This document shows, piece after piece, positions 1-64,000 of a stretch of DNA of 64,000 nucleotides. Source of the DNA: Thermodesulfovibrionales bacterium (lineage in GTDB: Bacteria > Nitrospirota > Thermodesulfovibrionia > Thermodesulfovibrionales > SM23-35); contig JAVHLL010000002.1 in NCBI GenBank assembly GCA_031082155.1, forward strand, positions 65,206 to 129,205, given 5' to 3'. The notes under the pieces were generated by a model. The model was not told the origin of the DNA. It was given only the letters and a program-made list of their open reading frames with translations, and searched no databases. Made by a program: the position numbers and the translations under genes. Numbering within the stretch: position 1 is the first letter of the stretch; each line of letters begins with the position of its first letter.

Positions 1-353
1 CTGCAAAGGCCTTTGGGCATATCGAATCGGAAGCGTCAAAGAGGGTCATACTTGACCAGATCACGGCAAAGGAGTTCAGGGACAAGGAATTAGATGAGAA
101 GAAGGAATTTTTCGAAGTCCTTTCTCACTGGAAGGATCAGGAGGTTTATGATTTCCTAGTGAAGATTCTCAAGTCCAGATTCTTTTTCAACAGAGCCAAA
201 TTGTTCGAAAACCAGGCATGCGCTGCACTGTGTCTCGGTTTCCTGGGAAACAAAGATGCGCTCCCCGTTCTTTATGCGGTGAGAGACTCTAATAATAAAC
301 TGGTGAGTGATTTCGCCGGTATTGCCATAAAGAAGCTGGAATATGGAACTTAA
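1..353 (+). CDS. HEAT-repeat-like protein, 3' end (5' end outside window)
   Basis: Frame 3 is open from the window edge to TAA at 351-353. The tail ...ACAALCLGFLGNKDALPVLYAVRDSNNKLV resembles HEAT/PBS-lyase repeats. It overlaps the next start by 11 nt. Confidence 0.5.
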   Translation, partial: AKAFGHIESEASKRVILDQITAKEFRDKELDEKKEFFEVLSHWKDQEVYDFLVKILKSRFFFNRAKLFENQACAALCLGFLGNKDALPVLYAVRDSNNKLVSDFAGIAIKKLEYGT

Positions 354-1746
354 AGAAGAGAAGGAAATACACAGGACCGCACAGGATATCATTAATCAGC
401 TTTCTGTGATCCTGAGGACCGCCCATATTCACGATCCCGGCAATATTGCGGTAGTGACTGCCATAGAAAGATTCCTCCTTCTTGTGGGTCTTATCACGCA
501 GACAGAATCTCAAATCAAACTGGAACTTGTCGGAGAGTTTTTTTATTTGAACGATACGAGAGTGCGATATCCTCTTGAGTATCTTCTGAATTTTGATTTT
601 CTTATCAGAGAATTCAAGAAACGCGAGATTGGAAAAGTAATTTTCATGGACGGACTGGAGTCCAGTGACGTCCAGGTATTTCTCAGGGGCTTTATAGCTG
701 CAGGGTTCTCGGATTCACCCTATGATACTTTCTCAGGTATTATGGTGGAGACCGATAATATTGAGACAGGAAACCTGAAGAAGATAGCAGAAGGAACAGA
801 CGCAGATGCACGGAAAGTGATCAAGAGGGTCTACTATCATGCAGTCTCTTTCAGCCAGGGAGTGATGACCAAAATAAAATCAGGCGAAAAAGTGAATGTC
901 AAGAAGGCAAAGAGGATCGTTGAGTCCATGGTTGATCATATACTGGAAGAGGAGAAACTTCTGGTAGGGATGACGGCGATCAAGGACTATGATGAGTATA
1001 CCTATCACCACTCGGTGAATGTGAGCATTCTTTCGATAGCGCTCGGGCAGAGGCTTGGATTCAATAAAAGACTACTGACTGAACTTGGGCTTGTCGCACT
1101 GTTTCATGATATCGGTAAGATCGAAGTCCCGAACGAGGTATTGAACAAATCAACAAATTTTACCGAGGATGAATGGAAGCTTATCAAGAAACATCCTGTA
1201 TGGGGACTGAAGGCGATTCTCAGGCTGCGGGGACTTGATGCTACCTCAATCCGTTCTGCGATCGTTGCGTTCGAACATCATCTCTACTATAATTTTTCCG
1301 GATATCCAAAGGTCATGCGCTACGGTGAGCTTGACCTCTTTTCACGAATCGTGAGTCTCGTGGACCAGTATGATGCAATGACCTCCGCACGAGTGTATTC
1401 AAGAATTCCCCTGTCGCCCGACAAGGCTCTCAGTATCATGATGGAGAGGTCCGGCTCGCAGCTCGACCCCCTCCTCTTTAAATTCTTCATCAACATGGTC
1501 GGCGTCTTTCCGATCGGGACACTTGTGATGCTTGATTCCAAAGAACTGGGGCTTGTCTACGAAAGCGATATTGTGTTTGCAGACAGACCGAGGGTAATGA
1601 TCATTATCGACAGCACGGGGAAAAAAGTCAGCGGACCGGTGGTGAATCTCGCAGAAAAGGATGCAACCGGGAGATATTTGCGGTCGATTGTGAAAACCCT
1701 CGATCCGAACAGATACAAAGTCAACATGGCCGAATATCTGCTGTAA
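343..1746 (+). CDS. HD-GYP domain c-di-GMP phosphodiesterase-like protein
   Basis: 467-aa ORF with HHSVNV...LFHDIGKIEVP (HD motif) and HHLYYNFSGYP (GYP motif). Confidence 0.85.
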   Translation: MELKEEKEIHRTAQDIINQLSVILRTAHIHDPGNIAVVTAIERFLLLVGLITQTESQIKLELVGEFFYLNDTRVRYPLEYLLNFDFLIREFKKREIGKVIFMDGLESSDVQVFLRGFIAAGFSDSPYDTFSGIMVETDNIETGNLKKIAEGTDADARKVIKRVYYHAVSFSQGVMTKIKSGEKVNVKKAKRIVESMVDHILEEEKLLVGMTAIKDYDEYTYHHSVNVSILSIALGQRLGFNKRLLTELGLVALFHDIGKIEVPNEVLNKSTNFTEDEWKLIKKHPVWGLKAILRLRGLDATSIRSAIVAFEHHLYYNFSGYPKVMRYGELDLFSRIVSLVDQYDAMTSARVYSRIPLSPDKALSIMMERSGSQLDPLLFKFFINMVGVFPIGTLVMLDSKELGLVYESDIVFADRPRVMIIIDSTGKKVSGPVVNLAEKDATGRYLRSIVKTLDPNRYKVNMAEYLL

Positions 1747-1806
1747 GTCATTTCTCGACCCGTGATCCCTATCTATAGCATTTCAGGAAGGTTTCCGCAA
1801 GTCGGC
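1747..1806. repeat. Degenerate copy of the GTCATT...AATGAC REP/MITE-like family
   Basis: Starts 1 nt after the stop codon. GTCATTTC...TCAGGAAGGTTTCCGCAAGTCGG matches the core TCAGGAAGGATTCCCGACAAGCGG of the copy at 46593-46666. Confidence 0.5.
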
Positions 1807-1981
1807 ACCGCCATGCATAATCAGCCGAACGTGTACACTACACCATCATAACAATTAATCAAACGCTTATTTATGATAACGGTCATTCTTTCACGAAATA
1901 CTTGAGATTTTATCGATTTTCATATTAAATATTATAGAGAATTTAATACCGTTTCACAAAATAATCACGAGGAGTACAGCA

Positions 1982-2503
1982 ATGATTGTAGGAAAACCAC
2001 TTTTTACAACCCATCAGATACAAAACAGGGTGCAGGAACTGGCTGTCAGGATTTCACATGATTATGCGAAGAAAGAACTGCTTGTTGTGGGGATACTGAA
2101 AGGCGCCTTTATGTTTTTCTCCGATCTTGTCAGGAACATAGAGGTACCTCTTACACTTGATTTTGTCATCGCTTCGAGTTACATGAAAACGCAAAGTACG
2201 GGTGAGGTCAAGATATTTTACGATATCCGGGGCGACTTGTCGGAAAGTCATGTGCTTTTGGTAGAAGATATTGTCGATACAGGGATAACACTGAACCACA
2301 TACGGGAGAGAGTAATTGCCCGTGGTCCAAAAAGTCTGAAAATTTGTTCATTCCTCGACAAAAGGGAGCGAAGAATTGTAGATGTCCCGATGGATTACAT
2401 CGGGTTTGAAATACCGAATGAATTCGTTGTCGGATACGGACTCGATTATGAGAACCGATTCAGAAACCTTCCTTATATATCGATTTTCAAGAAAAAGGCA
2501 TAG
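1982..2503 (+). CDS. hpt: hypoxanthine phosphoribosyltransferase
   Basis: 173 aa with PRPP-binding motif VLLVEDIVDTGITL, typical Hpt length and a C-terminal YRNLPYI motif. Confidence 0.9.
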   Translation: MIVGKPLFTTHQIQNRVQELAVRISHDYAKKELLVVGILKGAFMFFSDLVRNIEVPLTLDFVIASSYMKTQSTGEVKIFYDIRGDLSESHVLLVEDIVDTGITLNHIRERVIARGPKSLKICSFLDKRERRIVDVPMDYIGFEIPNEFVVGYGLDYENRFRNLPYISIFKKKA

Positions 2504-2507
2504 GCTT

Positions 2508-2879
2508 ATGTATGAATTAATGATCGAAACACATTTTTCCTCTGCACATCAACTGAGAGGCTACAAGGGAGACTGCGAAAGAATCCACGGTCATAACTGG
2601 AAGGTACAGGCCTATGTTCTTGCCGAGACACTGAATGAACTTGATATCGCAATAGACTTCCATGAATTGAAGAGACTCACAGGGGAGATTGTGGCACAGC
2701 TTGACCATGGGTTTCTCAATGAGATTTTTCCCTTTACAGAAAAAAATCCCTCTTCGGAGAATATTGCAAAATGGATCTATGATTCTTTAAGAAAAAGGAT
2801 CAGCGATGAAAATATTCATCTGTCAGCAGTCACGGTATGGGAATCAGATACTGCTTCCGCAACCTATTTTGAAGACTGA
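2508..2879 (+). CDS. queD: 6-carboxy-5,6,7,8-tetrahydropterin synthase (6-pyruvoyl-tetrahydropterin synthase family)
   Basis: From ATG 2508 the product reads MYELMIETHFSSAHQLRGYKGDCERIHGHNWKV, with the Zn-ligand His and CxxxHGH motifs of QueD/PTPS. The longer ORF start at 2382 would overlap hpt. Confidence 0.85.
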   Translation: MYELMIETHFSSAHQLRGYKGDCERIHGHNWKVQAYVLAETLNELDIAIDFHELKRLTGEIVAQLDHGFLNEIFPFTEKNPSSENIAKWIYDSLRKRISDENIHLSAVTVWESDTASATYFED

Positions 2880-2997
2880 GTGCCGGTTTCTTCTGGGAAT
2901 CAGGTGAAATACTATAACCATTTGGGTTAAAATAAATAAACAATAGTTTTAAAACCAGGGATATAAAGAAAGAGCAGGAATGTAGTACTCTCCGGAA

Positions 2998-3621
2998 ATG
3001 ACTATCAGAATCGCCATAGGGTGTCACAGTTATCTGCTCGGAGAAGGCTTAAAGAGACTTTTTAAGCATGACGATGCAGTGGAAGTTATTGGTATTTTTG
3101 ATGAAGGGATTGATATCAGGGAGATTGTCAAGCTTGAGCCCGACATTATACTTACCGACTTCAAAATTTTTCGTTCGTTTCCCCATGCGTTTCTTGAAAA
3201 CAATACGATTAAGATAATCATTATATCCGACGGGGCATGGCTGCGGGAAAACGAAAACCAGATACCGGAACTTATATCGAGAGGAGTCTCGGGTATTATG
3301 GTGCCGGAATCAGATTCAGGGCGTCTTCGGGAAGCAGTCAGGGTAGTTTTTTCTGGTGAGCTATGGCTGGACAGAAAGCTGATCAAGAATCTCCTCACAA
3401 ACATGCGGACCTTCGACAAGAAGATCGACCTTACCAGAAAGGAGAAGGAAATCGTATCCCTTATCTGCAATGGCTGCAGAAACAAGGAGATAGCCCAACA
3501 GCTCGATATCAGTGAACAGACAGTAAAATCCCATTGCAACCGTATCTTCAAAAAAGTCGGTGTTTCTGACAGACTGCAACTGGCCCTCTATACGCGCAGG
3601 ATGTGGCCGGGCATGTTTTAA
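2998..3621 (+). CDS. LuxR/NarL-type transcriptional regulator with atypical receiver domain
   Basis: C-terminal HTH LTRKEKEIVSLICNGCRNKEIAQQLDISEQTVKSHCNRIFKKVGV. The N-terminal REC-like fold keeps D (ILTDF) but lacks the acidic DD pair (IAIGCHS). Confidence 0.8.
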   Translation: MTIRIAIGCHSYLLGEGLKRLFKHDDAVEVIGIFDEGIDIREIVKLEPDIILTDFKIFRSFPHAFLENNTIKIIIISDGAWLRENENQIPELISRGVSGIMVPESDSGRLREAVRVVFSGELWLDRKLIKNLLTNMRTFDKKIDLTRKEKEIVSLICNGCRNKEIAQQLDISEQTVKSHCNRIFKKVGVSDRLQLALYTRRMWPGMF

Positions 3622-3774
3622 GTATTAAAACTATAGTTTGGATATGCCTGCCCCTTTTGTGCCGAAAATTCAATCTTTCGGGTAATTGAAAGAACATTCA
3701 ATTTGTTGTATAAGAATACAAGGGTAAAAAAGCAGTATTTATGGAAACGCAATAAGAATCTCTGGAGCACGAAT

Positions 3775-4167
3775 TTGATATTAAGGCTAACCTGTCCCGA
3801 ATGCAAGAAAGATTCTTTCAGTGCAGATGCTGAAATGTACAAACCATGTCCATATTGCGGTATACAGTTTAGCGGCAGATATGGTTCGGAAAAACGGAGA
3901 GCCTACCGTATTCACAAAGAGATACCCTGTTCCCTCTCACACCAGGGGGAACATTTGCATGCCTGGACCATTAACCTGTCCGAGAAAGGCCTGAGTATTA
4001 AAATTGACGGTAGCAGACCACTGATGGTTGGTGACGTGATGCACCTTGAAGTTGCAGATAACCCGCTTAAAGCACAGGTAATGTGGTCATTTGACCATCC
4101 AAAATCGAATGCGACCATGTCCGGGCTAAGGATCCTCGATGGCGCAGTAAACATTTTCCAGGGCTGA
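3775..4167 (+). CDS. zinc-ribbon + PilZ domain protein (c-di-GMP receptor candidate)
   Basis: CPECKK...CPYCG zinc ribbon, then PilZ motifs RRAYR (RxxxR) and NLSEKG ([DN]xSxxG). Start placed at TTG 3775 (GGAG 7 nt upstream) by alignment to the paralog at 44870. The ORF is open from 3703. Confidence 0.7.
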   Translation: MILRLTCPECKKDSFSADAEMYKPCPYCGIQFSGRYGSEKRRAYRIHKEIPCSLSHQGEHLHAWTINLSEKGLSIKIDGSRPLMVGDVMHLEVADNPLKAQVMWSFDHPKSNATMSGLRILDGAVNIFQG

Positions 4168-4256
4168 TCATCCCGCATATTTAAGTTTTAAACTTCCCGA
4201 TTTTCTGATACAATTGTAAACTCACAAGAATTATTTTTCAGAACGGAGGAGAGAGA

Positions 4257-5411
4257 ATGGACTATTTCTTCAATGAAGATCAAATAATGATAAAAGAACT
4301 GGTTCAGCAGATCGCAGAAGAAAAAATAAAACCGGTGAGAGAAGAACTTGATGAGAAAGAAGAGTTCCCCTGGGAAATTATGAAAGTGCTCGCACAGTCA
4401 GACCTTTTCGGTCTCTTTGTCCCAGAACAATACGGAGGGCTTGGGAAAGGATGCCTCGAGTTATGCATTGCCGTTGAGGAACTTTCTCGTGCTTGTCTGG
4501 GTGTCGCAACGACCTATGCAGCAAATGCGCTTGGCACGTATCCTATCCTGCTGTACGGTTCGGAAGAGCAGAAAAATAAATACTTGCCTGATATTGCCGC
4601 GGGAAAACGACTGGTTGCGTTTGGCCTGACAGAACCGAATGCGGGAAGCGATGCAGCGGGAATACAGACAACCGCAAAACTCAACGGGAACGAATATATT
4701 CTGAACGGAACAAAGCAGTGGATTACGAACGGAGGAGAGGCTGAAATCTATGCCATCATCGCCATGACCGACAAATCAAAAGGCGCACGGGGAGCGACTG
4801 CATTTATTGTAGAGAAAGGAACCCCGGGTTTCCAATTCGGAAAGAAAGAAAAAAAGATGGGTATCAGGTGTTCCTCTACCCGTGAGCTTATCTTTGACAG
4901 CTGCAGGATACCGCGTGGAAATATTATCGGGAAAGAAGGGCTGGGTTTCATTATTGCGATGAAGACTCTTGATAATGCACGTGCAGGCGTTGGCGCTCAG
5001 GGGGTAGGAATAGCACAGGGAGCATTCGAAGAGGCATTCAGTTTTGCCCGGAAGCGCGTCCAGTTCGGACATCCGATCGTGAGCTTCCAGGCGGTGCAGC
5101 ATATGCTTGCAGATATGGCCACGGAGATTGAAGCAGCGCGGGCACTTGTGTATTCAGTTGCGCGGTTTGCAGATATGGGCGTAAAAGATTTCACAAAAGA
5201 GTCTGCGATGGCGAAAGTCTTTGCCACGGATATGGCGATGCGGGTAACGACGAATGCGGTACAAGTGATGGGGGGATCCGGGTACATGAGGGAATATCCG
5301 GTGGAAAAGATGATGCGCGATGCCAAAATACTACAGATTTATGAGGGAACAAACCAGATTCAGAGAAATGTTATTGGACAGGCGTTAATCAGAGAGGCAG
5401 CAAAGAAATAA
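4257..5411 (+). CDS. acyl-CoA dehydrogenase (short/butyryl-CoA type)
   Basis: 384 aa with FGLTEPNAGSDA, QWITNGG and C-terminal YEGTNQIQR, all hallmark ACAD motifs. RBS GGAGGAG lies upstream. Confidence 0.9.
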   Translation: MDYFFNEDQIMIKELVQQIAEEKIKPVREELDEKEEFPWEIMKVLAQSDLFGLFVPEQYGGLGKGCLELCIAVEELSRACLGVATTYAANALGTYPILLYGSEEQKNKYLPDIAAGKRLVAFGLTEPNAGSDAAGIQTTAKLNGNEYILNGTKQWITNGGEAEIYAIIAMTDKSKGARGATAFIVEKGTPGFQFGKKEKKMGIRCSSTRELIFDSCRIPRGNIIGKEGLGFIIAMKTLDNARAGVGAQGVGIAQGAFEEAFSFARKRVQFGHPIVSFQAVQHMLADMATEIEAARALVYSVARFADMGVKDFTKESAMAKVFATDMAMRVTTNAVQVMGGSGYMREYPVEKMMRDAKILQIYEGTNQIQRNVIGQALIREAAKK

Positions 5412-5425
5412 AACAGAGATTAAAA

Positions 5426-5468
5426 ACAAAGAGGACAGTCCAGATGTGTGGCTGTCCTCTTTGTTTTG
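5426..5468. terminator. bidirectional Rho-independent terminator between convergent genes
   Basis: ACAAAGAGGACAG / CTGTCCTCTTTGT is a 13-bp perfect stem, flanked by an A-run upstream and TTTT downstream. Confidence 0.75.
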
Positions 5469-5484
5469 CTCTTCTCTAGAAACC

Positions 5485-6372
5485 TTATTTCTGTTTGCCA
5501 GTGAGCAATTCGGGGTGTATTTCTGCTCCGGAATTTTTCAATGATTTATCAATAAATTCAGTCACCTTCGTGCGGATTTGTTCCTGGAGGAGCTTCTGGT
5601 TGATTTTCTCTTTTGCAGTGTCAAAAGGTTCTATCGAAGGCTCCTTCTGTTCTTCAACCTTGATGATATGATATCCGAATTGTGTTTCTAGGGGTTCGCT
5701 TACTTCACCAGGCTTCAAGGCAAAGACTGCATCTTCAAAAGCTTTAACCATTCTGCCTCTTGGAAAAAAACCGAGATCTCCGCCCTTTGACTTTGTTCCC
5801 TGGTCATCAGAGAATTCATTGGCAAGTTTCGCAAATTCTTCCCCGCCCTGAATCCTTTTTAAAATATCCTTTGCCTTGTCCAGTGTTTTTTGCTTGTCTT
5901 CTTCGGAAGCCCCCTGGACAACTCTGACCAGAATATGTCTTGCCTTCACCATTTCCGGTGTCTTGAATTCGTCCTGGTGGGAATCATAATATTGTTTAAT
6001 TTCACTTTCAGGAATAGAGATTTTCTGGACTACCTCTTTCTTCAGATACTCGGTAGAAAGAAAGCTGTCAGAGAAAAACTTAATCTGCTGAGTTATTTCT
6101 GGGCTTTTGTCAAATCCTTTCTTTTTTGCAATATCCGAAATGACCATACTTTGAACCAGCTGAGTGAGTAATGTTGCTTTCATTTCAGGGTTGTTCTCGA
6201 TCATTTTCTGGCGTTCGGGATCCAGATAGCCGATAAGCTTGTTGAATTCACTGACGGTAATTTTTTTGTTGCCGATTTTTGCAACAATATCGTCGTCTTT
6301 TGCAAAAGTGTTCCCCTGGAGAAGTATTATGAGAACAAATAACACTAAAAATATCTGCGAAATTCTGTACAT
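5485..6372 (-). CDS. periplasmic peptidyl-prolyl cis-trans isomerase (SurA/PrsA-like parvulin)
   Basis: Parvulin core ARHILV...GGDLGFF...FGYHIIKVEE. Start at ATG 6372 (GGAGG RBS) gives the signal peptide MYRISQIFLVLFVLIILLQGNTFA. Confidence 0.85.
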   Translation of the reverse strand: MYRISQIFLVLFVLIILLQGNTFAKDDDIVAKIGNKKITVSEFNKLIGYLDPERQKMIENNPEMKATLLTQLVQSMVISDIAKKKGFDKSPEITQQIKFFSDSFLSTEYLKKEVVQKISIPESEIKQYYDSHQDEFKTPEMVKARHILVRVVQGASEEDKQKTLDKAKDILKRIQGGEEFAKLANEFSDDQGTKSKGGDLGFFPRGRMVKAFEDAVFALKPGEVSEPLETQFGYHIIKVEEQKEPSIEPFDTAKEKINQKLLQEQIRTKVTEFIDKSLKNSGAEIHPELLTGKQK

Positions 6373-6487
6373 ATATCCTCCTATTGAAAATATACACAAT
6401 TTATGCCGTAATTTTTTATATAACCATAAAGGATGCAGGATGTCAAATCGATAAATATTCAAGAATCAAAATCATAGACTTGAGGTG

Positions 6488-7435
6488 TTATACATGATTC
6501 CTCAGCATGAGCTCGAGGGGGTGGGGATTGAGATAATACTGGGTCTTTAGATAAGGCTCATCGAACTTCCTCACATAGTGGTTGATAAGGATGATAGGTG
6601 CGATTAACGGTACGAAACCCTTTTGATAATTCCCGATTACTGCGAGTAATTCCGATTTTTCTTCAGGGGAAAGGTATTTTTTGAAGTACCCTGCAATGTG
6701 CAGTAAAACGTTCGTATTCTTTTTTGGAGTTGCGAACAGGTGTAATCCTTCCATCAAAAGAGCTATGTACTGCACACGGAATGCTTCAGCCTCCTGCTCT
6801 GTTATGCGTGCAACCATACGGCCGAGTTCACGAAAATGTTTTTGGCTATGTGCCAGTATGAGCAGCTTGTGCCTGGTGTGAAAGTTGATAAGGTCCCTGG
6901 CGGCGCCTTTTTTATTCAGAAACTCCTGCCATCTCTTATAGACAAAAACACTTTCTATGAAATTTTCCCGTAATTGAGGATCGTGCAATCTTCCGTCATC
7001 AATTACCGGGAGGAGAGGGAAGCGTTTCATGAACGCATTGCCAAAAATACCTTTTCCCTTATTGCTTGATATTCCGGATTCCGTATATATTTTTACTCCG
7101 CCGATAGCGGAACTTGGCGACCTGCTCTTGAAGATGAATCCGCAGAGGTTGTATTTTTCGAGTTGCTTCATTTTTTTTTCTGCCCAGATGAGCATACCAT
7201 CGGTATGGTCAACCCCGGTCCTGATTGTGAGAAGGCGAGGGGCACTGGGATCACCGACAAGGCGCATCGCTTCCCGGGGGACAGGCAGGCCGTATTCAAC
7301 TTCCGGACAGACAGAAATCCAATCAAAATATGTCCCGAGGGTATCAGTCACATAACGATCATGTTGATGTCCTCCGTCATAGCGCACTTCTTCTCCAAGC
7401 AGGCACGAACTGATACCGATTTTTATCTTTTCCAT
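6488..7435 (-). CDS. DUF523 (TudS-like) + DUF1722 domain protein
   Basis: N-terminus KIKIGISSCLLGEEVRYDGGH is typical of DUF523 (2-thiouracil-desulfurase-like). The C-terminal half resembles DUF1722. Start taken at the internal Met (MEKIKIG). Confidence 0.65.
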   Translation of the reverse strand: MEKIKIGISSCLLGEEVRYDGGHQHDRYVTDTLGTYFDWISVCPEVEYGLPVPREAMRLVGDPSAPRLLTIRTGVDHTDGMLIWAEKKMKQLEKYNLCGFIFKSRSPSSAIGGVKIYTESGISSNKGKGIFGNAFMKRFPLLPVIDDGRLHDPQLRENFIESVFVYKRWQEFLNKKGAARDLINFHTRHKLLILAHSQKHFRELGRMVARITEQEAEAFRVQYIALLMEGLHLFATPKKNTNVLLHIAGYFKKYLSPEEKSELLAVIGNYQKGFVPLIAPIILINHYVRKFDEPYLKTQYYLNPHPLELMLRNHV

Positions 7436-7500
7436 TCTGATATATTGTATACACATCTTCTCTTCTCATCAAGAGACGGAAAAGGTTTATAATAGAAAAT

Positions 7501-7938
7501 ATGCATGCCGGATTAATTATTCGGGAATCCATAGAAATTAATGCTACGCTGGAAAAAGTGTGGGAAAACTTTGTTGATCTTACCTGTTGGGATCAATGGA
7601 ATACTGTGATGCAGAATGTGCACACTAACGAACAGCAGTTGACCGGAGGTAAAAAGATCTTCTGCAGTTTCAGGCCTTTCTTTTTTCCGATCAGAGTAAG
7701 TATTTCCGTGGAAGAAATTGTCCCCTACGAAAGGGTTGTCTGGTCTGCGAAAAAAAAAGGACTTTCCGCATATCATGAATTTGATTTCAGAAAGAACGGG
7801 ACTGCAGTGATCGTAACAAGTTCGGAGACATTTTCCGGAGTACTTTCAAGAGGTGAAGGGATGCTCCTTCCGAAGAAGATGATGAAGTCTCTTACAAAGG
7901 ACTTTCTCTTTGACCTCAAGCGGGCTGCAGAAGCATAA
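7501..7938 (+). CDS. SRPBCC (START/polyketide-cyclase-like) family protein
   Basis: 145 aa. ESIEINATLEKVWENFVDLTCWDQWN is the typical SRPBCC N-terminal signature. Confidence 0.6.
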   Translation: MHAGLIIRESIEINATLEKVWENFVDLTCWDQWNTVMQNVHTNEQQLTGGKKIFCSFRPFFFPIRVSISVEEIVPYERVVWSAKKKGLSAYHEFDFRKNGTAVIVTSSETFSGVLSRGEGMLLPKKMMKSLTKDFLFDLKRAAEA

Positions 7939-8049
7939 GACTCAGAGAATTTAAATAGCAAATGCTCCATGAAGGGGCGATCTTACGAGCCTCTCCGTTA
8001 TCGTGTATAATGATAAACAATGAAACTGCACTGACTTTTAGGAATACCG

Positions 8050-8421
8050 ATGGCAAAAATAAGGATTACTATTCAAGACATTGTGTTAATGGGAGAGCTT
8101 TACCAGACCAGAACTGCACAGGCAATTTTAGAAGCCCTTCCGATAGAGGCAACGCCTGAAGAATGGGGTGACGAATTCTATTTTGAAATTCCTGTTCAGA
8201 TGCAGCTCGATGAAACCGCTACCACCAGAATAAAAATCGGCGATATAGGTTACTGGCCACCTGGAAATGCTCTCGCGCTCTTTTTTGGTCCTACCCCGAT
8301 CAGCAGAGGGATTGATCCCGTTCCTGCAAGCGACGTAAATCTTGTCGGAAAAATCCTCGGTGATGCAACTGTGCTCAAAAAAGTCAAAGGCGCAGTTAAG
8401 GTGACGCTTGAGAAGGGCTGA
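8050..8421 (+). CDS. cyclophilin-like fold (TM1367-like) protein
   Basis: 123 aa. The product reads ...TAQAILEALPIEATPEEWGDEFYFEIP...GDIGYWPPGNALALFFGPTP, recalled as the Cyclophil_like family pattern. Confidence 0.6.
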   Translation: MAKIRITIQDIVLMGELYQTRTAQAILEALPIEATPEEWGDEFYFEIPVQMQLDETATTRIKIGDIGYWPPGNALALFFGPTPISRGIDPVPASDVNLVGKILGDATVLKKVKGAVKVTLEKG

Positions 8422-8564
8422 AGACCTTATCAGTCCAACGGCGCAATGAAATCCGACACTGAAACAACTTTTGTCATTATGGAATGTTGCAAATCTGATG
8501 GAAATGCTGAACTGAAATGTTTTTAAATAATATCTGAGCGTTTCGGGTTTACGGGGGAGATCAT

Positions 8565-10193
8565 ATGAAAAAGGTATCGGGAAATATAGTGGATGTGCTC
8601 AATGCAGAAATATTTCCCGGAACACTCCTGATCGTTGAAGGGATAATCAAAGATATTGTAAGGGTAGACAGCACTTATAAAAACTATCTTATCCCCGGGT
8701 TTATTGATGCTCATGTGCATATTGAGAGTACGATGCTTGTTCCATCTGAATTTGCCAGAATTGCGGCAATTCACGGAACAGTTGCAACTGTTTCCGATCC
8801 ACACGAGATAGCGAATGTCCTCGGTCTGGAAGGGATAGCGTATATGATCGAAAACGCCCGTTCTGTGCCGGTAAGATTTTATTTCGGAGCACCGTCCTGT
8901 GTGCCGGCTACAGAACTTGAAACGAGCGGTGCGACGCTGGGAGTCAAAGAAGTAGAAAAACTGCTCAGGATGAAGGAGATAAATTACCTCGCAGAGGTCA
9001 TGAATTTTCCGGGTGTTATTCATGACAATCCGGAAATTCATGAAAAGATAAAACTTGCGCATAAATACGGGAAACCTATAGATGGACATGCCCCGGGATT
9101 ACGGGGGAATGAACTGAAAAAATATGTCAGTGCAGGGATTACAACTGACCACGAAATGCTCAGCAGGGAAGAAGCACTCGAAAAGATCAGACTGGGCATG
9201 AAAATACTTATCAGAGAAGGTTCTGCTGCAAAAAACTTTGATGCACTTATCACGCTTGTGGATGAATATCCTGAACATTGTATGTTTTGCAGCGATGACA
9301 AGCATCCGGATGAACTTGTGCAGGGACATATCAACGAGATGGTGAAAAGGGCAGCAAGGCTGGGCATCGATCATATGAAAGTGCTCAGAGCAGCATGTGT
9401 GAATCCGGTCCTGCATTACGGCCTGGATACGGGTTTGCTCCAATCCGGTGACAGTGCAGATTTCCTTCTCGTCGATAACCTTAAGGACTTCACTGTCATC
9501 AAAGCCTTCATAGGGGGCGAGGTTGTTGCAGAGTTGGGCAGGGCGTTGATCCACCGCTCAGAGATGAGGTTGGTCAACAGATTTTATGCAGAGAAAAAAC
9601 GGGTGCAGGATTTTATCATTCCTGCGAAAGGTGAGCATATCCGTGTGATTGAAGCAATCAACAGGCAGCTCATAACCGGAGAGCTGACCGAAGTTGCGAC
9701 AGTATTGGATGGGAATACCATATCCAACGCTGAAAGGAATATCCACAAGATTGTTGTGGTCAACCGCTATCGTAACGAAAAACCCGCAATAGGGTTTGTA
9801 CGCAATTTTGGGTTGATTGACGGCGCGCTCGCCTCCAGTATCGCCCATGACTCGCATAACATCATAGCGGTGGGTGTTTCAGATGAGCACATATGCAGGG
9901 CGGTCAACCTTATCATAGAGCACAAAGGAGGTATATGCGCGATATCAAGGGATAGAGAAATGATATTGCCCCTCCCGGTTGCCGGGATTATGAGCAGTGA
10001 AGAGTATACAGGAGTGGCAGAAAAATATTCTGCCCTGGACAAAATGGCAAAAGAACTGGGTTCGTTTCTCGATTCGCCATTTATGACCTTGTCCTTCATG
10101 GCTCTGCCGGTAATCCCAAAGCTGAAATTGACGGATAAAGGATTGTTTGATGCAAAGGAGTTCAAATTCGTCGATCTCTTTGTGAGCACTTAG
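8565..10193 (+). CDS. ade: adenine deaminase
   Basis: 542 aa amidohydrolase with GFIDAHVHIESTML and the family's typical length and C-terminal domain. RBS GGGGGAG lies upstream. Confidence 0.85.
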   Translation: MKKVSGNIVDVLNAEIFPGTLLIVEGIIKDIVRVDSTYKNYLIPGFIDAHVHIESTMLVPSEFARIAAIHGTVATVSDPHEIANVLGLEGIAYMIENARSVPVRFYFGAPSCVPATELETSGATLGVKEVEKLLRMKEINYLAEVMNFPGVIHDNPEIHEKIKLAHKYGKPIDGHAPGLRGNELKKYVSAGITTDHEMLSREEALEKIRLGMKILIREGSAAKNFDALITLVDEYPEHCMFCSDDKHPDELVQGHINEMVKRAARLGIDHMKVLRAACVNPVLHYGLDTGLLQSGDSADFLLVDNLKDFTVIKAFIGGEVVAELGRALIHRSEMRLVNRFYAEKKRVQDFIIPAKGEHIRVIEAINRQLITGELTEVATVLDGNTISNAERNIHKIVVVNRYRNEKPAIGFVRNFGLIDGALASSIAHDSHNIIAVGVSDEHICRAVNLIIEHKGGICAISRDREMILPLPVAGIMSSEEYTGVAEKYSALDKMAKELGSFLDSPFMTLSFMALPVIPKLKLTDKGLFDAKEFKFVDLFVST

Positions 10194-10277
10194 AGAGGTG
10201 AGTGAAGATTCATGTTCAGACATGATCAATTGTACATAATACGGTGAAATTACTTAGACAAGCGAATAAATTAAAAT

Positions 10278-10307
10278 GTCATGCTCCGGCTCGATCGGGG
10301 CATCCAG
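10278..10307. repeat. short REP-like palindromic element
   Basis: GTCATGCTCCGGCTCGATCGGGGCATCCAG is intergenic and related to the GTCATT... family. Confidence 0.4.
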
Positions 10308-10352
10308 TTCCTTATTTAGTTGCCGAAGCAGCAATGAAAGGAGCAAATTAAA

Positions 10353-10451
10353 TTGGAAATATTGATTATCGTGGCAGTAATAATTATCATCTTTTTTGTA
10401 TTTCCCAAGATAAAGAAGGGAATAAAAAAAACTTTCAAAAAACAGGAATAG
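10353..10451 (+). CDS. possible 32-aa hydrophobic/basic mini-protein
   Basis: TTG start 9 nt after AAGGAG. The product MEILIIVAVIIIIFFVFPKIKKGIKKTFKKQE has one TM helix plus a Lys-rich tail. It is below the ORF-track cutoff. Confidence 0.3.
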   Translation: MEILIIVAVIIIIFFVFPKIKKGIKKTFKKQE

Positions 10452-10498
10452 AACAGAAACGCTGATCCCCTGACAAACTGCTGCAAAAGTCTCTTGCT

Positions 10499-10521
10499 GT
10501 CATTGCGAGCGAAGCAATGAG
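10499..10521. repeat. short REP-like palindrome
   Basis: GTCATTGCGAGCGAAGCAATGAG contains the inverted repeat CATTGC/GCAATG and is intergenic. Confidence 0.4.
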
Positions 10522-10763
10522 ATCATAGGGGCATAATAATTCAGTCATTCGGATAGCGTTCTGCCACCGCTAAGTTCAAGCATCGGCCGTAATTAATTAC
10601 CCTTTATGAATTAATCGATGTTATCTATATTTCAGTAAACAATGATAGAAATGAACTATTGGACAAGATAGTGATAGAAAAGTGAAAGTATATGCAAAGA
10701 TAATTTTATGGAGCTTCAGACGGGCAAATGGTATATGAATCTGACAAACGGTAAGTGAGAAAA

Positions 10764-11813
10764 ATGCGCCTTTTCAAGAAAAAAACCCTGACAGGGCTAT
10801 CCCGTACGTGCGGCTGAGCAGCGAAAATTGGTCCGTCGGATCTGGCGGAAGCATTAAAAGCGCTTACTCCTTCACAGGATCCTAACCTTCTTGTCGGCTT
10901 CAATACTGCCGATGATGCGGCAGTGTACCGGCTCTCGGATGAGATAGCCTTTATCAGTACTGTTGATTTCATTACCCCGCCGGTGGATGATCCGTATTGG
11001 TTTGGACAAATTGCTGCAGCAAATTCCCTTTCGGATGTTTACGCAATGGGCGGAAAACCTCTTACTGCCCTGAACCTCGTCATGTTTCCTCCAAAGAAAC
11101 TTGACAAGAGCGTTTTGAAGGAAATACTCCATGGGGGGAATGACAAAGTCCTTGAATCCGGTGCTTCTATGGCTGGAGGACATTCTGTGGACGACAATGA
11201 GCCAAAGTATGGTCTTGCTGTTACAGGAATCGTCCATCCCGATAAAATACTGACAAACTGCGGGGCCCGGGAAGGCGATGTTTTGATTCTCACAAAACCA
11301 TTAGGCACCGGGGTCCTGTTTAATGCGTGCAGATCAGGAAAACTGTCATTCAACGAACTGGAAATACTCTTGCCTCAGGTGGCCTCGCTGAATAAAAAAT
11401 CTCTCGATATTGCACGGAGTTTTGACATCCATTCATGTACTGACATTACCGGGTTTGGTATTGTAGGACATTCGTGGGAGATGGCAGCAGGGAGTAGAGT
11501 GCAGATAGACCTTTTCTATAATGAACTGCCGTTTTATCCTCACGCGCTTGAAATGTATCGGAAAGGCGAAACCACTGGTAGCAATAAAGCAAATAGAAAA
11601 CTTTCAGAAGGCCGTCTGGAGATAGCCGCAAAATTGACGAAGGAGGAGGTAGAATTGCTCTTTGATCCGCAAACATCCGGTGGTCTTCTCCTGTCTGTTC
11701 CAGAGTCTCAGTCACAGAAGATGATGAGCGAAATGAAAACCGCCGGTATAGACACTATTGCAAAAATCGGCGAAGTGATAGCAAATCCGAATCCTTGTAT
11801 CAGAGTTATATAG
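10764..11813 (+). CDS. selD: selenide, water dikinase SelD, selenocysteine-containing (in-frame TGA at 10815-10817)
   Basis: ATG 10764 is in frame with track ORF 10923-11813. The product reads MRLFKKKTLTGLSRTCG-U-AAKIGPSDL...DPNLLVGFNTADDAAVY. The TGA sits exactly where E. coli SelD has the catalytic Cys (GxGCKI). Confidence 0.85.
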
Positions 11814-12016
11814 ATAGTCACTAAAGATTTATAATGACGGTTCTCACGTATGTGAGGAATATGACCCTCCTGTCCTACAGTACCCGAAGAGCGACGGTTT
11901 ATCCCCCTAGTAAGTATTGGTTTCTTGAAATATAAAAAATATGGCAAAAATGAAAGAATATCAAGCATCTGGAAGATGTGATAAGATACTATGCATAATC
12001 AAATGGGAAAGTACTT

Positions 12017-13447
12017 ATGAAGGGTAATGATTCTTTTCAAAAGCAACCTTTTCAATGTCTTTTGACCATCTATAAACTCCTTGTCAATCTGCTCGTTGCC
12101 GCATTTCTGATGGCCGGTTGTGCGCATTATCCGGTGAACCAAAAGCTTGGGGAATATGATCCCGATACCGGGTACAGGGGCAAGCTTATGAGAGTGCCCG
12201 GAAAATCCGACAGTATTCTCATGTTTGTCACTTTTTCCGGAGGGGGGACGAGGGCTGCTGCATTGTCATATGGTGTGCTCGAAGACCTGGCAAAGACAGA
12301 GGTTGTTTTAGAGGGAAAGAAGCGGCGGCTTCTGGATGAAGTGGATGTGATATCGAGCGTGTCAGGCGGAAGTTTTACCGCTGCCTATTATGGATTGTTC
12401 GGAGACCGTATTTTCCAGGACTTCGAACAAAAATTCCTCAAGCAGGATATTCAGGGAGCGCTTATTCAAAGGATATTCTTCAACCCTGTTAACTGGGTGC
12501 GCTTACTCTCACCTTTTTTTGACAGGAGCGACCTTGCAGCCGAATACTATGACCAATATGTATTTGAATCAGGTACCTTCGGCGATATTGCATCCCGGAA
12601 AGGACCAATGATCATTATAAACGCAACAGACATGACGTACGGTATACGGGTGGGGTTTACCCAGGACATGTTCGATGTGATCTGTTCCGACCTTCTGAAT
12701 TTCCCTGTGGCAAGGGCTGCGGCAGCATCCTCGGCTGTGCCCTTAGTTTTAACGCCGGTTACTGTGCGGAATTATGCCGGCAGGTGTAATTATAAGATGC
12801 CGCATGTTCTTGAAAGAGTCTTTCAGGAAGATAGTATTACAGAGCGGCAGTTTTATCTGGCAAATAATATAGAACCCTATCTGGATTCTGAAAAGAAAGC
12901 TTACCTCCATCTCCTCGATGGCGGGATATCCGATAATCTTGGACTGAGGGCCATACTTGACAGGATAGTCTTCAGGGGAGATTACTGGAAATCGATCGAG
13001 GATACACATCATAGAAATGTGCATAATGTTGTATTCCTTGTAGTAAATGCCGAGACTCAGCCGGATTCTTTTTGGGACGGGGTAGAGAGCCCGCCGGTAT
13101 TTGCTGCAATGGTGGATTCCTATGCGTCGATAGCAATTGAACGGTATAATGTGGAAACGCTGGCGCTTTTAAAGGAGAGTATAAAAGGATGGGCCGGGCA
13201 GGTACGCACGAATAGATGCCCTGACGGAAAAATATCCGAACTGCCGGGTTCCTGTGGAGATATTCAGTTTTATGTGATCGAGATCAAGTTCGATGCACTG
13301 AAAGATGCGCAGGAGCGCTCATATTTCAAGAAACTTCCGACTTCGTTCAGACTGTCCCCCGATGATGTGGATAAACTCCGCGATGCAGCGCACAGGCTGC
13401 TTTCAGAGTCAAAGGATTTCCAGCGGCTGCTGAAACAACTACAGTAG
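12017..13447 (+). CDS. patatin-like phospholipase family lipoprotein
   Basis: Lipobox LMAGC, oxyanion motif SGGGTRAA, nucleophile elbow SVSGGS (GxSxG) and catalytic DGGISDNLG. Confidence 0.8.
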   Translation: MKGNDSFQKQPFQCLLTIYKLLVNLLVAAFLMAGCAHYPVNQKLGEYDPDTGYRGKLMRVPGKSDSILMFVTFSGGGTRAAALSYGVLEDLAKTEVVLEGKKRRLLDEVDVISSVSGGSFTAAYYGLFGDRIFQDFEQKFLKQDIQGALIQRIFFNPVNWVRLLSPFFDRSDLAAEYYDQYVFESGTFGDIASRKGPMIIINATDMTYGIRVGFTQDMFDVICSDLLNFPVARAAAASSAVPLVLTPVTVRNYAGRCNYKMPHVLERVFQEDSITERQFYLANNIEPYLDSEKKAYLHLLDGGISDNLGLRAILDRIVFRGDYWKSIEDTHHRNVHNVVFLVVNAETQPDSFWDGVESPPVFAAMVDSYASIAIERYNVETLALLKESIKGWAGQVRTNRCPDGKISELPGSCGDIQFYVIEIKFDALKDAQERSYFKKLPTSFRLSPDDVDKLRDAAHRLLSESKDFQRLLKQLQ

Positions 13448-13520
13448 TCAAGGTAATTGAACTTCTTTCTGTCTTCTGTTGACTTCCACTCACCACTTGA
13501 CTAAACTTTTTCTGACAAAT

Positions 13521-13988
13521 ATGGAAATGAATGCGCAAGCAATAATAAAAAAAATCATTGTTTGTATTGATGGAGAGAAGTCTACTGAAAAAGCCATACA
13601 GTATTCTTTGGGTATGGCTATGGCATTCAAGGGGAAACTTACTGCTCTTCATGTGATCAATCCTTATCTGAAAAAGTTTGCAGATGAAATATATGCGGTA
13701 GGAAGAAATGAATACAGAGACCACATAGACAAGGAACTCATAAAGGAATCAGCGGAAATAATACATGGATTCAAGGCAATGGCGGATCCGCTTGGGTTGT
13801 CTTATAATGTGGTTGTGAGATACGGTCCGCCTGAAGAAGAGATAATAAACGAAATATCGGAGAATTCATATGATTTACTCATCCTCGGCGCGAAGCAGGC
13901 CGATACTTTTAATGCAAAGATAAGGTCCTTTCAACTTCCCAGGAAAATATTCAATAATTTAAAGATCCCTACGCTTTTTGTGCAATGA
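13521..13988 (+). CDS. universal stress protein (UspA family)
   Basis: KKIIVCIDGEKSTEKA...LTALHV...DLLILGAK pattern. Start set at ATG 13521; the ORF is open from TTG 13479. Confidence 0.7.
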   Translation: MEMNAQAIIKKIIVCIDGEKSTEKAIQYSLGMAMAFKGKLTALHVINPYLKKFADEIYAVGRNEYRDHIDKELIKESAEIIHGFKAMADPLGLSYNVVVRYGPPEEEIINEISENSYDLLILGAKQADTFNAKIRSFQLPRKIFNNLKIPTLFVQ

Positions 13989-14494
13989 ATACGATTGACA
14001 TCAAAGCACCGGCAGCAATGGTAAGAAATTTAATGCTTAATCCTGATATTGCATTAAGGCTTAATCCATCCTGGCAGGTAAAGGAAATTAAAGCCACTGG
14101 AAATAATTTATATGCTCTCACACTGTATGATGACAGAACAGAAGATTCCTGCCAGGTTATTCTGTCTGTTGAAGTGTTTGGAAATTCAGTCAATTATGGA
14201 ATGAACTCAGCCGAGATAGAATTCTCAACAGAGGAAATGAAGCCGGCGCTTACAAGACTCTCTATCCGGGGCAATTTTTTCAGAGAAGAAGACCTTCCTT
14301 ACTGGCTTAAAGGGCTTCAAAATTATATCGTGCTGGAGAAAAGACAGAGTAGATTCATAAAATGGCTTCTTGACAGATTCTGGCTAAGAATGTCTCCGTC
14401 TCAGAGAAGGATAGCTATGATAATCATCATTGCGGAAGGAATTGGTCTTGCAGCCCTGATAGCAGTAGCAATCGCCATGCAATTAATGAAGTAA
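13985..14494 (+). CDS. hypothetical protein with C-terminal transmembrane anchor
   Basis: 169-aa ORF overlapping the previous stop by 4 nt, with C-terminal helix IAMIIIIAEGIGLAALIAVAIAM. No recognisable catalytic motif. Confidence 0.5.
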   Translation: MNTIDIKAPAAMVRNLMLNPDIALRLNPSWQVKEIKATGNNLYALTLYDDRTEDSCQVILSVEVFGNSVNYGMNSAEIEFSTEEMKPALTRLSIRGNFFREEDLPYWLKGLQNYIVLEKRQSRFIKWLLDRFWLRMSPSQRRIAMIIIIAEGIGLAALIAVAIAMQLMK

Positions 14495-14601
14495 TAAGTG
14501 AAGGGTGTTTCTTGATAATATTGTTTTAAGGGTGTAATTTATAGATGAGTGACATGAGGCATATGAACCAAAATCAAAATGGAAAGGGGGGAGGGTGAAC
14601 G

Positions 14602-15021
14602 GTGCAAAAGATAATTGTTGCAGATGATGGGTCCATTTTTGCCCAAAAAGCGATAGACAAGGCTATAGAGTTTGCGAAGAAAGAGAAAATTGAGATCATC
14701 TGTGTAAATGTGATCGAAGATTTCTGTCCGATAGGGCTGACAGAGATTGACTGCAATGTTGTACGGGACCTTCAGACAAAAGAATCAAAAACTATCACTG
14801 CAAACGCTCAGGAGAGATTTGCAAAGGAAAGCGTGAAAGCAAGGGTGGTCATGGAAACAGGCAGTCCTGCGGAAACAATTATTGAGATTGCAAAAAGGGA
14901 AGGTGCGGATATGATAATCGCAGCATCCCATGGAAAGCATGGCGCACGGAAATTTGCACTGGGAAGCGTTACCGCAAGACTTATTGAGCATTCACCTGTG
15001 CCGGTTCTCGTGATGAAGTAA
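14602..15021 (+). CDS. universal stress protein (UspA family)
   Basis: GTG start after GGGGGGAGGG. KIIVADDGS...DMIIAASHGKHGARKFALGSVTARLIEHSPVPVLVMK is the Usp ATP-binding C-terminal motif. Confidence 0.8.
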   Translation: MQKIIVADDGSIFAQKAIDKAIEFAKKEKIEIICVNVIEDFCPIGLTEIDCNVVRDLQTKESKTITANAQERFAKESVKARVVMETGSPAETIIEIAKREGADMIIAASHGKHGARKFALGSVTARLIEHSPVPVLVMK

Positions 15022-15079
15022 GATACCGAAAGCATTGTTTATCAACAACTGTTATTTTAATCATCAACGGAGGGGTTAA

Positions 15080-15235
15080 ATGGCAGAAACCAAGGAATTT
15101 GAAGAAAAGTCAAAAAAGGTATTTTCCGCTGAGAGAAAAGAGGATATCTGGGTGCTCGTTCTTGCCGCAATAACGGTAATCCTCGGACTTGCAGGAGTCA
15201 TCACACCAAAAACATTTCCATCATTGTTTTTCTAA
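15080..15235 (+). CDS. possible 51-aa single-pass membrane protein
   Basis: ATG follows GGAGGGG. The product is MAETKEFEEKSKKVFSAERKEDIWVLVLAAITVILGLAGVITPKTFPSLFF. It sits 14 nt upstream of the transporter gene and is below the ORF-track cutoff. Confidence 0.4.
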   Translation: MAETKEFEEKSKKVFSAERKEDIWVLVLAAITVILGLAGVITPKTFPSLFF

Positions 15236-15249
15236 TGGGGGGTAAATAA

Positions 15250-16548
15250 ATGACTGATACAAATGGTGGTATTATGAAATACATTCCGGGGCTCATACTT
15301 TGCATGATACTTGGATGGTTGGCCCTTCAATGGGATCAATCAATCCATAAATGGCAGAAAGACTACCAGGAAAGCGAGAAGATTCTGAAGGCATATTCCC
15401 ATGAGGGGCAGCCTTTTCTATCTTTTGCAGAATACACAGCAAAAAGTGAGGAAAAGTATAAAGAGAAACTCGCCGCCTTCGATCGTGGCGAAACAAAAGA
15501 GAAGCCCAAGAAACCCCACCTCCTGAAAGAAAAAGATTATGTGCCCCTTGCAACAACAAGAGAAATTTCCTCCAAATTCAGTTTTGGAGAAAGGATGATA
15601 CAGTTCCAGCTCACCTATGTGGCTGTTCTTCTGTTGGGGGGGATGATTATACGAAATACCATCGGACTCCCAAAACTCTTTCAACCCGGAGCAGTCCTGG
15701 CCAGACCTATAATTAAACCCGGCATTATCCTGCTCGGCGGTTATTATTTATGGTCCAACCTTTTGAAAGTCGGGGTTTTCGCTCTCCTGTTAGTTCTTGT
15801 ATTTATATTAGGCACCACAGTTCTTGTAGCGGTTCTTGGAAGAAGAATGAAACAGGAAGATGGACTTATGGGAGTAATGGCAGCCGGCACGGGAATATGT
15901 GGCGTTTCCGCTGCTGTTGCTGTTGCCCCGGTTGTGAATGCCAAGCCGCGTGACTTCTTCTACGCAGTGGGGACGATCCTCCTCTTTGGAACAGTCGCAC
16001 TCTTCACCTTTCCCTATATTGGCAAGGCGCTGGGAATGTCGGAGCCGGTCTTTGGCGCATGGGTTGGGACCGCAATACTGAATACTGCTCAACTCGTTGC
16101 CGCTGCAACCTGGTATGGCCATGATTCACTCCTTACCGCAAACATAATTAACATAGTCAGAGTAGGGTTTATTCCTGTTGTCGTGATCTTCTGCATCTGG
16201 TTTTATGTGATAAAACAGGCTACTGCTGAGGGTAAGCATGAAAAGATCAATACATGGCAGGTCATAAAGGAAAAGTTCCCTTTGTTTATCATAGGGTTTT
16301 TTGCGATGGTTACTCTCAATGAGATTGGTGTTTTCACAGAAGACCACAGAACCATCTTCGGAAAGCAGTTCCTACAGATTTTCTTTGCCGTTGGATTTGC
16401 GGGTGTCGGGCTTAACATAGCGTTTGATGACTTAAAAAAGGCAGGTGGCAAAGCTTTTGTAATCGGCTTTATTGCTGCTACCCTGAAAGCGGTGCTCTCT
16501 GCAATCGTGGTTATTTTAATAGGAACGGAAGCGTTCAGGGTGAAGTGA
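15250..16548 (+). CDS. polytopic membrane protein, YeiH/UPF0324-like putative (sulfate) exporter family
   Basis: 432 aa with about 10 hydrophobic segments. The overall pattern resembles the YeiH family. It carries an unusual charged insertion after the first helix. Confidence 0.5.
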   Translation: MTDTNGGIMKYIPGLILCMILGWLALQWDQSIHKWQKDYQESEKILKAYSHEGQPFLSFAEYTAKSEEKYKEKLAAFDRGETKEKPKKPHLLKEKDYVPLATTREISSKFSFGERMIQFQLTYVAVLLLGGMIIRNTIGLPKLFQPGAVLARPIIKPGIILLGGYYLWSNLLKVGVFALLLVLVFILGTTVLVAVLGRRMKQEDGLMGVMAAGTGICGVSAAVAVAPVVNAKPRDFFYAVGTILLFGTVALFTFPYIGKALGMSEPVFGAWVGTAILNTAQLVAAATWYGHDSLLTANIINIVRVGFIPVVVIFCIWFYVIKQATAEGKHEKINTWQVIKEKFPLFIIGFFAMVTLNEIGVFTEDHRTIFGKQFLQIFFAVGFAGVGLNIAFDDLKKAGGKAFVIGFIAATLKAVLSAIVVILIGTEAFRVK

Positions 16549-16586
16549 TTATTTACTAACACGGGTATAAGTAAAGCTACATCGAT

Positions 16587-16662
16587 GTCATTCCCGCTTG
16601 TCGTCCCGAATGCTTTCGGAATTTCTGAAAACACGGAAGGATTGCGGACAAACCGCAATGAC
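16587..16662. repeat. REP/MITE-like element (GTCATTCCCGCTTGTC ... GACAAACCGCAATGAC)
   Basis: 76-nt element with imperfect terminal inverted repeats. It shares termini and the core GGAAGGATT..GACAA with the copy at 46593-46666. Confidence 0.65.
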
Positions 16663-16717
16663 AAAAAGCGATAAGGACCTCGCTTTCCTAATAACCATCT
16701 AGGTATATGTTATGGGA

Positions 16718-16792
16718 TGGAGCGGGCGACGGGATTCGAACCCGCGACTTTCAGCTTGGGAAGCTAACACTCTACCACTGAGTTACGCCCGC
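16718..16792 (-). tRNA. tRNA-Gly (anticodon CCC)
   Basis: The reverse complement is GCGGGCGTAACTCAGTGGTAGAGTGTTAGCTTCCCAAGCTGAAAGTCGCGGGTTCGAATCCCGTCGCCCGCTCCA. It forms a cloverleaf with anticodon loop UUCCCAA and an encoded CCA. Confidence 0.9.
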
Positions 16793-17000
16793 AAATCAAT
16801 AACTTACGGGATAGTATAACATTCAGTGTCATAAAAATGTCATAATTTTTACATCAGGAAGCTGATGAGTTATCTTAGTAAATCAACCACTTACCTTCTA
16901 ACGCTGACTGTCATAAAATAGTAACAATTTTCAGCTCGGAAGCTGACACTCTAACCCTTATGCTCGCAAATTAAGGACTTAGGGAGACAGTATAAAGATC
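16793..17000. repeat. decayed tandem copies of the tRNA-Gly 5' half plus upstream flank
   Basis: TTCAGCTCGGAAGCTGACACTCTAACCCTTATGCTCGCAAATTAAGGACTTAGGG (about 16930-16985) aligns to TTCAGCTTGGGAAGCTAACACTCTACCACTGAGTTACGCCCGCAAATCAATAACTTACGGG of the live gene. A further deleted copy lies around 16856-16905. The spacers GTCATAAAAATGTCATAATTTTTACATC and GTCATAAAATAGTAACAATTTTCAGCTC are also related. Confidence 0.6.
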
Positions 17001-17011
17001 TGCTGTTATAG

Positions 17012-18058
17012 TTAACTTCTGTGTATAAAACACTGAGGATCTTCAGCAAGAAAGTCATTTTCTCCATGTGCTTTTGAAAAAGCATATGCTATGGCCCTGC
17101 AACCCCTGCAAAAAGCCCATCGGTTGCAGTCCCCGCATTTGCCCTGATACCTGCCCCTGTCCCGAATGGCTTCCAGCACACCGGATGTTGCCCAGACCTC
17201 TCTCAATGAGTCCCGTTTGATATTCCCGATAGGGATATGCAGCCTTCTGCAGGGGACAAGAGTGCCGTCAGGGAGGATCGTAAGACCTGAAAGACCGGCA
17301 GCGCACCCACCGGTTAAAAGGTCACGATTTTCAGTATCTCCGGATGTGCTGAGCTGTGAAGCAACGGGATCGCCGGTAACTATTTCGAGGCTACCTGTAT
17401 CTACAGAAAAGATTTTTCTGTAGAGGTCCAGAATATCATTGCTGCTCAACATATCTTTCAGCATCGCCTTTCCCTGGCCGGAGGGTACGAGCCGCGAAAA
17501 GCCAAGCCGGTGGACACCAAAATTTGAAGCAAGACCGATCAGGTCCATGAAATAGTTTGCATTAATACGTGACAGCGTGGTGTTGAGCGTAACTTTTAAG
17601 CCGGCATCAAGAAGATGTTTAATGCCCTTACGCGATCCTGAAAAACTTCCCTTTCCCCGAATCGATTCATGAACTGCTTCAGGGCCTTCAATGCTCACCT
17701 GCACTCCTTTTACTCCGAGATTGAACAGAACCTTAGCTGTTTTTTTGTCTACGAGAATACCATTGGTAAGCAGGAACACATCGAATCCGCGGTTGATGAT
17801 CTCCTCCAGGACCTCAAAAAGATCTTTGCGCAAAAAGGGTTCACCTCCGGTAACATTGAAACTCGTTGCATATTTTATGTCATAGGTTTCTTTCCATGCG
17901 GTAATCGTATCCGCTATTTCGCCTGTTATTTCTTCTATCTCACGGAGCGACATCTCATTTACTGTTTTCCCGGTCTGATAGCAATGTTTACAGCGGAGGT
18001 TACACCGTTCTGTGAGGTGAAGTTGGATAAAAAATTCAAAGGCGTTATTAATCGGCAT
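17012..18058 (-). CDS. radical SAM/SPASM domain peptide-maturase-like enzyme
   Basis: CNLRCKHCY (CxxxCxxC), GGEPFL, and a C-terminal Cys-rich SPASM region GGCAAG...CGDC...CRGCRAIAY...CF. Confidence 0.85.
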   Translation of the reverse strand: MPINNAFEFFIQLHLTERCNLRCKHCYQTGKTVNEMSLREIEEITGEIADTITAWKETYDIKYATSFNVTGGEPFLRKDLFEVLEEIINRGFDVFLLTNGILVDKKTAKVLFNLGVKGVQVSIEGPEAVHESIRGKGSFSGSRKGIKHLLDAGLKVTLNTTLSRINANYFMDLIGLASNFGVHRLGFSRLVPSGQGKAMLKDMLSSNDILDLYRKIFSVDTGSLEIVTGDPVASQLSTSGDTENRDLLTGGCAAGLSGLTILPDGTLVPCRRLHIPIGNIKRDSLREVWATSGVLEAIRDRGRYQGKCGDCNRWAFCRGCRAIAYAFSKAHGENDFLAEDPQCFIHRS

Positions 18059-18118
18059 AATCAGTTTTTTGAAGGATATATACTGTTCTCATCTCATGTC
18101 CGTGAATAATGTATGGCA

Positions 18119-18164
18119 GGACGGTATATCCAAATAATATACAGGTCCTGCCATACGTTTTTGA
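18119..18164 (-). other. long stem-loop between mini-ORF and radical SAM gene
   Basis: GTATGGCAGGAC / GTCCTGCCATAC is a perfect 12-bp stem, extended internally by GTATAT/ATATAC. It lies in the 128-nt gap between the two minus-strand genes. Confidence 0.6.
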
Positions 18165-18167
18165 ATT

Positions 18168-18186
18168 AGTTGCTTGACCAGCAACT
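18168..18186 (-). promoter_or_regulatory. SECIS-like hairpin (AGUUGCU-GGUCA-AGCAACU)
   Basis: Perfect 7-bp stem with a GGUC-containing apical loop, starting directly after the TAA of the mini-ORF. The loop begins 16 nt after the second in-frame UGA. Confidence 0.5.
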
Positions 18187-18306
18187 TTAGCTCTTTCAGG
18201 ACTTTCATTTGCGGCATACCTTGCCGGGAACTTCCATCGCCTTTTTCAGGCTATCCCACAAGGCAGCCTCTTTCATGAGAGATTTTTCACTTAAAGGTCT
18301 TTTCAC
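18187..18306 (-). CDS. candidate Sec-containing RiPP precursor (39 codons if both UGAs are read as Sec; 33 aa otherwise)
   Basis: GTG start 7 nt after AAGGAGGTGA. The product is MKRPLSEKSLMKEAALWDSLKKAMEVPGKVCRK-UGA-KS-UGA-KS-TAA (TGA at 18205-18207 and 18196-18198). It lies immediately upstream of the rSAM/SPASM gene on the same strand. Confidence 0.5.
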
Positions 18307-18724
18307 CCGTATCACCTCCTTTCATATTGAAATTTGCTATAGGTTATTTATTTTCCATTCTTTTTATCTATAAGTAAATATTAGCAGATTTATTTGACTT
18401 TTTCAGGCATCACAAAAAATCACAAAAAATAAAATAACATTGATACAGTGGACAGATATCTGGGGGGTTAGGATATGCCCTAAGCTTCTGTGCTGTTGTT
18501 ACGTTCCAATGGCAAAACAAAAAACTATCTCCTGAGGCAATATGCCTTTTCAGCAAGGCAGAATATCTGTGAATCCAAACGAGTCATGTACTTATTATCA
18601 ATAAAATTAATAGGCTATTCCCGTGCATTTGTTTTGCTGATTGGAGTTACAAGGAAAGAGCAAGTAATATAGGTGGTATAATTGAAAAAGTTCCAGAAAG
18701 GAATGAGGCAAGGAGGGGAGAAAC

Positions 18725-19034
18725 CATGAAAAGGTATGGCGTTGTTGTTATCGGGGCAGGTGATGTCGGCCTCGGGGTAGCGTTCAAGGTGTCGTCTTCC
18801 GACCTGAAGATAGCCCTTATCGATAAGGGAAATGTAGGGGGAACCCTTTATGGTTGCCGCAGGCAGGAAGTCTAATGCTGATATCCTGAAGGTTGAGAAT
18901 GCGGGTCTGGAAACGAATGAAAATGGATTTCAGCGCTGTACCCCATGCGGTATTTGTCTATCCGCGCCAAATCAATGCATATATTCCCAGCTCTTTCGGA
19001 TCTGATTCCAGAGGCGTTTAATAATCTGGAATAA
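18725..19034 (+). pseudogene. remnant of an FAD-dependent pyridine nucleotide-disulfide oxidoreductase
   Basis: MKRYGVVVIGAGDVGLGVAFK...IDKGNVGGT (the FAD GxGxxG N-terminus) jumps straight to ...AAGRKSNADILKVENAGLETNENGF and then, in another frame, to the C-terminal ...FPALSDLIPEAFNNLE*. It spans about 310 bp, whereas intact homologues of this family need well over 1 kb. Confidence 0.75.
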
Positions 19035-19110
19035 ACAAGTGCAAGGAAAGATAGATGTTTATTATTTTAATATTCAACAAAATTTATACTCACAATAAGG
19101 AGGACTAAAT

Positions 19111-19644
19111 TTGGGTAAATGGATAATTGATCCGGACCATACTGTTGCTGCTTTTTCCATCCGTCATATGATGGTCGCCCATGTTAGAGGACAGTTCAAT
19201 AAGATTAAAGGATTTATTGAAATGGACAGCGATAACAAAGAAATTATCGGGATAGAAGCTCACATTCAAGCTGACGGCATCTGGACCGGTATAAAAAAGC
19301 GCGATGATCACCTCAGAAGTCCTGACTTTTTCGATGTCGAGAAATACCCAGAGATTATCTTTAAAAGTTCGGCAGTCAAAGGAGATCTTGAAAAAGGTTT
19401 TTGCATAACCGGTGATTTGACCATCCGTGGTATTACCCGACCGGTAAGCTCTGAAGTTCGATTTGAAGGCCGTGTGAAAAGCCCATTTGGAGGAGAGATT
19501 ACAATCGGACTTTCAACAGTTATAGATATCAATCGGGAAGATTTTGGTATGCTCTGGAATGAACCTCTTGAAAATGGCGGATTTGTGGTGGGGAAGCAAG
19601 CCCATGTTTTTATTGATGCCGAAGCTGATTTGTCAAATGAATAA
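19111..19644 (+). CDS. YceI-like polyisoprenoid-binding family protein
   Basis: TTG start after AAGGAGGA. WIIDPDHTVAAFSIRHMMVAHVRGQF...DHLRSPDFFDVEKYPEIIFKS is the YceI signature. Confidence 0.8.
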   Translation: MGKWIIDPDHTVAAFSIRHMMVAHVRGQFNKIKGFIEMDSDNKEIIGIEAHIQADGIWTGIKKRDDHLRSPDFFDVEKYPEIIFKSSAVKGDLEKGFCITGDLTIRGITRPVSSEVRFEGRVKSPFGGEITIGLSTVIDINREDFGMLWNEPLENGGFVVGKQAHVFIDAEADLSNE

Positions 19645-20129
19645 GTATTTGAATGAATATAGGTAAGTTTAATTAATGATTTTGTCCAAGGTTTCTGTAG
19701 CTCTCATACCTGCACAATACTACTGGATCTCGCATGAATACAGGCGTCCTAAAAAGCAATGATTTCCAAAAATAGCATGCATGATCAGCAGGTTATAGAG
19801 AAATTAATATAACTGTGAGAATATATTTGGGATATCTCAACGCGGAAACCTTTGTTAGTGGCTGTACTATGCACTCGAAGGAAACTATTCTGCATGCGGA
19901 ATAGATGAAGTACTGTGTCCTGAGTATTTTTATTGGAAAGCAGTACATTTTTGACATATTACGCTTCAAAGTTCTATTTAAAATGATGAGATGGAACAGC
20001 TGAAAAAAATCAAATATCTGATTTTGGTTTTAGCGCTAAAATGTTTGACACCAATTGTTCAAGCTTCAGAACTTTTTACGCAGTATTCAGCGGACTAATA
20101 CGCAGGATGTATCAATCCTTGAGCACAGA

Positions 20130-20288
20130 AGGCTATTACTATGTAAGGTATGAGACAATCTCATTTCCAATGCTATCAGCTATACATTACGTAAAGAAGA
20201 GCGTAGAATTGAGATAGGAGTCCTGGCAAAAAGCGGTATGAACATCTATTACATCAAAGACAACGGGTTTGGATCCAATCCCAGGTAA
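20130..20288 (+). pseudogene. histidine-kinase HATPase_c fragment (relic)
   Basis: Translates to KV*DNLISNAISYTLRKEERRIEIGVLAKSGMNIYYIKDNGFGSNPR*. It parallels QVWANLISNAIKYTMPQEERRIEIGGRVERDMNVYYIKDTGVGFNPDY of the next gene, with an internal stop and truncation. Confidence 0.75.
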
Positions 20289-20320
20289 CTACAAAATGAA
20301 GTGTAAGTGGAAAGTTAACT

Positions 20321-23300
20321 ATGGCAACGCCTGAGAAAAAAGAACGAAGTTTTCTTATTCTCATTCTTCTTTTCCTCATCCTGTCGGCAGGCATCATTAC
20401 TACCGGCTACCTTTACTATCAGAATCATGAGAAACACTATCGTGCTGAGGTGGAGCGTCAGCTTTCAGCCATTGCGGAAATGAAAGTTGACGAGCTGGTG
20501 GGTTGGAGAAAAGAGCGGTTGGAGGATGCCGCCGTTTTTTACAAAAACTCCGCATTCTATATGCTCGTACGGCGTTATTTTAAAAATCCACAGGATGCAG
20601 AAGCAAAACAGCACCTGAAATCGTGGGTAGGCCATATTCAATCGGCTTATCAATATGACAAGATCTTTTTGCTCGATACCCACGGCGTTGTGCGGATGTC
20701 TGCCCCAGTTACACCGGAACAAGCCACTTCGTATCTTTTAGAACATGCTTCCAACGTTCTCAGCTCAGGGAAGGTGACTTTCCTGGATTTCCATCGAGAC
20801 ATGCCGGGCCAGCCTATCCATCTGTCGATTTTCGTCCCTGTTTTCAACAGCTATGAAAGCAGCGTGGCAACAGGAATTCTTGTGCTCAGGATCGATCCCC
20901 GGAAATATCTCTATCCCTTTATCATGAACTGGCCCACGCCCAGCCGTACCGCCGAAACACTGCTTATCCGACGGGAAGGAAATGACGCACTGTTTTTGAA
21001 TGAATTACGGTTTCGTAAAAATACAGCCTTGAATCTGCGTGTCCCGCTTGAAAATATACACATACCTGCTGTGAGAGTGGCTTTAGGACAGGAAGGGATT
21101 ATCGAAGGAATTGATTATAGGGGTGTTCCCGTGATTGCCGATATACGATCTGTGCCGAATTCACCGTGGTTTCTGGTTGCCAAAATGGATATCTCGGAAG
21201 TTTACACCCCTCTCAGAGAGAGCCTCTGGGGAATAGTAATTCTCACCGGCGCTCTTCTTATCTGTGCGGGAACAGGCACCGGTTTCGTATGGAAACATCA
21301 GCGCACACGATACTATCGGGAGAAGTATGAGGCGGCTGAAGCACTGATAGAGAGTGAGAAGCGGTATCGAACGTTAATCGAAAATGCCCACGACATGATT
21401 CAAAGCGTTGCTCAGGATGGACATTTCAATTTTGTAAACTCGGCATGGTTAAAGATTATGGGCTATACATCGGATGAGCTTAAGGACATTACCATTTTTG
21501 ATATTTTACACCAAAGCTGTACTTCCCATTGCATGGAAGCCTTCAAGAAGGTGATGTCCGGAGAATCATTACATAATATAGAAGCGGTATTCGTTTCAAA
21601 AGACAGGAAAAGTATTGATGTGCAGGGCAATGTTACGCCGCGTTTTATAGATGGAGAGATAGTAGGCTCACAAGGGATATTCCGTGATATTACCGAGCGG
21701 AATCGCGCAGATGAAGCGATACGGAAAAGCGAGGAAAAGTACCGGAGTATTTTCGAAAATATTCAGGATGTTTATTATGAAACAGCGTTAGACGGAACTA
21801 TACTGGAAGTCAGTCCCTCAATCGAGAAAGTTTCAGGAGGACAATATCAGCGGGAATATTTAATCGGGAAGTCAATGCTTGATTTTTATGCAACTCCGCA
21901 GGATAGAGACACCCTTCTGATGAATTTACAGAAACATGGAAGTGTGAGTGATATGGAAATTACCTTCAAAAACCGTGACGGCTCCCTGATACCGTGTTCC
22001 ATTTCTGCAATGATGCAATATGATACCGATGGAAAGCCGACAAAACTTGTTGGAAGCCTGCGCGATATCACGGAACGCAAACAGGCCGGGGAGGCACTGC
22101 GAGAAAACGAAAGGAGACTAAGAGAAGCGCAGGAAATGGCTCACTTGGGTTACTGGCGGTGGGATGTGAGGACAGGCGACGTTGAATGGTCGAAGGAAGT
22201 ATTTAAGATCTTTCACCTTGACCCGAATAGATTCACTCCCCAGATCGATTCAATTCTCGCATTATCGCCGTGGCCAGAAGATCATGAGCGCGACAAGGAA
22301 TTGATCAGGAGGGCTATGGAAAATCATGACATGGGCGTTTATGAACAGCGGTTTCTTCGCCCGGATGGAAGCATCGGATACTACCACTCGACTTTCCAGG
22401 GTAACTACGATGACAGGGACAATCTTATTTTTATTGTCGGGACGGTGATGGACATTACCGAGCGCAAGCTGGCAGAGGAGGCCTTGCGGTATGCTCACAA
22501 TCGTCTCCGGCGTTTTGTGGATGCCAATATCGTCGGCGTAGTTATCGCCACTCCGTCAGGGGGCGTCATCGAGGCCAATGATTATTATCTGCGTATGATA
22601 GGTTATACGCGCGAGGAGTTCGAACAAGGCATGGTTGATTGGCGGGCCATCACACCTCCCGAATGGCTCCGTGTTGATGAGCATGCAATCGAGGAACTAC
22701 GCGAACGGGGAACATGCATACCGTACGAGAAGGAATATGTCCGGCGGGACGGAACCCGGGTCTCGGTCTTCCTGTCCGATACCATGCTGCCGGGTACTGA
22801 AGAACAAATTGCTGCATTCGTGCTCGACATTACCGAACGCAAGAAAGCAGAAGAGGAACTTAAACGCAATGAATCACGCATGATAGTCCTCCTTGAACTT
22901 AATAAAATGATGAATTCCGATATTCAGGATATTACAAGTTTTGTTCTTGAGGAAGCTATCCATTTGACAGAGAGCAAAATAGGATATCTTGCATTCCTGG
23001 ATGAAGGTGAAAAAGCTTTAACAATGTATGCATGGTCTAAAACAGCTATGCAAGAATGCCAGATTTCCGATAAACCTATAATCTATTCCGTTGAAACAAC
23101 CGGTCTCTGGGGAGAAGCAGTACGGCAAAGAAGGCCGATTATTACCAATGATTACCAAATGCCGAATCCATGGAAAAAAGGGTATCCGGAAGGGCATGTT
23201 CCTATCACAAGGCATATGAACGTTCCCGTCTTTGATGGGGAGCGGATTGTGCTGGTAGCGGGAGTAGGAAACAAGACAGAACACTACAACGAGTCAGATG

Positions 23301-24136
23301 TGAATCAACTTACCCTCCTGATGGAAGGAATGTGGAAAATCATTCAGCGCCAGCGGACTGAAGAAGAAATACGGAATCTCAATGAAAAGCTTGAACAAAG
23401 AGTCATTGAACGTACCGCTCAGCTTGAGGCCGCCAACAAGGAACTTGAGTCCTTTGCTTATTCCGTCTCCCATGACCTGCGTGCACCGCTCCGTGTTATT
23501 GAGGGCTACTGTCGATTTGTTCTGGAAGATTATGCGGAAAAGCTTGATGATGAAGGTAACCGGCTTCTGAATATCATACGGACAAACACACAGAAGATGG
23601 ACCAGTTGATTACCGATATTCTTGGTATCTCACGGGTAAGCCGGACAGAATTGAAATTATTCCGTATCGATATGCCCACGCTTGTCAATTCCGTATATCA
23701 TGAATTAGCTTCACCCGAAATTCAGGAGAAATTTGTTTTTTCCGTATCTGCGTTACCTGACGCCTATGGTGATCCCACGTTAATCCGTCAGGTATGGGCC
23801 AATCTCATTTCAAATGCCATTAAATATACGATGCCACAAGAAGAACGTAGAATTGAGATAGGAGGCCGAGTGGAAAGAGATATGAATGTTTATTACATAA
23901 AAGACACAGGGGTTGGCTTCAATCCTGATTATACGTATAAACTTTTTGGTCTTTTCAAGCGGCTGCACAAAGACGAGGAGTTCGAAGGGACAGGGGTAGG
24001 GCTTGCAATCGTGCAACGAATCATCCACCGCCATGGCGGGAAAGTGTGGGCCGAAGGGAAAGTGAATGAAGGCGCGACATTTTGGTTTTCGATACCGGAA
24101 ACAGCAGGCACAAGGCAAGAATCATTAGGCATATAG
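20321..24136 (+). CDS. membrane multi-sensor histidine kinase (extracytoplasmic sensor, PAS x4-5, GAF, HisKA, HATPase_c)
   Basis: 1271 aa. Two TM helices flank a ~270-aa loop. It has repeated PAS modules ending ...DITERK, a GAF region, H-box FAYSVSHDLRAPL, N-box NLISNAIKYT and G-boxes DTGVGF/GTGVGLAIV. Confidence 0.9.
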   Translation: MATPEKKERSFLILILLFLILSAGIITTGYLYYQNHEKHYRAEVERQLSAIAEMKVDELVGWRKERLEDAAVFYKNSAFYMLVRRYFKNPQDAEAKQHLKSWVGHIQSAYQYDKIFLLDTHGVVRMSAPVTPEQATSYLLEHASNVLSSGKVTFLDFHRDMPGQPIHLSIFVPVFNSYESSVATGILVLRIDPRKYLYPFIMNWPTPSRTAETLLIRREGNDALFLNELRFRKNTALNLRVPLENIHIPAVRVALGQEGIIEGIDYRGVPVIADIRSVPNSPWFLVAKMDISEVYTPLRESLWGIVILTGALLICAGTGTGFVWKHQRTRYYREKYEAAEALIESEKRYRTLIENAHDMIQSVAQDGHFNFVNSAWLKIMGYTSDELKDITIFDILHQSCTSHCMEAFKKVMSGESLHNIEAVFVSKDRKSIDVQGNVTPRFIDGEIVGSQGIFRDITERNRADEAIRKSEEKYRSIFENIQDVYYETALDGTILEVSPSIEKVSGGQYQREYLIGKSMLDFYATPQDRDTLLMNLQKHGSVSDMEITFKNRDGSLIPCSISAMMQYDTDGKPTKLVGSLRDITERKQAGEALRENERRLREAQEMAHLGYWRWDVRTGDVEWSKEVFKIFHLDPNRFTPQIDSILALSPWPEDHERDKELIRRAMENHDMGVYEQRFLRPDGSIGYYHSTFQGNYDDRDNLIFIVGTVMDITERKLAEEALRYAHNRLRRFVDANIVGVVIATPSGGVIEANDYYLRMIGYTREEFEQGMVDWRAITPPEWLRVDEHAIEELRERGTCIPYEKEYVRRDGTRVSVFLSDTMLPGTEEQIAAFVLDITERKKAEEELKRNESRMIVLLELNKMMNSDIQDITSFVLEEAIHLTESKIGYLAFLDEGEKALTMYAWSKTAMQECQISDKPIIYSVETTGLWGEAVRQRRPIITNDYQMPNPWKKGYPEGHVPITRHMNVPVFDGERIVLVAGVGNKTEHYNESDVNQLTLLMEGMWKIIQRQRTEEEIRNLNEKLEQRVIERTAQLEAANKELESFAYSVSHDLRAPLRVIEGYCRFVLEDYAEKLDDEGNRLLNIIRTNTQKMDQLITDILGISRVSRTELKLFRIDMPTLVNSVYHELASPEIQEKFVFSVSALPDAYGDPTLIRQVWANLISNAIKYTMPQEERRIEIGGRVERDMNVYYIKDTGVGFNPDYTYKLFGLFKRLHKDEEFEGTGVGLAIVQRIIHRHGGKVWAEGKVNEGATFWFSIPETAGTRQESLGI

Positions 24137-24385
24137 GTATAAGTGGACAGGTACAAGGCAATAACTGAAAATACATAGTTATAAGGATTCAATTGATTGG
24201 AAGAGGGATATGGACTTGTTTAAAGTAATCTATGGAATATCGGAGATCAACAAAATGATCACATCATTGCCAATAAGATGGCTGTGGTCACTGATGGCGA
24301 GGAAGCACTCGCTTTCCTATTTGCACGTAGGGCTTACGGCGAGAGAAGGATTGAGAGCGGTCAGGTAAAAGTTTGGAGGAGTATA

Positions 24386-27300
24386 ATGGAACCGGATAAT
24401 CCGATACGCATCTTGTTTGTAGAAGACGTTCCTTATGACGCGGAGATTGCCGAAAGAGAATTGCGAAAAAACGGAATTCAGTTCACGTCTACCAGAGTTG
24501 ATACAAAAGAAACGTTCCTGAAGACGCTGGAAGAATTTAGGCCGGACATAATCATATCGGATTACGCAATGCCGGAATTTGACGGAATGCAAGCTCTGAA
24601 ACTCACAAAAGGATATGATTCTTTAATTCCATTTATTATTTTAACCGGCTCAATCAACGAAGAGACCGCTGTTAGATGCATGAAAGCCGGTGCAACGGAT
24701 TATGTCCTGAAAGACCGGATGAAAAGACTGCCATTTGCCGTTAACGAAGCTCTGGGACAAAAGAAAATGCGTTTAGAGAAAGAAAAAGTCGGGATGGCAT
24801 TGCGGGAAAGCGATGAAAGACTAAGAGAAGCACAGAAAATGGCACGATTGGGTCACTGGCGGTGGAACGTGAAGACAGGCGTCGTCGAATGGTCGGAGGA
24901 AATATTCAAGATATTTCATCTTGACCCAGACAAATTCATCCCCCAGATCGATTCAATCCAGGCATTATCGCCCTGGCCCGAATATCATGAGCGCGACAAG
25001 GAATTGATCCGTAGGGCGATGGAAAATCGTGAAATTGGCGATTACGAACAGCGGTTTCTTCGTCCGGACGGAAGTATCGGATATTACCATTCGACGTTCC
25101 AGGGCAACTACGATGACGAAGGGAACCTCATTTTTATTATAGGGACGGTGCAGGATATCACCGAGCGCAAATTGGCAGAGGAAGCGTTGCGAGAAAGCGA
25201 GGAGCGTTTTCGAACACTGGTTGAGTCCGCACCGGAAGCCATTTTTGTCCAGAGTGAAGGATTTTACGTCTATCTCAATTCTGCCATGCTTAAACTGATG
25301 AGGGCCTCGATGCCTGAGCAACTGCTTGGTAAGGAGTTCATGAAACAGATAGCGCCGGAATATCACGAAGCAATCCGTGAACGCATCCGAGTGCAATGCG
25401 AGACCAGAAAACCGGCGCTGCCCATGGAACAGGAGTACCTCCGTCTGGACGGCTCAAGGGTTTCGGTTGAGACCACTGCAATAGCCATTCGTTTCCAGAA
25501 TCGTGATGCACATCTGGTCTTTATCAGAGATATCACTGAACGCAAGCAGAAGGAGGAGGCAATAAGGGAAAGCGAAGCTTTTATTAAAGCGGTATTAGAT
25601 AATCTTCCTGTGGGAGTTGCGGTAAACTCTGTTGATCCTAAGGTAACTTTTAATTACATGAATGAAAACTTTCCAAGGTTTTACCGGACAACAAGGGAGA
25701 AACTTACCACCCCTGACGCTTTTTGGAGTGCCGTCTATGAGGATACGGCTTTCAGGGAAACGATAAGGAAGAGGGTCTTGGATGACTGCGCCAGTGGGAA
25801 CCCGGAGCATATGTATTGGGCGGATATTCCGATTACTCGCAAAGGAGAAGGGACATCTTTCATCACAGCGAGAAATATACCCGTTCCCAATAAACCGTTC
25901 ATGATATCAACAGTTTTGGATGTCACCGCCCGTAAACTGGCTGAGGAGGAGATGAAAAAGCTTATTACCGCTGTTGAACATTCAGCAGACTGGATACTTA
26001 TTACCGATCGGGAAGGAAGAATCGAATATGTGAACAAGTCAGTGGAGAACATATCAGGATATATCAAAGAAGAGCTTATAGGAAAAAACCCGGGAATATT
26101 TAAATCAGGTAAGCATAACAGGAAATTCTTTAAGGAAATGTGGGAGACAATATGCTCCGGAAATATTTATTCTGCAATAGTGACAAACAGAAAGAAATCC
26201 GGTGAGATCTTCGAACTCCACTACACCATAACACCGCTGAAAGATCAGGATGGGAACGTTCACCACTTTGTGGCTACAGCAAAGGACATTACGGAGAAGA
26301 AACTTCTTGAGGAGCGGCTTGACTATATGGCGTATTACGACTCACTCACAGGGCTATCGAACAAGAAACTCTTCGCAGACAGGCTGGCACAGTCACTGTC
26401 ATCTGCCGAACAGCAGCGCATGAATGTTGCTGTCTTGTTGTTGGATATTGACAGGTTCACGAGCCTTAATGAGACCTACGGGTATGAGACGGGTGATGGG
26501 ATATTGAAGGAAACGGGCAGGAGGCTTTCTCAAGATATCTGCAGAGATTGTACCGTAGGCCGTATTGATGCCGATAAGTTCGGCATGATACTCGTTGACA
26601 TACAACATTCCGAGGATGTTATTCTGGCCCTGGAAAAAATTCAGAGCACCTTCAAAAAACCAGTTAAAGGAGAACGGGAAGAGATTGTTATAACGCTGAG
26701 CGCAGGGATCGCGCTGTTCCCCGGAGACGGGAAAGAACCCGAAGTTCTCATGCAAAACGCCGAGGTTGCACTTGCAAAGGCAAAGACAGGCGGTATTAAC
26801 ATGTACCAGTTCTTTACCGCAGAAATGAACAAGAGGGCAACAGAGTTTATCCGTCTGCAAAGGCATCTCTTCAATGCCCTTGCGCTGAATGAGTTTGTCA
26901 TGCACTATCAGCCCTATTTTGACAGTAATTCACGCGAAATGGTCGGCATAGAAGCCTTAATCCGATGGAACAGTTCAGAGTTCGGTTTAGTCTCGCCAGG
27001 ACTCTTTATCCCTATCCTTGAAGAAACCGGTATGATCATTGATGTTGGAAAATGGATAATACAAAACGTATGCAGACAGATCAAGGAATGGATGGACAAG
27101 GGGTACAAATCTTCCCTCGTCCCGGTGTATGTGAATCTCTCTTTAGCCCAGTTCGCCCAGAGGGATTTATCAGATTTCATAGAGAAGACCATCGGAGAAA
27201 CCGGTATCTATCCAAGTTTCCTGGGGTTTGAAATCACAGAGAGCATATTCATGCAGGACGTTCAGCATACACAGGGAGTTCTTGAAAAACTCAGGCAGAA

Positions 27301-27628
27301 GGGAATTTCTGTGAACATCGATGACTTCGGGACAGGATATTCATCATTAAGTAACCTGAAGCGACTCCCCGTGAACAACCTGAAGATAGATATTTCTTTT
27401 ATACGGGATGTAACAAATAATCCTGATGATGCTTCGATAGTGATAACAATTATTTCAATGGCGCACAACCTGAATCTGAAGACTATCGCAGAGGGGGTTG
27501 AGACAGAAGAACAATGGAAAATCCTCCGTATTTTGAAATGCGACATGGTACAGGGATATTATTTCAGCAAACCTCTGCCGGCAGAGAAACTTGATCAAAT
27601 ATTTCTTGGTGGCACAATTGGACAATAA
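24386..27628 (+). CDS. response regulator REC-PAS(x3-4)-GGDEF(degenerate)-EAL protein
   Basis: Start at ATG 24386 (GGAGGAG RBS) gives MEPDNPIRILFVEDVPYD...IISDYAMPEFDG (REC). The GGDEF position reads RIDADKF. EAL motifs EALIRW and DDFGTGYSSL are intact. Confidence 0.9.
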   Translation: MEPDNPIRILFVEDVPYDAEIAERELRKNGIQFTSTRVDTKETFLKTLEEFRPDIIISDYAMPEFDGMQALKLTKGYDSLIPFIILTGSINEETAVRCMKAGATDYVLKDRMKRLPFAVNEALGQKKMRLEKEKVGMALRESDERLREAQKMARLGHWRWNVKTGVVEWSEEIFKIFHLDPDKFIPQIDSIQALSPWPEYHERDKELIRRAMENREIGDYEQRFLRPDGSIGYYHSTFQGNYDDEGNLIFIIGTVQDITERKLAEEALRESEERFRTLVESAPEAIFVQSEGFYVYLNSAMLKLMRASMPEQLLGKEFMKQIAPEYHEAIRERIRVQCETRKPALPMEQEYLRLDGSRVSVETTAIAIRFQNRDAHLVFIRDITERKQKEEAIRESEAFIKAVLDNLPVGVAVNSVDPKVTFNYMNENFPRFYRTTREKLTTPDAFWSAVYEDTAFRETIRKRVLDDCASGNPEHMYWADIPITRKGEGTSFITARNIPVPNKPFMISTVLDVTARKLAEEEMKKLITAVEHSADWILITDREGRIEYVNKSVENISGYIKEELIGKNPGIFKSGKHNRKFFKEMWETICSGNIYSAIVTNRKKSGEIFELHYTITPLKDQDGNVHHFVATAKDITEKKLLEERLDYMAYYDSLTGLSNKKLFADRLAQSLSSAEQQRMNVAVLLLDIDRFTSLNETYGYETGDGILKETGRRLSQDICRDCTVGRIDADKFGMILVDIQHSEDVILALEKIQSTFKKPVKGEREEIVITLSAGIALFPGDGKEPEVLMQNAEVALAKAKTGGINMYQFFTAEMNKRATEFIRLQRHLFNALALNEFVMHYQPYFDSNSREMVGIEALIRWNSSEFGLVSPGLFIPILEETGMIIDVGKWIIQNVCRQIKEWMDKGYKSSLVPVYVNLSLAQFAQRDLSDFIEKTIGETGIYPSFLGFEITESIFMQDVQHTQGVLEKLRQKGISVNIDDFGTGYSSLSNLKRLPVNNLKIDISFIRDVTNNPDDASIVITIISMAHNLNLKTIAEGVETEEQWKILRILKCDMVQGYYFSKPLPAEKLDQIFLGGTIGQ

Positions 27629-27865
27629 ACGAAGACACAGGCGATATTCTGTAACGGGTTTGGCAGGTATACAGTTCCATGAAGAAATTAATCCTCACAA
27701 CCAGCCTTCACTATACGAGCATATGAATACTGTCTCACTATTGGACAAATAATACTTATGACGCATTCTCAGGTAAATCCGGAATGGGCAGGGAAGCACG
27801 TTTATCTTAAGAATTCCATGAGGCTTGCATCAGATTTCTGACAATAATAAAATAGAGGATAACCG

Positions 27866-27967
27866 ATGAAAACAGCACTGAGCATTGAAGACGGTTATAT
27901 CGAGAAACCCATCGACCCGGAATGGGTCATATCCCAGATCAGGCAACTGACCGGTGAAACAGCATGA
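27866..27967 (+). pseudogene. receiver-domain C-terminal fragment (relic or mini-ORF)
   Basis: MKTALSIEDGYIEKPIDPEWVISQIRQLTGETA matches the alpha4-beta5-alpha5 region of REC domains (G..DYI.KPID). Its stop overlaps the next ATG (ATGA). Confidence 0.5.
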
Positions 27968-30573
27968 AGATACTGATCGTAGAGGATGATGACAACTCAA
28001 GGGTTTTTCTTGAGCGTGCGCTCCTGAGCCAGGGATACACTGTTGAGAACGCTGCTGATGGCATCCAGGCGCTGGAAAAAGCCGTTCTGTCGCCTCCTGA
28101 TCTGATTATATCGGATATCATGATGCCGGAAATGGATGGTTTTGAACTCTGCCGCAGGGTAAAGACGGATGAACGGCTCTACACCATCCCCTTTGTTTTT
28201 TATACGGCCACCTATATCGAAGAGAAAGATGAGAAGCTGGCGATGGCGCTTGGTGCGTCACGTTTTCTTATAAAACCGATGGAACCGGAGGCTTTTTTCA
28301 ATGCCATCAGAGGAGTAATCGAAGAGGACCGGGCACGGGCTCTTCCTGTTGCGGACCGGCAACTTACGGATATGCCGGATCTGGACAGGATGCAGGGAGA
28401 AGCTCTGTCCCGGAAATTAGACAAAAAGGTGCGGGAACTTGAGGAAGAGCGTGAAGAATTCCGAAGAGTCCACCGGGACTGGGAGGATATCTTTCAGGCC
28501 ATAGGAAATCCGACAATAATACTTGATGTACAACACACTATTCTATCGGCAAACAAGGCTACGGTGAAAGCAGTTGGAGCAAATTCCGAAGAAGAACTTA
28601 TTGGGGAAAAATGCTATGAAATATTTCACAATGCCAGCAAGCCGCCTAAGGACTGCCCGCTCCAAAAAATGCTTGCATCAGAAAAACTTGAGGAGAGTGA
28701 AATGGAGGTGGAAGTCCTTGGTGGAATCTTCCTTGTCTCATGCACTCCTGTATTTGATGAAAAAGGCAATCTTCAAAAAATAATTCACATAGCAACTGAT
28801 ATCACCGATCGTAAGCTGGCGGAGGAAGAGCTCCACGCTTTATCCTCGAAACAGGAAGCCATTCTTGCCGCAGTACCGGACATTATAATGGAAGTGGGCG
28901 CAAACAAAGTATACACCTGGGCGAATCAGACGGGCAAAGAGTTTTTCGGTGAGGATGTGATCGGAAAGGAAGCTGCTTTTTACTTTGAAGAAGAGCAGGA
29001 AACCTATAAAACAGTCCAGCCGCTCTTTAACGGCAATGAACACGTAATCTATGTCGAGAGCTGGCAGCGCAGAAAAGATGGCGAAAAGCGCCTGTTGGCC
29101 TGGTGGTGCAGGGTACTCAAAAATGCAGCGGGAAATGTGACCGGCGCGCTTTCTTCTGCGCGAGATATCACCGAGCGCAAGCTGGCGGAAGATGAAATAA
29201 GAAAGCTGAATGCCGAGCTTGAACAGCGCGTGGCAGAACGCACCGAACAGCTTGAAGCTTCTAACAGGAAACTTGAAAATGAAATCATGGAACGTATACA
29301 AAAAGAAGAAAGGATTCAGAGACAAAATAGCCTTCTGGAAGGGATCAACTGGATCGTAAGGGAGGCATTAACTGTTGAAACCGAGGAAGAAGTATCAGGT
29401 CAATGTCTTGCTATTGCTGAGGGATTGACCGGAAGCAGATTCGGGTTTATAGATGAATTGAATGAAGCAGGCACAATGGACAGCATGACATTAAGCAACC
29501 CCGGCTGGGAGGTCTGCAAAATGCTGCACACTGATGCTGCAATTCTGTTGAAAAAAATTCCGGTTCGTGGCATATATGCTGACGTCATAAAAAAAGGTAT
29601 ATCTCTGATTATCAATGACCCTGGTTCTCACCCTGACAGAGTTGGTGTACCTGAAGGGCATCCTCAAATTACAACATTCCTTGGAGTTCCACTGAAACAG
29701 GGGAAGAAAGTCATCGGATTAATCGGTCTGGCAAACAAAGAGTCTGGGTATGACGCAGACGACCAGCAAGCCATTGAAATGCTGGCTGTTGCTTTTGTTG
29801 AAGCCTTAGCCCGTATACGAGCCGAAAAACTTATTAAAACCCTTAATAAAGAGCTTCAGCAGAGCTTGGATGAATTTTCCTATGCAAACAAAGAACTCGA
29901 AGCTTTTTCCTACTCTGTCTCTCACGACCTGCGTGCACCCTTGAGGGCAATTGACGGATTCACAGAAATTCTTCTGAAAGAATACAGTACGAAGATGGAT
30001 GATGAAGGGAAAAGGATCTGCTCCATAATCATCAGGAACTCGAAGAAGATGGGGCAGCTCATTGACGAACTTCTGTCGTTATCGCGTCTTGGTCGTGCTG
30101 AGATGCATTTTGCTTCAATTGACATGAATGACTTGGCAAATACAGTATATGATGAACTTACCACACCAGAGATGCGTCAGCTGATCGATTTTCAGCCCGG
30201 TGATTTATATAAAGCCACCGGCGATCTAACATTAATAAGACAGGTATGGATGAATCTGATAGGGAATGCGATAAAATTCACTTCACACCGTGAGCGGGCG
30301 GTCATTTCCGTTACCTGCAAAAAGGAAGAAGACCAGGTGATCTATTGTGTTCAGGATAACGGCGCAGGGTTTGACATGCAATATGCGGATAAACTCTTCA
30401 AGGTTTTTCACCGACTGCACAGCGAAAAAGAGTTTGAAGGCACCGGAGTGGGGCTTGCGATTGTGCAGCGTGTTATTCACCGGCATGGCGGGAAAGTATG
30501 GGCGGAGGGAGAAGTGGATAAAGGAGCGGCATTCTGTTTTTCGATACCGGGGAAAGAAGACAATAGTGAATAG
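27964..30573 (+). CDS. hybrid sensor kinase REC-PAS-PAS-GAF-HisKA-HATPase_c
   Basis: KILIVEDDDNS...IISDIMMPEMDG (REC), PAS modules, and FSYSVSHDLRAPL plus NLIGNAIKFT / GTGVGLAIVQRVIHRHGGKVWAEG. It is a paralog of the 20321-24136 kinase core. Confidence 0.9.
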   Translation: MKILIVEDDDNSRVFLERALLSQGYTVENAADGIQALEKAVLSPPDLIISDIMMPEMDGFELCRRVKTDERLYTIPFVFYTATYIEEKDEKLAMALGASRFLIKPMEPEAFFNAIRGVIEEDRARALPVADRQLTDMPDLDRMQGEALSRKLDKKVRELEEEREEFRRVHRDWEDIFQAIGNPTIILDVQHTILSANKATVKAVGANSEEELIGEKCYEIFHNASKPPKDCPLQKMLASEKLEESEMEVEVLGGIFLVSCTPVFDEKGNLQKIIHIATDITDRKLAEEELHALSSKQEAILAAVPDIIMEVGANKVYTWANQTGKEFFGEDVIGKEAAFYFEEEQETYKTVQPLFNGNEHVIYVESWQRRKDGEKRLLAWWCRVLKNAAGNVTGALSSARDITERKLAEDEIRKLNAELEQRVAERTEQLEASNRKLENEIMERIQKEERIQRQNSLLEGINWIVREALTVETEEEVSGQCLAIAEGLTGSRFGFIDELNEAGTMDSMTLSNPGWEVCKMLHTDAAILLKKIPVRGIYADVIKKGISLIINDPGSHPDRVGVPEGHPQITTFLGVPLKQGKKVIGLIGLANKESGYDADDQQAIEMLAVAFVEALARIRAEKLIKTLNKELQQSLDEFSYANKELEAFSYSVSHDLRAPLRAIDGFTEILLKEYSTKMDDEGKRICSIIIRNSKKMGQLIDELLSLSRLGRAEMHFASIDMNDLANTVYDELTTPEMRQLIDFQPGDLYKATGDLTLIRQVWMNLIGNAIKFTSHRERAVISVTCKKEEDQVIYCVQDNGAGFDMQYADKLFKVFHRLHSEKEFEGTGVGLAIVQRVIHRHGGKVWAEGEVDKGAAFCFSIPGKEDNSE

Positions 30574-30669
30574 GCAATAGACAACAGGCAATAGTGAACA
30601 AGTGAAAATATTCAAAATCAAATGGTACCGGATACTATTGCCTTATGCTTCTCGTTTCAAGGAGTCTTT

Positions 30670-33663
30670 ATGGAAACACCATATCGTGTTCTGATTGTTG
30701 AGGATGTCCCCACAGATGCTGAATTGAACGAAAGGGCAATACAAGAGGTATTGACCCCGTGTGTTTTCAAAAGGGTAGAAACTGAAGAAGCTTTTCTGAG
30801 GGCCCTTGATGAGTTTAAACCGGATATCATCATTTCGGATTACATAATGCCCTCTTTTGACGGCATGACTGCCCTGAAATTAACACTGGAAAGAACGCCC
30901 CTTATTCCCTTTATAATCGTTACCGGTTCGATGAATGAAGACACCGCGGTTAACTGCATGAAGGAAGGAGCAACCAATTATGTGATAAAACAGTCTCTGA
31001 AGCGACTTGGGCCCGCTGTTCTCCATGCCCTTGAAGAGAAGAAGATACGCCTGGAGAAGATAAAGGCTGAAGAGGCCCTGAAAGATGAAGCGAACCGGCG
31101 TCAAATTCTGATGGAGCAATCCAGGGACGGGATCGTTATTCTCGATCAAAACGGCAAGGTATACGAAGCAAACAAAGCATTCGCCGACATGCTTGGGTAT
31201 TCCACCGAGCAAGTTCGTCATCTCCATGTATGGGACTGGGATTACCAATGGACCGCCGAACAACTCATTGAAATGATCCGCCTTGTCGATGCCGCTGGAG
31301 ATCATTTCGAGACCCGTCACCGTCGCAAGGACGGCAGCATTTATGAAGTGGACATAAGCACCAATGGGGCCCTGTTGGGGGGGCAAAAACTGGTATTTTG
31401 CGTATGCCGGGATATTTCTGAGCGAAGATCTGCTGAAAGGTCGTTGCGTAAGAGCGAAGAACGCTTACGTGTTCTGATGAGCAACCTCCCGGGCATGGCC
31501 TATCAATGCCTGAATGCTCCCGGCTGGCCGCTGGAATTCGTCAGTCAGGGATGTAGTGCGCTGACTGGGTACAAACCGGAGGAATTATTGGGAAAGGATG
31601 CAATCCTGTTTGAAGACATTATTCACCCGGAAGACCGGAAAGAGGTATATGACAAGGTTCAGGAACATGTACGACTTGGGCGCAGATTTCATCTGGAATA
31701 CCGTATTACTACAAAACAGGGAGATGAGAAACACGTGTGGGAACAGGGCCAGCTTGTAACTGACCCCGGGGGAGAGGGACAGTGGCTGGAAGGCTTCATA
31801 ATGGACATCTCCGAGCACAGGAAGGCAGAGATTGCATTGGAGCAATCGGATGCAGAGCTTCACGATGCCTACTTTTCCGAGGCCGTGATCAACATGATAT
31901 TGAGCGAATCATTGAACAATATACCGTTGAAAGAATTTTTACAGAAATCTCTCCATATGATATTCTCGATTCCCTGGATCGCGCTGCAACCAATTGGCAG
32001 CATATCGCTTGTGGAAGATGATATGGATGCCTTAGTGATGAAAACCCATAGCAGTATCCCCGAAAAACTGGAAAACTTATGTGGTCATATTTCATTTGGA
32101 CAATGTCTGTGCGGAAAAGCGGCACAAAGCCAGGAAATACAGTTTGCCGACCACATAGATGAGCAGCATGAAATCTGCTGCGATGAAATCTCTCCCCATG
32201 GTCATTATGCAGTGCCCATTGTGTTTAGCCGCAGGACACTGGGTGTGCTCAATCTCTATCTGAACGAAGGGCACATCAGAAAGAAAAAAGAAGAAGATTT
32301 CCTGAATGCCATTGCCGACACGCTGGCAGGAATCATTATGCGGAAAAAAGCAGAAGAAAGGATAGAGTATTTTGCCTACTTTGATGCCCTGACAGGTCTG
32401 CCCAACAGGAACCTGTTCCTGGACAGGTTGACCCAGGGAATAGCGAGAGCCGAATACAGAAAGAAACTCGTTGCGGTTATGGCTGTTGATATCGACAGAT
32501 TCAAATTCATAAATGATACCTATGGCCTTGATGCCGGAGATGCCGTGTTGCAGGAGGTATCGAAAAGGCTCCTTTCTTCGGTCCGCGATGGGGATACCGT
32601 AGCGCGCCTTGGAAACGATGATTTCGGGGTGCTTCTCATTGATATTGCCGATTCTTCTGATATTATCCTCATCATAGAAAAGATCATGAAAAACGTTTCT
32701 CACCCCATACAATTTCATGGGAAGGAGATTATGCTGACCCTCAGCGCGGGTATCTCGGTATATCCTGATGACGGAAAGGATCCTTCCTCACACATAAAGA
32801 ATGCGGATCGTGCCATTGCAATAGCAAAGCAGCAGGGCAGGAAAAACTACCAGTTTTATACCCAGGACATGGATGTAAAGGCTGCCGAGTTTGTACAGAT
32901 GGAAAAGGACCTCTTCAACGCAATGCGCAATCAGGAGTTCATCCTGCACTATCAGCCCTACTGGGATATCAACACAAAAAAAATTGTCGGCGTGGAAGCT
33001 CTGATACGGTGGGAAAGTCCGGAATCGGGATTGATTTCCCCCGGGAAATTCATTCCGGTTCTTGAAGATACGCGAATGATCATAGAGGTGGGGGAATGGA
33101 TTCTCAGGACCGCAATCAGACAGGTTAAGGAATGGCAGAATAAGGGATATCCAGTGGTGCCTGTCTCGGTTAACCTCTCCTTAATTCAATTCAGGCAGAA
33201 GGATTTATCGGAAATGATCGAAAAGATTATCAGGGAAACAGGCTGTTATCCGTCGCTGCTTACCCTTGAAATAACAGAAAGTGCCTTTATGCATGATATA
33301 GACTTTACCTATTCGGTTCTGGCAAACCTCAAGAAGATCGGTGTTTCGGTATCGATTGACGATTTCGGGACAGGGTACTCATCCCTGGCTTATCTGAAGA
33401 GGTTCCCGGTCGACAACCTAAAAATCGATATGTCCTTTATCAGAGAGATAGCAACAGATCCGGACACCGCTTCAATCGTAACAGCAATCATAGCTATGGC
33501 GCATACACTGAACCTGAATACGATTGCGGAAGGCGTTGAGACAGAAGAGCAGTGGAAGATCCTGCGGCTTCTCAGATGTCATATGGGGCAGGGGTACTAT
33601 TTCAGCAAGCCTCTGTCGGCAGCGGAGATCGAAATATTCTTCAAGGAGCATTTACTACGATAG
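30670..33663 (+). CDS. response regulator REC-PAS-PAS-GAF-GGDEF(degenerate)-EAL protein
   Basis: Start at ATG 30670 (AAGGAG RBS) gives METPYRVLIVEDVPTD...IISDYIMPSFDG. The GGDEF position reads LGNDDF. EALIRW and DDFGTGYSSL are intact. Its C-terminus is closely paralogous to 24386-27628. Confidence 0.9.
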   Translation: METPYRVLIVEDVPTDAELNERAIQEVLTPCVFKRVETEEAFLRALDEFKPDIIISDYIMPSFDGMTALKLTLERTPLIPFIIVTGSMNEDTAVNCMKEGATNYVIKQSLKRLGPAVLHALEEKKIRLEKIKAEEALKDEANRRQILMEQSRDGIVILDQNGKVYEANKAFADMLGYSTEQVRHLHVWDWDYQWTAEQLIEMIRLVDAAGDHFETRHRRKDGSIYEVDISTNGALLGGQKLVFCVCRDISERRSAERSLRKSEERLRVLMSNLPGMAYQCLNAPGWPLEFVSQGCSALTGYKPEELLGKDAILFEDIIHPEDRKEVYDKVQEHVRLGRRFHLEYRITTKQGDEKHVWEQGQLVTDPGGEGQWLEGFIMDISEHRKAEIALEQSDAELHDAYFSEAVINMILSESLNNIPLKEFLQKSLHMIFSIPWIALQPIGSISLVEDDMDALVMKTHSSIPEKLENLCGHISFGQCLCGKAAQSQEIQFADHIDEQHEICCDEISPHGHYAVPIVFSRRTLGVLNLYLNEGHIRKKKEEDFLNAIADTLAGIIMRKKAEERIEYFAYFDALTGLPNRNLFLDRLTQGIARAEYRKKLVAVMAVDIDRFKFINDTYGLDAGDAVLQEVSKRLLSSVRDGDTVARLGNDDFGVLLIDIADSSDIILIIEKIMKNVSHPIQFHGKEIMLTLSAGISVYPDDGKDPSSHIKNADRAIAIAKQQGRKNYQFYTQDMDVKAAEFVQMEKDLFNAMRNQEFILHYQPYWDINTKKIVGVEALIRWESPESGLISPGKFIPVLEDTRMIIEVGEWILRTAIRQVKEWQNKGYPVVPVSVNLSLIQFRQKDLSEMIEKIIRETGCYPSLLTLEITESAFMHDIDFTYSVLANLKKIGVSVSIDDFGTGYSSLAYLKRFPVDNLKIDMSFIREIATDPDTASIVTAIIAMAHTLNLNTIAEGVETEEQWKILRLLRCHMGQGYYFSKPLSAAEIEIFFKEHLLR

Positions 33664-33672
33664 TATGAAAAT

Positions 33673-34899
33673 ATGGTTTCGCAGGCGCTGCTGAAAAAAA
33701 AGATCCTCTCTGACCGCTATAATGCACTGGTTTTTCAAACAGGGAAAGATCACGATATTTTTCTTGTGGGTGGATATATACGCGACCTGCTGAGAGGTTT
33801 CCGTGCACAGGACAGAGATTTCACTGTCGGGAATGATTTCGATGCATTTCTTGCAAAGATGAATATAAAAATTCCCGGCACCATCATCACCTTCAAAAAA
33901 GGGAAGGTTGCAAGATTTGTAGTAAAAAAAGGGACATTTTTTGATTTCACCCCTCTTCATGGTACTCTGAAGCATGACCTTTCACAACGGGACTTCAGCA
34001 TAAATGCTCTTGCATGGTCACCCGAGAAAGGAGTTATTGACTTACACGATGGGATACAAGATATCGGACAGAGAATAGTGCGTGCGATTTCAAAACAGAA
34101 TATTCTCTCAGATCCCTTAAGGATACTCAGAGCATACCGTTTTGCAGCAGAAATGAACGGCACAATAGAGAAAACGACAAGAAACATAATAAAATCAGCG
34201 CATTATAAGATAAAAGATGCTTCTCCTGAAAGAATTACTTTAGAACTCTTCCAATTGTTAAACCAAAATAACTCCGCAAAATACCTGAAAAATGCTTTGG
34301 ATGATATGGTATTGACAGATATATTCCCTTATAAATCAAAATGTTTGAAGAATAACATTCAATCAGTTTCTGACTTTGAACGAAGGACAAAGAAGGATTC
34401 CTATCGCATATTTAAAGCATCGCTTAAAAAAACTTATTCGCAAGTCCTTATTTATAAAGGATTATTATGCCTCGAACTCATGCTCTTACCATTCAATACC
34501 AAATCTGTCGAACAATCATGTCTCAGAATGAGCAGAAAGATACTGAAAAGATTAACATGCTTCTCCAAAGGACTCGAATATCTGGAGCAAAAAAGAACCA
34601 GTGATAAAGAACAACTGTTTCATTTATTCTACCACACGAAAGAGGCGTCTCCAGACGTTCTTCTTGCGAAAAGCATGACCGCTGATTTGAAACATTACAG
34701 GCACTATATCTCTCTATGGAAGGGCAGAAGTATAAAAACAGATTTGATTAAAAACATGTTGGACGTTGAAAGCGGCATGGTCCTTGGGAAAATAATAAGA
34801 GAAGTAAGAAAAGCGGAATTCCTTGATGAAATCAGATCAGAAGAGCAGGCGAGGAAGTATATAAAACAGAATTACCCTGAATTAGCACGAAGTAAATAA
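33673..34899 (+). CDS. tRNA nucleotidyltransferase / poly(A) polymerase family protein (CCA-adding-like)
   Basis: LVGGYIRDLLRG...DRDF and RDFSINALAW...DPLRILRAYRFA are the head-domain motifs of the PolyA_pol/CCA family. Confidence 0.8.
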   Translation: MVSQALLKKKILSDRYNALVFQTGKDHDIFLVGGYIRDLLRGFRAQDRDFTVGNDFDAFLAKMNIKIPGTIITFKKGKVARFVVKKGTFFDFTPLHGTLKHDLSQRDFSINALAWSPEKGVIDLHDGIQDIGQRIVRAISKQNILSDPLRILRAYRFAAEMNGTIEKTTRNIIKSAHYKIKDASPERITLELFQLLNQNNSAKYLKNALDDMVLTDIFPYKSKCLKNNIQSVSDFERRTKKDSYRIFKASLKKTYSQVLIYKGLLCLELMLLPFNTKSVEQSCLRMSRKILKRLTCFSKGLEYLEQKRTSDKEQLFHLFYHTKEASPDVLLAKSMTADLKHYRHYISLWKGRSIKTDLIKNMLDVESGMVLGKIIREVRKAEFLDEIRSEEQARKYIKQNYPELARSK

Positions 34900-35069
34900 A
34901 TGATATCTAATTTAACATAATATATCTTATCAGACATAATATATAAACACTCCGTGTTGATAACCTGTTACTAACCTTGCTTGAAAATTCTTCTACGCTT
35001 AGAAAACAATGGGTTTAAACGTCTGTGATTAGGTTTTAGGCAGTAAAAATAATTAGTATTTACAATGAG

Positions 35070-36308
35070 TTATTGGTTTTGCAAGGGGTTTCCAATAAGG
35101 GTATATTCTTCTCTTCTCTTAATCCCTACGTGGACAAGCGATTTCACCGGACAACTATTTGAGGATACCCTTACCTTAAGGTAATTACTTGAAGTTCCTG
35201 ATGCCGTCCCGTCGTTACCACGTTCTTCTATAACAATAGCAAGCTTTCTCCCGATTTGTGATTCAGCATATCTTTTCTTTATGGCTCTGTTCAAGTGATT
35301 AAGCACCACACACCTCTCCTTTTTTACAGACGAAGCCACCTGACCTTGCATTTGCGAGGCGATCGTGTTTGGTCTGTTTGAATATGGAAAAACGTGAAGA
35401 TAAGAAAAAGGCAGCTCTTCGAGAAAAATCATGGTATTCTTGAACTCATTCTCACTTTCTCCTGGAAACCCGGCGATTATATCAGTACCCAAAGCGATTC
35501 CAGGGATATTGTGCATAATTTGTTCAACAACCTTCCTATACTCCCTGACGGTATATTTTCTGTTCATGAATTTCAAGATCTTGTCATCTCCGCTCTGAAG
35601 TGGAAGGTGTATATGCCTGCATATCCTCTCTTCGCTGAAATTATCGAGCAATTCTTCATTTATTTCGTGTGCTTCGAGAGAACTAATCCGTATTCGTTTT
35701 ATCATCGTTTTCCTAAGGATCATTTTCATCATATCCGAAAGTTTTAATTTAGGATTAAGGTCATAACCATATGATCCAATATGAATTCCTGTTAAGACAA
35801 CTTCGTTATATCCTTCATCTTCCAGACTCCTGATTCTTTCAATTATCTCATATGGCTGAACGCTTTGTGATTTTCCCCTTGCCAAAGGAACGATACAATA
35901 GCTACAGGTCATATTACAACCGTCCTGTATTTTTATAGATGGTCGCGCCCTTAATGAATAATTAAAGGTAATACTTTCTGAATTATTATCAATCGCATTG
36001 ATCATGCTATATTTATTGTTGTTATCAAAAATCAGTATTTTCCCATCTATACTTTGTATCTCCTCACGGTTCATTTCAGCATAGCATCCGGTAACATAAA
36101 CCTGACTGCTCTCCCGTAGGGCTCTCCTGATAAGCTGTCGTGACTGATAGTCACTCTTTGCGGTAACAGTGCAGGTGTTTATTATGCATATATCAGGATG
36201 TTCGGACAGTTTTACAAGAGAATGTCCGTTTTTTTGTAAATTCCCTTCGATTACTGTGCTTTCTGATTGGTTCACCTTGCAACCAAGCGTGAGGACTGTT
36301 ATTTTCAT
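35070..36308 (-). CDS. mtaB: radical SAM methylthiotransferase, MtaB-like
   Basis: N-terminal UPF0004 domain KITVLTLGCKVNQSES, rSAM CNMTCSYC and a C-terminal TRAM-like region. ATGA overlap with upstream miaB. Confidence 0.75.
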   Translation of the reverse strand: MKITVLTLGCKVNQSESTVIEGNLQKNGHSLVKLSEHPDICIINTCTVTAKSDYQSRQLIRRALRESSQVYVTGCYAEMNREEIQSIDGKILIFDNNNKYSMINAIDNNSESITFNYSLRARPSIKIQDGCNMTCSYCIVPLARGKSQSVQPYEIIERIRSLEDEGYNEVVLTGIHIGSYGYDLNPKLKLSDMMKMILRKTMIKRIRISSLEAHEINEELLDNFSEERICRHIHLPLQSGDDKILKFMNRKYTVREYRKVVEQIMHNIPGIALGTDIIAGFPGESENEFKNTMIFLEELPFSYLHVFPYSNRPNTIASQMQGQVASSVKKERCVVLNHLNRAIKKRYAESQIGRKLAIVIEERGNDGTASGTSSNYLKVRVSSNSCPVKSLVHVGIKRREEYTLIGNPLQNQ

Positions 36309-37600
36309 TCTTTCAGGGTTTTTCCTTCAAGAGAATGCTGCCTGGCTCTTATAATCTCTACGGTCATGAACGTGCCGTCCGTGCAGCCTGAAGTCTCAAC
36401 AGTCACTATTTTGTTTGTTCTTGTCCTTCCTGAAATCTGTTTCCCGCCTGCCCTACTCTTTCCCTCAACGAGAATCTCCTGTCGTGTCCCTTCGAGGCTC
36501 TTGTTCTTCCTTGCAGTTATTTTTTCCTGTACTGCAAGTATTTCGGAAAGACGTGAAGATTTTATGTGCTGAGGAAGGCTGTCGTCCATTTCTGCGGCGC
36601 CTGTGTCGGGTCTCGGAGAAAAACTGAATGCGAATATACCATCGTATTCCATCTCATGCAATGCATTGACTGTATTTATGTGGTCTTTCACAGTTTCTCC
36701 TGGAAACCCGGCGATAATGTCGCTTGTAATCGCTATGGCGGGAACTTTTTTCCTGAGCTTTTCCACTTTTTCCCTGTACTCCTTATAAGTATACCCCCTG
36801 TTCATACGGTTCAATACTATATCCGATCCTGATTGCAGTGGGAGGTGGATATGTTCACATACCTTGGGGAGTTCCGCAATTGCGTCCACAAGAGCATCAG
36901 AAAGGTCTTTGGGATGAGAGGTCACAAAGCGTATCCTCTCGATTCCCTCTATCTTGTCGATCTCCCGCAAGAGACCCGGAAAATCGAGATGACTCCTGTA
37001 AGAATTCACATTCTGCCCGAGTAGTGTTATTTCCCTGCATCCGCTTTCGGCAAGGCCTGCTGCTTCTTTCAGAATAGCATGAACCGGTCGTGATCTCTCT
37101 CTCCCTCTTGTATAGGGTACGACACAATAACTGCAGAAGTTATTGCATCCATACATAATCGTTACCCATGCTTTTATCCTGTCGTTTCTTATCACCGGTA
37201 GTTCGTGAAGTGCGATATCAGGATTGTCTTCCGTAGCTATGCGGTGACCATTTTCCCTCAGAAAATTCCTTAACAGGTGTACGTTTTGGGGACCGAATAC
37301 AAAATCTACATAGGGTGCTCTCCTCGTAATCTTCATGCCTTCCTGCTGGGCTATGCAACCGGCTATCGCTATCCGTACCCCGGGTTTTTTCTTCTTAAGG
37401 GCCCTGAACCGGCCAAGTTCACTGTAGAATTTCTGTTCGGCTTTCTGCCGGATGCTGCAGGTATTCAGGATTATAAGTTCCGCAGTGAGCGGATCGTTTG
37501 TCGCTTTATACCCCTCAGCATCGAGAACCCCCAGAATTTTTTCGGAGTCGTGCACGTTCATCTGGCATCCGAAAGTACGGATGTATACAGTTTTAGCCAT
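36305..37600 (-). CDS. miaB: tRNA-i6A37 methylthiotransferase MiaB
   Basis: MAKTVYIRTFGCQMNVHDSE..., rSAM CNNFCSYCVVPYTRGRE and a TRAM C-terminus. Start at ATG 37600. Confidence 0.85.
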   Translation of the reverse strand: MAKTVYIRTFGCQMNVHDSEKILGVLDAEGYKATNDPLTAELIILNTCSIRQKAEQKFYSELGRFRALKKKKPGVRIAIAGCIAQQEGMKITRRAPYVDFVFGPQNVHLLRNFLRENGHRIATEDNPDIALHELPVIRNDRIKAWVTIMYGCNNFCSYCVVPYTRGRERSRPVHAILKEAAGLAESGCREITLLGQNVNSYRSHLDFPGLLREIDKIEGIERIRFVTSHPKDLSDALVDAIAELPKVCEHIHLPLQSGSDIVLNRMNRGYTYKEYREKVEKLRKKVPAIAITSDIIAGFPGETVKDHINTVNALHEMEYDGIFAFSFSPRPDTGAAEMDDSLPQHIKSSRLSEILAVQEKITARKNKSLEGTRQEILVEGKSRAGGKQISGRTRTNKIVTVETSGCTDGTFMTVEIIRARQHSLEGKTLKE

Positions 37601-37748
37601 AATTAAAATGTAACATTTGGAAATCCATAGTGGCAAGGCATAAGGCAGCAATCCCGTTATTCTTTAAAAACGGTTCACTTTTAATTTGCAGATGAGATAC
37701 AGTGATACGTTCCTTGAAATATTATAATGTTCACTATATTATAAAAAC

Positions 37749-40421
37749 ATGATTGGTTCGCTTCTCAGTAAAGTCTTCGGTACGAAAAACGAACGTGAAC
37801 TCAAAAGGCTCTGGCCTCTTGTTGAACAAGTTAATTCCTTTGAATCGTCCATATCAGTTCTGGATGATAACGAAGTAAAGGAGAAAACTGAATCATTCAG
37901 GAGAAGCCTTGAATCAGGAGCAACAGTTGACAGCATTCTGCCGGAAGCCTTTGCGGTAGTCCGTGAAGTTTCTAAACGCAAGCTCTTAATGAGGCACTTC
38001 GACGTTCAGATTCTTGGAGGTATTGTGCTCCACGAAGGCAAGATAGCAGAAATGAAGACCGGTGAAGGAAAAACCCTTGTTGCCACCCTGCCCGTGTATC
38101 TGAATGCCCTTGGAGGGAAAGGGACACATGTCATTACGGTGAATGATTACCTTGCCAAGAGGGACGCTCAATGGATGAGTCCCCTCTATCATTTTCTCGG
38201 TCTCTCTGTCGGTGTAATTCAGCACGACAGTTCATTTCTCTATGATCCTTCCTATCAGTCTACGGAGCAGGGGCTCGATTTCCTCAGGCCCTGCTCACGG
38301 AAAGAGGCATATTCAGCTGACATCACTTACGGAACAAACAATGAATTCGGGTTTGACTATCTCAGAGACAACATGAAGTATGAGATATCCGACTACTGTC
38401 AAAGGGAGCTCCATTTTGCAATTGTTGACGAAGTTGACAGTATCCTCATTGACGAGGCGCGGACACCGCTTATTATCTCAGGGCCTTCGGAAGAATCAAC
38501 TGATAAATATTACAAAATAGACGCTATTATTCCCCGCCTCCGGAAGGATACGGATTATACGATAGACGAAAAGGCAAAAACAGCAATTCTCACCGAGGAA
38601 GGCAATATTAAAGTCGAACGGCTCCTCGGTGCCGGCAATCTCTATGACCCGGCAAACATAGAGCTCGTCCACCATGTATTACAGGGACTGAAATCGCATA
38701 CTCTCTTTAAAAGGGATGTAGACTATGTTGTAAAAGACGGCGAGGTTCTTATCGTCGATGAATTTACCGGGAGACTTATGCCGGGCAGACGCTGGTCCGA
38801 TGGACTCCACCAGGCGATTGAAGCCAAAGAGAAGGTCAAGATCGCAAGCGAGAACCAGACACTCGCAACTATTACTTTCCAGAATTATTTCAGGATGTAT
38901 TCCAAGCTTTCAGGGATGACCGGAACCGCTGATACGGAAGCGGCGGAATTTTCAAAAATTTACAATCTTGAGGTTGTGGTAATCCCCACGAATATGCCTA
39001 TGGTAAGGGGAGACCACTCCGATCTTATTTATAAAACACAACAGGGAAAGTTTCACGCTGTCGTCGGGGAAATCGAAGAAATTCATACGCGGGGACAGCC
39101 TGTGCTCGTGGGAACCATATCGATTGAAAAATCGGAATTCCTCAGCCATCTCCTCCGGAAAAAGGGCATATCTCATTCTGTGCTCAATGCCAAATACCAT
39201 GAGAGAGAAGCAGAGATAGTGGCACAGGCCGGGAGAAGCGGTGCGGTCACTATTGCAACGAACATGGCGGGAAGAGGGACCGATATCGTCCTCGGAGGCA
39301 ACCCTGAAGGACTTGCAACAGATCTCCTCAAGGACAAGAACAACCCTTCAGAGGAAGATTTCAGAAAGTCTCTCGCACAAGCAGAAGAGATATGCCGGAA
39401 AGAGCGTGATGAAGTGGTATCCGCAGGGGGACTTCATATCCTCGGGACGGAAAGACATGAAGCAAGGAGGATAGATAATCAGCTCCGGGGACGTTCAGGA
39501 CGTCAGGGAGACCCAGGGTCTTCACGGTTCTATCTTTCCCTCGAAGACGACCTTATGAGAATTTTCGGTTCCGACAAAATATCGGGATTCATGGATAAAC
39601 TCGGAATGGAAGAAGACGTCCCGATAGAGAACAAGGTGGTATCCAAGGCAATCGAAAATGCGCAGAAACGCGTTGAAGCCCATAATTTTGATATCAGAAA
39701 ACACCTTATCGAATATGATGATGTCATGAACAAACAGCGGACAGAGATTTACTCCTTCAGAAAAGAGATCCTTCAGAGTGATTCCCTTAAGGATCGTGCC
39801 CTCTCCATGACAGAAGAGCTTGTTGACGATCTCCTCTCCCGTTACTGTCCCGAGGACAAATACCGTGAAAACTGGGACATGAAAGGACTCGGCGATACCC
39901 TCTATGGAATGTTCAACAGAGCAACTGAATATGATCCGGCAAATATTACCGAACTAAGAAGCGCCCTGATCAATGATTTAAAGAACACTTATGAAAAGAA
40001 AGAGGAAGAGATAGGCGCTGATATGCTTCGCTATATTGAACGGATTGTAATGCTTCAGGTTATCGATACACAATGGAAAGATCATCTTCTCGGTATGGAC
40101 CACCTGAAGGAAGGCATCGGCCTCAGAGGATACGGACAGAAGGATCCATTGGTTGAGTATAAAAAAGAGGCATTCGATATGTTTGCCGATATGATATCCA
40201 GGATCACCCATGACATAGTCACTCGCCTCTTCAAGATACAGGTTCAAAAAAAAGAGGCGATAAAAAGAGAACCCATGAATACAGTACGGATGAATTACAA
40301 CAGGGGTGAAGGTGCAGCGCCGGTCCAGACGGTAAGGCGGGTCAAAAAGGTCGGTCGCAATGACCCCTGCCCGTGCGGAAGTGGGAAAAAATATAAAAAA
40401 TGCTGCGGAACCAATGCCTAA
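37749..40421 (+). CDS. secA: preprotein translocase ATPase SecA
   Basis: 890 aa with [14 protein letters not shown] (Walker A), [19 protein letters not shown] and the C-terminal zinc motif [14 protein letters not shown]. Confidence 0.95.
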
Positions 40422-41808
40422 AGTATTTCTGATCGGACAGAGCGCCCTCAGGAGCGATTATGAGAACGTGCTTGCAACGAACGGATTCAGTATCAGCAAG
40501 TTTGACTCTCTTGACAAGGCATGCGCAAATATCAGTGATAGGATTGACCTCTTCGTTGTCGACAAGAAAGTAAGCAGTTCGCCTGCATTCAGGAAATTCC
40601 TGCAAATCTCCAGGTCCGTTCCCAAAATAATCCTTGCTGATTCCAGCCAGACGAAAGGCATGCTCCAATGGCTGAAAGAACCTCTGTCATATCCGATCTA
40701 TGTGCCCGGGAAAAACGAGTTCCTGTTTTTCATCAAGAGAGTCCTGAAAGAAACCGGTATGGTCATCGAGAACAGCAAGCTGAAAAATGACCTTTCACAG
40801 ATAAGGCGTGAACTCAATTTTTATGAGGAGATCAGCAAAGCATTAACCTCGTCTCTCGACCTCCAGGACATCCTGGTAAAAATCATGGAAAAAGTCAAGG
40901 ACATGACGAAAGCAGAAGCGTGGTCCATTCTCCTGCTGGATGAAGATACTGGTGAACTTGTGTTCGAAAAAACAGCGGGCAGAAGGTCAAAACGGATACA
41001 GAAATTCAGGCTCAAGGTGGGTGAAGGGATAGCCGGCTGGGTCGCGCAGGAGGGAATCCCAGTTATCGTCCCTGATGTTTCGAAAGACTCAAGGTTCCTC
41101 GGAAAAATCGATATCGCCATTCATTTTAAAACCAAGTCACTTATGTGCGTTCCGATCAAGAGCAACGAACAGATCCTCGGCGTTATCGAAATCGTGAATA
41201 AAACCACGGGTGAACCTTTCAAAAAAGAAGACCTTGATCTTTTGTTAAGGTTAGTCGATGAAATCGCTATTGCTATCGAGAGGACATCCCTCTATCAAAA
41301 GATGACCGAGCTTGCGATAACCGATGACCTGACGAAACTGTTCAATACACGATACCTGAACAGAACCATCGAGGTCGAAATACAGCGCGCGAGCAGATAT
41401 AAAACATCGGTATCTCTCATATTCATGGATATTGACCATTTTAAAGTTATTAATGACCGCTATGGCCACCTTATCGGCAGCAAGGTGCTCGTTGAGATGG
41501 GACAACTCCTTTTAAAGAGCCTCAGGACAATAGATATCGTGGCCAGGTACGGGGGCGATGAATTTGTTATAGTACTCCCCCAGACACCTCCGCAGTCGGC
41601 AGCACATATCGCCGAAAGGATGAGAAAGTCGGTTGAACTTTTCACCTTCCTCAAGAAGGAAGGATATGCTCTCAAGCTCACTGCTAGTTTTGGTGTTGCG
41701 TCATTCCCGGAAAGCGCGCAATCGAAGGATGAACTCATACGCTTTGCGGACGAAGCAATGTACCGGGTAAAATACCAGACAAGAAATGCTGTTTATGCTA
41801 TAGTATAA
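40414..41808 (+). CDS. REC-like + GAF + GGDEF diguanylate cyclase
   Basis: Start ATG 40414 overlaps the secA stop by 8 nt. It has a GAF region, an intact GGDEF ([12 protein letters not shown]) and an I-site RTID five residues upstream. Confidence 0.85.
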
Positions 41809-41814
41809 AAAATT

Positions 41815-42981
41815 ATGGCGCTCTTTAATTATGCAACAAAAGAGATCACAATCAAGATTGTCTATTATGGCCCCGGACTTAGCGGAAAAACAACAAATCT
41901 GCAATATCTCCATTCGGTTTTTGATCCGGCAAAACGGGGGAAGCTCCTGTCGCTGGCAACCGAGGCGGACAGGACTCTCTTCTTCGATTTCCTCCCTGTC
42001 GAACTCGGCAAGATAAGCGATTTCTCTATTCGCTTTCAATTATACACGGTACCTGGGCAAGTCCGGTATAATGCAACCCGGAGACTTGTCCTGAAAGGCG
42101 CTGATGCGGTTATATTTGTCGCAGACTCCCAGCGCGAAATGAAGGAACAGAATATTGAAAGTTTCATCAACATGCGGGAAAACCTCACGGCTAACAATAT
42201 CAATCCCGATGATATTCCCATAATCCTTCAATATAACAAGAGAGACCTCAGCAACGTCCTTTCGATCGATGAACTTAACAGAGATCTGAATCAGGACAAT
42301 ACATATGATATTAAGGATGCTATTGCAATAGACGGCGCTGGAGTCGAGGAAACTTTTCAGCATATCACCAGGCTGGTGATACAGAATATTTCCAGAAGAC
42401 ATAAAATTACCATTCAGCCTAAAGAGGATGCCGCGGTCCCTCCCAAAGAAGCGATCGCTTCGTTCTCTCCATCGGGTGAATTTGCAACCCAGACTCCTTT
42501 AGTCGAACCGACAAGCCATGCAGCACAGGATACCCGTGAAGCCGTTGAAGCTGCATTCGATATATCAATAAGAGACCAGGAATCTGAGCCCAATGCAAAA
42601 GAGGATTTCACCGCTATCCAGGAACGTTTTCTGAAAGAGAAGCCCCTCATCCCTGAAACGAAGGACGAACCTTTCATCCCGAGAGAGGTTGTGGTGAAAG
42701 AGATCGTAGAGGTGCCCCTTATCCTTGTGGAAAAACTGGATAAAATGATCAACGGGCTACAGGGTGTATCTCAGTCACTCAAAGAACTGTCAGGAACGTT
42801 CTCCGGAATGAATGTCGAAATGAAGGACATGAGGAGTGAAATCGCCGGTCCGGCATCAAATATTCTCGCCGAAATCAAGGAACTCAGGAAGGACCAGAAA
42901 GCGTCGACCGATATCCTCAGGGATATCCGGACCAGCCTTGAGAATATCAAGGAAAAGAAAAGCTGGTTCCGCTTTTCATAG
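41815..42981 (+). CDS. MglA-family Ras-like GTPase with ~190-aa C-terminal extension
   Basis: The N-terminal ~195 aa closely parallel MglA: KIVYYGPGLSGKTTNLQYL, DRTLFFDFLP, LYTVPGQV, NKRD. The remainder is acidic/Pro-rich followed by a predicted coiled coil. Confidence 0.75.
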   Translation: MALFNYATKEITIKIVYYGPGLSGKTTNLQYLHSVFDPAKRGKLLSLATEADRTLFFDFLPVELGKISDFSIRFQLYTVPGQVRYNATRRLVLKGADAVIFVADSQREMKEQNIESFINMRENLTANNINPDDIPIILQYNKRDLSNVLSIDELNRDLNQDNTYDIKDAIAIDGAGVEETFQHITRLVIQNISRRHKITIQPKEDAAVPPKEAIASFSPSGEFATQTPLVEPTSHAAQDTREAVEAAFDISIRDQESEPNAKEDFTAIQERFLKEKPLIPETKDEPFIPREVVVKEIVEVPLILVEKLDKMINGLQGVSQSLKELSGTFSGMNVEMKDMRSEIAGPASNILAEIKELRKDQKASTDILRDIRTSLENIKEKKSWFRFS

Positions 42982-42983
42982 AC

Positions 42984-44507
42984 TTATATCATCTCCAGCG
43001 CTTTAATCAAAGCCTCTGCTTTTTTCAGCGTTTCTTCATATTCCCTCTCAGGGTCTGAATCCGCAACAATTCCTGCGCCTGCCTGCACAAAGGCTTTCCC
43101 CTTCTGTATGACAACTGACCGGATGACAATGTTCAAATCCATATTGCCTGAAAAACCGATATATCCTATCGAACCGGTGTATGGCCCCCGCCGCACTGGC
43201 TCGAGTTCATCAATGATTTCCATACACCTTACTTTCGGCACTCCTGTTATCGTTCCTCCGGGAAAAGTAGCCTGAATCACATCGAAGCAATCTTTTTTCG
43301 CAGCGAAATTCCCCGTAATGTTTGAGACTATATGAATGACATGGGAATAATCTTCTGTGATCATGAGTTCGTCAACTCGTACACTTCCGTACTCCGATAC
43401 CCTCCCGATGTCATTCCTTTCGAGATCAATGAGCATGATATGCTCTGCCCTCTCCTTCTCATTGAGAAGCAGTTCCCTGCGTAAGTTATCATCTTCTTTC
43501 CTGTCTCGTCCACGGGGACGGGTGCCTGCGATAGGCCGTGTTTCAATCAGGTTGTTCTTTGTTCTCACGAGTCTTTCCGGAGAAGAACTTACTATCTGGT
43601 AATCACCGAAATGCATAAATGCTGCAAAAGGAGAAGGATTGATCGTCCTCAGTATTTTATATAATTCCCACGGATTCATGCCCCTGACCTGAGCAGATAC
43701 TCTCTGTGAGAGGTTTGCCTGAAAAATATCGCCCGCGGCTATATATTCCTTGGCCCTGCAAACCATATCCATGTATACGCGTTTTTTCATTTCACAGATG
43801 ATCTCGATACCATTTCTGCGATGTATTCTCTTCTGTAATTCCGGTGGATCGCATCTTATGATGTCTTTCCTGTCCTCTTTTTCCGACGTCAATACCGTGA
43901 AGCGGGATATTTTATTGAAAATATCCTCTACTTCATCTTCCGCTTTCTCGTATTGTTCATTCCAGTCTATTGAGAGTGTATGGAAAAGCATTTCGTAAAC
44001 ACCGGGACATACTATAATCCAGCATTTTTTCTCTTCATGGTCAAATGCGAGAAGCTTGTTACAGACAAAAAAATGAGCATCGGGAAGGTGAGTATCGTCC
44101 ACTGCATGTGTGGGGAGTTGCTCGAGGTACTGCACGAAATCGTAACTGAGAAGCCCGGTAATTCCTCCCTGGAACGGAGGAAGATGCACCCACATCTTCT
44201 GACTGTACGAAGAAACTAGCATTTTGAGTATGCTCAGTGGGTCGCCCCGATATTCCTTTTTGTTTACAGAAGACGACAGTTCACTTACTCCGTTCTTTGC
44301 GCGGAAAACCAGACATGGATCGAGGCCGATAAAAGAATACCGTGCAATCTTTGCCGGACCTTTTACGCTTTCCAGCAAGAAGCTGTTCTCCGAGTACAAT
44401 GTCTCATACACTTCATATGGCGCAGAATACGGCAGTTCCCTGTAAAGGGGATAGATACTCCCTTGCCTGATATTTTCGAGAAAATCTTTTTTAGAGGGAT
44501 TTACCAT
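42984..44507 (-). CDS. chorismate-binding enzyme, anthranilate/aminodeoxychorismate synthase component I family
   Basis: 507 aa with C-terminal motifs ...ERAEHIMLIDLERNDIGRV, FPGGTITGVPK and GPYTGSIGY. The TrpE versus PabB assignment cannot be resolved from sequence alone. Confidence 0.8.
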   Translation of the reverse strand: MVNPSKKDFLENIRQGSIYPLYRELPYSAPYEVYETLYSENSFLLESVKGPAKIARYSFIGLDPCLVFRAKNGVSELSSSVNKKEYRGDPLSILKMLVSSYSQKMWVHLPPFQGGITGLLSYDFVQYLEQLPTHAVDDTHLPDAHFFVCNKLLAFDHEEKKCWIIVCPGVYEMLFHTLSIDWNEQYEKAEDEVEDIFNKISRFTVLTSEKEDRKDIIRCDPPELQKRIHRRNGIEIICEMKKRVYMDMVCRAKEYIAAGDIFQANLSQRVSAQVRGMNPWELYKILRTINPSPFAAFMHFGDYQIVSSSPERLVRTKNNLIETRPIAGTRPRGRDRKEDDNLRRELLLNEKERAEHIMLIDLERNDIGRVSEYGSVRVDELMITEDYSHVIHIVSNITGNFAAKKDCFDVIQATFPGGTITGVPKVRCMEIIDELEPVRRGPYTGSIGYIGFSGNMDLNIVIRSVVIQKGKAFVQAGAGIVADSDPEREYEETLKKAEALIKALEMI

Positions 44508-44869
44508 AAATACGGGGATTCCAATATGGAACCGATAGGCCTATTATATATCATTTATTCTTCACTGTAGGAATACTCCCTTCTTCGCAAGGCAGAAAGG
44601 ATGTTGTTCCCCCCTATGCGTACATTGACCCTTAACCAGCAGCCGGCAAACGGAGTCAGGTTTCTGGAGGCTTTTTTACCGAGTTTCCGTATATTTTCGT
44701 AGTAATATTACTACAGTGCAACCTTATGAATTATTACACAATAATTGGTATTTGACTAATAGACAGTTTTTCAATTCTTGTGTTAATTTTTATAGAGAAG
44801 GTAATTGTTAGAGACAAATTTATCAAATAAAGACTTTAATTTTTTACGCATGAGAAAGGAGACCGTTTG

Positions 44870-45250
44870 ATGATAAGGTTGGAGTGTCCGGTATGTAAAA
44901 AAGACTCTTATACCGCATCGGTAGAATCTTTCAGGCCCTGCCCTTATTGTGGAATTCTTTTCAGCGGTATTTCGTGCCTGGATAAAAGGAAAGAATCCCG
45001 GACAACAAAAAATATACCCTTTGTCTTCTCTCATATGGGTTTAGACCTTACTGCGACTATTGCAAATTTCTCCAAGCAGGGACTTTCCCTGAGAATATCC
45101 GGCAAACCAGCCCTTTCAATCGGAGATATTGTTGACCTCAATATTCGTTCTTTTCACGGTAAGGCACGGGTCATGTGGGTGAATCCTCTTTCTGATATGT
45201 CCATGGCCGGATTCAGAATACTGGAACAGACTACGAATTCTTTTTTTTGA
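44870..45250 (+). CDS. zinc-ribbon + PilZ domain protein (paralog of 3775-4167)
   Basis: MIRLECPVCKK...CPYCG, then RKESR (RxxxR) and NFSKQG ([DN]xSxxG). AAGGAG RBS lies upstream. Confidence 0.75.
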   Translation: MIRLECPVCKKDSYTASVESFRPCPYCGILFSGISCLDKRKESRTTKNIPFVFSHMGLDLTATIANFSKQGLSLRISGKPALSIGDIVDLNIRSFHGKARVMWVNPLSDMSMAGFRILEQTTNSFF

Positions 45251-45252
45251 AG

Positions 45253-45984
45253 TCAGGCTGAAAGTATTTCAAGGTTGATCAACTCTATAACATTCAAGGG
45301 GTTCTTCTGCTGGAGTATAGCCCTTCCCATAACAAGATAATCCGCACCTTCCCTGATTGCCTCTTTCGGTGTCATAGTCCTGTTCTGATCATCAGGCGGC
45401 GACCATGAAGGCCTGATTCCGGGCGTTACGATGAGAAACCCGCTGCCGCAGGAGTTCCTTATTGCCTCAACTTCCCTCGCAGAGGATACAACACCATCGA
45501 GACCTGCCTTCTGGGAGAGTGCGGCAAGATGTTTGACGTGAGTCCTTATGCCGTATTGAATTCCGAGTTCATCTTTGAGCATCTCCCTTGAGAGACTGGT
45601 CAGTACTGTTACCCCAAGGATCTTCGGACGTTCAATATTCTCTTTCAGGCACGTCTGGACAACACTGTCACTGCATTTTTTCATCATATCAAAACCGCCC
45701 GAGGCATGAACGTTGAACATATATACTCCCATCCTGGTTGCCATAATAGCGGCTTTCGAAACAGTGGTTGGAATATCATGGAATTTGAGGTCGAGGAAAA
45801 CTTTCCTGCCCCTCCTGTGAATCTCCTCGACAATCCTGGGGCCGGCTGAAAGAAAGAGTTCGAGTCCTACCTTGAAGATGCTGATATGATCATGAAATTT
45901 ATCTACAAGATCAAGCGCATGTTCGTATTCGTGAACATCAAGCGCAAGTATCAGTTTTCCTTTTCCATCAGCCGAATCGCTCAT
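45253..45984 (-). CDS. pyrF: orotidine 5'-phosphate decarboxylase
   Basis: LILALDV...FKVGLELF...[14 protein letters not shown]...VTPGIR are canonical PyrF motifs. Confidence 0.9.
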
Positions 45985-46529
45985 ATTTTTGCCGTTGTTA
46001 TGCCTTTTTGCGCCTGATATTTCCCCGCCTTGTCTGCATAAGATTTTTCACACACTTCAGCGCCCCTGAGGAAAAGCACTTGTGCTATTCCTTCGTGTGC
46101 ATAGATCTTGACAGGCAGCGGTGCGGTATTCGATATCTCTATAGTCACATACCCTTCCCATTCAGGCTCCAGGGGGGTGACATTCACCACAACCCCGCAT
46201 CTCGCATAGGTAGATTTTCCGAGACATATCACCAGAACATCTCTGGGGATCTTGAAATATTCGACTGAGCGTCCGAGGACAAAGGAGTTCGGGGGGATGA
46301 TACAAACGCTGCCTTTGAAGTCGGTGAAACTGCCCTGATCGAGGTTCTTCGGGTCGATAACCCCGGAATTCGACCCTGAGAATATCTTGAATTCGTCTGC
46401 GACACGCATATCATACCCGTAGGAACTGATCCCATACGAAATAATACCCTTTCCTGTCTGATCCTTTTGAAAAGGTTGGATCATCCCCTTTTCAGCCATC
46501 TCTCTTATCCATCGATCGTTCTTCAGCAT
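45981..46529 (-). CDS. dcd: dCTP deaminase
   Basis: 182 aa. [20 protein letters not shown]...SSYGYDMRV...[12 protein letters not shown]-like trimeric dUTPase-fold motifs. Overlaps pyrF by 4 nt. Confidence 0.85.
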
Positions 46530-46592
46530 CTTATGTTCCCTTACATTTTATGATTATTTCACATATGATAATTACTTTAGTTGCATATTGCT

Positions 46593-46666
46593 GTCATTCT
46601 GGCTTGTCCAGAATCTTTCTTGTAATACTAAAACATCAGGAAGGATTCCCGACAAGCGGGAATGAC
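46593..46666. repeat. REP/MITE-like element (GTCATTCTGGCTTGTCC ... CGACAAGCGGGAATGAC)
   Basis: 74-nt intergenic element. Its right end is the exact reverse complement of the left end (GTCATTCCCGCTTGTCG) of the copy at 16587. Confidence 0.65.
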
Positions 46667-46818
46667 ATTGAAAATATCTGTATGTTTTCAGGTACTCTGC
46701 AGTATCTGCCATAGGGTCTTCACAAGATAAATTCCTGAACTTTTTGAAAGATATTGCATGAAGGAGATTACCATAAAAGCACAGCCCAAGACAAGAATGT
46801 ATCGGAAAACTCAGTGAT

Positions 46819-48187
46819 GGAGTCTTGTCAATAGGTGTGTAAAAAGCATTTAGGCGGCCATCCTTTCAAGCACGTTTGTTTCATGCTTCATAACGCCATC
46901 GACAAACCTTTTCCCTGTATAGACATCAGACAATAACCAGTATCCTTTTAAGGTACGGAAGTTCTTCTCCGCTACCTGAAGGAGTTTCCAAATCATTGCC
47001 GTTGCGTTTTGTACTTTCTTGAAACGCTTTGCAGCATCAGTCCTTAGTCTTACCGAACTGAAGGGAGATTCCACCACGTTCGTTGTCCGAATATGTACCC
47101 AGTGCTCCTTCGGGAATGAATAGAAGGTGATCATCCGATCCCAATCAGAGAGGAGCTTCTCCGCTGCCTTCGGATAATCCTTCCGGTACCGGTCGACGAA
47201 TGCATCCCTGAGCCGCTCGCACTCCGAAAGAGTCTCTGCATAAGGAATGCGCTTGAGATATTCCCCGGCCTCGGAGCGTATCCTCTTGGGGAAACAGTTA
47301 AGAACATTCCTGATTTTATGGTTCCAGCATCGCTGTTCCTTTCCCTCTGGATGGAGTTCTCCAAGAGCAGACCATATTCCGAGGTGTCCATCGGCAATTG
47401 TCAGTCTGCCAAGTTTCAGTCCCCGAGCCGTCAGGTTTCTCAAAACTCCACTCCAGGATTCCTTGCTCTCCCGGTAGCCGCTCTCACAGGCAAGAAAGAC
47501 TTTCTTCCCATTTGTGAGCCCTCCGATAATGACAAGAAGCGCCGCCTTGTCTTTTTCAAGGCCGGCTTTCACGTATATCCCGTCTGCCCACTGATAGACT
47601 ACTTCAAGTCTCGACATATCCAGTTGTTTCCATTCTGCATACTCCCGCTGCCATTTCGCCTTCAGCCGATCTATTGATGAGGCCGACAACGGCGCTCCAT
47701 CTCCCAATAAGCCCCTGAGCGCCAATTCAAAATCTCCTTTTGCCAAGCCGTGCAGGTATAACTCGGGTAAGAGTTGCCCTACTTCTTTCGACCGGCGCTT
47801 GAAAAAAGGGATTATCTTGCTTTCAAACCGATCCTCCGACCCCCTGACACGAGGGCGACGGACGGTGATCGTTCCATTCATTACGGAGAACTTCTTCGGT
47901 TTCCCGTGGCCGCTCCAATATCCAGGCGTTCCATCGACCATCGTAAGCCTCTCGGATTTCTTCCTTCCCAGAAATGTCTCGACTTCTTCCTCCAGTATGT
48001 CCTGAATGTATTCCTGAACCTTTAGCCGAACCATCTCCTCCAATACCTCATACGTTGCTCTTGACGGTTTTGCCGTCTCGGTGATACTCTTTCTCATGGT
48101 GGTGTCTCCTTTTCTTTGTTGATTTCGAGTTCAACTTAAAAGGATACACCGCCTTTCATCTATTTGCACACTTTTTGATTGTACTCC
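46819..48187 (-). mobile_element. IS256-family insertion sequence (1369 bp) with 9-bp target-site duplication
   Basis: Imperfect terminal inverted repeats GGAGTCTTGTCAATAGGTGTGTAAAAAG and (reverse complement) GGAGTACAATCAAAAAGTGTGCAAATAG, about 20/28 matching. It is flanked by direct repeats CTCAGTGAT at 46810-46818 and 48188-48196. Confidence 0.85.
46850..48097 (-). CDS. IS256-family (Mutator-type) transposase
   Basis: 415 aa with ...YQWADGIYVKAG...LVIIG...IADGHLGIWSAL...RCWNHKIRNVLN..., matching the IS256/MULE DDE transposase pattern. Confidence 0.9.
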   Translation of the reverse strand: MRKSITETAKPSRATYEVLEEMVRLKVQEYIQDILEEEVETFLGRKKSERLTMVDGTPGYWSGHGKPKKFSVMNGTITVRRPRVRGSEDRFESKIIPFFKRRSKEVGQLLPELYLHGLAKGDFELALRGLLGDGAPLSASSIDRLKAKWQREYAEWKQLDMSRLEVVYQWADGIYVKAGLEKDKAALLVIIGGLTNGKKVFLACESGYRESKESWSGVLRNLTARGLKLGRLTIADGHLGIWSALGELHPEGKEQRCWNHKIRNVLNCFPKRIRSEAGEYLKRIPYAETLSECERLRDAFVDRYRKDYPKAAEKLLSDWDRMITFYSFPKEHWVHIRTTNVVESPFSSVRLRTDAAKRFKKVQNATAMIWKLLQVAEKNFRTLKGYWLLSDVYTGKRFVDGVMKHETNVLERMAA

Positions 48188-48239
48188 CTCAGTGATTAAA
48201 AAGCTGGCAGTTGTTATTTAAGGCAACATGAGTAAAATA

Positions 48240-48536
48240 TCAGGACGCTGTGACTTTTTTCCGTGTTCTCTTTTTGGTCTTCTTTTCCGCCACTGGAAGA
48301 CCTGACTCCTGTTCATTCAATATTTCGAGATACTGATCGAAAAGCTTAAGCGTCTCTTTTGCGACATCTTCCTGAAGTTTCTGGATTGCAAAGCCGGCAT
48401 GCACAAGCACATAGTCTCCGATCTTCAAAGGCTCCTCGATAAGAAGGAGGCTAATCTCACGCTGTGCGCCGTATACGTCGATTGTAGCCCTTGAGTCATC
48501 AATTTGAATGATCTTTGACGGAATTCCCAGACACAT
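48240..48536 (-). CDS. hypC: HypC/HybG/HupF-family hydrogenase maturation chaperone with basic C-terminal tail
   Basis: MCLGIPSKIIQIDD... (the essential N-terminal Cys after Met) and ...GDYVLVHAGFAIQKL. The extra tail is EKKTKKRTRKKVTAS. Start set at the MCLGIP Met. Confidence 0.8.
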   Translation of the reverse strand: MCLGIPSKIIQIDDSRATIDVYGAQREISLLLIEEPLKIGDYVLVHAGFAIQKLQEDVAKETLKLFDQYLEILNEQESGLPVAEKKTKKRTRKKVTAS

Positions 48537-48757
48537 ATTCACTACCCCCCGATAAAATCATTTTCTTACTTTTATTAGTATAACACATCAAATACTCTAT
48601 TGTGCCATTACTTTCTTTATGGAAGGTATCAAGAAAATATCTATATATCACGCCTTTTTTATCCAGATTATCTATTGGATTTATAGGTTTTTAATTGCCG
48701 ATAATAAAAAAGATGCGAGGGATGATATTGCTTGCTATTTTTAAAACAAACATCATT

Positions 48758-49228
48758 ATGAAGAGAATGATTGCTTCTCCATGGTCGTACAGGATTGTCC
48801 GTTTCATTATCGGAGCGATATTCATCTATGCAGGCTCAGTGAAACTCATTGATCCGAAAACGTTTGCACATTCAATATCGAGCTATGGGCTTGTTCCTGA
48901 AATTCTTCTCGCGCCGGTAGCAATCGGTCTTCCCGCACTGGAAGTCCTCGCAGGAATCGGCCTTATATTCAATATCCGGGGCAGCCTCACGGTGATTTTC
49001 GGCATGCTCGTCATGTTTGTCGTCGTCCTTTGGTACGGCATTCTTAAGGATATGAACATAGACTGCGGATGTTTCACTCCTGAAGAAATTTTCGAGCAGA
49101 ACAGCCTGCAAAAAGCTTTGTACCGTGACCTGGTCATGATTGGAGCTGTCCTCTATATGTATCTTTATCGGTATACACAGTCACAGCGAAGATTAAGCCA
49201 TAGTTCATGGCTCTTAAAAATACTCTAA
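48758..49228 (+). CDS. MauE/DoxX-family membrane protein
   Basis: IVRFIIGAIFIYAGSVKLIDPKTFAHSISSYGLVPE...LPALEVLAGIGLIF. The start is uncertain because the ORF is open from 48695. Confidence 0.65.
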   Translation: MKRMIASPWSYRIVRFIIGAIFIYAGSVKLIDPKTFAHSISSYGLVPEILLAPVAIGLPALEVLAGIGLIFNIRGSLTVIFGMLVMFVVVLWYGILKDMNIDCGCFTPEEIFEQNSLQKALYRDLVMIGAVLYMYLYRYTQSQRRLSHSSWLLKIL

Positions 49229-49244
49229 GGAGGTAGTACCTGTT

Positions 49245-49757
49245 ATGTTGAAATTCAGGGTTATTCTTATGTTGCTCGTCACCAGTATCTTTCTTGCGAC
49301 AACTGCGGTGAATAGTCATGCGTTATGGGGTACAAAAGAACTGGATACGGAAAAATCCGCGGTGAAACTATCAAGAGAAGTGACACGCGGAGGATATGGT
49401 ATCGTTTCGACCGAAGAATTGAAAAAGTGGACTGATGAGAAAAAAAGAATGCTAATCATCGATACTATGCCCTATGAAGACAGTTACAAAAAGGAGCATG
49501 TACCAGGCGCAGTTCAGTTCGAATTCCCTATCCCGGAAGTCACCTCGCTTGATGACAAGACCAAAGAAGCATTCCTCAAAATGCTTGGTCCGGATAAAGA
49601 CCGTACCATAGTCATTTACTGCGGGTTTGTGAAATGCACACGCAGTCATAATGGCGCAATGTGGGCAGTGAAACTCGGATACAAGAATGTCTACCGCTAT
49701 CCTGGCGGGATAAAAGCATGGAAAGAGGCTGGTTATCCGGTAGACAAAGCAAAATAA
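49245..49757 (+). CDS. secreted rhodanese-domain sulfurtransferase
   Basis: Signal peptide MLKFRVILMLLVTSIFLATTAVNSHA, and a rhodanese fold with active-site loop YCGFVKCTRS and ...GGIKAWKEAGYPV. Confidence 0.8.
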   Translation: MLKFRVILMLLVTSIFLATTAVNSHALWGTKELDTEKSAVKLSREVTRGGYGIVSTEELKKWTDEKKRMLIIDTMPYEDSYKKEHVPGAVQFEFPIPEVTSLDDKTKEAFLKMLGPDKDRTIVIYCGFVKCTRSHNGAMWAVKLGYKNVYRYPGGIKAWKEAGYPVDKAK

Positions 49758-49780
49758 ACTCCTCCATTTCATTTAAAAAA

Positions 49781-49827
49781 CAGGGAGGGGGTGTTCACAG
49801 AAAGTGACCACCCCCTCCCTGTTTTTC
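49781..49827 (+). terminator. Rho-independent terminator
   Basis: ACAGGGAGGGGGTG / CACCCCCTCCCTGT is a 14-bp GC-rich stem followed by TTTTT, about 25 nt after the rhodanese stop. Confidence 0.85.
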
Positions 49828-49912
49828 CCCCTCAAGAAACTTATACCAATTTATATTTTAGCCTCCGTTTGCTACAATAAGAAGAGCAGTCAAATTACCT
49901 GACTTGAAAGAT

Positions 49913-50653
49913 ATGAAAAATCACATCAAGGCATTCCAGCTTTCCCTCCTTGTGCATATTCTGATTATCCTTTCTCTGCTCACCGTCAGCACCCGTCTGA
50001 TGACAAGGGAAACAGTAATGGTCATTAACTTATCAACTCTGGATGTTTTGGAGAAAGAGACTCAGGACCATATGCATCTTCCTTCAGAAGAAATACTCAG
50101 GAACGCAGCAAACACTAGGCAGAAAAATCTCATACAACCATCAAGGCCTGAACTGCCACTGCAAGGTATTCCACAAAAAACAGTCGTGGAATATACAAAA
50201 TCGCCAAGCAGAGAAACACTGCCTGTAACTTCCCCGGAGGAAAAACCAGAGAATGGGTCGACCAGCAAACTGCCTCACTCTGCCGATTTCTCTGCATTCG
50301 CAAGCGGAGTTCTTCTCTCAAGGAATGATGAAGGGGAAAAATCAGCTTCACAGGATATGCCGGTCCCCCCATATACGCTTTATGTGAAGAATAACTTTCT
50401 CTATATCCGTGATTTAATCCAGAAAAACATTACGTATCCCATGCTTGCACGCCATATGGGCTGGCAGGGGAAAGTGACCGTTTCATTCCTCATTCTGAGT
50501 GACGGACGTATCAGTGACATCAAGGTCAAACAAAGCTCGGGGAAAGACATTCTCGACAAAAATGCAGTGGAAACAGTCAAGAGGGCCTCACCCTTCCCTC
50601 CTCCTCCGGTCAAGGCGGAGATTACTGTTCCGGTTGTTTACGCGTTACATTGA
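49913..50653 (+). CDS. TonB-family energy transducer (C-terminal domain protein)
   Basis: N-terminal anchor helix, Pro/Ser-rich spacer and C-terminal YPMLARHMGWQGKVTVSFLILSDGRISDIKVKQSSGKDILDKNAVETVKRASPFPPPP. Confidence 0.8.
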   Translation: MKNHIKAFQLSLLVHILIILSLLTVSTRLMTRETVMVINLSTLDVLEKETQDHMHLPSEEILRNAANTRQKNLIQPSRPELPLQGIPQKTVVEYTKSPSRETLPVTSPEEKPENGSTSKLPHSADFSAFASGVLLSRNDEGEKSASQDMPVPPYTLYVKNNFLYIRDLIQKNITYPMLARHMGWQGKVTVSFLILSDGRISDIKVKQSSGKDILDKNAVETVKRASPFPPPPVKAEITVPVVYALH

Positions 50654-50778
50654 CCGGGGGAATTTCTCTGATGAAGTCAGGCCTTTTCCTGTAAGCTCTC
50701 CCGTCGAGCCTGATCATTCATATCTGATAATAAATACTGTATCCGCCGTATTTACTTGGGAATTCATGATTAACCAGG

Positions 50779-51258
50779 CTATACTCTCAGGGTTGCAGTA
50801 AGCCTTTTAGGATGGAGAAACAGTTCAATCGCATCGATGGGAGACGCTACAAAGATTTGCGATGCACAGAATGTCTTTCGTGAACAGCCCTCCCTGAGAC
50901 ATACAACAATACCGAGCTTTGCTGCTCTCAGCATCCGTGAATCATTGTTTCCGTTTCCAAGCGCTGCTACTCTTTCGGCGCCAAGGCCCTTCACATAATT
51001 TTCCTTTTGTGATGTGTGATCTTCGCCTTCAAGCACTTGGACTATGCAATTTATTCCCTGCAGTTCTTCCCTGGCGCGTCCAAACGTATCCGAGGTTAAT
51101 ATATGAATCTTCAGGTGTTGGGCAAGTTCATTGAGTTTTTCCTTAACCCCTTCCAGAACGATTCCATCCTCGGAAAGAGTTCCCGAAAAGTCCGAGACAA
51201 AATGTTCGAGTTCAAGAAGACCGTATCCCGGTATGTCAAGTACAAACACAGCGAGCAC
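50779..51258 (-). CDS. HAD-superfamily hydrolase (soluble P-type-ATPase-like)
   Basis: 159 aa. FVSDFSGTL (DxxGT-like) and GNGNNDSRMLRAAKLGIVV (the GDGxND motif). Confidence 0.7.
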   Translation of the reverse strand: MLAVFVLDIPGYGLLELEHFVSDFSGTLSEDGIVLEGVKEKLNELAQHLKIHILTSDTFGRAREELQGINCIVQVLEGEDHTSQKENYVKGLGAERVAALGNGNNDSRMLRAAKLGIVVCLREGCSRKTFCASQIFVASPIDAIELFLHPKRLTATLRV

Positions 51259-51393
51259 CTCCCTGTATTTTTATACAGTATAACCAGAAATACAGATAAA
51301 GATAACCACATAAAATATTATCATAGGTGAAAGGTCTGAAAGAGTTGACGTTGCTGGTCATGTAATTCAACCGAACAAGTAAGACAGAACATG

Positions 51394-53313
51394 TTAATGC
51401 AAAACGTGCTCGGTAATATATTCTTCCTGCTCGGTCTCATTTTTCAGTAGTATCCTTATATCCCCTACCCGTCGTGTAACCTGAACAAAATCGAGATAGT
51501 TGAGAAAGTGGATGGCATATTTACTTCCAACTCCGCAACACTGTTTGAATTCCTTAACAGTCATCCCGGATTTCGTACCAAAGAATAATTTTAATTGTTC
51601 TACTATTTTCTTGAATACCGATGATGCGAGATAGAGTGAATCGTTAATTCTTATCAGTAATCCCTGTTTTGTGAGAATTTTCATAATATCCGATGACTTG
51701 CCCGGTTCAATAAGGAGTGACCGACAGATTTCTTCTCTTAGTGGAGGACGACATCCTGCCTTCTCAATAATTGCAAGGACTCTGTTTTTAAGTTCATTGT
51801 CCTCCTGTGATAATAAGGTATTGAATGAGGAAAGCCTTGCAATATCTCTCTCTATAATTAATTCCGGTAATTTGGCAACGATGAAGTCAAAGAACTTTGG
51901 TTGCATATTCAGGCAACTTCTGAGTTCCTCTTTCGGCATTCCGGCTTTGAGGGGATTTCTTTTATGGAAATATATCAGCGCACTTTTCGCGAGCTCTCCA
52001 ATACGGTGAAAAATATTTTTATGCATCAACAAATCGCCGTTCATGAGAATACTACCATTTTTCCTGAGTTCTGTAATAGCATTGTGAATAACCGGGATAT
52101 CTGCATGAATCCAGCCTTCAATGAAAGGAGCAGATATTCCTTGGATACCTGAACGCATTACTTTTGCTTCGATTTTTTCTGTCAGTGAACCGCGCTCCAG
52201 AACAGGCAGGCTTTCAAGATTTTTTCTATGGCTCATTTTATAAGAAGTAGAATCAAGGACCACTCCGCCGCCTATGGTATCAAGCGGTGAAAATCTTCTG
52301 ATTATAAATCTGTCGCCTGACATGACTATAACCGGTTCCTGAAGCCTGAACTGGCAATACCATGATTCACCCGGCGCCATCTTTTTCTTTTCGTATAAAA
52401 TAACCCTCGCCATGTTTTCCGTGGTTCCGATATGGAGATGCACAATATCCCTGTTCTTCAACTCCGGCGCATTGGGAAGGAGTTTCAATTTTGCATCAAT
52501 CACAGCTGAAGGGATGAACCTACCGGGCATAACTACTGCATCCCCCCTTTTTAATGCCTCTTTCTCAACACCCTGAAGGTTAATTGCAACTCTTTGCCCC
52601 GCACAGGCTTTTTCTATGGACTTGCCATGACTATGCAGGCCTCGCACTTTACTTTTAATATTGCTCGGAAGAATATTTACTTCATCATTTAAGGAGATGA
52701 ATCCTGAAACAGCAGTACCTGTTACCACAGTTCCAAACCCTTTTAAGGTAAAAACCCTGTCTATGGGTAAGCGGAAAATGCCCTTTACAGACTTTGGATC
52801 AACTGTGAAAGCAACTGCCCTGATCTTATCTTTGAGGATGTCAATATTCAGCATGGTCTTCGAAGAGACAGGAACAATCTGTGCATTTTCAAGGAATGAG
52901 CCCGCAACAAAGGCCCTGACATCTTCCTTTACCAGATCGAGCCATTCATCGTCTACAATATCTACCTTTGTTATAGCGATAATACCCGTTTTGATTCCCA
53001 GTAAATTACAGATATGAAGGTGTTCCCTGCTTTGCGGCATGACTCCTTCGTCCGCATCGATAACGAGAAGAACCATATCAATTCCGCTCGCTCCTGCAAG
53101 CATATTCCTGATCAGGCGTTCATGTCCCGGCACATCAACTATGCCCACGGTAAGGCCATCAGGATATCTCAAATCAGCAAAACCGAGATCAATCGTTATA
53201 CCTCGTTCTTTTTCTTCCTTGAGACGGTCGGGATCTATCCCGGTGAGGGCTTTTACAAGGGCACTCTTGCCATGATCGATATGTCCTGCTGTTCCGAGAA
53301 TTCTGTAATGCAT
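51394..53313 (-). CDS. selB: selenocysteine-specific elongation factor SelB
   Basis: From ATG 53313 the product reads [46 protein letters not shown]...[12 protein letters not shown]...TKVD. A long winged-helix C-terminal half follows, for 639 aa in total. Confidence 0.9.
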
Positions 53314-53339
53314 GTTTTTCTTTTGGAAGAAATGTTTTT

Positions 53340-53434
53340 TGGAGAAGGGAAGTGGGAATCGAACCCACCATGAGCTTTTCTTCACTCATGCACTGGTTTT
53401 GCAGACCAGGTGAGGCCCCAGCCCCCTACCCTCC
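53340..53434 (-). tRNA. tRNA-Sec-like tRNA (8/5 acceptor/T, long variable arm) with GCA (Cys) anticodon and U73
   Basis: The reverse complement is GGAGGGTAGGGGGCTGGGGCCTCACCTGGTCTGCAAAACCAGTGCATGAGTGAAGAAAAGCTCATGGTGGGTTCGATTCCCACTTCCCTTCTCCA. Acceptor GGAGGGUA/UUCCCUUC, T arm GUGGG-UUCGAUU-CCCAC, anticodon arm CUGGU-CUGCAAA-ACCAG, variable stem CAUGAG/CUCAUG, and CCA encoded. Confidence 0.8.
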
Positions 53435-53653
53435 AGTTGAATTATTATATTTATTATTACAATATGTCAAATAGATTAATTCAATATAATACGAATAATA
53501 TATTTAATTCATTAATGTCATCCCTTAATTCTATGTATATTTTCTAATATATAGTTATTATCTATTTTAATTATGATGATTAATTATGTTTAAAATACAA
53601 TATCAGAATTTAAAGCAACCATACTTAAACAACAACTTCAAAGGAGGATTTAT

Positions 53654-54949
53654 ATGTCCAAGGATTATAAGCAGATGTGGAGTGATCTTGAGATAAACCT
53701 TGATGCCCATGACGGGCTACTGGGTGTTCTCTCGGATGCGTATACGAACATTTATCTTTCACAAAAAAACCGTCCGGAAGGGATGAAATACTTCGATTTT
53801 GTCATTTCTGAAGTGCATGGCCTCAGGATAGAAGAGATTGTCGAGGCAAAGAAACAGGGTAGAAAGGTTATCGGTACTTTTTGTGTTTATGTGCCGGAGG
53901 AACTGATTCTAGCGGTGGACGGGGTCGATATCGGTCTCTGTGCCGGCGCCGATGTAGGTACTGACGAGGCAGAGAAATACATCCCCAGGAATACCTGTGC
54001 GCTCATCAAGGCATTCATGGGTTTCAAGCTCGCCGGACTCTGCCCCTATGTCCAGACTGCCGATCTTATCGTTGGCGAGACAACCTGCGACGGAAAGAAA
54101 AAGGCCTATGAACTGTTTAATGAAATGACGAAAGGTAAAGTTTATGTAATGGAAATTCCGAATAAAAAGGGAGAAGACGGCAAAACCCTCTGGTTGAACG
54201 AGGTTCAACGATTCGCTGCAAAACTTGAAGGAATAAGCGGCAAAAAGATAACTCCCGAAAAGCTCAAAGAAGCATCAAAGGTTGTAAATGAAAAGAGGAA
54301 AGCCCTTCAACGTCTGGCTTCTCTCCGTTCGGCAGACCCTTCTCCCATTTCAGGGCTTGATGCCCTGCTTGTGAATCAGGTTGCCTTCTATGATGATCCG
54401 TTGCGTTTTACTGCAAAGGCGAATGAACTCTGTGATGAACTGACGGAAAGGGTCAAAACAGGCAAAGGAGTTTCGGCGAAGGGAAGTCCCCGAATTCTAA
54501 TCTCCGGTTCGCCTATGGCGATTCCGAACTGGAAGATACATGCAATTGTTGAAGGAAGCGGCGCAACGATTGTCGGTGAAGAGTCATGCGTAGGGGAGAG
54601 GAACTTTGCGTCACTCATGGATGAAAACTTTTCCTCTCTGAATGAGGGAATGCGGAATATCGCAGACCGCTATCTCACCATAAACTGCGCCTGCTTTACT
54701 CCTAATGACGAGCGGCTCACTGATATCGAAACCATTGCGAAAAGAGTAAAAGCAGACGGCATTCTTCACTATGCCATACAGTTCTGCACGCCTTACATGA
54801 TTGAAGCGACAAAAGTGAAGAAAGTTACAGACAAAATGAAAATGCCTTTTCTTCGTATTGAAACAGACTATAGTATGGAAGACATGGGACAGCTCAAAAC
54901 AAGGATTGAAGCATTCCTTGAGATGATAGGGAACGGCACAAGAGTGTGA
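53654..54949 (+). CDS. 2-hydroxyacyl-CoA dehydratase-family / double-cubane-cluster (DCCP, YjiM-like) reductase
   Basis: 431 aa. KVIGTFCVYVPEELILA...GLCAGAD...PRNTCALIKAF...GETTCDGKKKAY... shows the conserved Cys pattern of the HgdB/BcrC/YjiM family. A strong AAAGGAGG RBS lies upstream. Confidence 0.75.
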   Translation: MSKDYKQMWSDLEINLDAHDGLLGVLSDAYTNIYLSQKNRPEGMKYFDFVISEVHGLRIEEIVEAKKQGRKVIGTFCVYVPEELILAVDGVDIGLCAGADVGTDEAEKYIPRNTCALIKAFMGFKLAGLCPYVQTADLIVGETTCDGKKKAYELFNEMTKGKVYVMEIPNKKGEDGKTLWLNEVQRFAAKLEGISGKKITPEKLKEASKVVNEKRKALQRLASLRSADPSPISGLDALLVNQVAFYDDPLRFTAKANELCDELTERVKTGKGVSAKGSPRILISGSPMAIPNWKIHAIVEGSGATIVGEESCVGERNFASLMDENFSSLNEGMRNIADRYLTINCACFTPNDERLTDIETIAKRVKADGILHYAIQFCTPYMIEATKVKKVTDKMKMPFLRIETDYSMEDMGQLKTRIEAFLEMIGNGTRV

Positions 54950-55689
54950 GAATTGGCGGTATTGATATTGGCTCAAGGTACATCAAATATGTGCTCCTTG
55001 AGGGTAATTCAATCCTCGATTTCAAAAAGAGGGAGACAGGACATAATCCGTTGTCGGTATGTAAAGAACTCCTTACAGTAAACCGTCCGGAAAAAATTGT
55101 CGCCACAGGGTATGGAAGATATTTGCTTGAAGTATTCGGTGATATCAGGACGATAACGGAAATAAAAGCGGTAGCAAAAGGGGTAAAGGCAATTTTTCCC
55201 CTTTGCAGGACAATTATCGATATAGGGGGACAGGACACGAAGGTAATCAGTCTGTCAGATCAGGGATCAGTCGTGAATTTTGAGATGAACGATCGTTGTG
55301 CAGCAGGAACGGGGAGATTTATCGAGATCATGTCCAGAGCGCTCGGTTATGATCTCGATCATTTCGGGGCTTCCTGCAACAGCAGGTCCGGTAATGTTAA
55401 AATAAACAGCATGTGTACGGTCTTTGCTGAATCAGAGGTTATCAGTCTTATTGCGAAAGGTGAAAAGAGAGAAGTAATTGCGTATTCCATCCATGATTCG
55501 ATTGCGAGTAAAGTCATCTCTATGGTAAAGCGGATAGATATTCAGGATGACATTGTTTTCGCAGGAGGATGCGCCCGGAACCCATGTCTCAGGAGGATAC
55601 TGGAAGAACGATTACAAAAAACGCTTTATGTTCATGAAAATCCCTATATGCACGCTGCGTATGGCGCGGCGCTCTATGCGGATATATAA
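54946..55689 (+). CDS. BcrAD/BadFG/HgdC-type ATPase activase (YjiL-like)
   Basis: GTG start overlaps the previous stop (GTGA). IGGIDIGSRYIKYV...DIGGQDTKVI...MNDRCAAGTGRFIE...CTVFAESEVIS is the ASKHA fold with the bridging-[4Fe-4S] Cys motifs. Confidence 0.85.
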   Translation: MRIGGIDIGSRYIKYVLLEGNSILDFKKRETGHNPLSVCKELLTVNRPEKIVATGYGRYLLEVFGDIRTITEIKAVAKGVKAIFPLCRTIIDIGGQDTKVISLSDQGSVVNFEMNDRCAAGTGRFIEIMSRALGYDLDHFGASCNSRSGNVKINSMCTVFAESEVISLIAKGEKREVIAYSIHDSIASKVISMVKRIDIQDDIVFAGGCARNPCLRRILEERLQKTLYVHENPYMHAAYGAALYADI

Positions 55690-55694
55690 TTGCA

Positions 55695-56738
55695 ATGGAG
55701 ATTTCACCAAAATTAGCAGAAAAAGCGCGTGCTGCAGGTTGAGCTTCAAAGATAAGTCCGTCGGACTTATCAGATATACTCGACGGCTTGCCTGCCAGCA
55801 AGGATCCGAATCTTCTTGTCGGGATTGAAACATCGGACGACGCAGGAGTATACCGCCTCACCCCTGAGATAGCCCTGATACAGACCCTTGATTTCTTCAC
55901 GCCGATAGTGAATGATCCCTATGATTTTGGTCGTATCGCTGCAGCCAATTCATTAAGCGATGTATATTCTATGGGAGGGAAGCCCCTTACAGCGATGAAT
56001 ATCGTCTGCTTTCCTATCAAAGAAATGGACAAGTCGGTTCTCCGGTCAATTCTTGAAGGAGGACTTGAGGTCATTCATAAATCCGGGGCCGTTATGGTTG
56101 GCGGGCATAGCGTGGAAGATCCGGAACTTAAATACGGACTCTCCGTAACTGGTGTTGTTCATCCTGAGCATTTCCTGAAAAATTCCGGAGCCAGACCGGG
56201 AGATATGCTTGTTCTTACCAAACCTTTGGGCACCGGTGTGCTTGCTACAGCATTGAAGGGACGTCTCCTTGATGATCGGACGACCAGCGTACTGACTGAT
56301 TTGATGGCAACCCTGAACAAAGATGCAGCGGAAGTTATGTCTGAAACAGGCGTAAATGCCTGTACCGATATAACGGGGTTCGGCCTTATCGGACATGCGC
56401 TCGAAATGGCCAAGGCCAGCAACGTCGGTATGCGCATTTATGCCGATAAAGTCCCGGTTATCCCGGAGGCCAAAAGCTTTGCCGCGATGGGAATGATTCC
56501 GGCCGGAAGTCATCTGAACCGTAAATTCTGTGCTCATCATCTCGACATCAGCCCTTCTATAAATCCTATTCTTTTGGATCTCTTTTCGGATGCGCAGACA
56601 TCAGGCGGTCTTCTCATCTCTGTTCCTGCACAAAAAATTCATACTCTTGTCCAGGGACTTCTTGAAAGGGAAACTCCCGCAGCCCACGTTATAGGAGAGG
56701 TGATCTCTGGACCGTCAGGAGTCATCCAGATACGGTAA
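55695..56738 (+). CDS. selD: selenide, water dikinase SelD, selenocysteine-containing (in-frame TGA at 55740-55742)
   Basis: ATG 55695 is in frame with track ORF 55788-56738. The product reads MEISPKLAEKARAAG-U-ASKISPSDL...DPNLLVGIETSDDAGVY. A perfect hairpin at 55751-55771 lies downstream of the TGA. Confidence 0.9.
55751..55771 (+). promoter_or_regulatory. SECIS-like hairpin of selD
   Basis: GATAAGTCC-GTC-GGACTTATC is a perfect 9-bp stem beginning 8 nt after the UGA. Confidence 0.6.
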
Positions 56739-56744
56739 ATATTC

Positions 56745-57011
56745 ATGACAGTATATGCAGTCATAACCTTTCATAACACGCATTTTGCGCTCAAGGCTAA
56801 AAAAGTCCTCGAAAAAAACGGAAAAACCGTCGAGACAATCCCCGTTCCCCGTGAATTCAGTTCAGAGTGCGGGTTCTGCTGTAAGGTACCGTGGGACGAG
56901 AGAGATATGGCTGATAAAATTCTCAGGGAGCATGATGTACAAGTAGAACATATCTACCGCTGGGAAAGAGACGATGATAAAGAGAGGAAAAATAAATTTA
57001 CGTTTGTATAA
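56745..57011 (+). CDS. DUF3343 (putative S/Se carrier-like) protein
   Basis: 88 aa. AVITFHNTHFALKAKKVLEKNG...IPVPREFSSECGFCC matches the recalled DUF3343 pattern, which is commonly found next to yedF. Confidence 0.65.
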   Translation: MTVYAVITFHNTHFALKAKKVLEKNGKTVETIPVPREFSSECGFCCKVPWDERDMADKILREHDVQVEHIYRWERDDDKERKNKFTFV

Positions 57012-57026
57012 AAGAGGAGGCAAGGT

Positions 57027-57638
57027 ATGGCTTATCAGATTGATGCAAGAGGATTGCCCTGTCCTCAGCCTGTTTTAAAAACAAAGGAAGCCCTTGGGCG
57101 GGCAAAAGGGTCATCTTTGATTGTTATTATCGACAATGAGGCCTCAAGGGATAATGTTATAAGATTTCTTGAGAATTCCGGAGTTACTCTTGAGAAAGTC
57201 GAGACCAGAGGAAATGATTTTTTTATTCATACAAAGGAAACAGCATACAGTGTCTCGTCCGGGATTAAACCTGAAGACTATCCATGTGCAGTTCCCTCGG
57301 GAGCCGGATCTGCTCTTTTCATTAATAAGGACCGTATCGGACATGGGAGCGATGAACTGGGAACAAACCTTATGAAGGCTTTTATCACGACAATAAAAGA
57401 CCTCTCTGTTCAACCGAAAACCATCTGTTTCATGAACAGCGGGGTAAAGCTGACGGTGAAAGAGGCGGCAACCCTTCCCTATCTGAAAGAATTAGAAGAG
57501 AAAGGGATAGAAATGCTGGTTTGCGGTACCTGTCTCAGTTACTTTAACCTCAAAGAACAAATCGGCGTCGGAAAAATATCCAATATGTACGATATATCGG
57601 AAACCATGCTGAAGTCTTCTAAAGTAATAACCCTATAG
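57027..57638 (+). CDS. yedF: selenium metabolism protein YedF (TusA/SirA-like + DsrE-like domains)
   Basis: N-terminus IDARGLPCPQPVLKTKEAL (the CPxP motif of the TusA family), and a C-terminal half with the DsrE-like ...VCGTCLSYF... segment. At 203 aa it is typical of YedF. Confidence 0.8.
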   Translation: MAYQIDARGLPCPQPVLKTKEALGRAKGSSLIVIIDNEASRDNVIRFLENSGVTLEKVETRGNDFFIHTKETAYSVSSGIKPEDYPCAVPSGAGSALFINKDRIGHGSDELGTNLMKAFITTIKDLSVQPKTICFMNSGVKLTVKEAATLPYLKELEEKGIEMLVCGTCLSYFNLKEQIGVGKISNMYDISETMLKSSKVITL

Positions 57639-57643
57639 GGTCT

Positions 57644-58810
57644 ATGCCAAGCTGGGTTATGGGTACAAAAGTTATCTACTTTGACAATGCTGCAACATCC
57701 GGCAGGAAACCTGTAACGGTTTCGCACGCCATATGCGACTGCCTCAAACACGCAAACGCGAATCCCGGGAGATCAGGACATTCCCTTTCGGTGAAGGCTG
57801 CCGAGATAATTTATTCGTGCCGTGAAATTCTTGGTGAATTATTCAACTTCCCTAAAACAGAAAATATAGTCCTGACAAAAAATGCAACCGAAGCATTGAA
57901 TCTCGCCCTCTATGGCGGGCTGAAGAACGGCTGTGAAGTCATAACCACCTCGATGGAACACAATTCTGTGCTGAGGCCCCTGAATCATCTGCACAACAAG
58001 GGCATCATCCGTTTATATATCTTAAGTGCTGATGGAAATGGTGTGGTCCATCCGAAGCAGATAAAGGAAGCCATTACTGAAGACACAAGTCTCATTGTCG
58101 TCACTTCTGCCTCTAATGTCACCGGTACAAAGATGGATTTGCAGGGTATATATCACGCTGCACAAGAAGCCGGAGTAAAAATGCTTGTTGACGGCGCACA
58201 GGGAGCCGGAGCACTGAGAATAGATCTGAAAGAAACACCATTCGATTTTCTTGCGGTTACTGGACACAAGCATCTCTTCGGCCCTCAGGGCACCGGCGCC
58301 CTGATTATAAAGAATGCAGATGATCTGGACTCCTTCATGCGAGGCGGCACCGGAAGTCAGTCGGAAATGACAATACATCCTGATTTTCCACCCGACAAAT
58401 ATGAGGCAGGAACTCTGAATACTCCTGGATACGCAGGTCTGGTTGCAGGGATACGGTTCATTCTTGATGAAGGCCTGGAGAAAATCGTTGGATATGAACA
58501 TGAGCTGACAGAATATCTTCTCGGAAAACTGGCAGATATCGAGGAGATACAACTATATGCACCCGATGCAGACCGTGTTGCCACGGTATCGTTTAATATT
58601 CAGGGCACACCTCCTTCTGATGTTGCGTATTTTCTGGACAGGGAATGGGGCATATGTGCAAGATCCGGTCTCCATTGCGCTCCGGAAGCGCATAAAACAC
58701 TGGGCACGTTTTCAGGAGGAACAATCAGGTTTTCTTTTTCATTTTTTAATACGAAAGAGGAAATTGACAGTGCAATAGAGGCGCTGAAGGATTTTGTGAA
58801 ACACAGATAG
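57644..58810 (+). CDS. class V aminotransferase-fold cysteine desulfurase / selenocysteine lyase-like enzyme
   Basis: IYFDNAATS..., TGHKHL (PLP Lys) and active-site ARSGLHCAPEAH. Confidence 0.85.
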   Translation: MPSWVMGTKVIYFDNAATSGRKPVTVSHAICDCLKHANANPGRSGHSLSVKAAEIIYSCREILGELFNFPKTENIVLTKNATEALNLALYGGLKNGCEVITTSMEHNSVLRPLNHLHNKGIIRLYILSADGNGVVHPKQIKEAITEDTSLIVVTSASNVTGTKMDLQGIYHAAQEAGVKMLVDGAQGAGALRIDLKETPFDFLAVTGHKHLFGPQGTGALIIKNADDLDSFMRGGTGSQSEMTIHPDFPPDKYEAGTLNTPGYAGLVAGIRFILDEGLEKIVGYEHELTEYLLGKLADIEEIQLYAPDADRVATVSFNIQGTPPSDVAYFLDREWGICARSGLHCAPEAHKTLGTFSGGTIRFSFSFFNTKEEIDSAIEALKDFVKHR

Positions 58811-58893
58811 ATGCAAGAGGCTTACAGCCTGTTGCATCTATTGTCCAATAATTGACTATGCATTAATACCTTAAGATATATCAGGCATCTATT

Positions 58894-60771
58894 ATGGAAG
58901 ATTCTCCGGATATCCAGACAGAAAAAAAGAAGGTTATCGCCAAGGATTTCAGTCATCTCAATATACACGAGAACCTCAAGACTGAGTTTTCGGTCATTTC
59001 CGGAAAATGCATACAATGCAAGCTTTGTCAGAAAGAGTGCGCGTTCCTCGGCAAATATGGAAAACCAAAGGATATCACCGATTCGTACGATCCCGGAAAC
59101 ACTGCACATCAGGGAATGCCGTTTGAATGCAGTCTCTGTCAGCTCTGCGCATCTGTCTGTCCGGTAAAGATCAACCCGGCACGCATGTTTCTTGAAATGA
59201 GACGTGAAACCGTCAGAAAAGGAAAAGGCGATTATCCTGAACATAGCGTCATTCTTGGATATGAAAAGCGTGGCGCCTCGAAACGGTATTCATACTATGC
59301 GCTTCCGGATAGCTGTGACACTGTCTTCTTCCCCGGCTGCACTCTACCGGGTACCCGTCCCAATCAGGTGCTGAAACTTTATGAACATCTGAAGAAAACT
59401 ATACCTTCTCTTGGCATTGTGCTTGATTGTTGCACAAAGCCCTCGCATGACCTTGGAAGAGAGCGGTTCTTTCAGGCAATGTTCCAGGAGATGAAGGGGT
59501 ATCTGGCAAGAAATGGCATACGCACTGTCATTGTAGCCTGCCCGAACTGTTATAAGATTTTTCAACAATATGGGAGAGATGAACTTTCTGTTGTTACCGT
59601 TTATGAAGTTATGGCAGAAAAAGGTCTTCCTGAAACCGGCCAGGTGGCGGGAAGTATTACTGTTCATGACTCCTGCGGAGTAAGATTCGAAGAAAATATT
59701 CACGAATCGGTACGAAACATAGTAAAGAAAAGAGGCTTGCAGATCGACGAAATGAAGCACAGCGGGAAAAAAACGCTCTGCTGCGGGGAAGGAGGGTCAG
59801 TCGGTTTCCTGAATCCTGACCTATCCAGGAAATGGAGTTTCCTGAGAAAAACTGAAGCGGACGGGAGAAAAATGGTTGCATATTGTGCGGGATGCGCCAA
59901 CCTCCTCAATTCGATCACCCCCACGAGCCATATTCTGGACCTCACCTTTGAACCGGAAAACGCTGTTGCAGGAACAGTGAAGGTTTCCAAAGCTCCATTC
60001 ACATACTTCAACCGTCTCAGGCTAAAAAAGCATTTTAAAAACACACTCCTTGCTACAAAAACGAGAGAGAGAACATTCTTTGCAGGTGAAGAAAAGGGGA
60101 AAGTACAATGGTTAAAGCGTATAATAATTCTTTTCATCATTCTGTCTGCTATCCTTGCCATACGGTTTACCGATGCAACCCAGTACCTTGAACAGGACAC
60201 CCTCAGAGGCCTGATTCAGGGTTATGGTGTACTGGCTCCGGTTATCTATATGCTGATATATACTGTGGCGCCTGCCTTGTTTTTACCCGGACTTCCCCTC
60301 ACTATTGCAGGAGGCATCCTCTTCGGACCCTTATGGGGAGTTGTCTATACTATTACAGGCGCCACTCTGGGCGCCTGCGTGGCTTTTCTTATATCACGAT
60401 ATGTTGCCAGGGAATGGTTAGCAAACAAATGCAGAAGCCCCAGATGGAGAAGACTTGACAAAGGTGTTGAGAAGCACGGCTGGAAAATTGTTGCGTTTAC
60501 GCGCCTCATACCAATATTTCCTTTTAATCTTCTGAACTATGCATTCGGACTTACAAAGATACCATTTCTGCACTATGCCGTCACAACATTTCTCTTTATG
60601 CTGCCGGCCTGCATTGCTTTTATAGTCTTCTCGAGTTCTCTTCTGGACATCTTGAAAGGGAAGATATCCCCTATTTTCCTTATAGGGGTTGGTCTTATTG
60701 TGCTGGTTTTGTTACTTCCTTATGTTTACAGACGTTACAAGGCAAAAAAAGGCGAATCAGAACCTCTCTGA
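58894..60771 (+). CDS. fusion protein: 2x[4Fe-4S] ferredoxin + CCG (HdrD/GlpC-like) domains + DedA/TVP38 membrane domain
   Basis: CIQCKLCQKEC and CSLCQLCASVCP, then CCG-type motifs FFPGCTLPG...LDCCTKP and HDSCGVR...LCCGEGG. The C-terminal ~220 aa are polytopic with LPGLPLTIAGGILFGPLWG...FTRLIPIFPFNLLNYAFGLT, the DedA/SNARE-associated signature. Confidence 0.75.
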   Translation: MEDSPDIQTEKKKVIAKDFSHLNIHENLKTEFSVISGKCIQCKLCQKECAFLGKYGKPKDITDSYDPGNTAHQGMPFECSLCQLCASVCPVKINPARMFLEMRRETVRKGKGDYPEHSVILGYEKRGASKRYSYYALPDSCDTVFFPGCTLPGTRPNQVLKLYEHLKKTIPSLGIVLDCCTKPSHDLGRERFFQAMFQEMKGYLARNGIRTVIVACPNCYKIFQQYGRDELSVVTVYEVMAEKGLPETGQVAGSITVHDSCGVRFEENIHESVRNIVKKRGLQIDEMKHSGKKTLCCGEGGSVGFLNPDLSRKWSFLRKTEADGRKMVAYCAGCANLLNSITPTSHILDLTFEPENAVAGTVKVSKAPFTYFNRLRLKKHFKNTLLATKTRERTFFAGEEKGKVQWLKRIIILFIILSAILAIRFTDATQYLEQDTLRGLIQGYGVLAPVIYMLIYTVAPALFLPGLPLTIAGGILFGPLWGVVYTITGATLGACVAFLISRYVAREWLANKCRSPRWRRLDKGVEKHGWKIVAFTRLIPIFPFNLLNYAFGLTKIPFLHYAVTTFLFMLPACIAFIVFSSSLLDILKGKISPIFLIGVGLIVLVLLLPYVYRRYKAKKGESEPL

Positions 60772-61566
60772 GTTATGAGAGAGATACCCTTTTATTTCAT
60801 CCTCGGCAGTTTTGAATGCAAATTCATGATAATATCTTTTTAAAGCCGCTTCATCAAATATTGCTTTTCCGTCTTTGTCCTGATAATTTTTACTTAACAC
60901 ACATGCAAGCTGTTCTTCTCCTTCTTTCCAGTTCTGGCCTAGGATATCCTCTATTTCCTTTCCTGAATGCACGTTCCGGAGTGGCATGAAAAGTTCCAGA
61001 TCAAAGCTTTTCAGAAATTCGCTATAGGCATCCAGGGCAACCCCTGTCTGGTTGACTTTCACCTTGCCGTCGTGAGACTCCCTTTCACCTCCAATTACAA
61101 CAGTACAATTCAGCAGTTTTGCTAAAGGGATCCTGATGGCATGAAAATACAGATGGCATCCTAAACAAGGAGTAAAATAACCGTATTTTTTAAACAGTTC
61201 CGTGGTATATCTACCGCAGAGTTTCCACCAGAATCGCGGAGAACCGAGCACAATTGCGCTGAATACCCTTATGTCCTCTTTTTCAAGCTTCTCCTTCATA
61301 AGTTCTGTCTTCCCGAAAGGAATTTTCCAGTTGCCGTATTCCGTTCCGGTAAATGCGATAGTCGGAACAATAGCCCTGATGTCTCGAACCCTGCAGGCCC
61401 TGATGACTGCTGCGACACTGTCTCTCCCGGCTATTTCTGCAATCGCAACATTCTCTATTCCCCGTATTTCTGCTCTCGTTTCATCAGAAAACATCCATTC
61501 GGGAAACTCTGCCACAAGTTCAGGTTTGTTTGCCAGGATTTCTAAAAGTTCATTCTCTTTGTTCAT
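60757..61566 (-). CDS. uncharacterised protein, possible PP-loop-like (adenine nucleotide alpha-hydrolase) fold
   Basis: 269 aa. AIAEIAGRDSVAAV resembles a degenerate SGGxDS PP-loop, and there is a CLGCHLY motif. The assignment is tentative. Confidence 0.4.
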   Translation of the reverse strand: MNKENELLEILANKPELVAEFPEWMFSDETRAEIRGIENVAIAEIAGRDSVAAVIRACRVRDIRAIVPTIAFTGTEYGNWKIPFGKTELMKEKLEKEDIRVFSAIVLGSPRFWWKLCGRYTTELFKKYGYFTPCLGCHLYFHAIRIPLAKLLNCTVVIGGERESHDGKVKVNQTGVALDAYSEFLKSFDLELFMPLRNVHSGKEIEDILGQNWKEGEEQLACVLSKNYQDKDGKAIFDEAALKRYYHEFAFKTAEDEIKGYLSHNSERF

Positions 61567-62861
61567 AGGGTTAAAGAGGTGTAATCTCCGGGATAATACG
61601 GTTGATCGACCGGGGTATCCATAAGCCCCTGGAGTTTTGACCTGTCAAGGAAATTAAGGATTAGATACAATAATTCCTTCCCCTTTACGATACCGAGAGC
61701 CCCTTTCGCGCAGCTTATTTCATTGTAGTGAGTGACATCGTCTTTCCGGACATATTTCCCGACCATTGTGAGCGGCACTGTCTCACCGGTATGGATCATG
61801 GCACCGGAGCTTGCAGTAGAATGGTCAGCAGTGATGACCAGCAGGTTCTCCTTGTCCGGTGCGATTTCGCCTACTGCAACAGACATTGCACGGTCAATCG
61901 CCTCTATTACCTCTTTTTTGTACCACGGGTTTTTTGTATGGCCTGCTTCATCAGGCATTTTTGTATGAACATGAATAAAATCATACTCATATGCATCTTT
62001 TGCAAGCCGGAGGCGATATTTTAGGTCTTCCTCAACGTTCCCTGTATCCTTGACTTTCATGAGGTCCATCCCCAATTCATTGCAGAGCCCCCAGTAAATC
62101 GGTCCGGATGAAATGGACAAGGCCTTCATACCCCACTTTTCCCTGAAAGGGATCTGTTTTTTCTTTCTCCCGGCTCTCTGGGTAACAAGGGCATTGACAG
62201 GGAGGAGATTCGCTGTTCTTCTCTGTTTATTGATATCATGGCCCGACAATACCCGATAACACCATACGAGGTATTCATTTAACGTCGCTGCCGTATTTTT
62301 CGAAGACTGTGTAAAACGCTTCTGCTGGACCGGAAAAACCTTTATAACTTCCCTTCCCTCATATATAGGGTCAGAATCGGTTATTTTTTCAGATACATTC
62401 CCTTTCAGGAGAAGAAACCCGCGTATACCCTTCGCATGAAACAGTTCAAAGTGGATTCCGTTCTTCTGAAAACTCCGTATCGATTCCTTCAGCACACGCC
62501 CCTCTTCGTTCCCGAGTTCAGGACACCCATAGGTCAGGACAAGATTGTCTCCGCGTTCTTCAACAGAACATAAATGACAGAGGAGCGCTACATTTTTCTC
62601 TCCCACCGGGATGCCTGCTCCCTTTGCTTCGATATACCCTCTTCCCGGGAACTCTTCCCCTTCATACCCGAAGATTAAAAAGTGCGCGGTCTCGCTCGAC
62701 ATGGGAACGCCCTGGTAAAAGCTGTGGTACAGCCCGTTCATCCCGATCGATGCAAGATAATCCATATGGGGAGTATATGCCGCATAAAGGGGAGTCCTTC
62801 CTTCAAAACAGTCCTGTCCCCTGTCCCCCAGACCATCCAGTATGACGAGAATACACCGCAT
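61563..62861 (-). CDS. cofactor-independent phosphoglycerate mutase-like metalloenzyme (ApgM/alkaline-phosphatase superfamily)
   Basis: MRCILVILDGLGDRG...TP.MD.LA..G..G...HVHTKMPDEAGH...ITADHST... matches the recalled archaeal-type iPGM pattern. Confidence 0.7.
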   Translation of the reverse strand: MRCILVILDGLGDRGQDCFEGRTPLYAAYTPHMDYLASIGMNGLYHSFYQGVPMSSETAHFLIFGYEGEEFPGRGYIEAKGAGIPVGEKNVALLCHLCSVEERGDNLVLTYGCPELGNEEGRVLKESIRSFQKNGIHFELFHAKGIRGFLLLKGNVSEKITDSDPIYEGREVIKVFPVQQKRFTQSSKNTAATLNEYLVWCYRVLSGHDINKQRRTANLLPVNALVTQRAGRKKKQIPFREKWGMKALSISSGPIYWGLCNELGMDLMKVKDTGNVEEDLKYRLRLAKDAYEYDFIHVHTKMPDEAGHTKNPWYKKEVIEAIDRAMSVAVGEIAPDKENLLVITADHSTASSGAMIHTGETVPLTMVGKYVRKDDVTHYNEISCAKGALGIVKGKELLYLILNFLDRSKLQGLMDTPVDQPYYPGDYTSLTL

Positions 62862-62975
62862 TTTTTATTTAACCATAAAGACATTCATTTTTATCATAGA
62901 TATTTACTATATTACCGGCGTTTTTTATATGCTTTCACTATTTGACAGGGAAAAATCACAATTATATTATAAATA

Positions 62976-63572
62976 ATGATCATCGATATGCATGTCCATA
63001 CCCGTTTTTCGCCCTGCAGTGTTATGCGCATAACCCAACTATTGCAGAGCGCAAAGAAAAAGGGACTGAACGGCGTGTGCATCACTGATCACGACACGAC
63101 CGGCTCTTCATCTGCGCTTCGAAACATACAGGATGAGTACGGGGTCTTTGTTATTGTCGGGATAGAATATACCACAAAACAGGGGGATTTCCTCGTCTTT
63201 GGTCCTGTCGAATTTATCCTAAAAGGCTCCGATGCAGAGGATCTCCTGCGCTGGACTGAAAAGGAGGGCTGCATAGCTATTCCTGCCCATCCTTTCAGGA
63301 AAAGCCGGCCGTCAGATACGAGCATCCTCAAATCCTTCGGCATCATTGAACTGCTGAACGGAAGGAATCAACCGTCAGAAAACGACGCATGCAGGGTCTG
63401 GATCGAACAACAGGGGAATGGAACACGAACAATCGGCGGAAGCGACGCACATACAGCTGATGAACTAGGCCGCGCAGTAACTGTTTTTGAAAAGGATATT
63501 TTTTCTTCTGAAGATTTGATTCGCGAACTTCGTTATGGCCGTTATGCTCCGCGTTCCATGTATCGCCGGTAA
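62976..63572 (+). CDS. PHP-domain metal-dependent phosphoesterase
   Basis: MIIDMHVHTRFSPCS...GVCITDHDT...AHPF...GGSDAHT are PHP His/Asp motifs. Confidence 0.8.
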   Translation: MIIDMHVHTRFSPCSVMRITQLLQSAKKKGLNGVCITDHDTTGSSSALRNIQDEYGVFVIVGIEYTTKQGDFLVFGPVEFILKGSDAEDLLRWTEKEGCIAIPAHPFRKSRPSDTSILKSFGIIELLNGRNQPSENDACRVWIEQQGNGTRTIGGSDAHTADELGRAVTVFEKDIFSSEDLIRELRYGRYAPRSMYRR

Positions 63573-63664
63573 GGAAAAACTTCTCTCTCATATTTTTTTA
63601 GATAATTTTTCTTCTCTCCTCTTTCGTATTGAACTTTCTCCGGAAGATAGTATTAAATATTCTG

Positions 63665-64000
63665 TATGCCTGAACTTACCCCCTTAATGAAACAATATTT
63701 CAGCATCAAAGAAAAACATCAGGACGCCATCGTCTTTTTCAGGCTCGGTGATTTTTATGAAATGTTCGGAGAAGACGCTGAGAAGGCTTCGAGAATTCTT
63801 CAGATAGCATTGACTACAAGAGACAAGACCAAAGAAGACCCTATGCCGATGTGCGGCATCCCCTATTTCGCCGCAGAATCATACATACTGAAACTCGTAA
63901 AGGCCGGGCATAAGGTTGCGATATGCGAACAAATGGAGGACGCAAAAGAAGCAAAGGGCATTGTAGAGAGAGATATTGTGCGGGTGATTACTCCGGGAAC
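63665..64000 (+). CDS. mutS: DNA mismatch repair protein MutS, 5' end (continues beyond window)
   Basis: [45 protein letters not shown]...[29 protein letters not shown] is the canonical MutS domain I. Confidence 0.9.

Follow-up and report, generated by a model that had tools for sequence, protein, structure and literature searches.

A candidate family of short selenopeptides with two in-frame UGA codons and a probable radical SAM/SPASM partner

Closest described systems and the locus compared with them

SCIFF is a highly conserved peptide of about 40-45 aa, the N-terminal part of which is conserved and the C-terminal part rich in Cys. In the SCIFF/ranthipeptide systems (CteB, Tte1186), as in PapA/PapB, the peptide is found next to a SPASM radical SAM enzyme with an N-terminal RRE of about 100 residues, and conserved protease or exporter genes are absent from the SCIFF/ranthipeptide systems. 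We know of no natural selenocysteine (Sec) in the substrates of CteB, Tte1186 or PapB. The SPASM thioether synthases PapB and Tte1186 do take Sec in place of Cys, with Se touching the auxiliary-cluster Fe (PMC10177961). In SbtA/SbtM, a small ribosomal peptide has a UGA-encoded Sec and a SECIS immediately downstream, and this precursor is encoded beside a radical SAM/SPASM enzyme (as outlined in PMC11002830 and PMC13188914). The NCBIfam models are TIGR04081 for the precursor, listed as 'selenobacteriocin', and TIGR04082 for the maturase. UXX-star (NF041114, NF041211) and KCU-star (NF033934) have their Sec two to three residues ahead of the stop, so that the SECIS of these star selenoproteins must be past the coding region, and a metal-ligand role is suggested for the C-terminal-Sec star families in passages of PMC13188914. 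In addition, large enzymes with two UGAs 6 nt apart and apparently one downstream SECIS, located inside the ORF, have been described together with Cys-type homologues; they occur in genomes enriched in tRNA-ReC, and such tRNAs are enriched in genomes with UXXU motifs (~56% vs ~2.3%; PMC13582414).

Here, we analyzed a locus on the minus strand of a 64-kb stretch of DNA (64,000 nt; the window). The original prediction was that a mini-ORF in the window encodes a Sec-containing RiPP with its own maturase, in the SbtA/SbtM class or related to it, and that such selenobiotic pairings were defined only in silico. The latter is outdated, since biochemical work on SbtM in vitro has shown that it forms thio(seleno)oxazoles (Lewis et al. 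2021, according to the summary in PMC11002830). From the sequence, we could confirm the mini-ORF with a GTG start, two in-frame TGAs and a TAA, the GGUC-loop hairpin at the TAA (18186..18168) and, together with Pfam, the next gene 128 nt downstream with its CX3CX2C motif and Cys-rich SPASM domain. The GTG, placed 7 nt past the Shine-Dalgarno sequence in the prediction, is actually 5 nt past the decamer and 8 nt past the GGAGG core. The features of the locus are as follows.

18378..18406, minus strand: putative sigma-70 promoter of the mini-gene (-35 CTGAAA, 17-nt spacer, -10 TAATAT)
18312..18321, minus strand: Shine-Dalgarno sequence of the mini-ORF, AAGGAGGTGA, read from the sequence
18187..18306, minus strand: mini-ORF with start codon GTG (18306..18304, read from the sequence), 33 sense codons and then UGA-Lys-Ser-UGA-Lys-Ser-TAA; it reads MKRPLSEKSLMKEAALWDSLKKAMEVPGKVCRK-TGA(18207..18205)-AAG-TCC-TGA(18198..18196)-AAG-AGC-TAA(18189..18187), with a predicted 39-aa product, MKRPLSEKSLMKEAALWDSLKKAMEVPGKVCRK-U-KS-U-KS
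18205..18207, minus strand: UGA1 (codon 34), with the loop GUC 26 nt downstream
18196..18198, minus strand: UGA2 (codon 37), with the loop GUC 17 nt downstream
18187..18189, minus strand: predicted true stop codon, TAA here
18168..18186, minus strand: SECIS-like hairpin in the 3' UTR, AGUUGCU-GGUCA-AGCAACU, beginning 1 nt after the stop
18185..18169, minus strand: core stem of this hairpin, GUUGCU/AGCAAC, with apical loop GGUCA at 18179..18175
18111..18156, minus strand: long intergenic stem-loop (GUAUGGCAGGAC...GUCCUGCCAUAC), either a terminator or an attenuator
17012..18058, minus strand: radical SAM/SPASM enzyme, 348 aa, 128 nt past the mini-ORF TAA

Like the SbtA gene, the mini-gene has an in-frame UGA with a SECIS-type element after it. 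However, the mini-peptide shows no detectable similarity to TIGR04081, its core (C-x-K-U-K-x-U-K-S) is at the extreme C-terminus, whereas SGUG is given for TIGR04081 in the table of PMC13188914, and its SECIS is wholly in the 3' UTR. The proposed comparison with selenobiotic models in NCBIfam (library of June 2026) did not support a relationship. In an hmmscan of the peptide and four divergent members of its family, with C in place of U, 0 families were returned at E<=10, and the radical SAM enzyme scored 125.1 bits against the SbtM model TIGR04082 (cut-off 350). The alignment covers no more than positions 199-516 of this 516-position model, so the N-terminal ~200 residues are missing from the enzyme, which opens directly at CX3CX2C. 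Membership in SbtA/SbtM was rejected because both models fail and the enzyme is without the N-terminal region of the model. Of the original prediction, class membership was thus lost, whereas the gene, its likely recoding and the pairing, which is found in three subclades, held up.

Similarly, the RRE of CteB, Tte1186 and PapB is absent from our enzyme. CteB is among its nearest solved structures, and the SCIFF maturase model is not among its 25 best-scoring NCBIfam models, none of which reaches its cut-off. Unlike UXX-star and KCU-star, which are domains or proteins of other folds, the mini-peptide matches none of the NCBIfam models and has two predicted Sec as well as a partner radical SAM gene. 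It also differs from the two-UGA large enzymes in its length of 39 aa, its 3'-UTR SECIS and the lack of a Cys homologue, while two UGAs 6 nt apart with apparently one downstream SECIS are common to both, and the window, too, has a tRNA-ReC-like tRNA. The family is not among the entries examined in a 2026 review table said to list about 110 families (PMC13188914).

The mini-gene, its tandem UGAs and the 3'-UTR hairpin

Judged from its conservation, the mini-ORF is a real and widely conserved gene. The same arrangement recurs in about 20 independent metagenomic loci, which is more than chance (L-numbers denote loci, and the P-numbers P0148 and P0127 denote called peptides or their contigs). The profile of the peptide was matched by 66 clusters at 50% identity, and 63 clusters were true family hits in a search of 1.84 billion representatives; 68 of the 72 called peptides terminate exactly after C-x-K. 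GTG and ATG interchange as the start among loci, and GAAAGGAGGTGA or GAAAGGGGGTGA is found ahead of the start codon in all homologous loci. In the alignment of about 20 loci, the N-terminal 33-34 aa evolve as a protein, with synonymous third-position changes, conservative replacements and a one-codon indel, and the motifs KEAA[LF]W and PGKVC[RH]K are conserved in this part.

Among the loci with DNA, only L023 departs from TGA at UGA1, with TTA, and no locus has TAA or TAG there. UGA2 is TGA in all loci, and both TGAs are fixed in four subgroups of the family with L023 as the sole variant. The third in-frame stop differs by locus (TAA, TGA or TAG), and past it no in-frame conservation was found among the homologous loci. 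After UGA1, the codon variants are AAG/AAA (Lys), TCC/GCC/AGC/GGC (Ser/Ala/Ser/Gly) and AGC/AGT (Ser), and the tail consensus across loci is C-[RHLQS]-K-U-K-[SAG]-U-K-S; P0148, which was called with TGA as Trp, reads CHK-W-KS-W-KS-W. These substitution patterns show coding selection on the UGAs and on the codons after them, and recoding of both UGAs via a SECIS-type hairpin is strongly indicated. The customary supporting evidence for selenoproteins is a Cys aligned to the UGA in homologues (a Sec/Cys pair). For the mini-peptide family, no Cys-containing homologue was found among 10 hits (5.8 billion proteins) or among the 63 true hits (1.84 billion representatives).

The original prediction also placed selB and two UGA-containing selD genes in the window, and all three were identified, together with an unusual tRNA.

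51394..53385, minus strand: SelB, expected to bind the hairpin (TIGR00475, 360 bits vs cut-off 242)
53344..53436, minus strand: tRNA of tRNA-Sec shape with the anticodon GCA and U73 (tRNA-ReC/selC*-like), a short way upstream of selB
10755..11813, plus strand: selD copy A with an in-frame UGA at 10815 (317 bits to TIGR00476 downstream of the UGA)
55725..56738, plus strand: selD copy B with an in-frame UGA at 55740 (49% identity to copy A over 336 aa)

The wing and beta-barrel domains of SelB are present in Pfam. The N-terminus of selD copy A reads ...SRTCG-U-AAKIGPSDL and copy B reads ...RAAG-U-ASKISPSDL, each with a GUC-loop hairpin 17 nt past the UGA (9 bp in copy B), and the UGA in copy A shows UGA to be a Sec codon in this organism. 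ORF 4257..5411, which also seemed to have a UGA upstream, was discarded as a selD, as this ORF is an acyl-CoA dehydrogenase. The tRNA was called as a 93-nt tRNA-Cys(GCA) by ARAGORN and reached 56 bits with Rfam tRNA-Sec (gathering score 47); its anticodon loop, read from the sequence, is CUGCAAA, and a discriminator U stands ahead of CCA. This GCA (Cys) tRNA is the sole tRNA-Sec-like gene in the 64-kb window, within which no selA or selC(UCA) was seen. According to a passage of PMC13582414 (citing Vargas-Rodriguez et al. 2018), tRNAs of the tRNA-ReC type, with UCA or GCA anticodons, read SECIS-linked UGA as Cys.

The alignment shows that the hairpin at 18186..18168 is conserved and covarying. 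Its folding energy is -9.1 kcal/mol (z = -4.8; 0/200 shuffles as good), and in 13 sequences 78/78 cells of the stem are paired, with U-A, C-G or U-G as the closing pair. Additional compensatory changes are found in L030 (from U-A to C-G), L032 and L033, and the loop of L032/L033 is a GGUC tetraloop. UGA2 is 17 nt from the loop GUC, the same distance as for the Sec codons of both selD genes, and TGA sites with this 17-nt hairpin signature occur 6 times in 64 kb vs 0.6 expected by chance. UGA1 is 9 nt farther away than the selD spacing, which counts against our best explanation, and no second hairpin serving it was found. Rfam returned nothing for the hairpin region except spurious sub-threshold hits. 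The E. coli fdhF SECIS shares GUUGCNGGUC with the hairpin, the 5' arm and loop GUUGC-N-GGUC being identical, and likewise has its apical loop 16-19 nt past the UGA. In contrast to fdhF, the mini-gene hairpin has no evident bulged U, its stem is limited to 6-7 bp and lacks a lower helix, and it is placed after the stop codon.

By its sequence, the mini-gene may have its own sigma-70 promoter at 18378..18406. The relatives L003, L007 and L008 have TTGACA-N17-TAATAT at the aligned position, and a consensus scan of 16900..18800 gave 4 promoter-like matches vs 3.8 expected, the putative promoter not being among them. The ~400-nt conserved stretch 5' of the mini-ORF (18307..18700) is common only to these three closest relatives, which points to recent common ancestry and not to a wider element. 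The stem-loop between the mini-gene and the enzyme gene (-27.9 kcal/mol, z = -6.6) has counterparts of different sequence at the same place in all loci. The T-run after it is clear in the stand-alone CHK clade and L032 and interrupted in the window, and a simple terminator scan of 16900..18800 made no calls, this stem-loop included.

The radical SAM/SPASM enzyme and its pairing with the peptide

The enzyme matches Radical_SAM (3.8e-23) and SPASM (8.9e-11) in Pfam. Its CX3CX2C motif is C19/C23/C26, and its seven SPASM Cys are arranged as C252-X12-G-X4-C270, C308-X2-C311-X5-C317-X2-C320 and C343, all of them invariant in 13 orthologues. No NCBIfam model reached its cut-off. A non-peptide function had been named as a possible objection to the original prediction, and the highest score was indeed for AhbD, yet it was far below the cut-off (174 vs 500 bits), as were NirJ2 (158 vs 500) and NirJ (126 vs 515), and scores for the peptide-system models ACGX (166) and GeoRSP (148) were nearly equal to these. 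AhbD and NirJ are similar in length to our enzyme and also lack an RRE; their equivalog cut-offs were not reached, and no heme-pathway genes were seen beside the gene. The nearest solved relatives are the peptide-modifying SkfB, PqqE and CteB, and SkfB, CteB and 8VPO align from their residue ~100-112 on. The enzyme has no N-terminal extension for an RRE/PqqD and no PqqD match in Pfam, and no separate RRE/PqqD gene, protease, exporter or extra small gene is conserved near the pair. When a collection of genome contigs was searched with the enzyme, only two unrelated SPASM loci (24-29% identity) were found.

Comparison of the loci shows that the peptide-enzyme gene pair is conserved across three subclades with different flanks. 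Subclade A consists of the window, L003, L007 and L008, with variable flanking genes; subclade B of L015-L023, L028-L030 and the P0127 contig, with a DksA-like flank; and subclade C of L032-L041, flanked by a CxxCH-rich (multiheme-cytochrome-like) 428-aa ORF. Across these subclades, the enzymes are as little as 54% identical and the peptides about 50%. Subclade C branches outside all the rest in an NJ tree, and the pairing therefore seems to be ancestral. The divergent DksA-like neighbor was dropped as a part of the system, because it is present in one subclade only.

The expectation that a conserved UGA mini-ORF precedes orthologous enzyme genes was therefore borne out in the three subclades but not in L004, L005 and L009/L010. 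These orthologues (67-72% identity) are preceded by a gene for a PF04020 membrane protein, and no mini-ORF lies within 3 kb of them. Orthologous loci without the upstream ORF had been named beforehand as counting against the prediction, and they amount to a partial refutation, which is offset by the deep-branching L032/L033 pair. In addition, no radical SAM gene was found within 0.8-2.4 kb of the CHK-clade peptides (L024, L025, L031), and these stand-alone peptides, together with the lone orthologues, weaken the maturase link. The missing RRE and the top score for AhbD likewise count against a maturase role. In L024 and L031, a divergent upstream ORF resembles a molybdopterin oxidoreductase as judged by eye; no other flanking genes are common to the stand-alone CHK loci and L025, L026 or L027.

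Proposed mechanism, alternatives and significance

In the mechanism that we propose, the mini-gene would be transcribed from its own promoter and translated from a strong ribosome-binding site, and the ribosome would read 33 codons for a conserved, probably helical, leader-like part before it encounters UGA-AAG-NNN-UGA-AAG-AGC-stop. The 3'-UTR hairpin (6-7 bp, GGUC(A) loop) would recruit SelB and bring Sec-tRNA to UGA2, and the hairpin-bound SelB presumably serves UGA1 as well, 26 nt before the loop GUC. The third stop would be too near the hairpin to be recoded, so translation would end there and leave the tail C-x-K-U-K-x-U-K-S-COOH. The seven-Cys SPASM domain would leave one auxiliary-cluster iron without a Cys ligand, and the enzyme most likely binds the thiol/selenol-rich tail and carries out a radical modification, for example thio/selenoether cross-links. 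The intergenic stem-loop would restrict read-through, so that the peptide is made in excess over the enzyme. We infer Sec rather than Cys as the inserted residue, the peptide as the substrate of the enzyme, and the chemistry.

On balance, we lean slightly toward reading the locus as the first example of an uncatalogued selenopeptide family (~39-40 aa), the genes of which mostly lie directly 5' of a gene for a dedicated radical SAM/SPASM enzyme. This is probably a new selenopeptide family, with a partner enzyme that probably modifies the peptide. A bolder version, which we hold only tentatively and with more doubt than belief, is that the mini-peptide could be an obligately selenium-dependent ribosomal mini-cofactor or natural product with two Sec and one 3'-UTR SECIS, the tail of which would be transformed by an RRE-less SPASM enzyme, for example to selenoethers. 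Its nine-residue basic tail would be [C/U]-K-x repeated three times, and the absence of a Cys form would be the reason that pipelines based on Sec/Cys pairs missed it.

Other explanations were considered against these data. It is somewhat unlikely, though deserving of serious weight, that the peptide is a stand-alone small selenoprotein, which is recoded but functions unmodified, with the enzyme as a syntenic neighbor or non-substrate partner; its CxxUxxU tail could then make it a redox or metal/metalloid-binding mini-protein or a selenium carrier. A mini-gene with its own promoter, ribosome-binding site and stem-loop/terminator, a CHK clade that stands alone with a clear T-run terminator, enzyme orthologues without an adjacent peptide and an enzyme without an RRE would all fit such a protein, as would the metal-ligand role that Sec may have in UXX-star and similar C-terminal-Sec families in the passages cited above (PMC13188914). 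However, the pair is kept in three subclades despite complete turnover of the flanks and enzyme identity of 54%, the absent eighth SPASM Cys ligand would fit a thiol/selenol substrate, and unpaired peptides and enzymes may co-occur elsewhere in the same genome. The identity of the inserted residue raises a related question, as SelB and the hairpin may direct recoding while Cys is inserted at one or both UGAs by the tRNA-Cys(GCA, U73) near selB, giving a partly or wholly Cys peptide; the original prediction had not taken this tRNA into account. The tRNA-Sec fold, GCA anticodon and U73 of this tRNA agree with such insertion, as do the reported decoding of SECIS-linked UGA as Cys by tRNA-ReC (in the passage of PMC13582414 citing Vargas-Rodriguez et al. 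2018) and its enrichment in UXXU genomes (PMC13582414). We nevertheless regard this as unlikely and favor Sec over Cys, as UGC/UGU variants would be predicted if Cys were adequate and none occur among the 63 true clusters, and both selD genes of the window also rely on UGA, so that a Sec-inserting system is expected in the organism.

If UGA1 were a real stop, the product would be a 33-aa peptide ending C-R-K, and the conservation downstream would reflect an RNA element with a role such as transcript stabilization or protein binding. In all clusters, the ORF as called stops at UGA1, Cys homologues are absent, and the short tail of 9-nt repeats (UGAAAGNNN) could be an RNA motif. This explanation is improbable, since TAA, TGA and TAG all occur at the third stop but only TGA is fixed at the first two, the third-position changes past UGA1 are all synonymous, Ser is encoded by both TCC and AGC, L023 has the sense codon TTA at UGA1, and the hairpin loop and spacing match two bona fide selD Sec sites and the fdhF SECIS. 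A selenium-sensing leader peptide was also considered, modeled on the Trp codons of the trp leader, in which the tandem Sec codons would report the supply of Sec-tRNA and control read-through into the enzyme gene. A short ORF with two rare recoded codons does lie upstream of a strong stem-loop and a gene, and the T-run is weakened in the enzyme-linked clade. However, the stem-loop starts 31 nt past the true stop and 49 nt past UGA1, too far for a ribosome stalled at one of these sites to reach it, folding showed no alternative pairing that could act as an anti-terminator, the CHK clade retains the peptide and a full terminator with no downstream gene, and conservation of the peptide over 66 clusters would be needless for a mere sensor. 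Attenuation was rejected on the geometry and the stand-alone copies, and we consider it very improbable.

In conclusion, the ~39-40-aa selenopeptides would be a broadly distributed addition to the selenoprotein families, with at least 66 clusters at 50% identity. It points to a blind spot of current pipelines, which use a minimum ORF length and Sec/Cys homologue pairs, as the mini-peptide family fails both. In the mini-gene, a single SECIS past the stop codon would serve two UGAs, which makes it a natural example of compact size, and with a tRNA-ReC in the same genome and a 39-aa product, UXXU decoding and the partitioning of Sec vs Cys would be directly testable. Should the tail prove to be what the enzyme acts on, the pair would offer new radical chemistry of the Se-C or S-C kind on a substrate small enough to synthesize. 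Should the mini-cofactor reading be true, this would be a second, evolutionarily independent natural selenopeptide-radical SAM system, with housekeeping-like conservation in anaerobic lineages whose nearest named relatives are Nitrospirota.

The mini-ORF locus and its family

The locus agrees with the original prediction in its main layout, a minus-strand, GTG-initiated mini-ORF with two in-frame TGA codons, a TAA and a hairpin, and a radical SAM/SPASM enzyme gene (rSAM) that starts 128 nt after the TAA. The spacing between the Shine-Dalgarno sequence and the start codon had been given wrongly as 7 nt; on the minus strand, the GTG at 18306 follows AAGGAGGTGA after 5 nt.

Features of the locus
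18321..18312, minus: Shine-Dalgarno sequence AAGGAGGTGA, read from the sequence
from GTG 18306 up to UGA1, minus: sense part of the mini-ORF, MKRPLSEKSLMKEAALWDSLKKAMEVPGKVCRK, read from the sequence
18207..18205, minus: UGA1 (TGA, then AAG, TCC)
18198..18196, minus: UGA2 (TGA, then AAG, AGC)
18189..18187, minus: third stop of the mini-ORF, TAA, read from the sequence
18186..18168, minus: hairpin AGUUGCU-GGUCA-AGCAACU, starting 1 nt past the TAA (fold, -9.1 kcal/mol, z = -4.8)
18156..18111, minus: second, much stronger stem-loop (fold, -27.9 kcal/mol, z = -6.6)
18058..17012, minus: rSAM ORF, 348 aa, Pfam Radical_SAM and SPASM, CX3CX2C at residues 19-26
16718..16792, minus: intact tRNA-Gly(CCC)

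The same mini-ORF lies upstream of close rSAM relatives at three metagenomic loci, L003, L007 and L008 (rSAM identity 87-92%). A back-translated metagenome scan with the 33-aa part as query gave 15 loci (peptide identity 59-91%), a word-indexed protein search gave 10 called peptides of 29-40 aa, and an exhaustive HMMER search of 1.84 billion representatives gave 66 clusters at E<=0.001. Among homologous loci, codons of the N-terminal part vary synonymously at the third position, residues are replaced conservatively, the length changes by one codon (33 or 34 aa), and the start codon is either GTG or ATG; KEAA[LF]W and PGK[VI]C[RH]K are conserved motifs. Called peptides end exactly at C-x-K in 68 of 72 cases (CHK 33, CRK 24, CLK 6, CQK 3, CSK 2). 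Judged from these comparisons of sequences, the mini-ORF is a real and widespread gene.

Repeats were also noted in the window. Between the end of the rSAM gene and the intact tRNA, at ~16930..16985 (minus), there is a degenerate partial copy of the tRNA-Gly 5' half and its upstream flank, which could represent a pseudo-tRNA, the result of a duplication or a scar left by integration. The window contains two copies of the short, REP- or MITE-like repeat GTCATTCCCGCTTGTCG (16587..16603, plus; 46650..46666, minus; 0 expected by chance); the second copy adjoins an IS256-family transposase (46850..48097, minus), and L015, L016 and L022 have similar copies inserted between their peptide and rSAM genes.

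Probable recoding of the two UGA codons

At all loci with DNA obtained, C-x-K is followed by TGA-AAR-NNN-TGA-AAR-AGY-stop (L023 excepted at UGA1). Within this tail, the Lys codon varies between AAG and AAA, twice independently, the codon between Lys and UGA2 is TCC, GCC, AGC or GGC (Ser, Ala, Ser, Gly), and the last Ser codon is AGC or AGT; the variable positions behave like codons. The third stop differs by lineage, and its drift among TGA, TAA and TAG is that of a stop selected to halt ribosomes arriving in that frame; no in-frame conservation was found past it among the loci compared. The first two stops, in contrast, are TGA in every locus with the sole exception of the sense codon TTA at UGA1 of L023, and such fixation of TGA is the signature of recoding. 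The called-peptide cluster P0148, called with the TGA=Trp code, reads ...CHK-W-KS-W-KS-W-SCRSATRH, so that the tail extends to a further distant subgroup. By an informal estimate, which is not a test, the rough chance level for 3/3 synonymous wobble changes and three stop-preserving changes is ~10^-3. This comparative evidence gives good support to SelB/SECIS-type recoding at both UGAs, which we regard as very probable. In L023 (2297..2440), TTC also replaces the conserved Cys codon TGC, giving two G-to-T changes 9 nt apart, which could be a sequencing artefact, a DNA-damage artefact or the mark of a decaying copy.

The hairpin is conserved as a structure. In 13 distinct hairpin sequences, pairing is complete (78/78 stem cells), with U-A (6), C-G (5) or U-G (2) closing the stem; L030 has a second compensatory change, U-A to C-G, and L032 and L033 carry the variant GUUGCC-GGUC-GGCAAC. 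The loop GGUC is invariant among the sequences compared. In the E. coli fdhF SECIS (its UGA-SECIS sequence was checked against 5,419 genomes), GUUGC-A-GGUC lies 18 nt from the UGA, and in the mini-ORF GUUGC-U-GGUC starts 16 nt after UGA2. For the spacing, the selD UGAs of the same window are the best, internal control.

Selenocysteine-related genes of the window
10755..11813, plus: selD copy, in-frame UGA 10815, hairpin with GUC loop exactly 17 nt after the UGA
55725..56738, plus: selD copy, in-frame UGA 55740, hairpin with GUC loop exactly 17 nt after the UGA
51394..53385, minus: selB, encoding SelB
53344..53436, minus: tRNA-Sec-like tRNA, 93 nt (Rfam RF01852, 56 bits), GCA anticodon, just upstream of selB

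The distance from UGA2 to the loop GUC is also 17 nt, equal to that of both selD paralogues, which are 49% identical. TGAs followed at 17 nt by a GUC held on a stem of 5 bp or more occur six times in 64 kb on both strands, against 0.6 expected from shuffles, and three of the six are the two selD UGAs and UGA2. By these features of sequence, the 3' hairpin behaves like a SECIS. For UGA1 the distance to the loop is 26 nt, and it lacks a separate hairpin. This arrangement of two UGAs and one SECIS resembles that of UXXU hydrogenases, for which a recent survey proposed one SECIS for both codons (PMC13582414). Separately, GTTGCTGGTCATGTAAT at 51350..51366 (plus), just past the selB 3' end on the opposite strand, agrees at 14/17 positions with the mini-ORF hairpin over its 5' arm and loop and has no matching 3' arm; this likeness is probably due to chance.

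No canonical selC(UCA) was found in the window, where the tRNA at 53344..53436 is the only tRNA-Sec-like gene. Its anticodon loop is CUGCAAA, U73 stands ahead of CCA, and its 3' end is overlapped by the longest selB ORF (GTG at 53385). A GCA anticodon with U73 is the identity set of tRNA-Cys (identity elements per PMC8762117), and the tRNA matches the selC*/tRNA-ReC class. Such tRNAs, in the passages of PMC13582414 that cite Vargas-Rodriguez 2018, insert Cys where a UGA is linked to a SECIS, and they are overrepresented among genomes that have UXXU motifs. It follows that either Sec or Cys, or a mixture of the two, could occupy peptide positions 34 and 37. Neither the word-indexed protein search nor the HMMER search of 1.84 billion representatives gave a family member with UGC or UGU at either UGA place, which speaks against Cys as the intended residue.

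The radical SAM/SPASM enzyme and its probable link to the peptide

No NCBIfam model was reached at its cut-off by rSAM (score/cut-off: AhbD 174/500, ACGX-system 166/400, NirJ2 158/500, GeoRSP 148/400, mycofactocin 130/265, SbtM 125/350), and the SbtM model was matched at positions 199-516 only. All ten Cys are invariant in 13 orthologues, three forming the radical SAM motif and seven the canonical SPASM pattern CX12GX4C ... CX2CX5CX2C ... C. Since seven Cys serve two [4Fe-4S] clusters, no Cys ligand remains for one iron. The substrate thiol occupies the open iron site in CteB-type thioether synthases. Binding of a substrate Sec at an auxiliary cluster has been shown for PapB and Tte1186 (PMC10177961), and for PapB a Se-Fe contact was examined by Se K-edge EXAFS. 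By analogy, the open site of rSAM may be the place for a substrate thiol or selenol. Among solved structures, SkfB, PqqE and CteB are nearest; the alignment with SkfB, CteB and 8VPO begins only at residue ~100-112 of those proteins, so the RRE domain is missing in rSAM.

The mini-ORF and rSAM form a pair of constant order and orientation in three subclades, whose flanks differ completely.

Subclades of the pair
A: the window, L003, L007, L008; flanks variable
B: L015-L023, L028-L030 and the contig of called peptide P0127; flank, a DksA-like gene
C: L032-L041; flank, a CxxCH-rich 428-aa ORF

Genes downstream of rSAM include ArgRS, BipA, SdpI, CbbQ and a PAS kinase, with tRNA-Gly in the window. 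Subclade C (identity to the window 54-56% for rSAM and about 50% for the peptide) falls outside all others in the NJ tree, so the pairing looks ancestral. Each partner is also found alone. No mini-ORF lies within 3 kb of the rSAM orthologues of L004, L005 and L009/L010 (67-72% identity), where a co-oriented PF04020 gene lies 48-234 nt upstream, and no rSAM lies within 0.8-2.4 kb of the peptides of the CHK clade (L024, L025, L031), whose mini-ORF has a clean T-run terminator. Divergence is similar in the two sets, which might derive from a single lineage that was split by rearrangement. No conserved protease, exporter or PqqD-like gene was found near the pair; the peptide, if modified, probably remains inside the cell, as SCIFF peptides are believed to do. 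Overall, we lean moderately towards a functional link between peptide and rSAM.

Several neighbours were also recorded. The PF04020 product is a Phage_holin_4_2/YvlD-like membrane protein of 125-130 aa (about 2390..2953 in locus coordinates), and a second, unrelated radical SAM gene follows in L009/L010. A divergently transcribed ORF upstream of the stand-alone mini-ORF in L024 and L031 has the N-terminus ...KGKPAICGLCPHGCW..., which looks by eye like the Fe-S motif found in molybdopterin oxidoreductases, and a different 167-aa ORF, HAD-like by eye, precedes the mini-ORF in L026 and L027.

Relation to known selenopeptide systems

The locus resembles SbtA/SbtM, the known selenobiotic precursor/maturase pair, in that a Sec peptide with a SECIS stands beside a SPASM enzyme. 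Membership in that class, as originally predicted, was not borne out, because three of its four defining features, when tested, were not found here. The accompanying view of the class as defined in silico alone is outdated, since SbtM has been characterised for thio/selenooxazole formation (PMC11002830). No model matching the peptide was found in NCBIfam release 20 or Pfam, and no matching entry in parts of a 2026 review table (PMC13188914). The C-terminal Sec placement of the peptide resembles that of UXX-star and KCU-star selenoproteins. The mini-ORF and rSAM are a new, independent variant on the selenopeptide-plus-SPASM theme.

Follow-up and report, generated by a model that had tools for sequence, protein, structure and literature searches.

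The 64-kb stretch of DNA analysed here (the window) comes from a metagenome-assembled genome of the Thermodesulfovibrionales, phylum Nitrospirota. On its minus strand, at 53340..53434, lies a tRNA gene of 95 nt including an encoded CCA, which reads GGAGGGUAGGGGGCUGGGGCCUCACCUGGUCUGCAAAACCAGUGCAUGAGUGAAGAAAAGCUCAUGGUGGGUUCGAUUCCCACUUCCCUUCUCCA from 53434 to 53340. The acceptor stem (GGAGGGUA / UUCCCUUC; 53434-53427 with 53351-53344) is composed of 8 pairs, G2.U and the mismatched U7.U among them, and is separated by a single linker G from the D arm (53425-53412), in which the 5-bp stem GGGGC/GCCUC closes the 4-nt loop UGGG. The anticodon arm (53410-53391) presents GCA at 53402-53400 on the stem CUGGU/ACCAG, with a sixth C:G pair beyond a bulged U, and the variable arm (53390-53369) consists of a 6-bp stem (CAUGAG/CUCAUG) and a 10-nt loop. 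The T arm (53368-53352) has five uninterrupted pairs (GUGGG/CCCAC) and a canonical loop (UUCGAUU), after which come U73 at 53343 and CCA at 53342-53340. From the T loop to the discriminator there are 13 nt, where ordinary tRNAs have 12, which shows a 13-pair acceptor/T branch directly. An earlier, sequence-only reading of this DNA had described a minus-strand 95-mer with an 8-bp acceptor stem (one G-U pair and one U-U mismatch), a 5-bp T stem, a 4-nt D loop, a 6-bp variable stem and a discriminator U before the CCA, all of which are correct on direct reading.

The gene is called by two tools. ARAGORN places a tRNA-Cys(gca) on the minus strand at 53344-53436, and Rfam cmscan returns RF01852 tRNA-Sec at 53434-53344 with 56.0 bits (gathering score 47) and an E-value of 1.2e-8 when all 64 kb are searched against 4227 families. 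The anticodon loop is CUGCAAA in the Rfam alignment, and ARAGORN and the covariance model agree on GCA at positions 34-36, with no different triplet there, as the sequence-only reading had proposed; its assignment of a 13-bp 8/5 architecture is likewise borne out by the RF01852 match and by the 13-nt spacing. Our own covariance model scores the window tRNA at 97 bits. The minimum free energy fold of the single sequence is extended and without a cloverleaf (z = -2.06), and was set aside; such folds are common for tRNAs.

Upstream of the tRNA, a pattern scan detects a sigma-70-like promoter at 53441..53470 on the minus strand (TTGACA, 18-nt spacer, AATAAT; 11/12 matches). This promoter-like block, a candidate on consensus match alone, stops about 7-9 nt ahead of the tRNA 5′ end and contains an alternative TATAAT at 15-nt spacing. 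Its -35 and -10 blocks are kept in five related loci (L002, L055, L074, L011 and L045) in which the flanks diverge. Downstream of the tRNA, an A/U-rich spacer of 26 nt (53314..53339, minus strand) without a clear Shine-Dalgarno sequence leads from the CCA end to the ATG of selB at 53313, the distance given by the sequence-only reading, and no terminator-like site is found in 51000-54500, hence none between tRNA and selB. The selB gene (51394..53313, minus strand) encodes a selenocysteine-specific elongation factor of 639 aa (TIGR00475, 360 bits; cutoff 242), in which all EF-Tu-like and winged-helix domains are present and the SECIS-binding C-terminus is intact. It is followed by a gene for a conserved 159-aa protein (50779..51258, minus strand) with weak HAD/P-type-ATPase-like similarity in weak NCBIfam matches and no Pfam match; 12 related loci retain this gene next to the tRNA/selB locus, and it persists where selB has been lost by deletion.

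Divergent from the tRNA, the plus strand carries genes for a double-cubane-cluster reductase (53654-54949; NF040772, 478 bits) and its activase (54946-55689; TIGR00241, 221 bits), the latter leading into selD-B (55695..56738; TIGR00476, 360 bits), which encodes a selenophosphate synthetase. selD-B has an in-frame TGA at 55740-55742 (AAG-U-ASK), 11 nt after which a 9-bp SECIS-like hairpin is predicted by folding at 55751-55771 and is kept in the orthologues of L074 and L038; selD-B is a likely client of the tRNA. Downstream of selD-B, on the same strand, are genes for a Se/S carrier-like protein (56745-57011), YedF (57027-57638), a cysteine desulfurase/Sec-lyase-like protein (57644-58810) and a dicluster/CCG/VTT-domain protein of a 'near Sec' family (58894-60771). 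These selenium-handling genes also accompany the tRNA in related loci, and the double-cubane reductase gene is found upstream of the tRNA in L055, L074 and L011 as well. A second selenophosphate synthetase gene, selD-A (10764..11813, plus strand; tblastn and translation), is 49% identical to selD-B and carries an in-frame TGA at 10815-10817 (TCG-U-AAK), as does its orthologue in L003; the six selD genes observed in the vicinity of such a tRNA all have TGA as the catalytic codon. The sequence-only reading had placed in-frame UGA codons in both selD genes and in a candidate peptide. Translation confirms them at the catalytic position of both selD genes, and nothing supportable was found for the peptide around the radical SAM gene (17012-18058). 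Neither selA nor a canonical selC (UCA, G73) is found within the 64-kb window, and there is no CysRS-like ORF (cysS) among its annotated ORFs.

To place the tRNA among its relatives, metagenomes were scanned with a pattern of anticodon arm and T loop with a long variable region between them, which yielded 88 related loci, all with the exact anticodon arm. Together with the window tRNA and three tRNAs found by look-up, the scan loci give 73 distinct tRNAs, of which 66 have the U73-CCA end together with GCA, and most are 94-99 nt long. When 36 distinct relatives are aligned, the partners assigned by the cloverleaf (variable arm excluded) can pair in 98.4% of cells, and pairing falls to 53-64% when the partners are slid by 1-3 columns. 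Both sides have changed in 12 pairs, compared with 3.5 in shuffles, and 0/500 shuffles reach the observed value. Acceptor pair 7 alternates between U-A (15) and C-G (12), double changes are seen in five D-stem pairs, and in the window's own clade A2-U71/G3.U70 is swapped for G2.U71/A3-U70. It is the acceptor and D stems that gain support from these compensatory changes; no covariation information comes from the anticodon stem or the T loop, which were set by the search pattern, and the variable stem was omitted from the count because the MAFFT alignment is out of register there. The retention of U73 and GCA, combined with the compensatory changes, indicates a conserved gene that is selected for its fold and for both marks. 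A chance hairpin or relic is ruled out by the conserved fold, the compensatory changes and the kept U73 and GCA.

The proximity of tRNA and selB is also a recurrent feature. Among metagenome loci with room downstream (at least 300 nt), selB follows the tRNA in 20/84, counting a selB that starts no more than 120 nt past the T arm, and the tRNA-to-selB spacers measure 23-58 nt across 23 tRNA-selB loci, the window's included. Where the tRNA is found outside a selB context, its neighbour is yedF (in some 16 loci), the double-cubane reductase gene, selD or the 'near Sec' dicluster gene. Eight SelB contexts were fetched independently of the tRNA; in 5/8 the tRNA lies directly upstream (L002, L003, L096, L097 and L098), and it is absent upstream in the other 3/8 (L004, L093 and L094), which have in common the synteny selA | GATase | NicX | selB | ispF | ispD. 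Judging from this layout, tRNA and selB apparently form one operon in the window, and among Thermodesulfovibrionales relatives the tRNA typically appears to occupy such an operon with selB. The proposal of the sequence-only reading, a tRNAReC-type gene physically coupled to selB, is supported at the sequence level, the coupling being present in the window and retained in relatives. The class is reportedly named tRNAReC by Vargas-Rodriguez et al. in 2018 (RNA Biol).

As selC*-selB* arrangements are published for two deltaproteobacterial groups, the Syntrophobacterales/Desulfobacterales (PMC5389517), the adjacent selB could be a dedicated second copy of this SelB* kind that serves only the Cys-charged tRNA, with a canonical SelB encoded elsewhere for Sec-tRNASec. 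Several gene losses point in this direction. A clean 1.86-kb deletion has removed the adjacent selB from L074 (flanking sequence about 88% identical to that of the window), whereas the tRNA and the TGA of the neighbouring selD are intact; in L011 and L045 selB is truncated and frameshifted beside an intact tRNA, and in L031 and L043 a C-terminal selB remnant alone is left. The losses in L074, L011 and L045 hint at a dispensable second SelB rather than a sole SelB, and the three SelB homologues in a selA-linked context without the tRNA also speak for a second copy. The selB-deleted loci could, however, represent either genomes with another selB or defective variants within a population; L074 and L055, in which selB is present, come from one metagenome. 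Two selB genes were not seen on any one genome or contig among the data examined, and a SelB protein scan of genome contigs returned solely an unrelated archaeal EF-like locus. The aminoacyl pocket of the window SelB is, moreover, fully canonical (R30, F45, D185, R186, H229 and R241, aligned to A. aeolicus 4zu9 and E. coli 5lzb); the equivalents of these residues form the Sec-binding pocket, which held free L-cysteine in the A. aeolicus crystal (PMC4605307). A clean split between SelB and SelB* was sought in a neighbour-joining tree of 139 SelB sequences and not found: the tRNA-linked SelBs are spread over most clades with no separate clade of their own, and L028 combines a SelB of the 'selA-linked' clade and ispF/ispD neighbours with an upstream tRNA. 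The window SelB is 100% identical to a Thermodesulfovibrionales MAG protein, and its closest homologues are all from Nitrospirota. On balance, we regard a dedicated second copy as unlikely, and the window SelB is most likely the ordinary SelB of the lineage rather than a specialized paralogue. A broader proposal, that the tRNAReC-selB pair is a self-contained 'cysteine at UGA' module gained, duplicated or lost independently of the Sec route, would hold if the adjacent selB were a dispensable second copy or, more radically, if some organisms without canonical tRNASec used UGA and SECIS for Cys only (e.g. in SelD); we consider it unlikely.

With respect to its identity, the tRNA corresponds at the sequence level to selC* tRNACys/tRNAReC in every sequence character by which the class is recognized, i.e. 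architecture, GCA, U73 and length, the 95 nt with CCA satisfying the operational rule of at least 80 nt (PMC13582414). Members of the class are tRNASec-like, with U73 and a GCA or UCA anticodon, and occur in anaerobes including Thermodesulfovibrio/Nitrospirae (Mukai et al. 2017, PMC5389517). U73 and GCA are key elements for CysRS, and a UGA-containing selD in E. coli was rescued by a selC* tRNACys (PMC5389517). The GCA member of D. nigrificans is reported to avoid EF-Tu, to be carried by SelB and to read UGA as Cys (PMC11415595), and UGA recoding with SECIS is reported for both GCA and UCA types (PMC13582414). On these grounds, the gene is probably a functional tRNAReC-type (selC* tRNACys) gene, in which a tRNASec build bears the cysteine marks GCA and U73, and whose product would insert Cys at UGA via SelB.

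A true tRNASec with an odd anticodon, the main rival to this identity, could in principle account for the same gene. Such a tRNA would be charged by SerRS and converted by SelA, would place Sec either at UGA, through mispairing, or at a SECIS-flanked UGC, and may be the only tRNASec of the lineage. Rfam scores the tRNA as tRNA-Sec, and SerRS would find in it the long variable arm that it requires. Our covariance model finds no UCA-type tRNASec in 604 kb of tRNA-carrying loci, only additional, degenerate copies of the tRNA under study, and the UCA type is absent from the window as well; since selC often lies apart from the other sel genes, its absence from short loci is weak evidence. selA is similarly missing from these 604 kb, the only selA genes seen being those of the three tRNA-less selB loci, on related Nitrospirota contigs. 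A tRNASec with GCA does exist in Aeromonas salmonicida (PMC11415595), and in allo-tRNAs U73 is regarded as consistent with a serine identity (PMC5389517). The long variable arm, as a feature read by SerRS, also calls for caution on the cysteine identity itself, as some serylation is possible given this compatibility of U73 (PMC5389517). The U7.U mismatch and the G2.U pair of the acceptor stem are further points against the cysteine tRNA reading. Against Sec identity, the two strongest CysRS determinants, U73 and GCA, are kept together in the great majority of the distinct relatives (66/73), by the published rule G/A73 marks a tRNASec and U73 a tRNAReC (PMC13582414), and the tested members of the U73 class are cysteine tRNAs (PMC5389517, PMC11415595). 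We thus consider a true tRNASec very unlikely here. It is extremely improbable that the gene is instead a decaying or non-translational tRNA-like element unused on the ribosome, e.g. a leader for selB mRNA processing or stability, as degenerate copies near the L003 and L057 loci (L003 9578-9663; L057 3492-3585) and the U.U acceptor mismatch of the window copy might suggest, because the cloverleaf, GCA loop, canonical T loop, U73 and CCA are kept in 66 distinct sequences with compensatory changes, the tRNA is kept in many loci without a downstream selB, which a selB leader would not explain, and the U.U mismatch is common to the whole subclade (L002, L055 and L074).

The preferred assignment, a tRNAReC-type gene, is sharpened by comparison with known systems. 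The window tRNA has in common with tRNAReC/selC* tRNACys the tRNASec-like shape, 8-bp acceptor stem, long variable arm and long anticodon stem, U73 and GCA, an anaerobic host from a group (Nitrospirae/Thermodesulfovibrio) already on record, and the proposed role as a Cys-inserting safeguard at UGA. Hosts of the class also possess the full Sec apparatus (selA, selB, canonical selC and selD), of which selB and two selD genes lie in the window. The window copy is distinguished by its 8/5 form with a 5-bp D stem and single linker nucleotide, and by its position directly before selB in a selD/yedF selenium cluster; the D. nigrificans member is characterized biochemically, the window tRNA by its sequence. 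In the deltaproteobacterial selC*-selB*-cysS* module (Desulfococcus biacutus, Desulfomonile tiedjei; PMC5389517), the tRNA likewise lies immediately upstream of selB. The tRNAs of that module are, however, 8/4 with an A51a bulge, whereas the window tRNA is 8/5 with an unbroken 5-bp T stem, and those linked to cysS* have UCA and A1:U72 in place of GCA and G1:C72. The deltaproteobacterial selB* is an extra copy, followed in Desulfobacterales by a truncated CysRS*, whereas the window has the 159-aa HAD-like gene in this place and no cysS. Canonical tRNASec (selC; RF01852) resembles the window tRNA in its 13-bp acceptor/T branch, D arm, long variable arm and presumed SelB dependence, and differs in having UCA and G73 and in being serylated and converted by SelA. 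The A. salmonicida tRNASec(GCA) also presents a cysteine anticodon on a tRNASec shape; this tRNA reportedly keeps Sec identity and inserts Sec at chosen UGC codons (Mukai et al. 2016, cited in PMC11415595), the opposite of the Cys at UGA proposed here.

If the gene acts as a tRNAReC, the following route may be envisaged. The candidate promoter would give rise to a joint tRNA-selB transcript, from which ordinary tRNA-processing enzymes would excise the tRNA, and CysRS would charge it with cysteine, as suggested by the identity elements and by the published tests on other members. EF-Tu would be expected to reject the charged tRNA owing to its 13-bp acceptor/T branch, as in published work on the class, and SelB-GTP would bring it to ribosomes paused at a UGA with a SECIS hairpin, where UGA would be read by a G34-A mismatch and Cys inserted. 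Its clients would likely include both selD mRNAs of the window, such that production of SelD, and with it selenophosphate synthesis, could start with little or no Sec-tRNASec. One promoter for both genes would further tie the supply of the tRNA to that of SelB. Coupling of tRNA genes to an elongation factor gene has a parallel in the thrU-tyrU-glyT-thrT-tufB operon of E. coli, in which they are co-transcribed. In Alphaproteobacteria, selC is nested inside selB, and it has been argued that excess SelB can sequester Sec-tRNASec, so that the levels of both matter (PMC8124441). In both of these cases, as in the window, a tRNA and its carrier factor are coupled physically and probably transcriptionally; the difference is that the tRNA coupled here would be a cysteine-identity mimic and not the canonical substrate of the factor.

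Publications of 2017-2018 already cover the tRNAReC class, its presence in Nitrospirae/Thermodesulfovibrio and the idea of a backup, and the window tRNA is a further example. The bootstrapping argument of the sequence-only reading, in which Cys insertion serves as a backup for a UGA-containing selD, is in line with this published work and may hold for the window. To this the survey adds that metagenomes commonly contain members of the family (88 loci), that it travels with selB, yedF and selD, that an apparent tRNA-selB operon is conserved in Nitrospirota, and that the adjacent selB has been lost in some relatives. For annotation, Sec cannot be taken for granted at a UGA where the genome has such a tRNA, and the labels 'tRNA-Cys' and 'tRNA-Sec' given by tRNA finders both mislead for this gene. 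If the proposed mechanism is true, a UGA-dependent selD could still be made under selenium scarcity, by means of a cysteine-charged look-alike of tRNASec acting through SelB.

The intact tRNAReC gene, encoding the tRNASec-shaped tRNA with cysteine identity marks, is kept in all five related loci in which the adjacent selB is damaged. In L074 (whole locus, 5003 nt) the tRNA-adjacent selB is absent by clean deletion, and the TGA is retained in the neighbouring selD. In L011 and L045 selB is truncated and frameshifted, with residues 1-211 fused to 568-638, and in L031 and L043 it is reduced to a C-terminal remnant. The annotated 651-residue SelB product of L096 is probably ∼25 residues too long, as the start chosen by the gene caller (10001-11956) overlaps the tRNA (9942-10036), and the mechanical selB ORF of the window (51394-53385) likewise extends into the tRNA.

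Two conserved proteins are encoded beside the tRNA. The gene for a 159-residue protein (window 50779-51258, minus strand), which exhibits only weak HAD/P-type-ATPase similarity and gave no match in a Pfam search, is a conserved neighbour of the tRNA/selB locus: it is present in 12 related loci, among them those with selB deleted. In a large subgroup (L026, L054, L014, L017, L023, L051, L061, L078, L080 and L088) the first gene 3′ of the tRNA, its ORF beginning ∼45 nt past the tRNA, specifies a conserved ∼180-residue protein with the motif YRLVFIQKD...LYAGSHDDCFRWIERNKG; a Pfam search with this protein also returned no match, and yedF is often the next gene.

Elsewhere in the window, an IS256-family transposase (46850-48097, minus strand) lies a few kb from the selB locus, and at 48695-49757 (plus strand) a gene for a MauE/DoxX membrane protein precedes one for a 170-residue rhodanese. 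The top NCBIfam match of the rhodanese, to the N-terminal part of selenoprotein TsoB, scores 112 bits, far under the cutoff. Adjoining genes for MtaB-like and MiaB methylthiotransferases occupy 35070-37651 (minus strand). The anticodon loop of the window tRNA ends A36-A37-A38, the usual context for i6A/ms2i6A37 modification of tRNA. The sequence-only reading had proposed a candidate peptide with an in-frame UGA, which may correspond to a 42-residue ORF (18089-18217) directly upstream of a radical SAM/SPASM maturase-like gene (17012-18217, minus strand, small ORF included); inspection near this gene gave the proposal no support.

With the covariance model built here, three genes at 62–65 bits (L049 884-978, L091 296-390 and L064 1-82) represent a different tRNA type that has the GCA anticodon arm in common. 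These carry a long variable arm, appear to have both G73 and a C1·A72 mismatch, and might be Sec- or Ser-identity relatives. Extra tRNAReC-like genes at 41–49 bits lie upstream of the tRNA-selB pair in L003 (8007-8163, plus strand) and L024 (6175-6327, minus strand); both have the GCA anticodon, U73 and a ∼75-nt insertion in the variable arm, and may be pseudogenes or represent an unusual variant with a long arm. Degenerate tRNAReC remnants are found immediately upstream of the intact copy in L003 (9578-9663, plus strand) and L057 (3492-3585, minus strand), and in L003 a second copy, also intact, lies at a distance of 5.6 kb (15568-15662, minus strand). Together, the remnants and this second copy suggest that the tRNAReC gene has repeatedly undergone local duplication and decay.

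Follow-up and report, generated by a model that had tools for sequence, protein, structure and literature searches.

What does an ATP-driven double-cubane cluster protein (DCCP) do among genes for selenium use? In the 64,000-nucleotide stretch of a Thermodesulfovibrionales genome analysed here (the window), seven plus-strand genes at 53654-60771 encode DCCP, its ATPase, SelD, DUF3343, YedF, a cysteine desulfurase and an HdrD-DedA fusion protein. They are separated by gaps of -4, 5, 6, 15, 5 and 83 nt, the first being a 4-nt GTGA start/stop overlap (54946-54949) at the junction between DCCP and DCCP reductase. The ORF listing and the measured gaps bore out the reading frames, common strand, tight spacing and single overlap of the original prediction, and profile searches showed that its family calls were correct for every one of the seven genes. 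Because the spacing is tight and one start/stop overlap occurs, translational coupling within the core is suggested, and we infer co-transcription. The predicted seven-gene cluster is real, but synteny with related genomes revealed a larger unit (48695-60771), an accessory selenium island of 12.2 kb (48.6-60.8 kb) in this sulfate-reducer-type bacterium, of which the cluster forms the core. In a related genome (L173) both flanks are joined directly, with none of the 13 island genes and no tRNA between them, and locus L002 has an intermediate form of the island.

By its sequence, the first core gene (53654-54949, +) is an ortholog of class-I DCCP. The protein matches NF040772 double_cubane with 477.6 bits (cutoff 350), keeps the 7-Cys motif intact (residues 77-378) and aligns to C. 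hydrogenoformans DCCP (6ENO/7YYL) with 494 bits and 50% identity over 422 columns (4-425 versus 3-421). The next gene (54946-55689, +; TIGR00241 activase, 221 bits; PF01869) encodes the DCCP reductase, an archerase or activase ATPase. The C. hydrogenoformans pair (CHY_0487/0488; 6ENO, 7YYL) shares with it the NF040772 family, the 7-Cys motif, the N-terminal extension and the adjoining ATP-dependent archerase; no physiological substrate is known for it and no genomic tie to selenium has been stated, whereas the window pair sits in a selenium island. The channels of class-I DCCP are narrow and keep CoA esters out (PMC7317905), and dithionite and Ti(III) citrate fail to reduce its cluster (PMC9351452); the C. 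hydrogenoformans enzyme carries an all-sulfur [4Fe4S]-μ2S-[4Fe4S] cluster and acts on acetylene, hydrazine and azide (PMC7317905, PMC9351452).

The remaining core genes encode selenophosphate synthetase, candidate carriers, a desulfurase and the membrane fusion protein. SelD (55695-56738, +; TIGR00476, 388 bits) is a selenoprotein, in which the in-frame TGA at codon 16 (UGA, 55740-55742) falls in a column where orthologs show TGA or Cys. A SECIS-like hairpin directly after the UGA (feature at 55738-55784, +) has a folding energy of -23.3 kcal/mol (z -3.61), equalled by 0 of 200 shuffles. DUF3343 (56745-57011, +; PF11823, 79 bits), a putative Se-S carrier, has a CGFCC motif (Cys 42, 45 and 46), and YedF (57027-57638, +; TIGR03527, 206 bits) joins a TusA-like domain with CPxP Cys12 to a DsrE-like domain with CGTC, residues C12, C166 and C169 being invariant. 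The class-V cysteine desulfurase, or selenocysteine-lyase-like protein (57644-58810, +), scores 423 bits with TIGR01977 (cutoff 377) and 314 bits with SclA NF040779, under the cutoff of 525; it has PLP Lys209 and Cys345 in 'SGLHCA'. The HdrD-like/DedA fusion (58894-60771, +; Pfam Fer4_8, CCG, VTT_dom) forms the right island end; its two CxxCxxC motifs (2x[4Fe-4S]) are accompanied by two CCG motifs, both complete, and its VTT/DedA membrane domain has TM segments within 403-614. The fusion family is conserved (over 120 clusters at ≥60% identity) and adjoins DCCP in loci L005 and L172, but it often lies away from DCCP in other genomes and does not accompany the system consistently. By analogy only, the set may be likened to the TusA-DsrEFH-DsrC-DsrK relay of sulfur oxidisers and sulfate reducers, which also combines TusA- and DsrE-like carriers with a CCG HdrD/DsrK-type reductase; in the window the two carriers are fused as YedF, DsrC and a heme/quinone membrane subunit are absent, and a DedA domain is found instead, together with the ATP-driven DCCP.

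Upstream, across a 217-nt divergent spacer (53437-53653) of 17.5% GC against 44.3% for the window, lie selC* (53344-53436, -) and, downstream of it, the SelB paralog selB* (51394-53313, -; TIGR00475 selB, 360 bits). The AT-rich spacer and the Sec shape of the divergently transcribed tRNA stood as predicted, with the correction that the anticodon is GCA (Cys): ARAGORN called a 93-nt tRNA-Cys (gca), which scored 56 bits with Rfam RF01852 tRNA-Sec (gathering score 47). A sigma-70-like promoter (11/12 match, 53470-53441) is present at selC*, and no plus-strand sigma-70 consensus was found in the spacer. The listed selB* ORF, from 53385, overlaps the tRNA; its Met25 is the likely start. The same order, a Sec-shaped Cys-anticodon tRNA and then a second SelB, defines the likeness to the selC*/selB* pairs of Mukai 2016 (PMC5389517), whose text, as searched, is silent on the genes nearby. 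The selC* tRNA adjoins DCCP here and in six other loci (L001, L007, L015, L017, L023 and L110).

At the left island end, the gene for a membrane protein of MauE/DoxX type that carries a DCGCF motif (48695-49228, +; PF07291 MauE, 92 bits) always adjoins that of the rhodanese and lies beside DCCP in 6 loci. The rhodanese (49245-49757, +; PF00581) is secreted and single-domain, and its active-site loop reads CxxxxC; it was met again in 7 DCCP loci. It aligns to model positions 9-159 of NF045694 (TsoB, a rhodanese/DsbD-fusion selenoprotein) with 111.6 bits, under the cutoff, and the counterpart motif of TsoB is UxxxxU. A TonB C-terminal domain gene within the 12.2-kb insertion (49904-50653, +; PF03544) did not recur in other DCCP loci, and its membership in the system is uncertain. 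A gene for a small HAD/P-type-ATPase-like protein (50779-51258, -; weak HAD matches) stands beside DCCP or YedF in L002, L007, L080, L110, L152 and L153. Flanking the island, a conserved hypothetical protein (60757-61566, -) had no Pfam or PDB sequence match and has a predicted PP-loop, thiolation-enzyme-like fold (AF2 pLDDT 87); Foldseek placed YcfA best (6-thioguanine PP-loop enzyme, TM 0.6-0.75), then MnmA/TrmU, QueC and NcsA. Its gene adjoins selD-yedF in L092, L154, L165 and L171 and is possibly associated with the selenium system. The gene for an ApgM-like metalloenzyme-superfamily phosphotransferase (61563-62861, -; TIGR00306, 329 bits, cutoff 320) is always paired with it, and divergent from this pair is a PHP-domain phosphoesterase gene (62976-63572, +; 54% identity to the L172 protein); the apgM-like/PHP/orf269 triad and the PHP arrangement are the same in L171, L172 and L173.

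We surveyed 82 species-level DCCP loci (56-83% identity, flanks of up to 10 kb as available), counting YedF, SelD, SelB, DUF3343, LysR_Sec_metab, IscA_HesB_Se and selC/selC* tRNA as selenium markers. DCCP and the ATPase were side by side in nearly all loci, and markers lay beside DCCP in 25 of the 82, spread over many phyla (binomial P ≤1e-18 at a generous 3% background). Linkage of DCCP to selenium genes is beyond chance, and the conserved reductase/activase-selD/yedF association on which the original prediction turned is present; across phyla, DCCP and its reductase are linked to YedF, SelD, selC, SelB and the selenium LysR. Unbiased ORF clustering revealed YedF as the top neighbour family after the ATPase (13-14 loci; 13/13 were TIGR03527), with adjoining, same-strand DCCP-ATPase-YedF triads in several Desulfobacterota, Syntrophorhabdus and others. 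SelC/selC* with SelB was right beside DCCP in nine loci, the NF040786 selenium-metabolism LysR (310 bits) was directly beside DCCP-ATPase where other selenium genes were absent, and IscA/HesB_Se carriers (NF038090, 94.5 bits) were directly upstream of DCCP in four. Conversely, among 80 metagenome YedF loci, 38 of them at least 6 kb long, DCCP occurred in 3/80 (2/38 of the longer loci) and SelD in 34; therefore, most SelD-YedF systems work without DCCP, which is only an occasional accessory of this core. It is DCCP that depends on selenium rather than the other way round, and a selenium client would show the same.

The original prediction presented the reductase-selenium link as undescribed. 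No role has been established for the pair, but the link is already in print and the novelty was overstated. Haft 2022 (bioRxiv 10.1101/2022.07.06.499078, section 24; published as Haft & Gwadz 2023) found 955 of 970 NF040772 proteins in SelD-containing genomes, discussed selenium-related explanations and noted nine DCCPs from methanogens whose genomes lack SelD. That work ties the family to selenium by co-occurrence and by a DCCP adjoining the selenoprotein-rich SAO locus; there, DCCP is connected with the SAO transporter/MerB-like system, and with SelD at the whole-genome level only, with YedF and DUF3343 unmentioned, whereas in the window no SAO genes were seen and the linkage to selD-yedF is direct and operon-level. 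In Lin 2015 (PMC5322559, Table 1), an activase and a dehydratase-family subunit are top STRING partners of YedF, DUF3343, YedE and LysR_Se. The Slackia heliotrinireducens cluster of that paper (Shel_25300-25470) shares YedF, DUF3343, a Sec-lyase family protein and SelD with the window; its mutual STRING partners also include SelA/SelB, LysR_Se, a 'CoA-substrate-specific enzyme activase' and a '2-hydroxyglutaryl-CoA dehydratase subunit', the last two never discussed there and likened here to the DCCP pair by their listed names. In contrast to that cluster, the island lacks LysR_Se and YedE and has selC*/selB*, MauE with its rhodanese, and the HdrD-DedA fusion in addition. DCCP and DCCPR are labelled putative selenium-metabolism genes in the legend to a figure of a 2023 preprint (PMC10418091).

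We tentatively favour, at somewhat less than an even chance, ATP-driven reduction of Se(0)-level selenium by the DCCP pair to selenide for SelD. The Se(0)/HSe- potential, calculated from textbook standard potentials, is near -0.7 V at pH 7 and 1 M and about -0.45 to -0.55 V at nM-μM selenide; it lies below ferredoxin, and an ATP-driven reductase would therefore be justified. We infer substrate, direction of selenium flow and carrier roles as follows. Selenium at the Se(0) oxidation level would be captured as elemental or sulfide-bound selenium of a sulfidic habitat, or as a protein perselenide that the class-V desulfurase forms from selenocysteine, and would pass along a cysteine-carrier relay, in which the secreted rhodanese and its MauE partner serve on the outer side of the membrane and YedF and DUF3343 on the inner side. 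The HdrD-DedA fusion might tie membrane passage to reduction of S-S or S-Se bonds. The ATP-hydrolysing reductase would charge DCCP one electron at a time, DCCP would perform the thermodynamically hard two-electron step to selenide, and the co-encoded SelD would convert selenide to selenophosphate. That an ATP-coupled reduction might feed SelD makes chemical sense, but two or more rival readings account for the data just as well. So low a potential should not be needed to reduce a protein perselenide; at least two DCCP paralogs occur in many genomes, often adjoining (our loci; also Haft 2022), and this would be unusual if the enzyme merely supplied a trace element. The scarcity of DCCP among SelD-YedF loci, the SelD-less methanogens and the frequent separation of the HdrD-DedA fusion from DCCP also count against Se(0) reduction, and YedF, DUF3343, rhodanese, desulfurase and CCG proteins belong just as naturally to sulfur trafficking.

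An unlikely rival makes DCCP a consumer of selenium, with SelD, YedF, DUF3343 and the desulfurase supplying a selenium-containing double-cubane cofactor, for example with a bridging selenide. Haft lists this formal possibility (bioRxiv 10.1101/2022.07.06.499078), and it would account for the asymmetric dependence, DCCP being nearly always found with SelD (Haft) and only ~4-5% of YedF loci having DCCP. The IscA/HesB_Se genes upstream of DCCP agree with it, as does the island's own selD besides the copy at 10764-11813, and selenium LysR control would fit an enzyme made only when selenium is available. Yet the C. hydrogenoformans ortholog is active with an all-sulfur cluster (PMC7317905, PMC9351452), methanogen DCCPs exist without SelD (Haft), the island contains no evident selenophosphate-dependent transferase, and a Sec codon was found in none of the 82 DCCP orthologs.

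We also doubt, to a like degree, that DCCP has some unrelated small molecule as its substrate, as part of an anaerobic pathway which needs selenoenzymes or is switched on by selenium availability, clustering then reflecting co-regulation and shared ecology, not shared chemistry. Haft, who ties DCCPs to the SAO organometallic system, judges this plausible in kind; diverse DCCP paralogs and classes, formate-dehydrogenase-like genes in some loci and the ~70% of DCCP loci with no selenium gene in their visible flanks speak for it. Against it, the commonest neighbours are selenium/sulfur carriers and machinery (YedF, SelD, selC, SelB, LysR_Se), not selenoenzyme structural genes, the DCCP-ATPase-YedF triads are operon-like, and the window's island has no obvious catabolic partner.

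Less probable still is a sulfur module, in which desulfurase, YedF, DUF3343, rhodanese and the CCG reductase relay persulfide or polysulfide to DCCP as reductase and selD is a carrier-borrowing neighbour. The potential of the S(0)/HS- couple is not low, and driving the reductase with ATP would therefore be superfluous. Every carrier family has sulfur-handling relatives (TusA, DsrE, Rhodanese, Aminotran_5, CCG), and Lin 2015 (PMC5322559) could not resolve a DUF3343 branch specific to selenium; but the models matched are the selenium-specific TIGR03527, NF040786 and NF038090, selC/selC* with SelB stands right beside DCCP in the nine loci noted above, and co-occurrence with SelD is 98% (Haft). 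An ordinary 2-hydroxyacyl-CoA dehydratase or benzoyl-CoA reductase module beside selenium genes by chance is very improbable: the family is PF06050 HGD-D and JGI names DCCP homologs BcrC/BadD/HgdB, but dehydratase/BCR equivalog models score only 28-120 bits (cutoffs 421-750), the single catalytic subunit bears the 7-Cys motif, its class-I architecture leaves no access for CoA esters, and the linkage recurs across many phyla in differing gene orders.

A selenium-containing double-cubane cofactor, if true, would constitute a further selenium-utilisation trait. The island points to a testable role in selenium metabolism for DCCP, an ATP-powered iron-sulfur reductase of extremely low potential.

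ORF calls placed seven genes on the + strand of the window, separated by gaps of −4, 5, 6, 15, 5 and 83 nt, the first junction being a GTGA start/stop overlap, and curated models agreed with every family call, so that the original prediction was borne out in the coordinates, strand, tight spacing and families of these genes. The first gene (53654–54949, +) encodes a double-cubane cluster protein (DCCP) that scored 477.6 bits against NF040772 (curated equivalog cutoff 350); it overlaps by 4 nt the gene for its reductase DCCP-R, an activase-type ATPase (54946–55689, +; TIGR00241, 221 bits). The seven-cysteine DCCP motif, CX19CX18-19CX29CX166-170CX32-34CX32C (PMC7317905), was located by regular expression at residues 77–378, with X18 in the first spacer, and alignment revealed all motif cysteines to be invariant in 12 of 12 orthologs. 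Residues 4–425 of the 431-aa window protein align with residues 3–421 of 6ENO/7YYL with only three gap columns, and identity to the crystallised C. hydrogenoformans DCCP is 50% over 422 columns. Because the window protein keeps the seven-cysteine motif and the channel-closing N-terminal extension of the approximately 420-aa class I proteins, we assigned it to class I of the Dobbek group's classification, whose narrow channels were considered too small to admit CoA esters (PMC7317905). Family membership predicts an [8Fe-9S] cluster and ATP-driven reduction of a small molecule. Identity as a 2-hydroxyacyl-CoA dehydratase or benzoyl-CoA reductase was rejected on the motif, the class and the curated cutoffs (HadC 120 bits versus 700, BzdN 96 versus 454, BcrC 74 versus 421), and the island holds a single HGD-D gene, whereas those enzymes have two paralogous catalytic subunits. 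No in-frame TGA aligned with a conserved cysteine in 82 DCCP orthologs (the best 80 of at least 596 matches plus two look-ups), in which the stops seen were natural C-termini and one in locus L018 that is likely a sequencing error or pseudogene. At approximately ten of the surveyed loci a second HGD-D/DCCP paralog (30–37% identity) adjoins the DCCP ortholog, with one ATPase in common (L001 7371–8534, L013, L023 12231, L036, L055, L063, L073, L075, L082 and L083); such pairs could be heteromers or serve a second substrate.

Downstream of DCCP-R lies selD (55695–56738, +; TIGR00476, 388 bits, cutoff 125), with an in-frame TGA as codon 16 in the N-terminal glycine-rich loop (AAGUASK). A stable hairpin follows this codon (z −3.6) and six orthologs carry Sec or Cys in the same column; we therefore regard the island SelD as a selenoprotein. 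It is followed by DUF3343 (56745–57011, +; PF11823), by YedF (57027–57638, +; TIGR03527, 206 bits, cutoff 110), in which the TusA-type C12-P13-x-P15 and the CGTC of the DsrE-like domain are both invariant, and by a class-V desulfurase (57644–58810, +; TIGR01977, 423 bits, cutoff 377) that falls below the SclA selenocysteine-lyase cutoff (NF040779, 313.7 bits versus 525). The last gene (58894–60771, +) encodes an HdrD–DedA fusion with two ferredoxin-type motifs (CxxCxxC at 39 and 79) and two complete CCG motifs (CXnCCXnCXXC at 141–219 and 261–334), the cluster complement of an HdrD/HdrB-type CCG reductase, joined to a DedA/VTT membrane domain. Against the 'diclust_near_Sec' oxidoreductase model NF045663 it reached 247.7 bits (cutoff 530), matching positions 303–671 only: the N-terminal pyridine-nucleotide-disulfide oxidoreductase part is absent and the DedA domain is appended. 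The fusion is a conserved family that adjoins DCCP in L005 and L172. We rejected it as an obligate DCCP partner and treated its membership as lineage-specific, because on long contigs of three other genomes its neighbours are unrelated genes, YdjY/MerB-like genes or multi-rhodanese genes. In L087/L088 (11543–12181), a 168-aa MerB-like ORF with a 41-aa ORF behind it adjoins such a fusion, YdjY and another VTT protein, a pattern resembling the SaoL selenoprotein, which is usually truncated at its Sec codon. The 83-nt gap before the HdrD–DedA gene contains a 7-bp hairpin (GATGCAA...TTGCATC; 58812–58839, +) without a T-tract, a candidate site of processing or attenuation. Promoter and terminator scans gave counts not above those of shuffled sequences and therefore provide no operon evidence.

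The predicted AT-rich divergent spacer was found as 217 nt of 17.5% GC, separating the core from a tRNA gene on the − strand (53344–53436) and the SelB paralog behind it (51394–53313, −). The predicted pairing of a Sec-like tRNA with selB stood, in that the tRNA matches the Rfam tRNA-Sec model; its anticodon, however, is Cys GCA. In the selC*/selB* pairs of Mukai et al. 2016 (PMC5389517) a long Sec-like tRNA bearing a Cys anticodon precedes a selB paralog; we assigned the window pair to this type on that composition, independently of 8/4 acceptor/T-arm geometry. By sequence identity, SelB* and canonical SelB did not split clearly among the DCCP survey loci. The text of PMC5389517, so far as it was searched, does not describe a DCCP neighbourhood of selC*; a selC*-type or normal tRNA-Sec directly adjoins DCCP in nine of the 82 surveyed DCCP loci and also in L110. 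Cys-anticodon, Sec-shaped tRNAs occur in L001 (9868–9959), L007 (4329–4425), L023 (14087–14178) and L110 (approximately 7797), and normal tRNA-Sec in L016, L020, L052 and L056. The window has a second selD (10764–11813, +), solitary after an adenine-deaminase-like gene, with an in-frame TGA (SRTCGUAAKIG) and 49% identity to the island copy. Its type is 72–74% identical to the SelD beside DCCP or YedF in L023, L024 and L097; the SelD type usually found beside YedF is that of the island (37 loci versus 8).

Between SecA and HypC, two related contigs are collinear with the window. In one of them, L173, a triad of PHP, apgM-like and PP-loop genes directly abuts HypC; in the window 12.2 kb separate these flanks, holding a MauE-like membrane protein, a secreted CxxxxC rhodanese, a TonB-like and a small HAD-like gene, selB*, selC* and the seven core genes. 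In the intermediate form seen in L002, the stretch comprises just the HAD-like gene, DCCP, the ATPase and LysR_Sec_metab. Because the flanks join directly in L173 and L002 is intermediate, we take 48695–60771 to be a discrete accessory island with the seven genes at its core. The MauE–rhodanese pair (48695–49757, +) lies directly beside DCCP in six to seven other loci among the 82 surveyed. The rhodanese aligns with the rhodanese part of TsoB, a two-Sec rhodanese/DsbD-fusion selenoprotein (UxxxxU), of which the pair looks, from sequence, like a split, all-Cys version. The flanking triad (60757–63572; orf269 −, apgM-like −, PHP +) is conserved and also occurs beside selD–yedF in L092, L154, L165 and L171. 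Its 269-aa orf269 product has no sequence match in Pfam or the PDB. A confident structural model (pLDDT 87) shows a PP-loop fold whose nearest matches are YcfA, a 6-thioguanine enzyme, and tRNA thiolases, and AGRDS, C117, C134, C137, H138 and C222 are invariant, making orf269 a candidate thio- or seleno-transfer enzyme.

To follow DCCP across genomes, we surveyed one genome per species, taking the best 80 of at least 596 matches (56–83% identity; Nitrospirota, Desulfobacterota, Chloroflexota, Spirochaetota, Bacteroidota and others) together with loci from two look-ups, and identified neighbours by a tRNA scan and by tBLASTn using the window proteins as queries. Since many of the contigs are short, the frequencies are lower bounds. 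In these 82 non-redundant loci the ATPase adjoins DCCP almost everywhere, and at least one selenium marker was found in 25, often with incomplete flanks (binomial P approximately 1e-18 at a 3% background): YedF in 14, selC or selC* in 9, SelD in 7, SelB in 5, LysR_Sec_metab in 4 (6 by clustering), IscA/HesB_Se in 4 and DUF3343 in 3. In an unbiased all-against-all clustering of every ORF from the DCCP loci, YedF led all neighbour families other than DCCP and the ATPase themselves, and all 13 of 13 clustered YedFs are TIGR03527. At loci that show no other selenium gene, the DCCP pair often has the selenium-metabolism LysR regulator NF040786 (310 bits) as its flanking gene. The gene orders include DCCP–ATPase–YedF triads, selC–DCCP, SelB–desulfurase–YedF–DUF3343–SelD–DCCP and a divergent arrangement in L001; this variation argues that the association was kept or rebuilt repeatedly. 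Physical linkage of the DCCP pair to genes of the selD, yedF, DUF3343 and Sec-lyase-like set, seen in the window, recurs in ten further loci of differing orders and phyla (L001, L020, L023, L024, L052, L074, L081, L110, L118 and L172).

Other genes recur beside DCCP. A PstS/PstC/PstA/PstB-like ABC transporter with a TIGR02136-type binding protein adjoins DCCP–ATPase in six to seven loci (among them L036, L038, L054, L058, L080 at 17755–20374 and L082) and may be an oxyanion uptake system. An uncharacterised protein of approximately 170 aa with only a weak ParE-like match, absent from the window, adjoins DCCP in at least ten loci (L002 13269–13763, L009, L044, L054, L056, L076, L079, L082, L118 and L172 9776–10276). 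Also absent from the window is a protein fusing radical-SAM, DUF3641 and methyltransferase domains, as in the arsenosugar enzyme ArsS with a methyltransferase added. It lies beside SelD in L171 (13354–15339) and, in L172 (11040–12875), separates a membrane-anchored 569-aa DCCP from its ATPase.

Viewed from YedF, the linkage is sparser: 80 metagenome loci recovered with the YedF profile contained SelD in 34, DUF3343 in 23, the desulfurase in 18 and DCCP in 3. The predicted co-localisation held from the DCCP side, and the YedF loci show DCCP to be an occasional add-on to a common SelD–YedF–desulfurase–DUF3343 core. The original prediction also took the selenium route to be new; the linkage is conserved, but the association has already been noticed in print, in a 2022 preprint by Haft that reportedly appeared later as Haft & Gwadz 2023 in J Bacteriol. 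In the preprint, 955 of 970 NF040772 proteins come from SelD-containing assemblies, and the readings offered are processing of a selenium compound, a pathway with selenium-dependent steps and a selenium-bridged cofactor (bioRxiv 10.1101/2022.07.06.499078). The YedF-side count agrees with this whole-genome count: it is DCCP that depends on selenium. Earlier, an activase and a dehydratase-family subunit stood, without comment, among the best STRING partners of YedE, YedF, DUF3343 and LysR_Se in Slackia (Lin et al. 2015, PMC5322559), and in a 2023 preprint the legend of one figure labels DCCP and DCCPR putative genes of selenium metabolism (PMC10418091). The physiological substrate of DCCP is stated to be unknown (PMC9351452), and the literature searched offers no assignment. 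With its unusually full gene set, the island is a new member of an association that others had noticed without explaining it.

A functional tie of some kind between the DCCP pair and selenium metabolism is very probable. As to how, we tentatively propose that the island mobilises selenium reductively. From the conserved parts list we infer that Se(0)-level selenium, either environmental or released from selenocysteine by the desulfurase, would be carried on cysteines of the rhodanese, YedF (CPxP and CGTC) and DUF3343; that the CCG–DedA fusion would reduce S–S or S–Se bonds at the membrane; and that DCCP, charged by its ATPase, would make selenide for the adjacent SelD. By our own estimate the Se(0)/HSe− couple has a standard potential of about −0.7 V at pH 7, well below ferredoxin, whereas that of S(0)/HS− is not, so that an ATP-driven reductase would be chemically rational for selenide. 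Perselenide, on the other hand, should not require so strong a reductant. Also against selenide supply are the multiplicity of DCCP paralogs and the rarity of DCCP in YedF loci (3 of 80), which lowered our confidence because frequent DCCP had been expected there, as well as methanogen DCCPs that occur without SelD (bioRxiv 10.1101/2022.07.06.499078).

A selenium-containing DCCP cofactor, by which DCCP would be a consumer of selenium, matches the direction of dependence and is rather unlikely; its specific form, in which DCCP requires selenium in its own metal cluster (selenide could replace a bridging sulfide, for example) and the island's SelD, YedF, DUF3343 and desulfurase are its private maturation line, is somewhat more doubtful. 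To the explanation that an unrelated reduction is merely co-regulated with selenium genes in a selenium-dependent way we likewise give little weight. Trafficking of sulfur rather than selenium appears improbable. An ordinary acyl-CoA enzyme or chance juxtaposition is scarcely credible beside the narrow class I channel and the recurrent linkage.

Two questions meet in the island: what DCCP reduces, and where SelD obtains selenide in strict anaerobes of sulfidic habitats. The conserved operon-level linkage narrows the search for the DCCP substrate to selenium chemistry, and because the DCCP/DCCP-R already purified and crystallised from C. hydrogenoformans is orthologous to the window enzyme, an in vitro system exists in which the selenium idea can be tested at once. 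If DCCP supplies selenide, an ATP-dependent step would be added to selenium assimilation; if it consumes selenium, a new cofactor and a further selenium-utilisation trait beyond the known ones would follow. The value of the island is that the question of DCCP function can be put to a concrete experimental test in an enzyme system that already exists.

Follow-up and report, generated by a model that had tools for sequence, protein, structure and literature searches.

Here we describe the last gene of a selenium gene cluster in a Thermodesulfovibrionales bacterium (assembly GCA_031082155.1), identified in a 64,000-nucleotide stretch of contig JAVHLL010000002.1, hereafter the window. The cluster runs on one strand from a double-cubane-cluster reductase (DCCP) and its activase through a selenocysteine-containing SelD, a DUF3343 protein, YedF and a cysteine desulfurase (Table 1). 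As the initial annotation had proposed, it ends with a gene in which an HdrD/GlpC-like Fe-S and CCG module is fused to a DedA/TVP38 domain; the 625-residue reading frame is intact, with all motifs and the VTT domain present. No partner cytochrome b gene (HdrE, DsrM) was found in the window's cluster, the membrane part being the fused VTT domain instead. A promoter and terminator scan of positions 53300-61700 gave nothing above shuffled expectation.

Table 1. Features of the fusion gene and the selenium cluster (positions in the window)
Feature	Position	Strand	Evidence
DCCP, double-cubane-cluster reductase	53654-54949	+	NF040772, 477 bits; head of same-strand cluster
ATP-dependent activase of DCCP	54946-55689	+	TIGR00241, 221 bits
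SelD, in-frame TGA (selenocysteine) at 55740-55742	55695..56738	+	
DUF3343 / Se_S_carrier protein	56745..57011	+	PF11823
YedF (TusA and DsrE-like domains)	57027..57638	+	TIGR03527, 206 bits
Cysteine desulfurase / SclA-like, 83 bp upstream of fusion gene	57644..58810	+	TIGR01977, 423 bits; SclA model 313 bits, below cut-off
Whole fusion gene (P0001, 625 aa)	58894..60771	+	Open frame; full-length relatives
Ferredoxin-like domain, two CxxCxxCxxxC motifs (residues 39-89), predicted two [4Fe-4S] relay clusters	59008..59160	+	Pfam Fer4_8/Fer4_17; motif scan; 8/8 Cys invariant
CCG motif 1 (C149, C179, C180, C216, C219)	59338..59550	+	Pfam, motif scan, invariant columns; fold match to LutA and HdrB
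CCG motif 2 (C261, C296-C297-G, C331, C334)	59674..59895	+	Pfam CCG 255-337, motif scan, invariant columns
Linker, helices and K/R-rich stretch before first membrane helix (residues 335-405)	59896..60108	+	
VTT/DedA membrane domain, COG0398 (YdjX/TVP38) type (residues ~406-615)	60109..60738	+	PF09335, 95.7 bits; invariant columns; VTT comparison
Type-A-specific invariant Cys573 in VTT domain	60610-60612	+	Invariant columns; VTT-domain comparison

Domain organization and conservation of the fusion protein

In the N-terminal part of the protein, Pfam placed Fer4_8/Fer4_17 at residues 38-93 (Fer4_8, 34 bits against a cut-off of 27) and CCG (40.2 bits against a cut-off of 20.6) on two stretches, the better of them at residues 255-337. 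By motif reading, the ferredoxin-type cysteines fall at residues 39-49 and 79-89, N-terminal to the CCG sites. All 18 cluster-ligand cysteines are invariant among 35 aligned sequences from both fusion clades. The N-module, modeled with pLDDT above 90, matches Mycobacterium smegmatis EtfD, LutA and HdrB in predicted fold. The protein lacks a signal peptide, and its membrane domain is bordered by segments rich in K and R. At the level of sequence, the N-terminal 390 residues make up a full HdrD/DsrK-type module, comprising two [4Fe-4S] relay motifs as well as two CCG sites, and a complete HdrB/HdrD-type site, predicted to face the cytoplasm, is supported.

The C-terminal 220 residues are assigned from their motifs to the YdjX/TVP38-type (COG0398) DedA domains. 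The VTT_dom match (PF09335) covers residues 464-580 and lies far above its cut-off of 33.9 bits; hydrophobic segments were found at about 408-428, 444-503, 557-580 and 592-612, and residues at about 463-480 and 536-552 form the pair of DedA re-entrant-loop motifs. COG0398 proteins have been distinguished by a first re-entrant helix that lacks acidic residues and a second in which one of two basic residues has been lost (PMC10127716). Read by sequence, segment 463-482 of the fusion contains neither D nor E, and segment 535-549 contains a single arginine, R537. Also, relatives are annotated at source as 'YdjX (TVP38/TMEM64 family)', and the score against NF052604, the model for the UndP flippase UptA (COG0586), was 21.8 bits, short of the cut-off of 250. 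In the 35-sequence alignment the re-entrant-loop residues are invariant and all DedA signature residues are kept; between the two clades the VTT domain is 42-52% identical, versus 26-30% for the reductase. Judged by this higher conservation and by the invariant loop residues, the membrane domain appears to be more than an anchor. Cys573 was considered as a universal membrane-helix relay residue and discarded, since it occurs only in reductase-first fusions and is absent from permuted and stand-alone VTT forms. Complex prediction for the N-module (20-395) and the VTT domain (400-622) returned a score of 0.00, which is evidence neither way.

The fusion is a real and widely conserved membrane protein of anaerobic bacteria. 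Full-length relatives of about 590-650 residues, 61-93% identical and with all domains present, form more than 120 clusters, and 564 relatives were found in metagenome contigs. Near-relative contigs from three separate studies cross the domain junction at 60000-60100 with no indels (X1 record 4; X3 record 18; X2 records 11 and 12; all from relatives). These relatives and bridging contigs exclude a sequencing frameshift that joined two genes, the artefact raised in the initial annotation. In public sequencing runs, at most 0.26 of the words sampled from this stretch were recovered, and the source organism itself was therefore not re-observed. A single 255-nt contig from an RNA library was also found; it is no proof of transcription.

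Relation to known reductases and DedA proteins

The arrangement of a two-[4Fe-4S] domain followed by two five-cysteine CCG motifs is shared with HdrD (of HdrDE), HdrB/HdrC (of HdrABC), DsrK, TmcB, HmcF, GlpC, LutA and TfrB. Unlike the HdrD/DsrK group, however, the fusion lacks a cytochrome b partner (HdrE, DsrM) and carries a DedA domain in the same polypeptide chain. Profile matches to TfrB, LdhH, TmcB, DsrK, GlcF and HdrC were weak, none reaching its curated cut-off; for the equivalogs (DsrK, TmcB, HmcF, HdrC, TfrB) the best scores were 12.6-57.9 bits against cut-offs of 270-750. The best profile for residues 36-391 was NCBIfam NF045663, 'diclust_near_Sec' (E 2e-73, profile positions 303-671 of 759), although at 247.7 bits the protein remains below the cut-off of 530. 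That match stops at residue 391, inside the linker. The fusion shares the dicluster part of this family of pyridine nucleotide-disulfide oxidoreductase/dicluster-binding proteins but lacks the N-terminal flavin/NAD domain and carries the DedA domain in addition. Genes for long NF045663 members (854 aa) have a stand-alone VTT gene immediately upstream and a rhodanese gene downstream.

Among solved structures, M. smegmatis EtfD (PDB 9ojn), a membrane-anchored HdrD-like Fe-S/CCG protein, was the top match in both sequence and fold (Foldseek E 8.9e-11, 462 columns, 16% identity). EtfD connects ETF with the respiratory chain, and its membrane part is of a kind other than DedA. HdrD-like proteins are usually docked to a membrane subunit, and type-E succinate:quinone reductases are anchored by CCG proteins. 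Such precedents favor a quinone-linked electron-entry module like EtfD, HdrDE or DsrMK, in which the Fe-S/CCG part would exchange electrons with the menaquinone pool and the DedA domain would be mainly an anchor and quinone access site. We consider this very unlikely. In the fusion, the VTT domain is the better conserved part and retains every DedA signature residue. Neither a heme-ligand pattern nor a quinone site was found in the membrane domain. A heme-binding role was rejected because the 35 sequences lack a conserved histidine pair for heme b, only H560 being near-invariant in a membrane helix. Furthermore, aerobes have VTT domains of this kind fused to soluble flavoprotein reductases, which use NAD(P)H and need no quinone access.

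These last proteins, annotated as 'bifunctional TVP38/TMEM64 family protein/FAD-dependent oxidoreductase' (PMC10127716), resemble the fusion: in both, a cytoplasmic reductase of the two-electron disulfide type is attached to this kind of membrane domain. They differ in that the reductase of the fusion is of the oxygen-sensitive Fe-S/CCG type, is placed first and is found in anaerobes. Pfam detected no flavoprotein domain in the fusion, which lacks the Pyr_redox_2 and Pyr_redox_dim pair that characterizes the bifunctional proteins; these are related to the stand-alone VTT protein only. Open reading frames in the permuted order VTT-Fer4-CCG were identified in Desulfogranum marinum DSM 2058, Desulforhopalus IMCC35007 and a Desulfohalobiaceae MAG; their reductase modules are sister to the window's clade (support 94/86), and their VTT domains belong to another subgroup. 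In three loci (L040, L041, L044) a Pyr_redox-Fer4-CCG gene is preceded, at a distance of 69 bp, by a VTT gene, and more than 100 of the best 120 longer relatives of this type of stand-alone VTT protein combine VTT with a flavoprotein disulfide reductase, a fusion also described in PMC10127716. In the source genome, a VTT paralogue adjoins a DsbD-like thiol:disulfide transporter gene. The occurrence of the two modules fused in two orders and encoded as neighbours supports their functional coupling. The pairing has been selected repeatedly: the modules are found in both orders and in neighbouring genes, and in aerobes the Fe-S module has a non-homologous flavoprotein disulfide reductase in its place. 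That two unrelated disulfide-type reductases are fused to VTT, the Fe-S/CCG one in both orders, argues for thiol/disulfide or sulfane chemistry at the membrane. The earlier statement that these modules are normally separate proteins holds as a general rule, but the fusion is a large conserved family rather than a one-off. We found no published study of it, and a literature search combining DedA with heterodisulfide reductase gave no relevant paper. The Fe-S/CCG-DedA variant is absent from Todor et al. 2023 (PMC10127716), and Lin et al. 2015, on the YedE/YedF/DUF3343 selenium traits, mention neither DedA nor Hdr-like genes.

Gene neighbours and genome-level co-occurrence

Neighbours were counted within 10 kb of 43 well-flanked fusion loci. 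Rhodanese genes occur at 16 of these, ArsS-like radical SAM genes at 12 and TIGR04282/TIGR04283 transferases at 12, and 11 loci have no member of the five associated gene groups within this distance. One close-clade homologue, in a complete 3.6-Mb genome, is placed between ychF and dksA. The rhodanese gene lies no more than about 130 bp upstream in L009, L016, L017/L045, L091, L093, L094, L097, L099 and L124, and downstream of the fusion gene in L046. Selenium genes were found at 10/43 loci, so that co-localisation with them, which the initial annotation had suggested surveying, is a minority pattern. Besides the window, the fusion gene accompanies selD/yedF in L002, L009, L028, L089 and L123; additionally, the unfused N-module adjoins selD and yedF in L042 and L043.

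This context raises the possibility of a dedicated selenium importer-reductase, in which the DedA domain would take up selenite or another selenium species and the reductase would turn thiol-bound selenium into selenide for SelD, replacing the missing YedE. In its favor are the position of the gene in the window and in the five further loci, the match of the N-module to 'diclust_near_Sec' and the absence of any YedE family member from the 100%-complete genome of the source organism. Genetic evidence also ties a DedA protein of Ralstonia (Cupriavidus) metallidurans CH34 to selenite uptake (Ledgham et al. 2005, as cited in PMC10127716), a link that the initial annotation had mentioned and that is borne out by this citation. 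The two proteins are comparable at the level of the DedA superfamily, and the Ralstonia protein differs in being stand-alone and without a redox module. We nevertheless regard an importer-reductase as doubtful, given the minority of loci with selenium genes and the genome-level data. Among Desulfobacterota, selD is not enriched with the fusion (38/41 fusion-bearing versus 147/160 fusion-free genomes); since 92% of the Desulfobacterota genomes sampled and almost all Thermodesulfovibrionales carry selD, a presence/absence test is powerless. Every fusion-bearing genome examined carries selD or selB, selB being present in all four apparent selD-less carriers (G286, G447, G499, G529). YedF could not be upheld as an obligate partner, each being found without the other. 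The distant-clade gene is fixed between two 'arsenosugar' transferases, and the COG0398 subtype lacks residues associated with proton-driven transport (PMC10127716).

In that distant clade the fusion gene directly follows TIGR04283 in 11/11 loci and precedes TIGR04282 in 9/11, with an ArsS-like radical SAM gene in 8/11 and a YedF-like gene in 10/11. ArsS-like genes also adjoin nine close-clade members (L007, L025, L054, L056, L057, L073, L077, L089, L100). Co-occurrence of TIGR04283 extends to two phyla: it is present in 36/41 fusion-bearing versus 58/160 fusion-free Desulfobacterota genomes (odds ratio 12.7, uncorrected for shared ancestry), and in Thermodesulfovibrionales the counts for VTT and GT2 are 32 with both, 1 with VTT only, 0 with GT2 only and 42 with neither, again uncorrected for ancestry. 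Across genomes, the fusion tracks the arsenic-sugar-type gene set better than selenium genes.

The fusion might accordingly be a component of an organo-arsenic (arsenosugar- or arsenolipid-type) ArsS/ArsM-TIGR04282-TIGR04283 system, its DedA domain scrambling or flipping a lipid-linked GT2 product and its reductase keeping arsenic or its thiol ligands reduced, with the selenium-cluster position secondary. The GT2 transferase matches models of polyprenyl-phosphate glycosyltransferases weakly and below threshold; an enzyme of that type could plausibly work with a DedA-type flippase. ArsS-ArsM, TIGR04282 and TIGR04283 are all present in the source genome, but at other loci than the fusion gene. 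A second stand-alone VTT protein of that genome, encoded on contig 52, is the orthologue of VTT genes adjoining TIGR04283 in relatives, so the link to the transferase is looser for the window's clade than for the distant clade. Moreover, of three Desulfobacterota genomes checked individually, two have a fusion and lack TIGR04283: Desulforhopalus, with its permuted form, and a Desulfobacterota MAG that carries a close-clade form. The neighbours of the fusion included no arsenic resistance genes, and the function of TIGR04282/TIGR04283 is itself inferred from context alone. On this balance, an organo-arsenic role seems unlikely.

A possible role in sulfane sulfur and selenium reduction

We tentatively favor, with confidence somewhat short of even, a two-part inner-membrane enzyme: a reductase, tethered to the membrane, that acts on sulfane sulfur or selenium bound to carriers. 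The CCG site would use two electrons to cleave a sulfane-type S-S or S-Se bond reductively, whether in a persulfide, perselenide, trisulfide or selenotrisulfide, in a manner analogous to the chemistry of DsrK on the DsrC trisulfide. The bond would sit on the sulfur or selenium carriers encoded by neighbours, namely rhodanese, YedF, DUF3343 or cysteine desulfurase, with ferredoxin or the neighbouring ATP-driven double-cubane system as candidate electron donors. The DedA domain may deliver or remove the reaction partner on the membrane side, either a membrane-crossing chalcogen species or a lipid-linked intermediate from the co-occurring TIGR04283 glycosyltransferase. As the gene is wired into the selD operon in the source genome, the product there would be selenide, handed to SelD; family-wide, the enzyme would serve a broader metalloid network (ArsS/ArsM, TIGR04282/TIGR04283, YedF, rhodanese, DCCP) that is not confined to selenium.

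The initial annotation had suggested that chalcogen transport is coupled to disulfide or selenosulfide reduction. Its reductive half agrees with the predicted cytoplasmic HdrB/HdrD-type site, the coupling of the modules and the selD/yedF context in the window. The transport half fares less well: COG0398 proteins are predicted to be lipid scramblases and not ion transporters (PMC10127716), with which a lipid role fits better than chalcogen transport, and the fusion does not track selD genome-wide.

A more ambitious reading, which we hold to be quite improbable, is that the fusion supplies the missing cytoplasmic-membrane step of an envelope-spanning chalcogen and metalloid relay. Passage of a sulfane sulfur or selenium species, or of its lipid-linked carrier, across the membrane would be the task of the DedA domain, and the HdrB-like site would release it reductively onto rhodanese/YedF-type carriers, feeding both SelD and an ArsS/TIGR04283 pathway making thio- or seleno-organoarsenic sugars or lipids.

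To our knowledge, no function has been demonstrated for the bacterial COG0398 DedA proteins (YdjX/YdjZ type), which among bacterial proteins are most closely related to the eukaryotic scramblases TMEM41B and VMP1. If true, the relay would provide a first molecular function for this group and a new substrate class for the CCG-type non-cubane clusters. The fusion family connects two gene sets, those of YedF/DUF3343/SelD selenium delivery and of the ArsS-linked 'arsenosugar' transferases. Experiments are feasible, since carriers of the permuted form are in culture (Desulfogranum marinum DSM 2058 and Desulforhopalus sp. IMCC35007), and the protein encoded in the window is a concrete, testable candidate for selenide supply to SelD in anaerobes.

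The fusion protein and its gene cluster

The fusion protein P0001 is encoded by the last gene of a same-strand cluster that also specifies a double-cubane-cluster protein (DCCP) reductase, its activase, SelD, DUF3343, YedF (a TusA-DsrE-like fusion) and a cysteine desulfurase, with selB upstream on the opposite strand; the initial annotation had likewise placed it at the end of a selenium cluster. Pfam assigns a 4Fe-4S dicluster domain to residues 38-93, two CCG stretches, the best at 255-337, and a VTT/DedA domain to 464-580 (95.7 bits against a cut-off of 33.9). A direct motif scan located CxxCxxCxxxC at residues 39-49 and 79-89, as well as two complete CCG sites, C149/C179/C180/C216/C219 and C261/C296/C297/C331/C334; across 35 aligned sequences, 18 of 18 cluster-ligand cysteines were invariant. 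Hydrophobic segments at about 408-428, 444-503, 557-580 and 592-612 enclose two DedA re-entrant-loop motifs. A cytoplasmic Fe-S part is predicted from the K/R-rich stretches on either side of the membrane domain (positive-inside rule), and P0001 has no signal peptide.

Features of the window, of the rest of its genome and of one cultured relative
Feature	Sequence	Coordinates	Strand	Remarks
Double-cubane reductase	window	53654-54949	+	first gene of cluster
ATP-dependent activase of double-cubane reductase	window	54946-55689	+	
selD	window	55695-56738	+	in-frame TGA at active-site position, 55740-55742
DUF3343, then YedF, then cysteine desulfurase	window	between SelD and P0001 gene	+	
P0001 fusion gene	window	58894-60771	+	single open frame, 625 codons
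269-aa ORF	window	60757-61566	-	convergent with fusion gene, 15-bp overlap of its 3' end
Second selD	window	10764-11813		in-frame TGA at active-site position, 10815-10817
ArsS-ArsM fusion ORF (663 aa) and divergent HdrA-like flavoprotein	own genome, contig 1 (L128)	5871-10301		flavoprotein has several Fe-S motifs
DUF3047, then TIGR04282-like, then TIGR04283	own genome, contig 36 (L127)	7556-9667		
Gene row with second COG0398 VTT gene, stand-alone, 242 aa	own genome, contig 52 (L021)	807-3535	-	VTT gene flanked by DsbD-like thiol:disulfide transporter (453 aa) and methyltransferase
Permuted VTT-Fer4-CCG fusion with preceding rhodanese gene	Desulfogranum marinum DSM 2058 (L045)	9571-11881		

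The proposed joining of an Fe-S/CCG module to a DedA/TVP38 domain is a real feature, with both domains above their Pfam cut-offs in one frame. A frameshift artefact joining two genes is excluded by relatives, by metagenome contigs and by the junction itself, since in three unrelated studies the contigs of near relatives run through 60000-60100 without a gap. Full-length relatives form more than 120 clusters (61-93% identity, every domain present), and metagenome contigs yielded 564 confirmed relatives. Their database labels say nothing beyond "VTT domain-containing protein" or "YdjX/Fe-S oxidoreductase", and we found no published paper on an Fe-S/CCG-DedA fusion.

In both selD genes of the window an in-frame TGA occupies the active-site position, so the two products are probably selenoproteins; the second gene is not part of a selenium cluster, its neighbours being an adenine deaminase and a patatin-like gene. 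The 269-aa ORF, for which neither Pfam nor NCBIfam gave a match, is kept beside apgM in relatives and therefore belongs with apgM rather than with the selenium cluster.

The N-terminal half best matches NCBIfam NF045663 "diclust_near_Sec" (E 2e-73), although only over profile positions 303-671 of 759 and with 247.7 bits, far under the cut-off of 530; that family has a flavin/NAD domain, which P0001 lacks. TfrB, LdhH, TmcB, DsrK, GlcF and HdrC models gave weak sub-threshold matches, and P0001 falls outside NF045663 and every curated Hdr/Dsr/Tmc/Glp/Lut equivalog. In the AlphaFold model (pLDDT 82.3 overall and above 90 in this half, pTM 0.67), the nearest solved folds of the N-terminal half are LutA, HdrB and EtfD of M. 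smegmatis (9ojn), an HdrD-like, membrane-anchored protein. The C-terminal half is assigned to the COG0398 (YdjX/TVP38) type of the DedA superfamily because acidic residues are absent from its first re-entrant segment and its second retains a single arginine, the criteria of Todor et al. 2023 (PMC10127716). The UptA flippase model, whose cut-off is 250 bits, gave only 21.8.

Architectures and exchange of the membrane partner

Four architectures were found to pair a VTT domain with a reductase. Type A, reductase-VTT as in P0001, splits into two clades: members of the close clade are at least about 45% identical and come from Thermodesulfovibrionales and Desulfobacterota, whereas those of the distant clade are 33-39% identical and 555-612 aa long. 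Type B is the permuted VTT-reductase, one ORF of 617-647 aa, from Desulfogranum marinum DSM 2058, Desulforhopalus sp. IMCC35007 and a Desulfohalobiaceae MAG; in the two cultured strains (L045/L016), a 140-aa rhodanese gene ends 8 bp ahead of it. In type C the pair is split between neighbouring genes, a VTT gene (229 aa) being followed after 69 bp by a Pyr_redox-Fer4-CCG gene (854 aa). In type D, VTT is fused to a flavoprotein disulfide reductase; when longer relatives of the stand-alone VTT were ranked, over 100 of the top 120 had this form, which is the commonest COG0398 fusion (PMC10127716). P0001 would work like that fusion but is not one, being its anaerobic Fe-S counterpart with the domain order reversed. 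Forms of 810-842 aa (P0082, P0089, P0093; loci L093, L099) carry an extra polytopic membrane domain past VTT, for which Pfam gave no match.

In a maximum-likelihood tree of reductase modules, those of type B form the sister group of the window's clade (support 94/86), while their VTT domains fall in another VTT subgroup; the reductase has therefore swapped its membrane partner while remaining attached to a VTT domain, and this phylogenetic evidence of partner swapping is new here. An unfused reductase module adjoining selD and yedF nests within the distant clade. Judged from these sequence comparisons, the pairing is selected, not accidental. Between clades, the VTT half is 42-52% identical, against 26-30% for the reductase half, which argues that the VTT domain is more than a mere anchor; a quinone-linked electron module anchored by its DedA domain, a role that the membrane-anchored EtfD fold might recall, is the least probable reading and one to which we give little credence.

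Gene neighbourhoods and co-occurrence

In the 43 metagenome loci that have 8 kb or more of flanking DNA, the fusion lies within 10 kb of a rhodanese in 16, an ArsS-like radical SAM gene in 12, TIGR04283/TIGR04282-like transferases in 12, selenium genes in 10 (selD 4, yedF 6) and DCCP/activase in seven; 11 have none of these five groups. Co-localisation with selenium genes recurs in the same or similar form in L002, L009, L028, L089 and L123 but is not the rule. The rhodanese lies at most about 130 bp upstream in L009, L016, L017/L045, L091, L093, L094, L097, L099 and L124, and downstream of a split form in L046. The distant-clade operon is fixed, with TIGR04283 directly upstream in 11/11 loci and TIGR04282 directly downstream in 9/11, accompanied by YedF-like (10/11), rhodanese (6/11) and ArsS or ArsM-ArsS (8/11) genes. 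Composite loci, L073, L077 and L089 among them, unite the fusion with ArsS, transferases, YedF, DUF3343, desulfurase, SelD and DCCP, so the cluster of the window seems to be a piece of a wider modular network. The other pieces of that network lie elsewhere in the own genome, ArsS-ArsM on contig 1 and DUF3047-TIGR04282-TIGR04283 on contig 36. DCCP reductase and activase recur beside the fusion in both clades (L008, where it sits between them, L009, L028, L029, L049, L059, L067, L069, L073, L115, L117). An 8.1-kb metagenome contig (L114) carries a distant-clade fusion and a GT2 gene each twice in mirror-image orientation, probably a palindromic assembly artefact.

In 301 Nitrospirota genomes, P0001 matches (E <= 1e-20, fusion or stand-alone COG0398 VTT) follow a family-by-family pattern almost identical to that of TIGR04283; in Thermodesulfovibrionales, 32 genomes have both, one VTT only, none TIGR04283 only and 42 neither. 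selD cannot discriminate there because it is near-universal, and families f25, f26 and f28 of the sample lack it altogether. Among 201 Desulfobacterota genomes, sampled independently, TIGR04283 occurs in 36/41 with a strong P0001-like match versus 58/160 others (odds ratio 12.7; neither this nor the co-occurrence p-values take account of shared ancestry) and in 12/13 with the full reductase-first fusion, while two genomes have the fusion and no TIGR04283. At genome level selD showed no enrichment (38/41 vs 147/160); this two-phylum contrast between TIGR04283 and selD is new. Carriers seemingly without selD all have selB, and no selenium-free carrier was found, although near-universal selD leaves that test without power. 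YedF was rejected as an obligate partner: one genus has it but no fusion, and G235 has the fusion but no YedF.

The window's own genome has two Sec-type SelD genes, selB and YedF and, at 100% completeness, no candidate YedE/FdhT-family selenium transporter. A dedicated selenium importer-reductase would suit this inventory; set beside the missing selD enrichment, we consider it rather unlikely. The ArsS and TIGR04283 associations, with an ArsS-ArsM ORF in this genome, are what a component of an ArsS-linked organo-arsenic pathway would leave, one whose DedA domain handles a lipid-linked product; we regard this too as unlikely, and for the close clade an orthology caveat, new here, applies: the stand-alone VTT that adjoins TIGR04283/TIGR04282 in relatives (65-67% identical) has its orthologue in the contig-52 paralogue rather than in the VTT of the fusion. 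The contig-52 neighbourhood itself echoes the thiol-redox theme. P0130 is a DUF3047-VTT fusion in the database.

A tentative role and its implications

A complete HdrB-like active-site architecture, predicted to be cytoplasmic, is repeatedly coupled to a conserved DedA domain, and the fusion persistently neighbours sulfane sulfur/selenium carrier proteins. Our leading reading, held at somewhat less than even confidence, is a reductase of carrier-bound sulfane sulfur or selenium with a DedA partner step, here yielding selenide for SelD. By analogy with DsrK acting on the DsrC trisulfide, the CCG site would reductively cleave a persulfide, perselenide or (seleno)trisulfide on a carrier protein, with the DedA domain supplying or removing the membrane-side partner of the reaction; in the window's operon the sensible product would be selenide for SelD, and the recurrent double-cubane reductase and activase are one candidate electron donor. 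Desulfogranum marinum DSM 2058 and Desulforhopalus sp. IMCC35007 are possible experimental systems, and the selenium/metalloid context of double-cubane reductases may be a lead to the natural substrate of that enzyme class.
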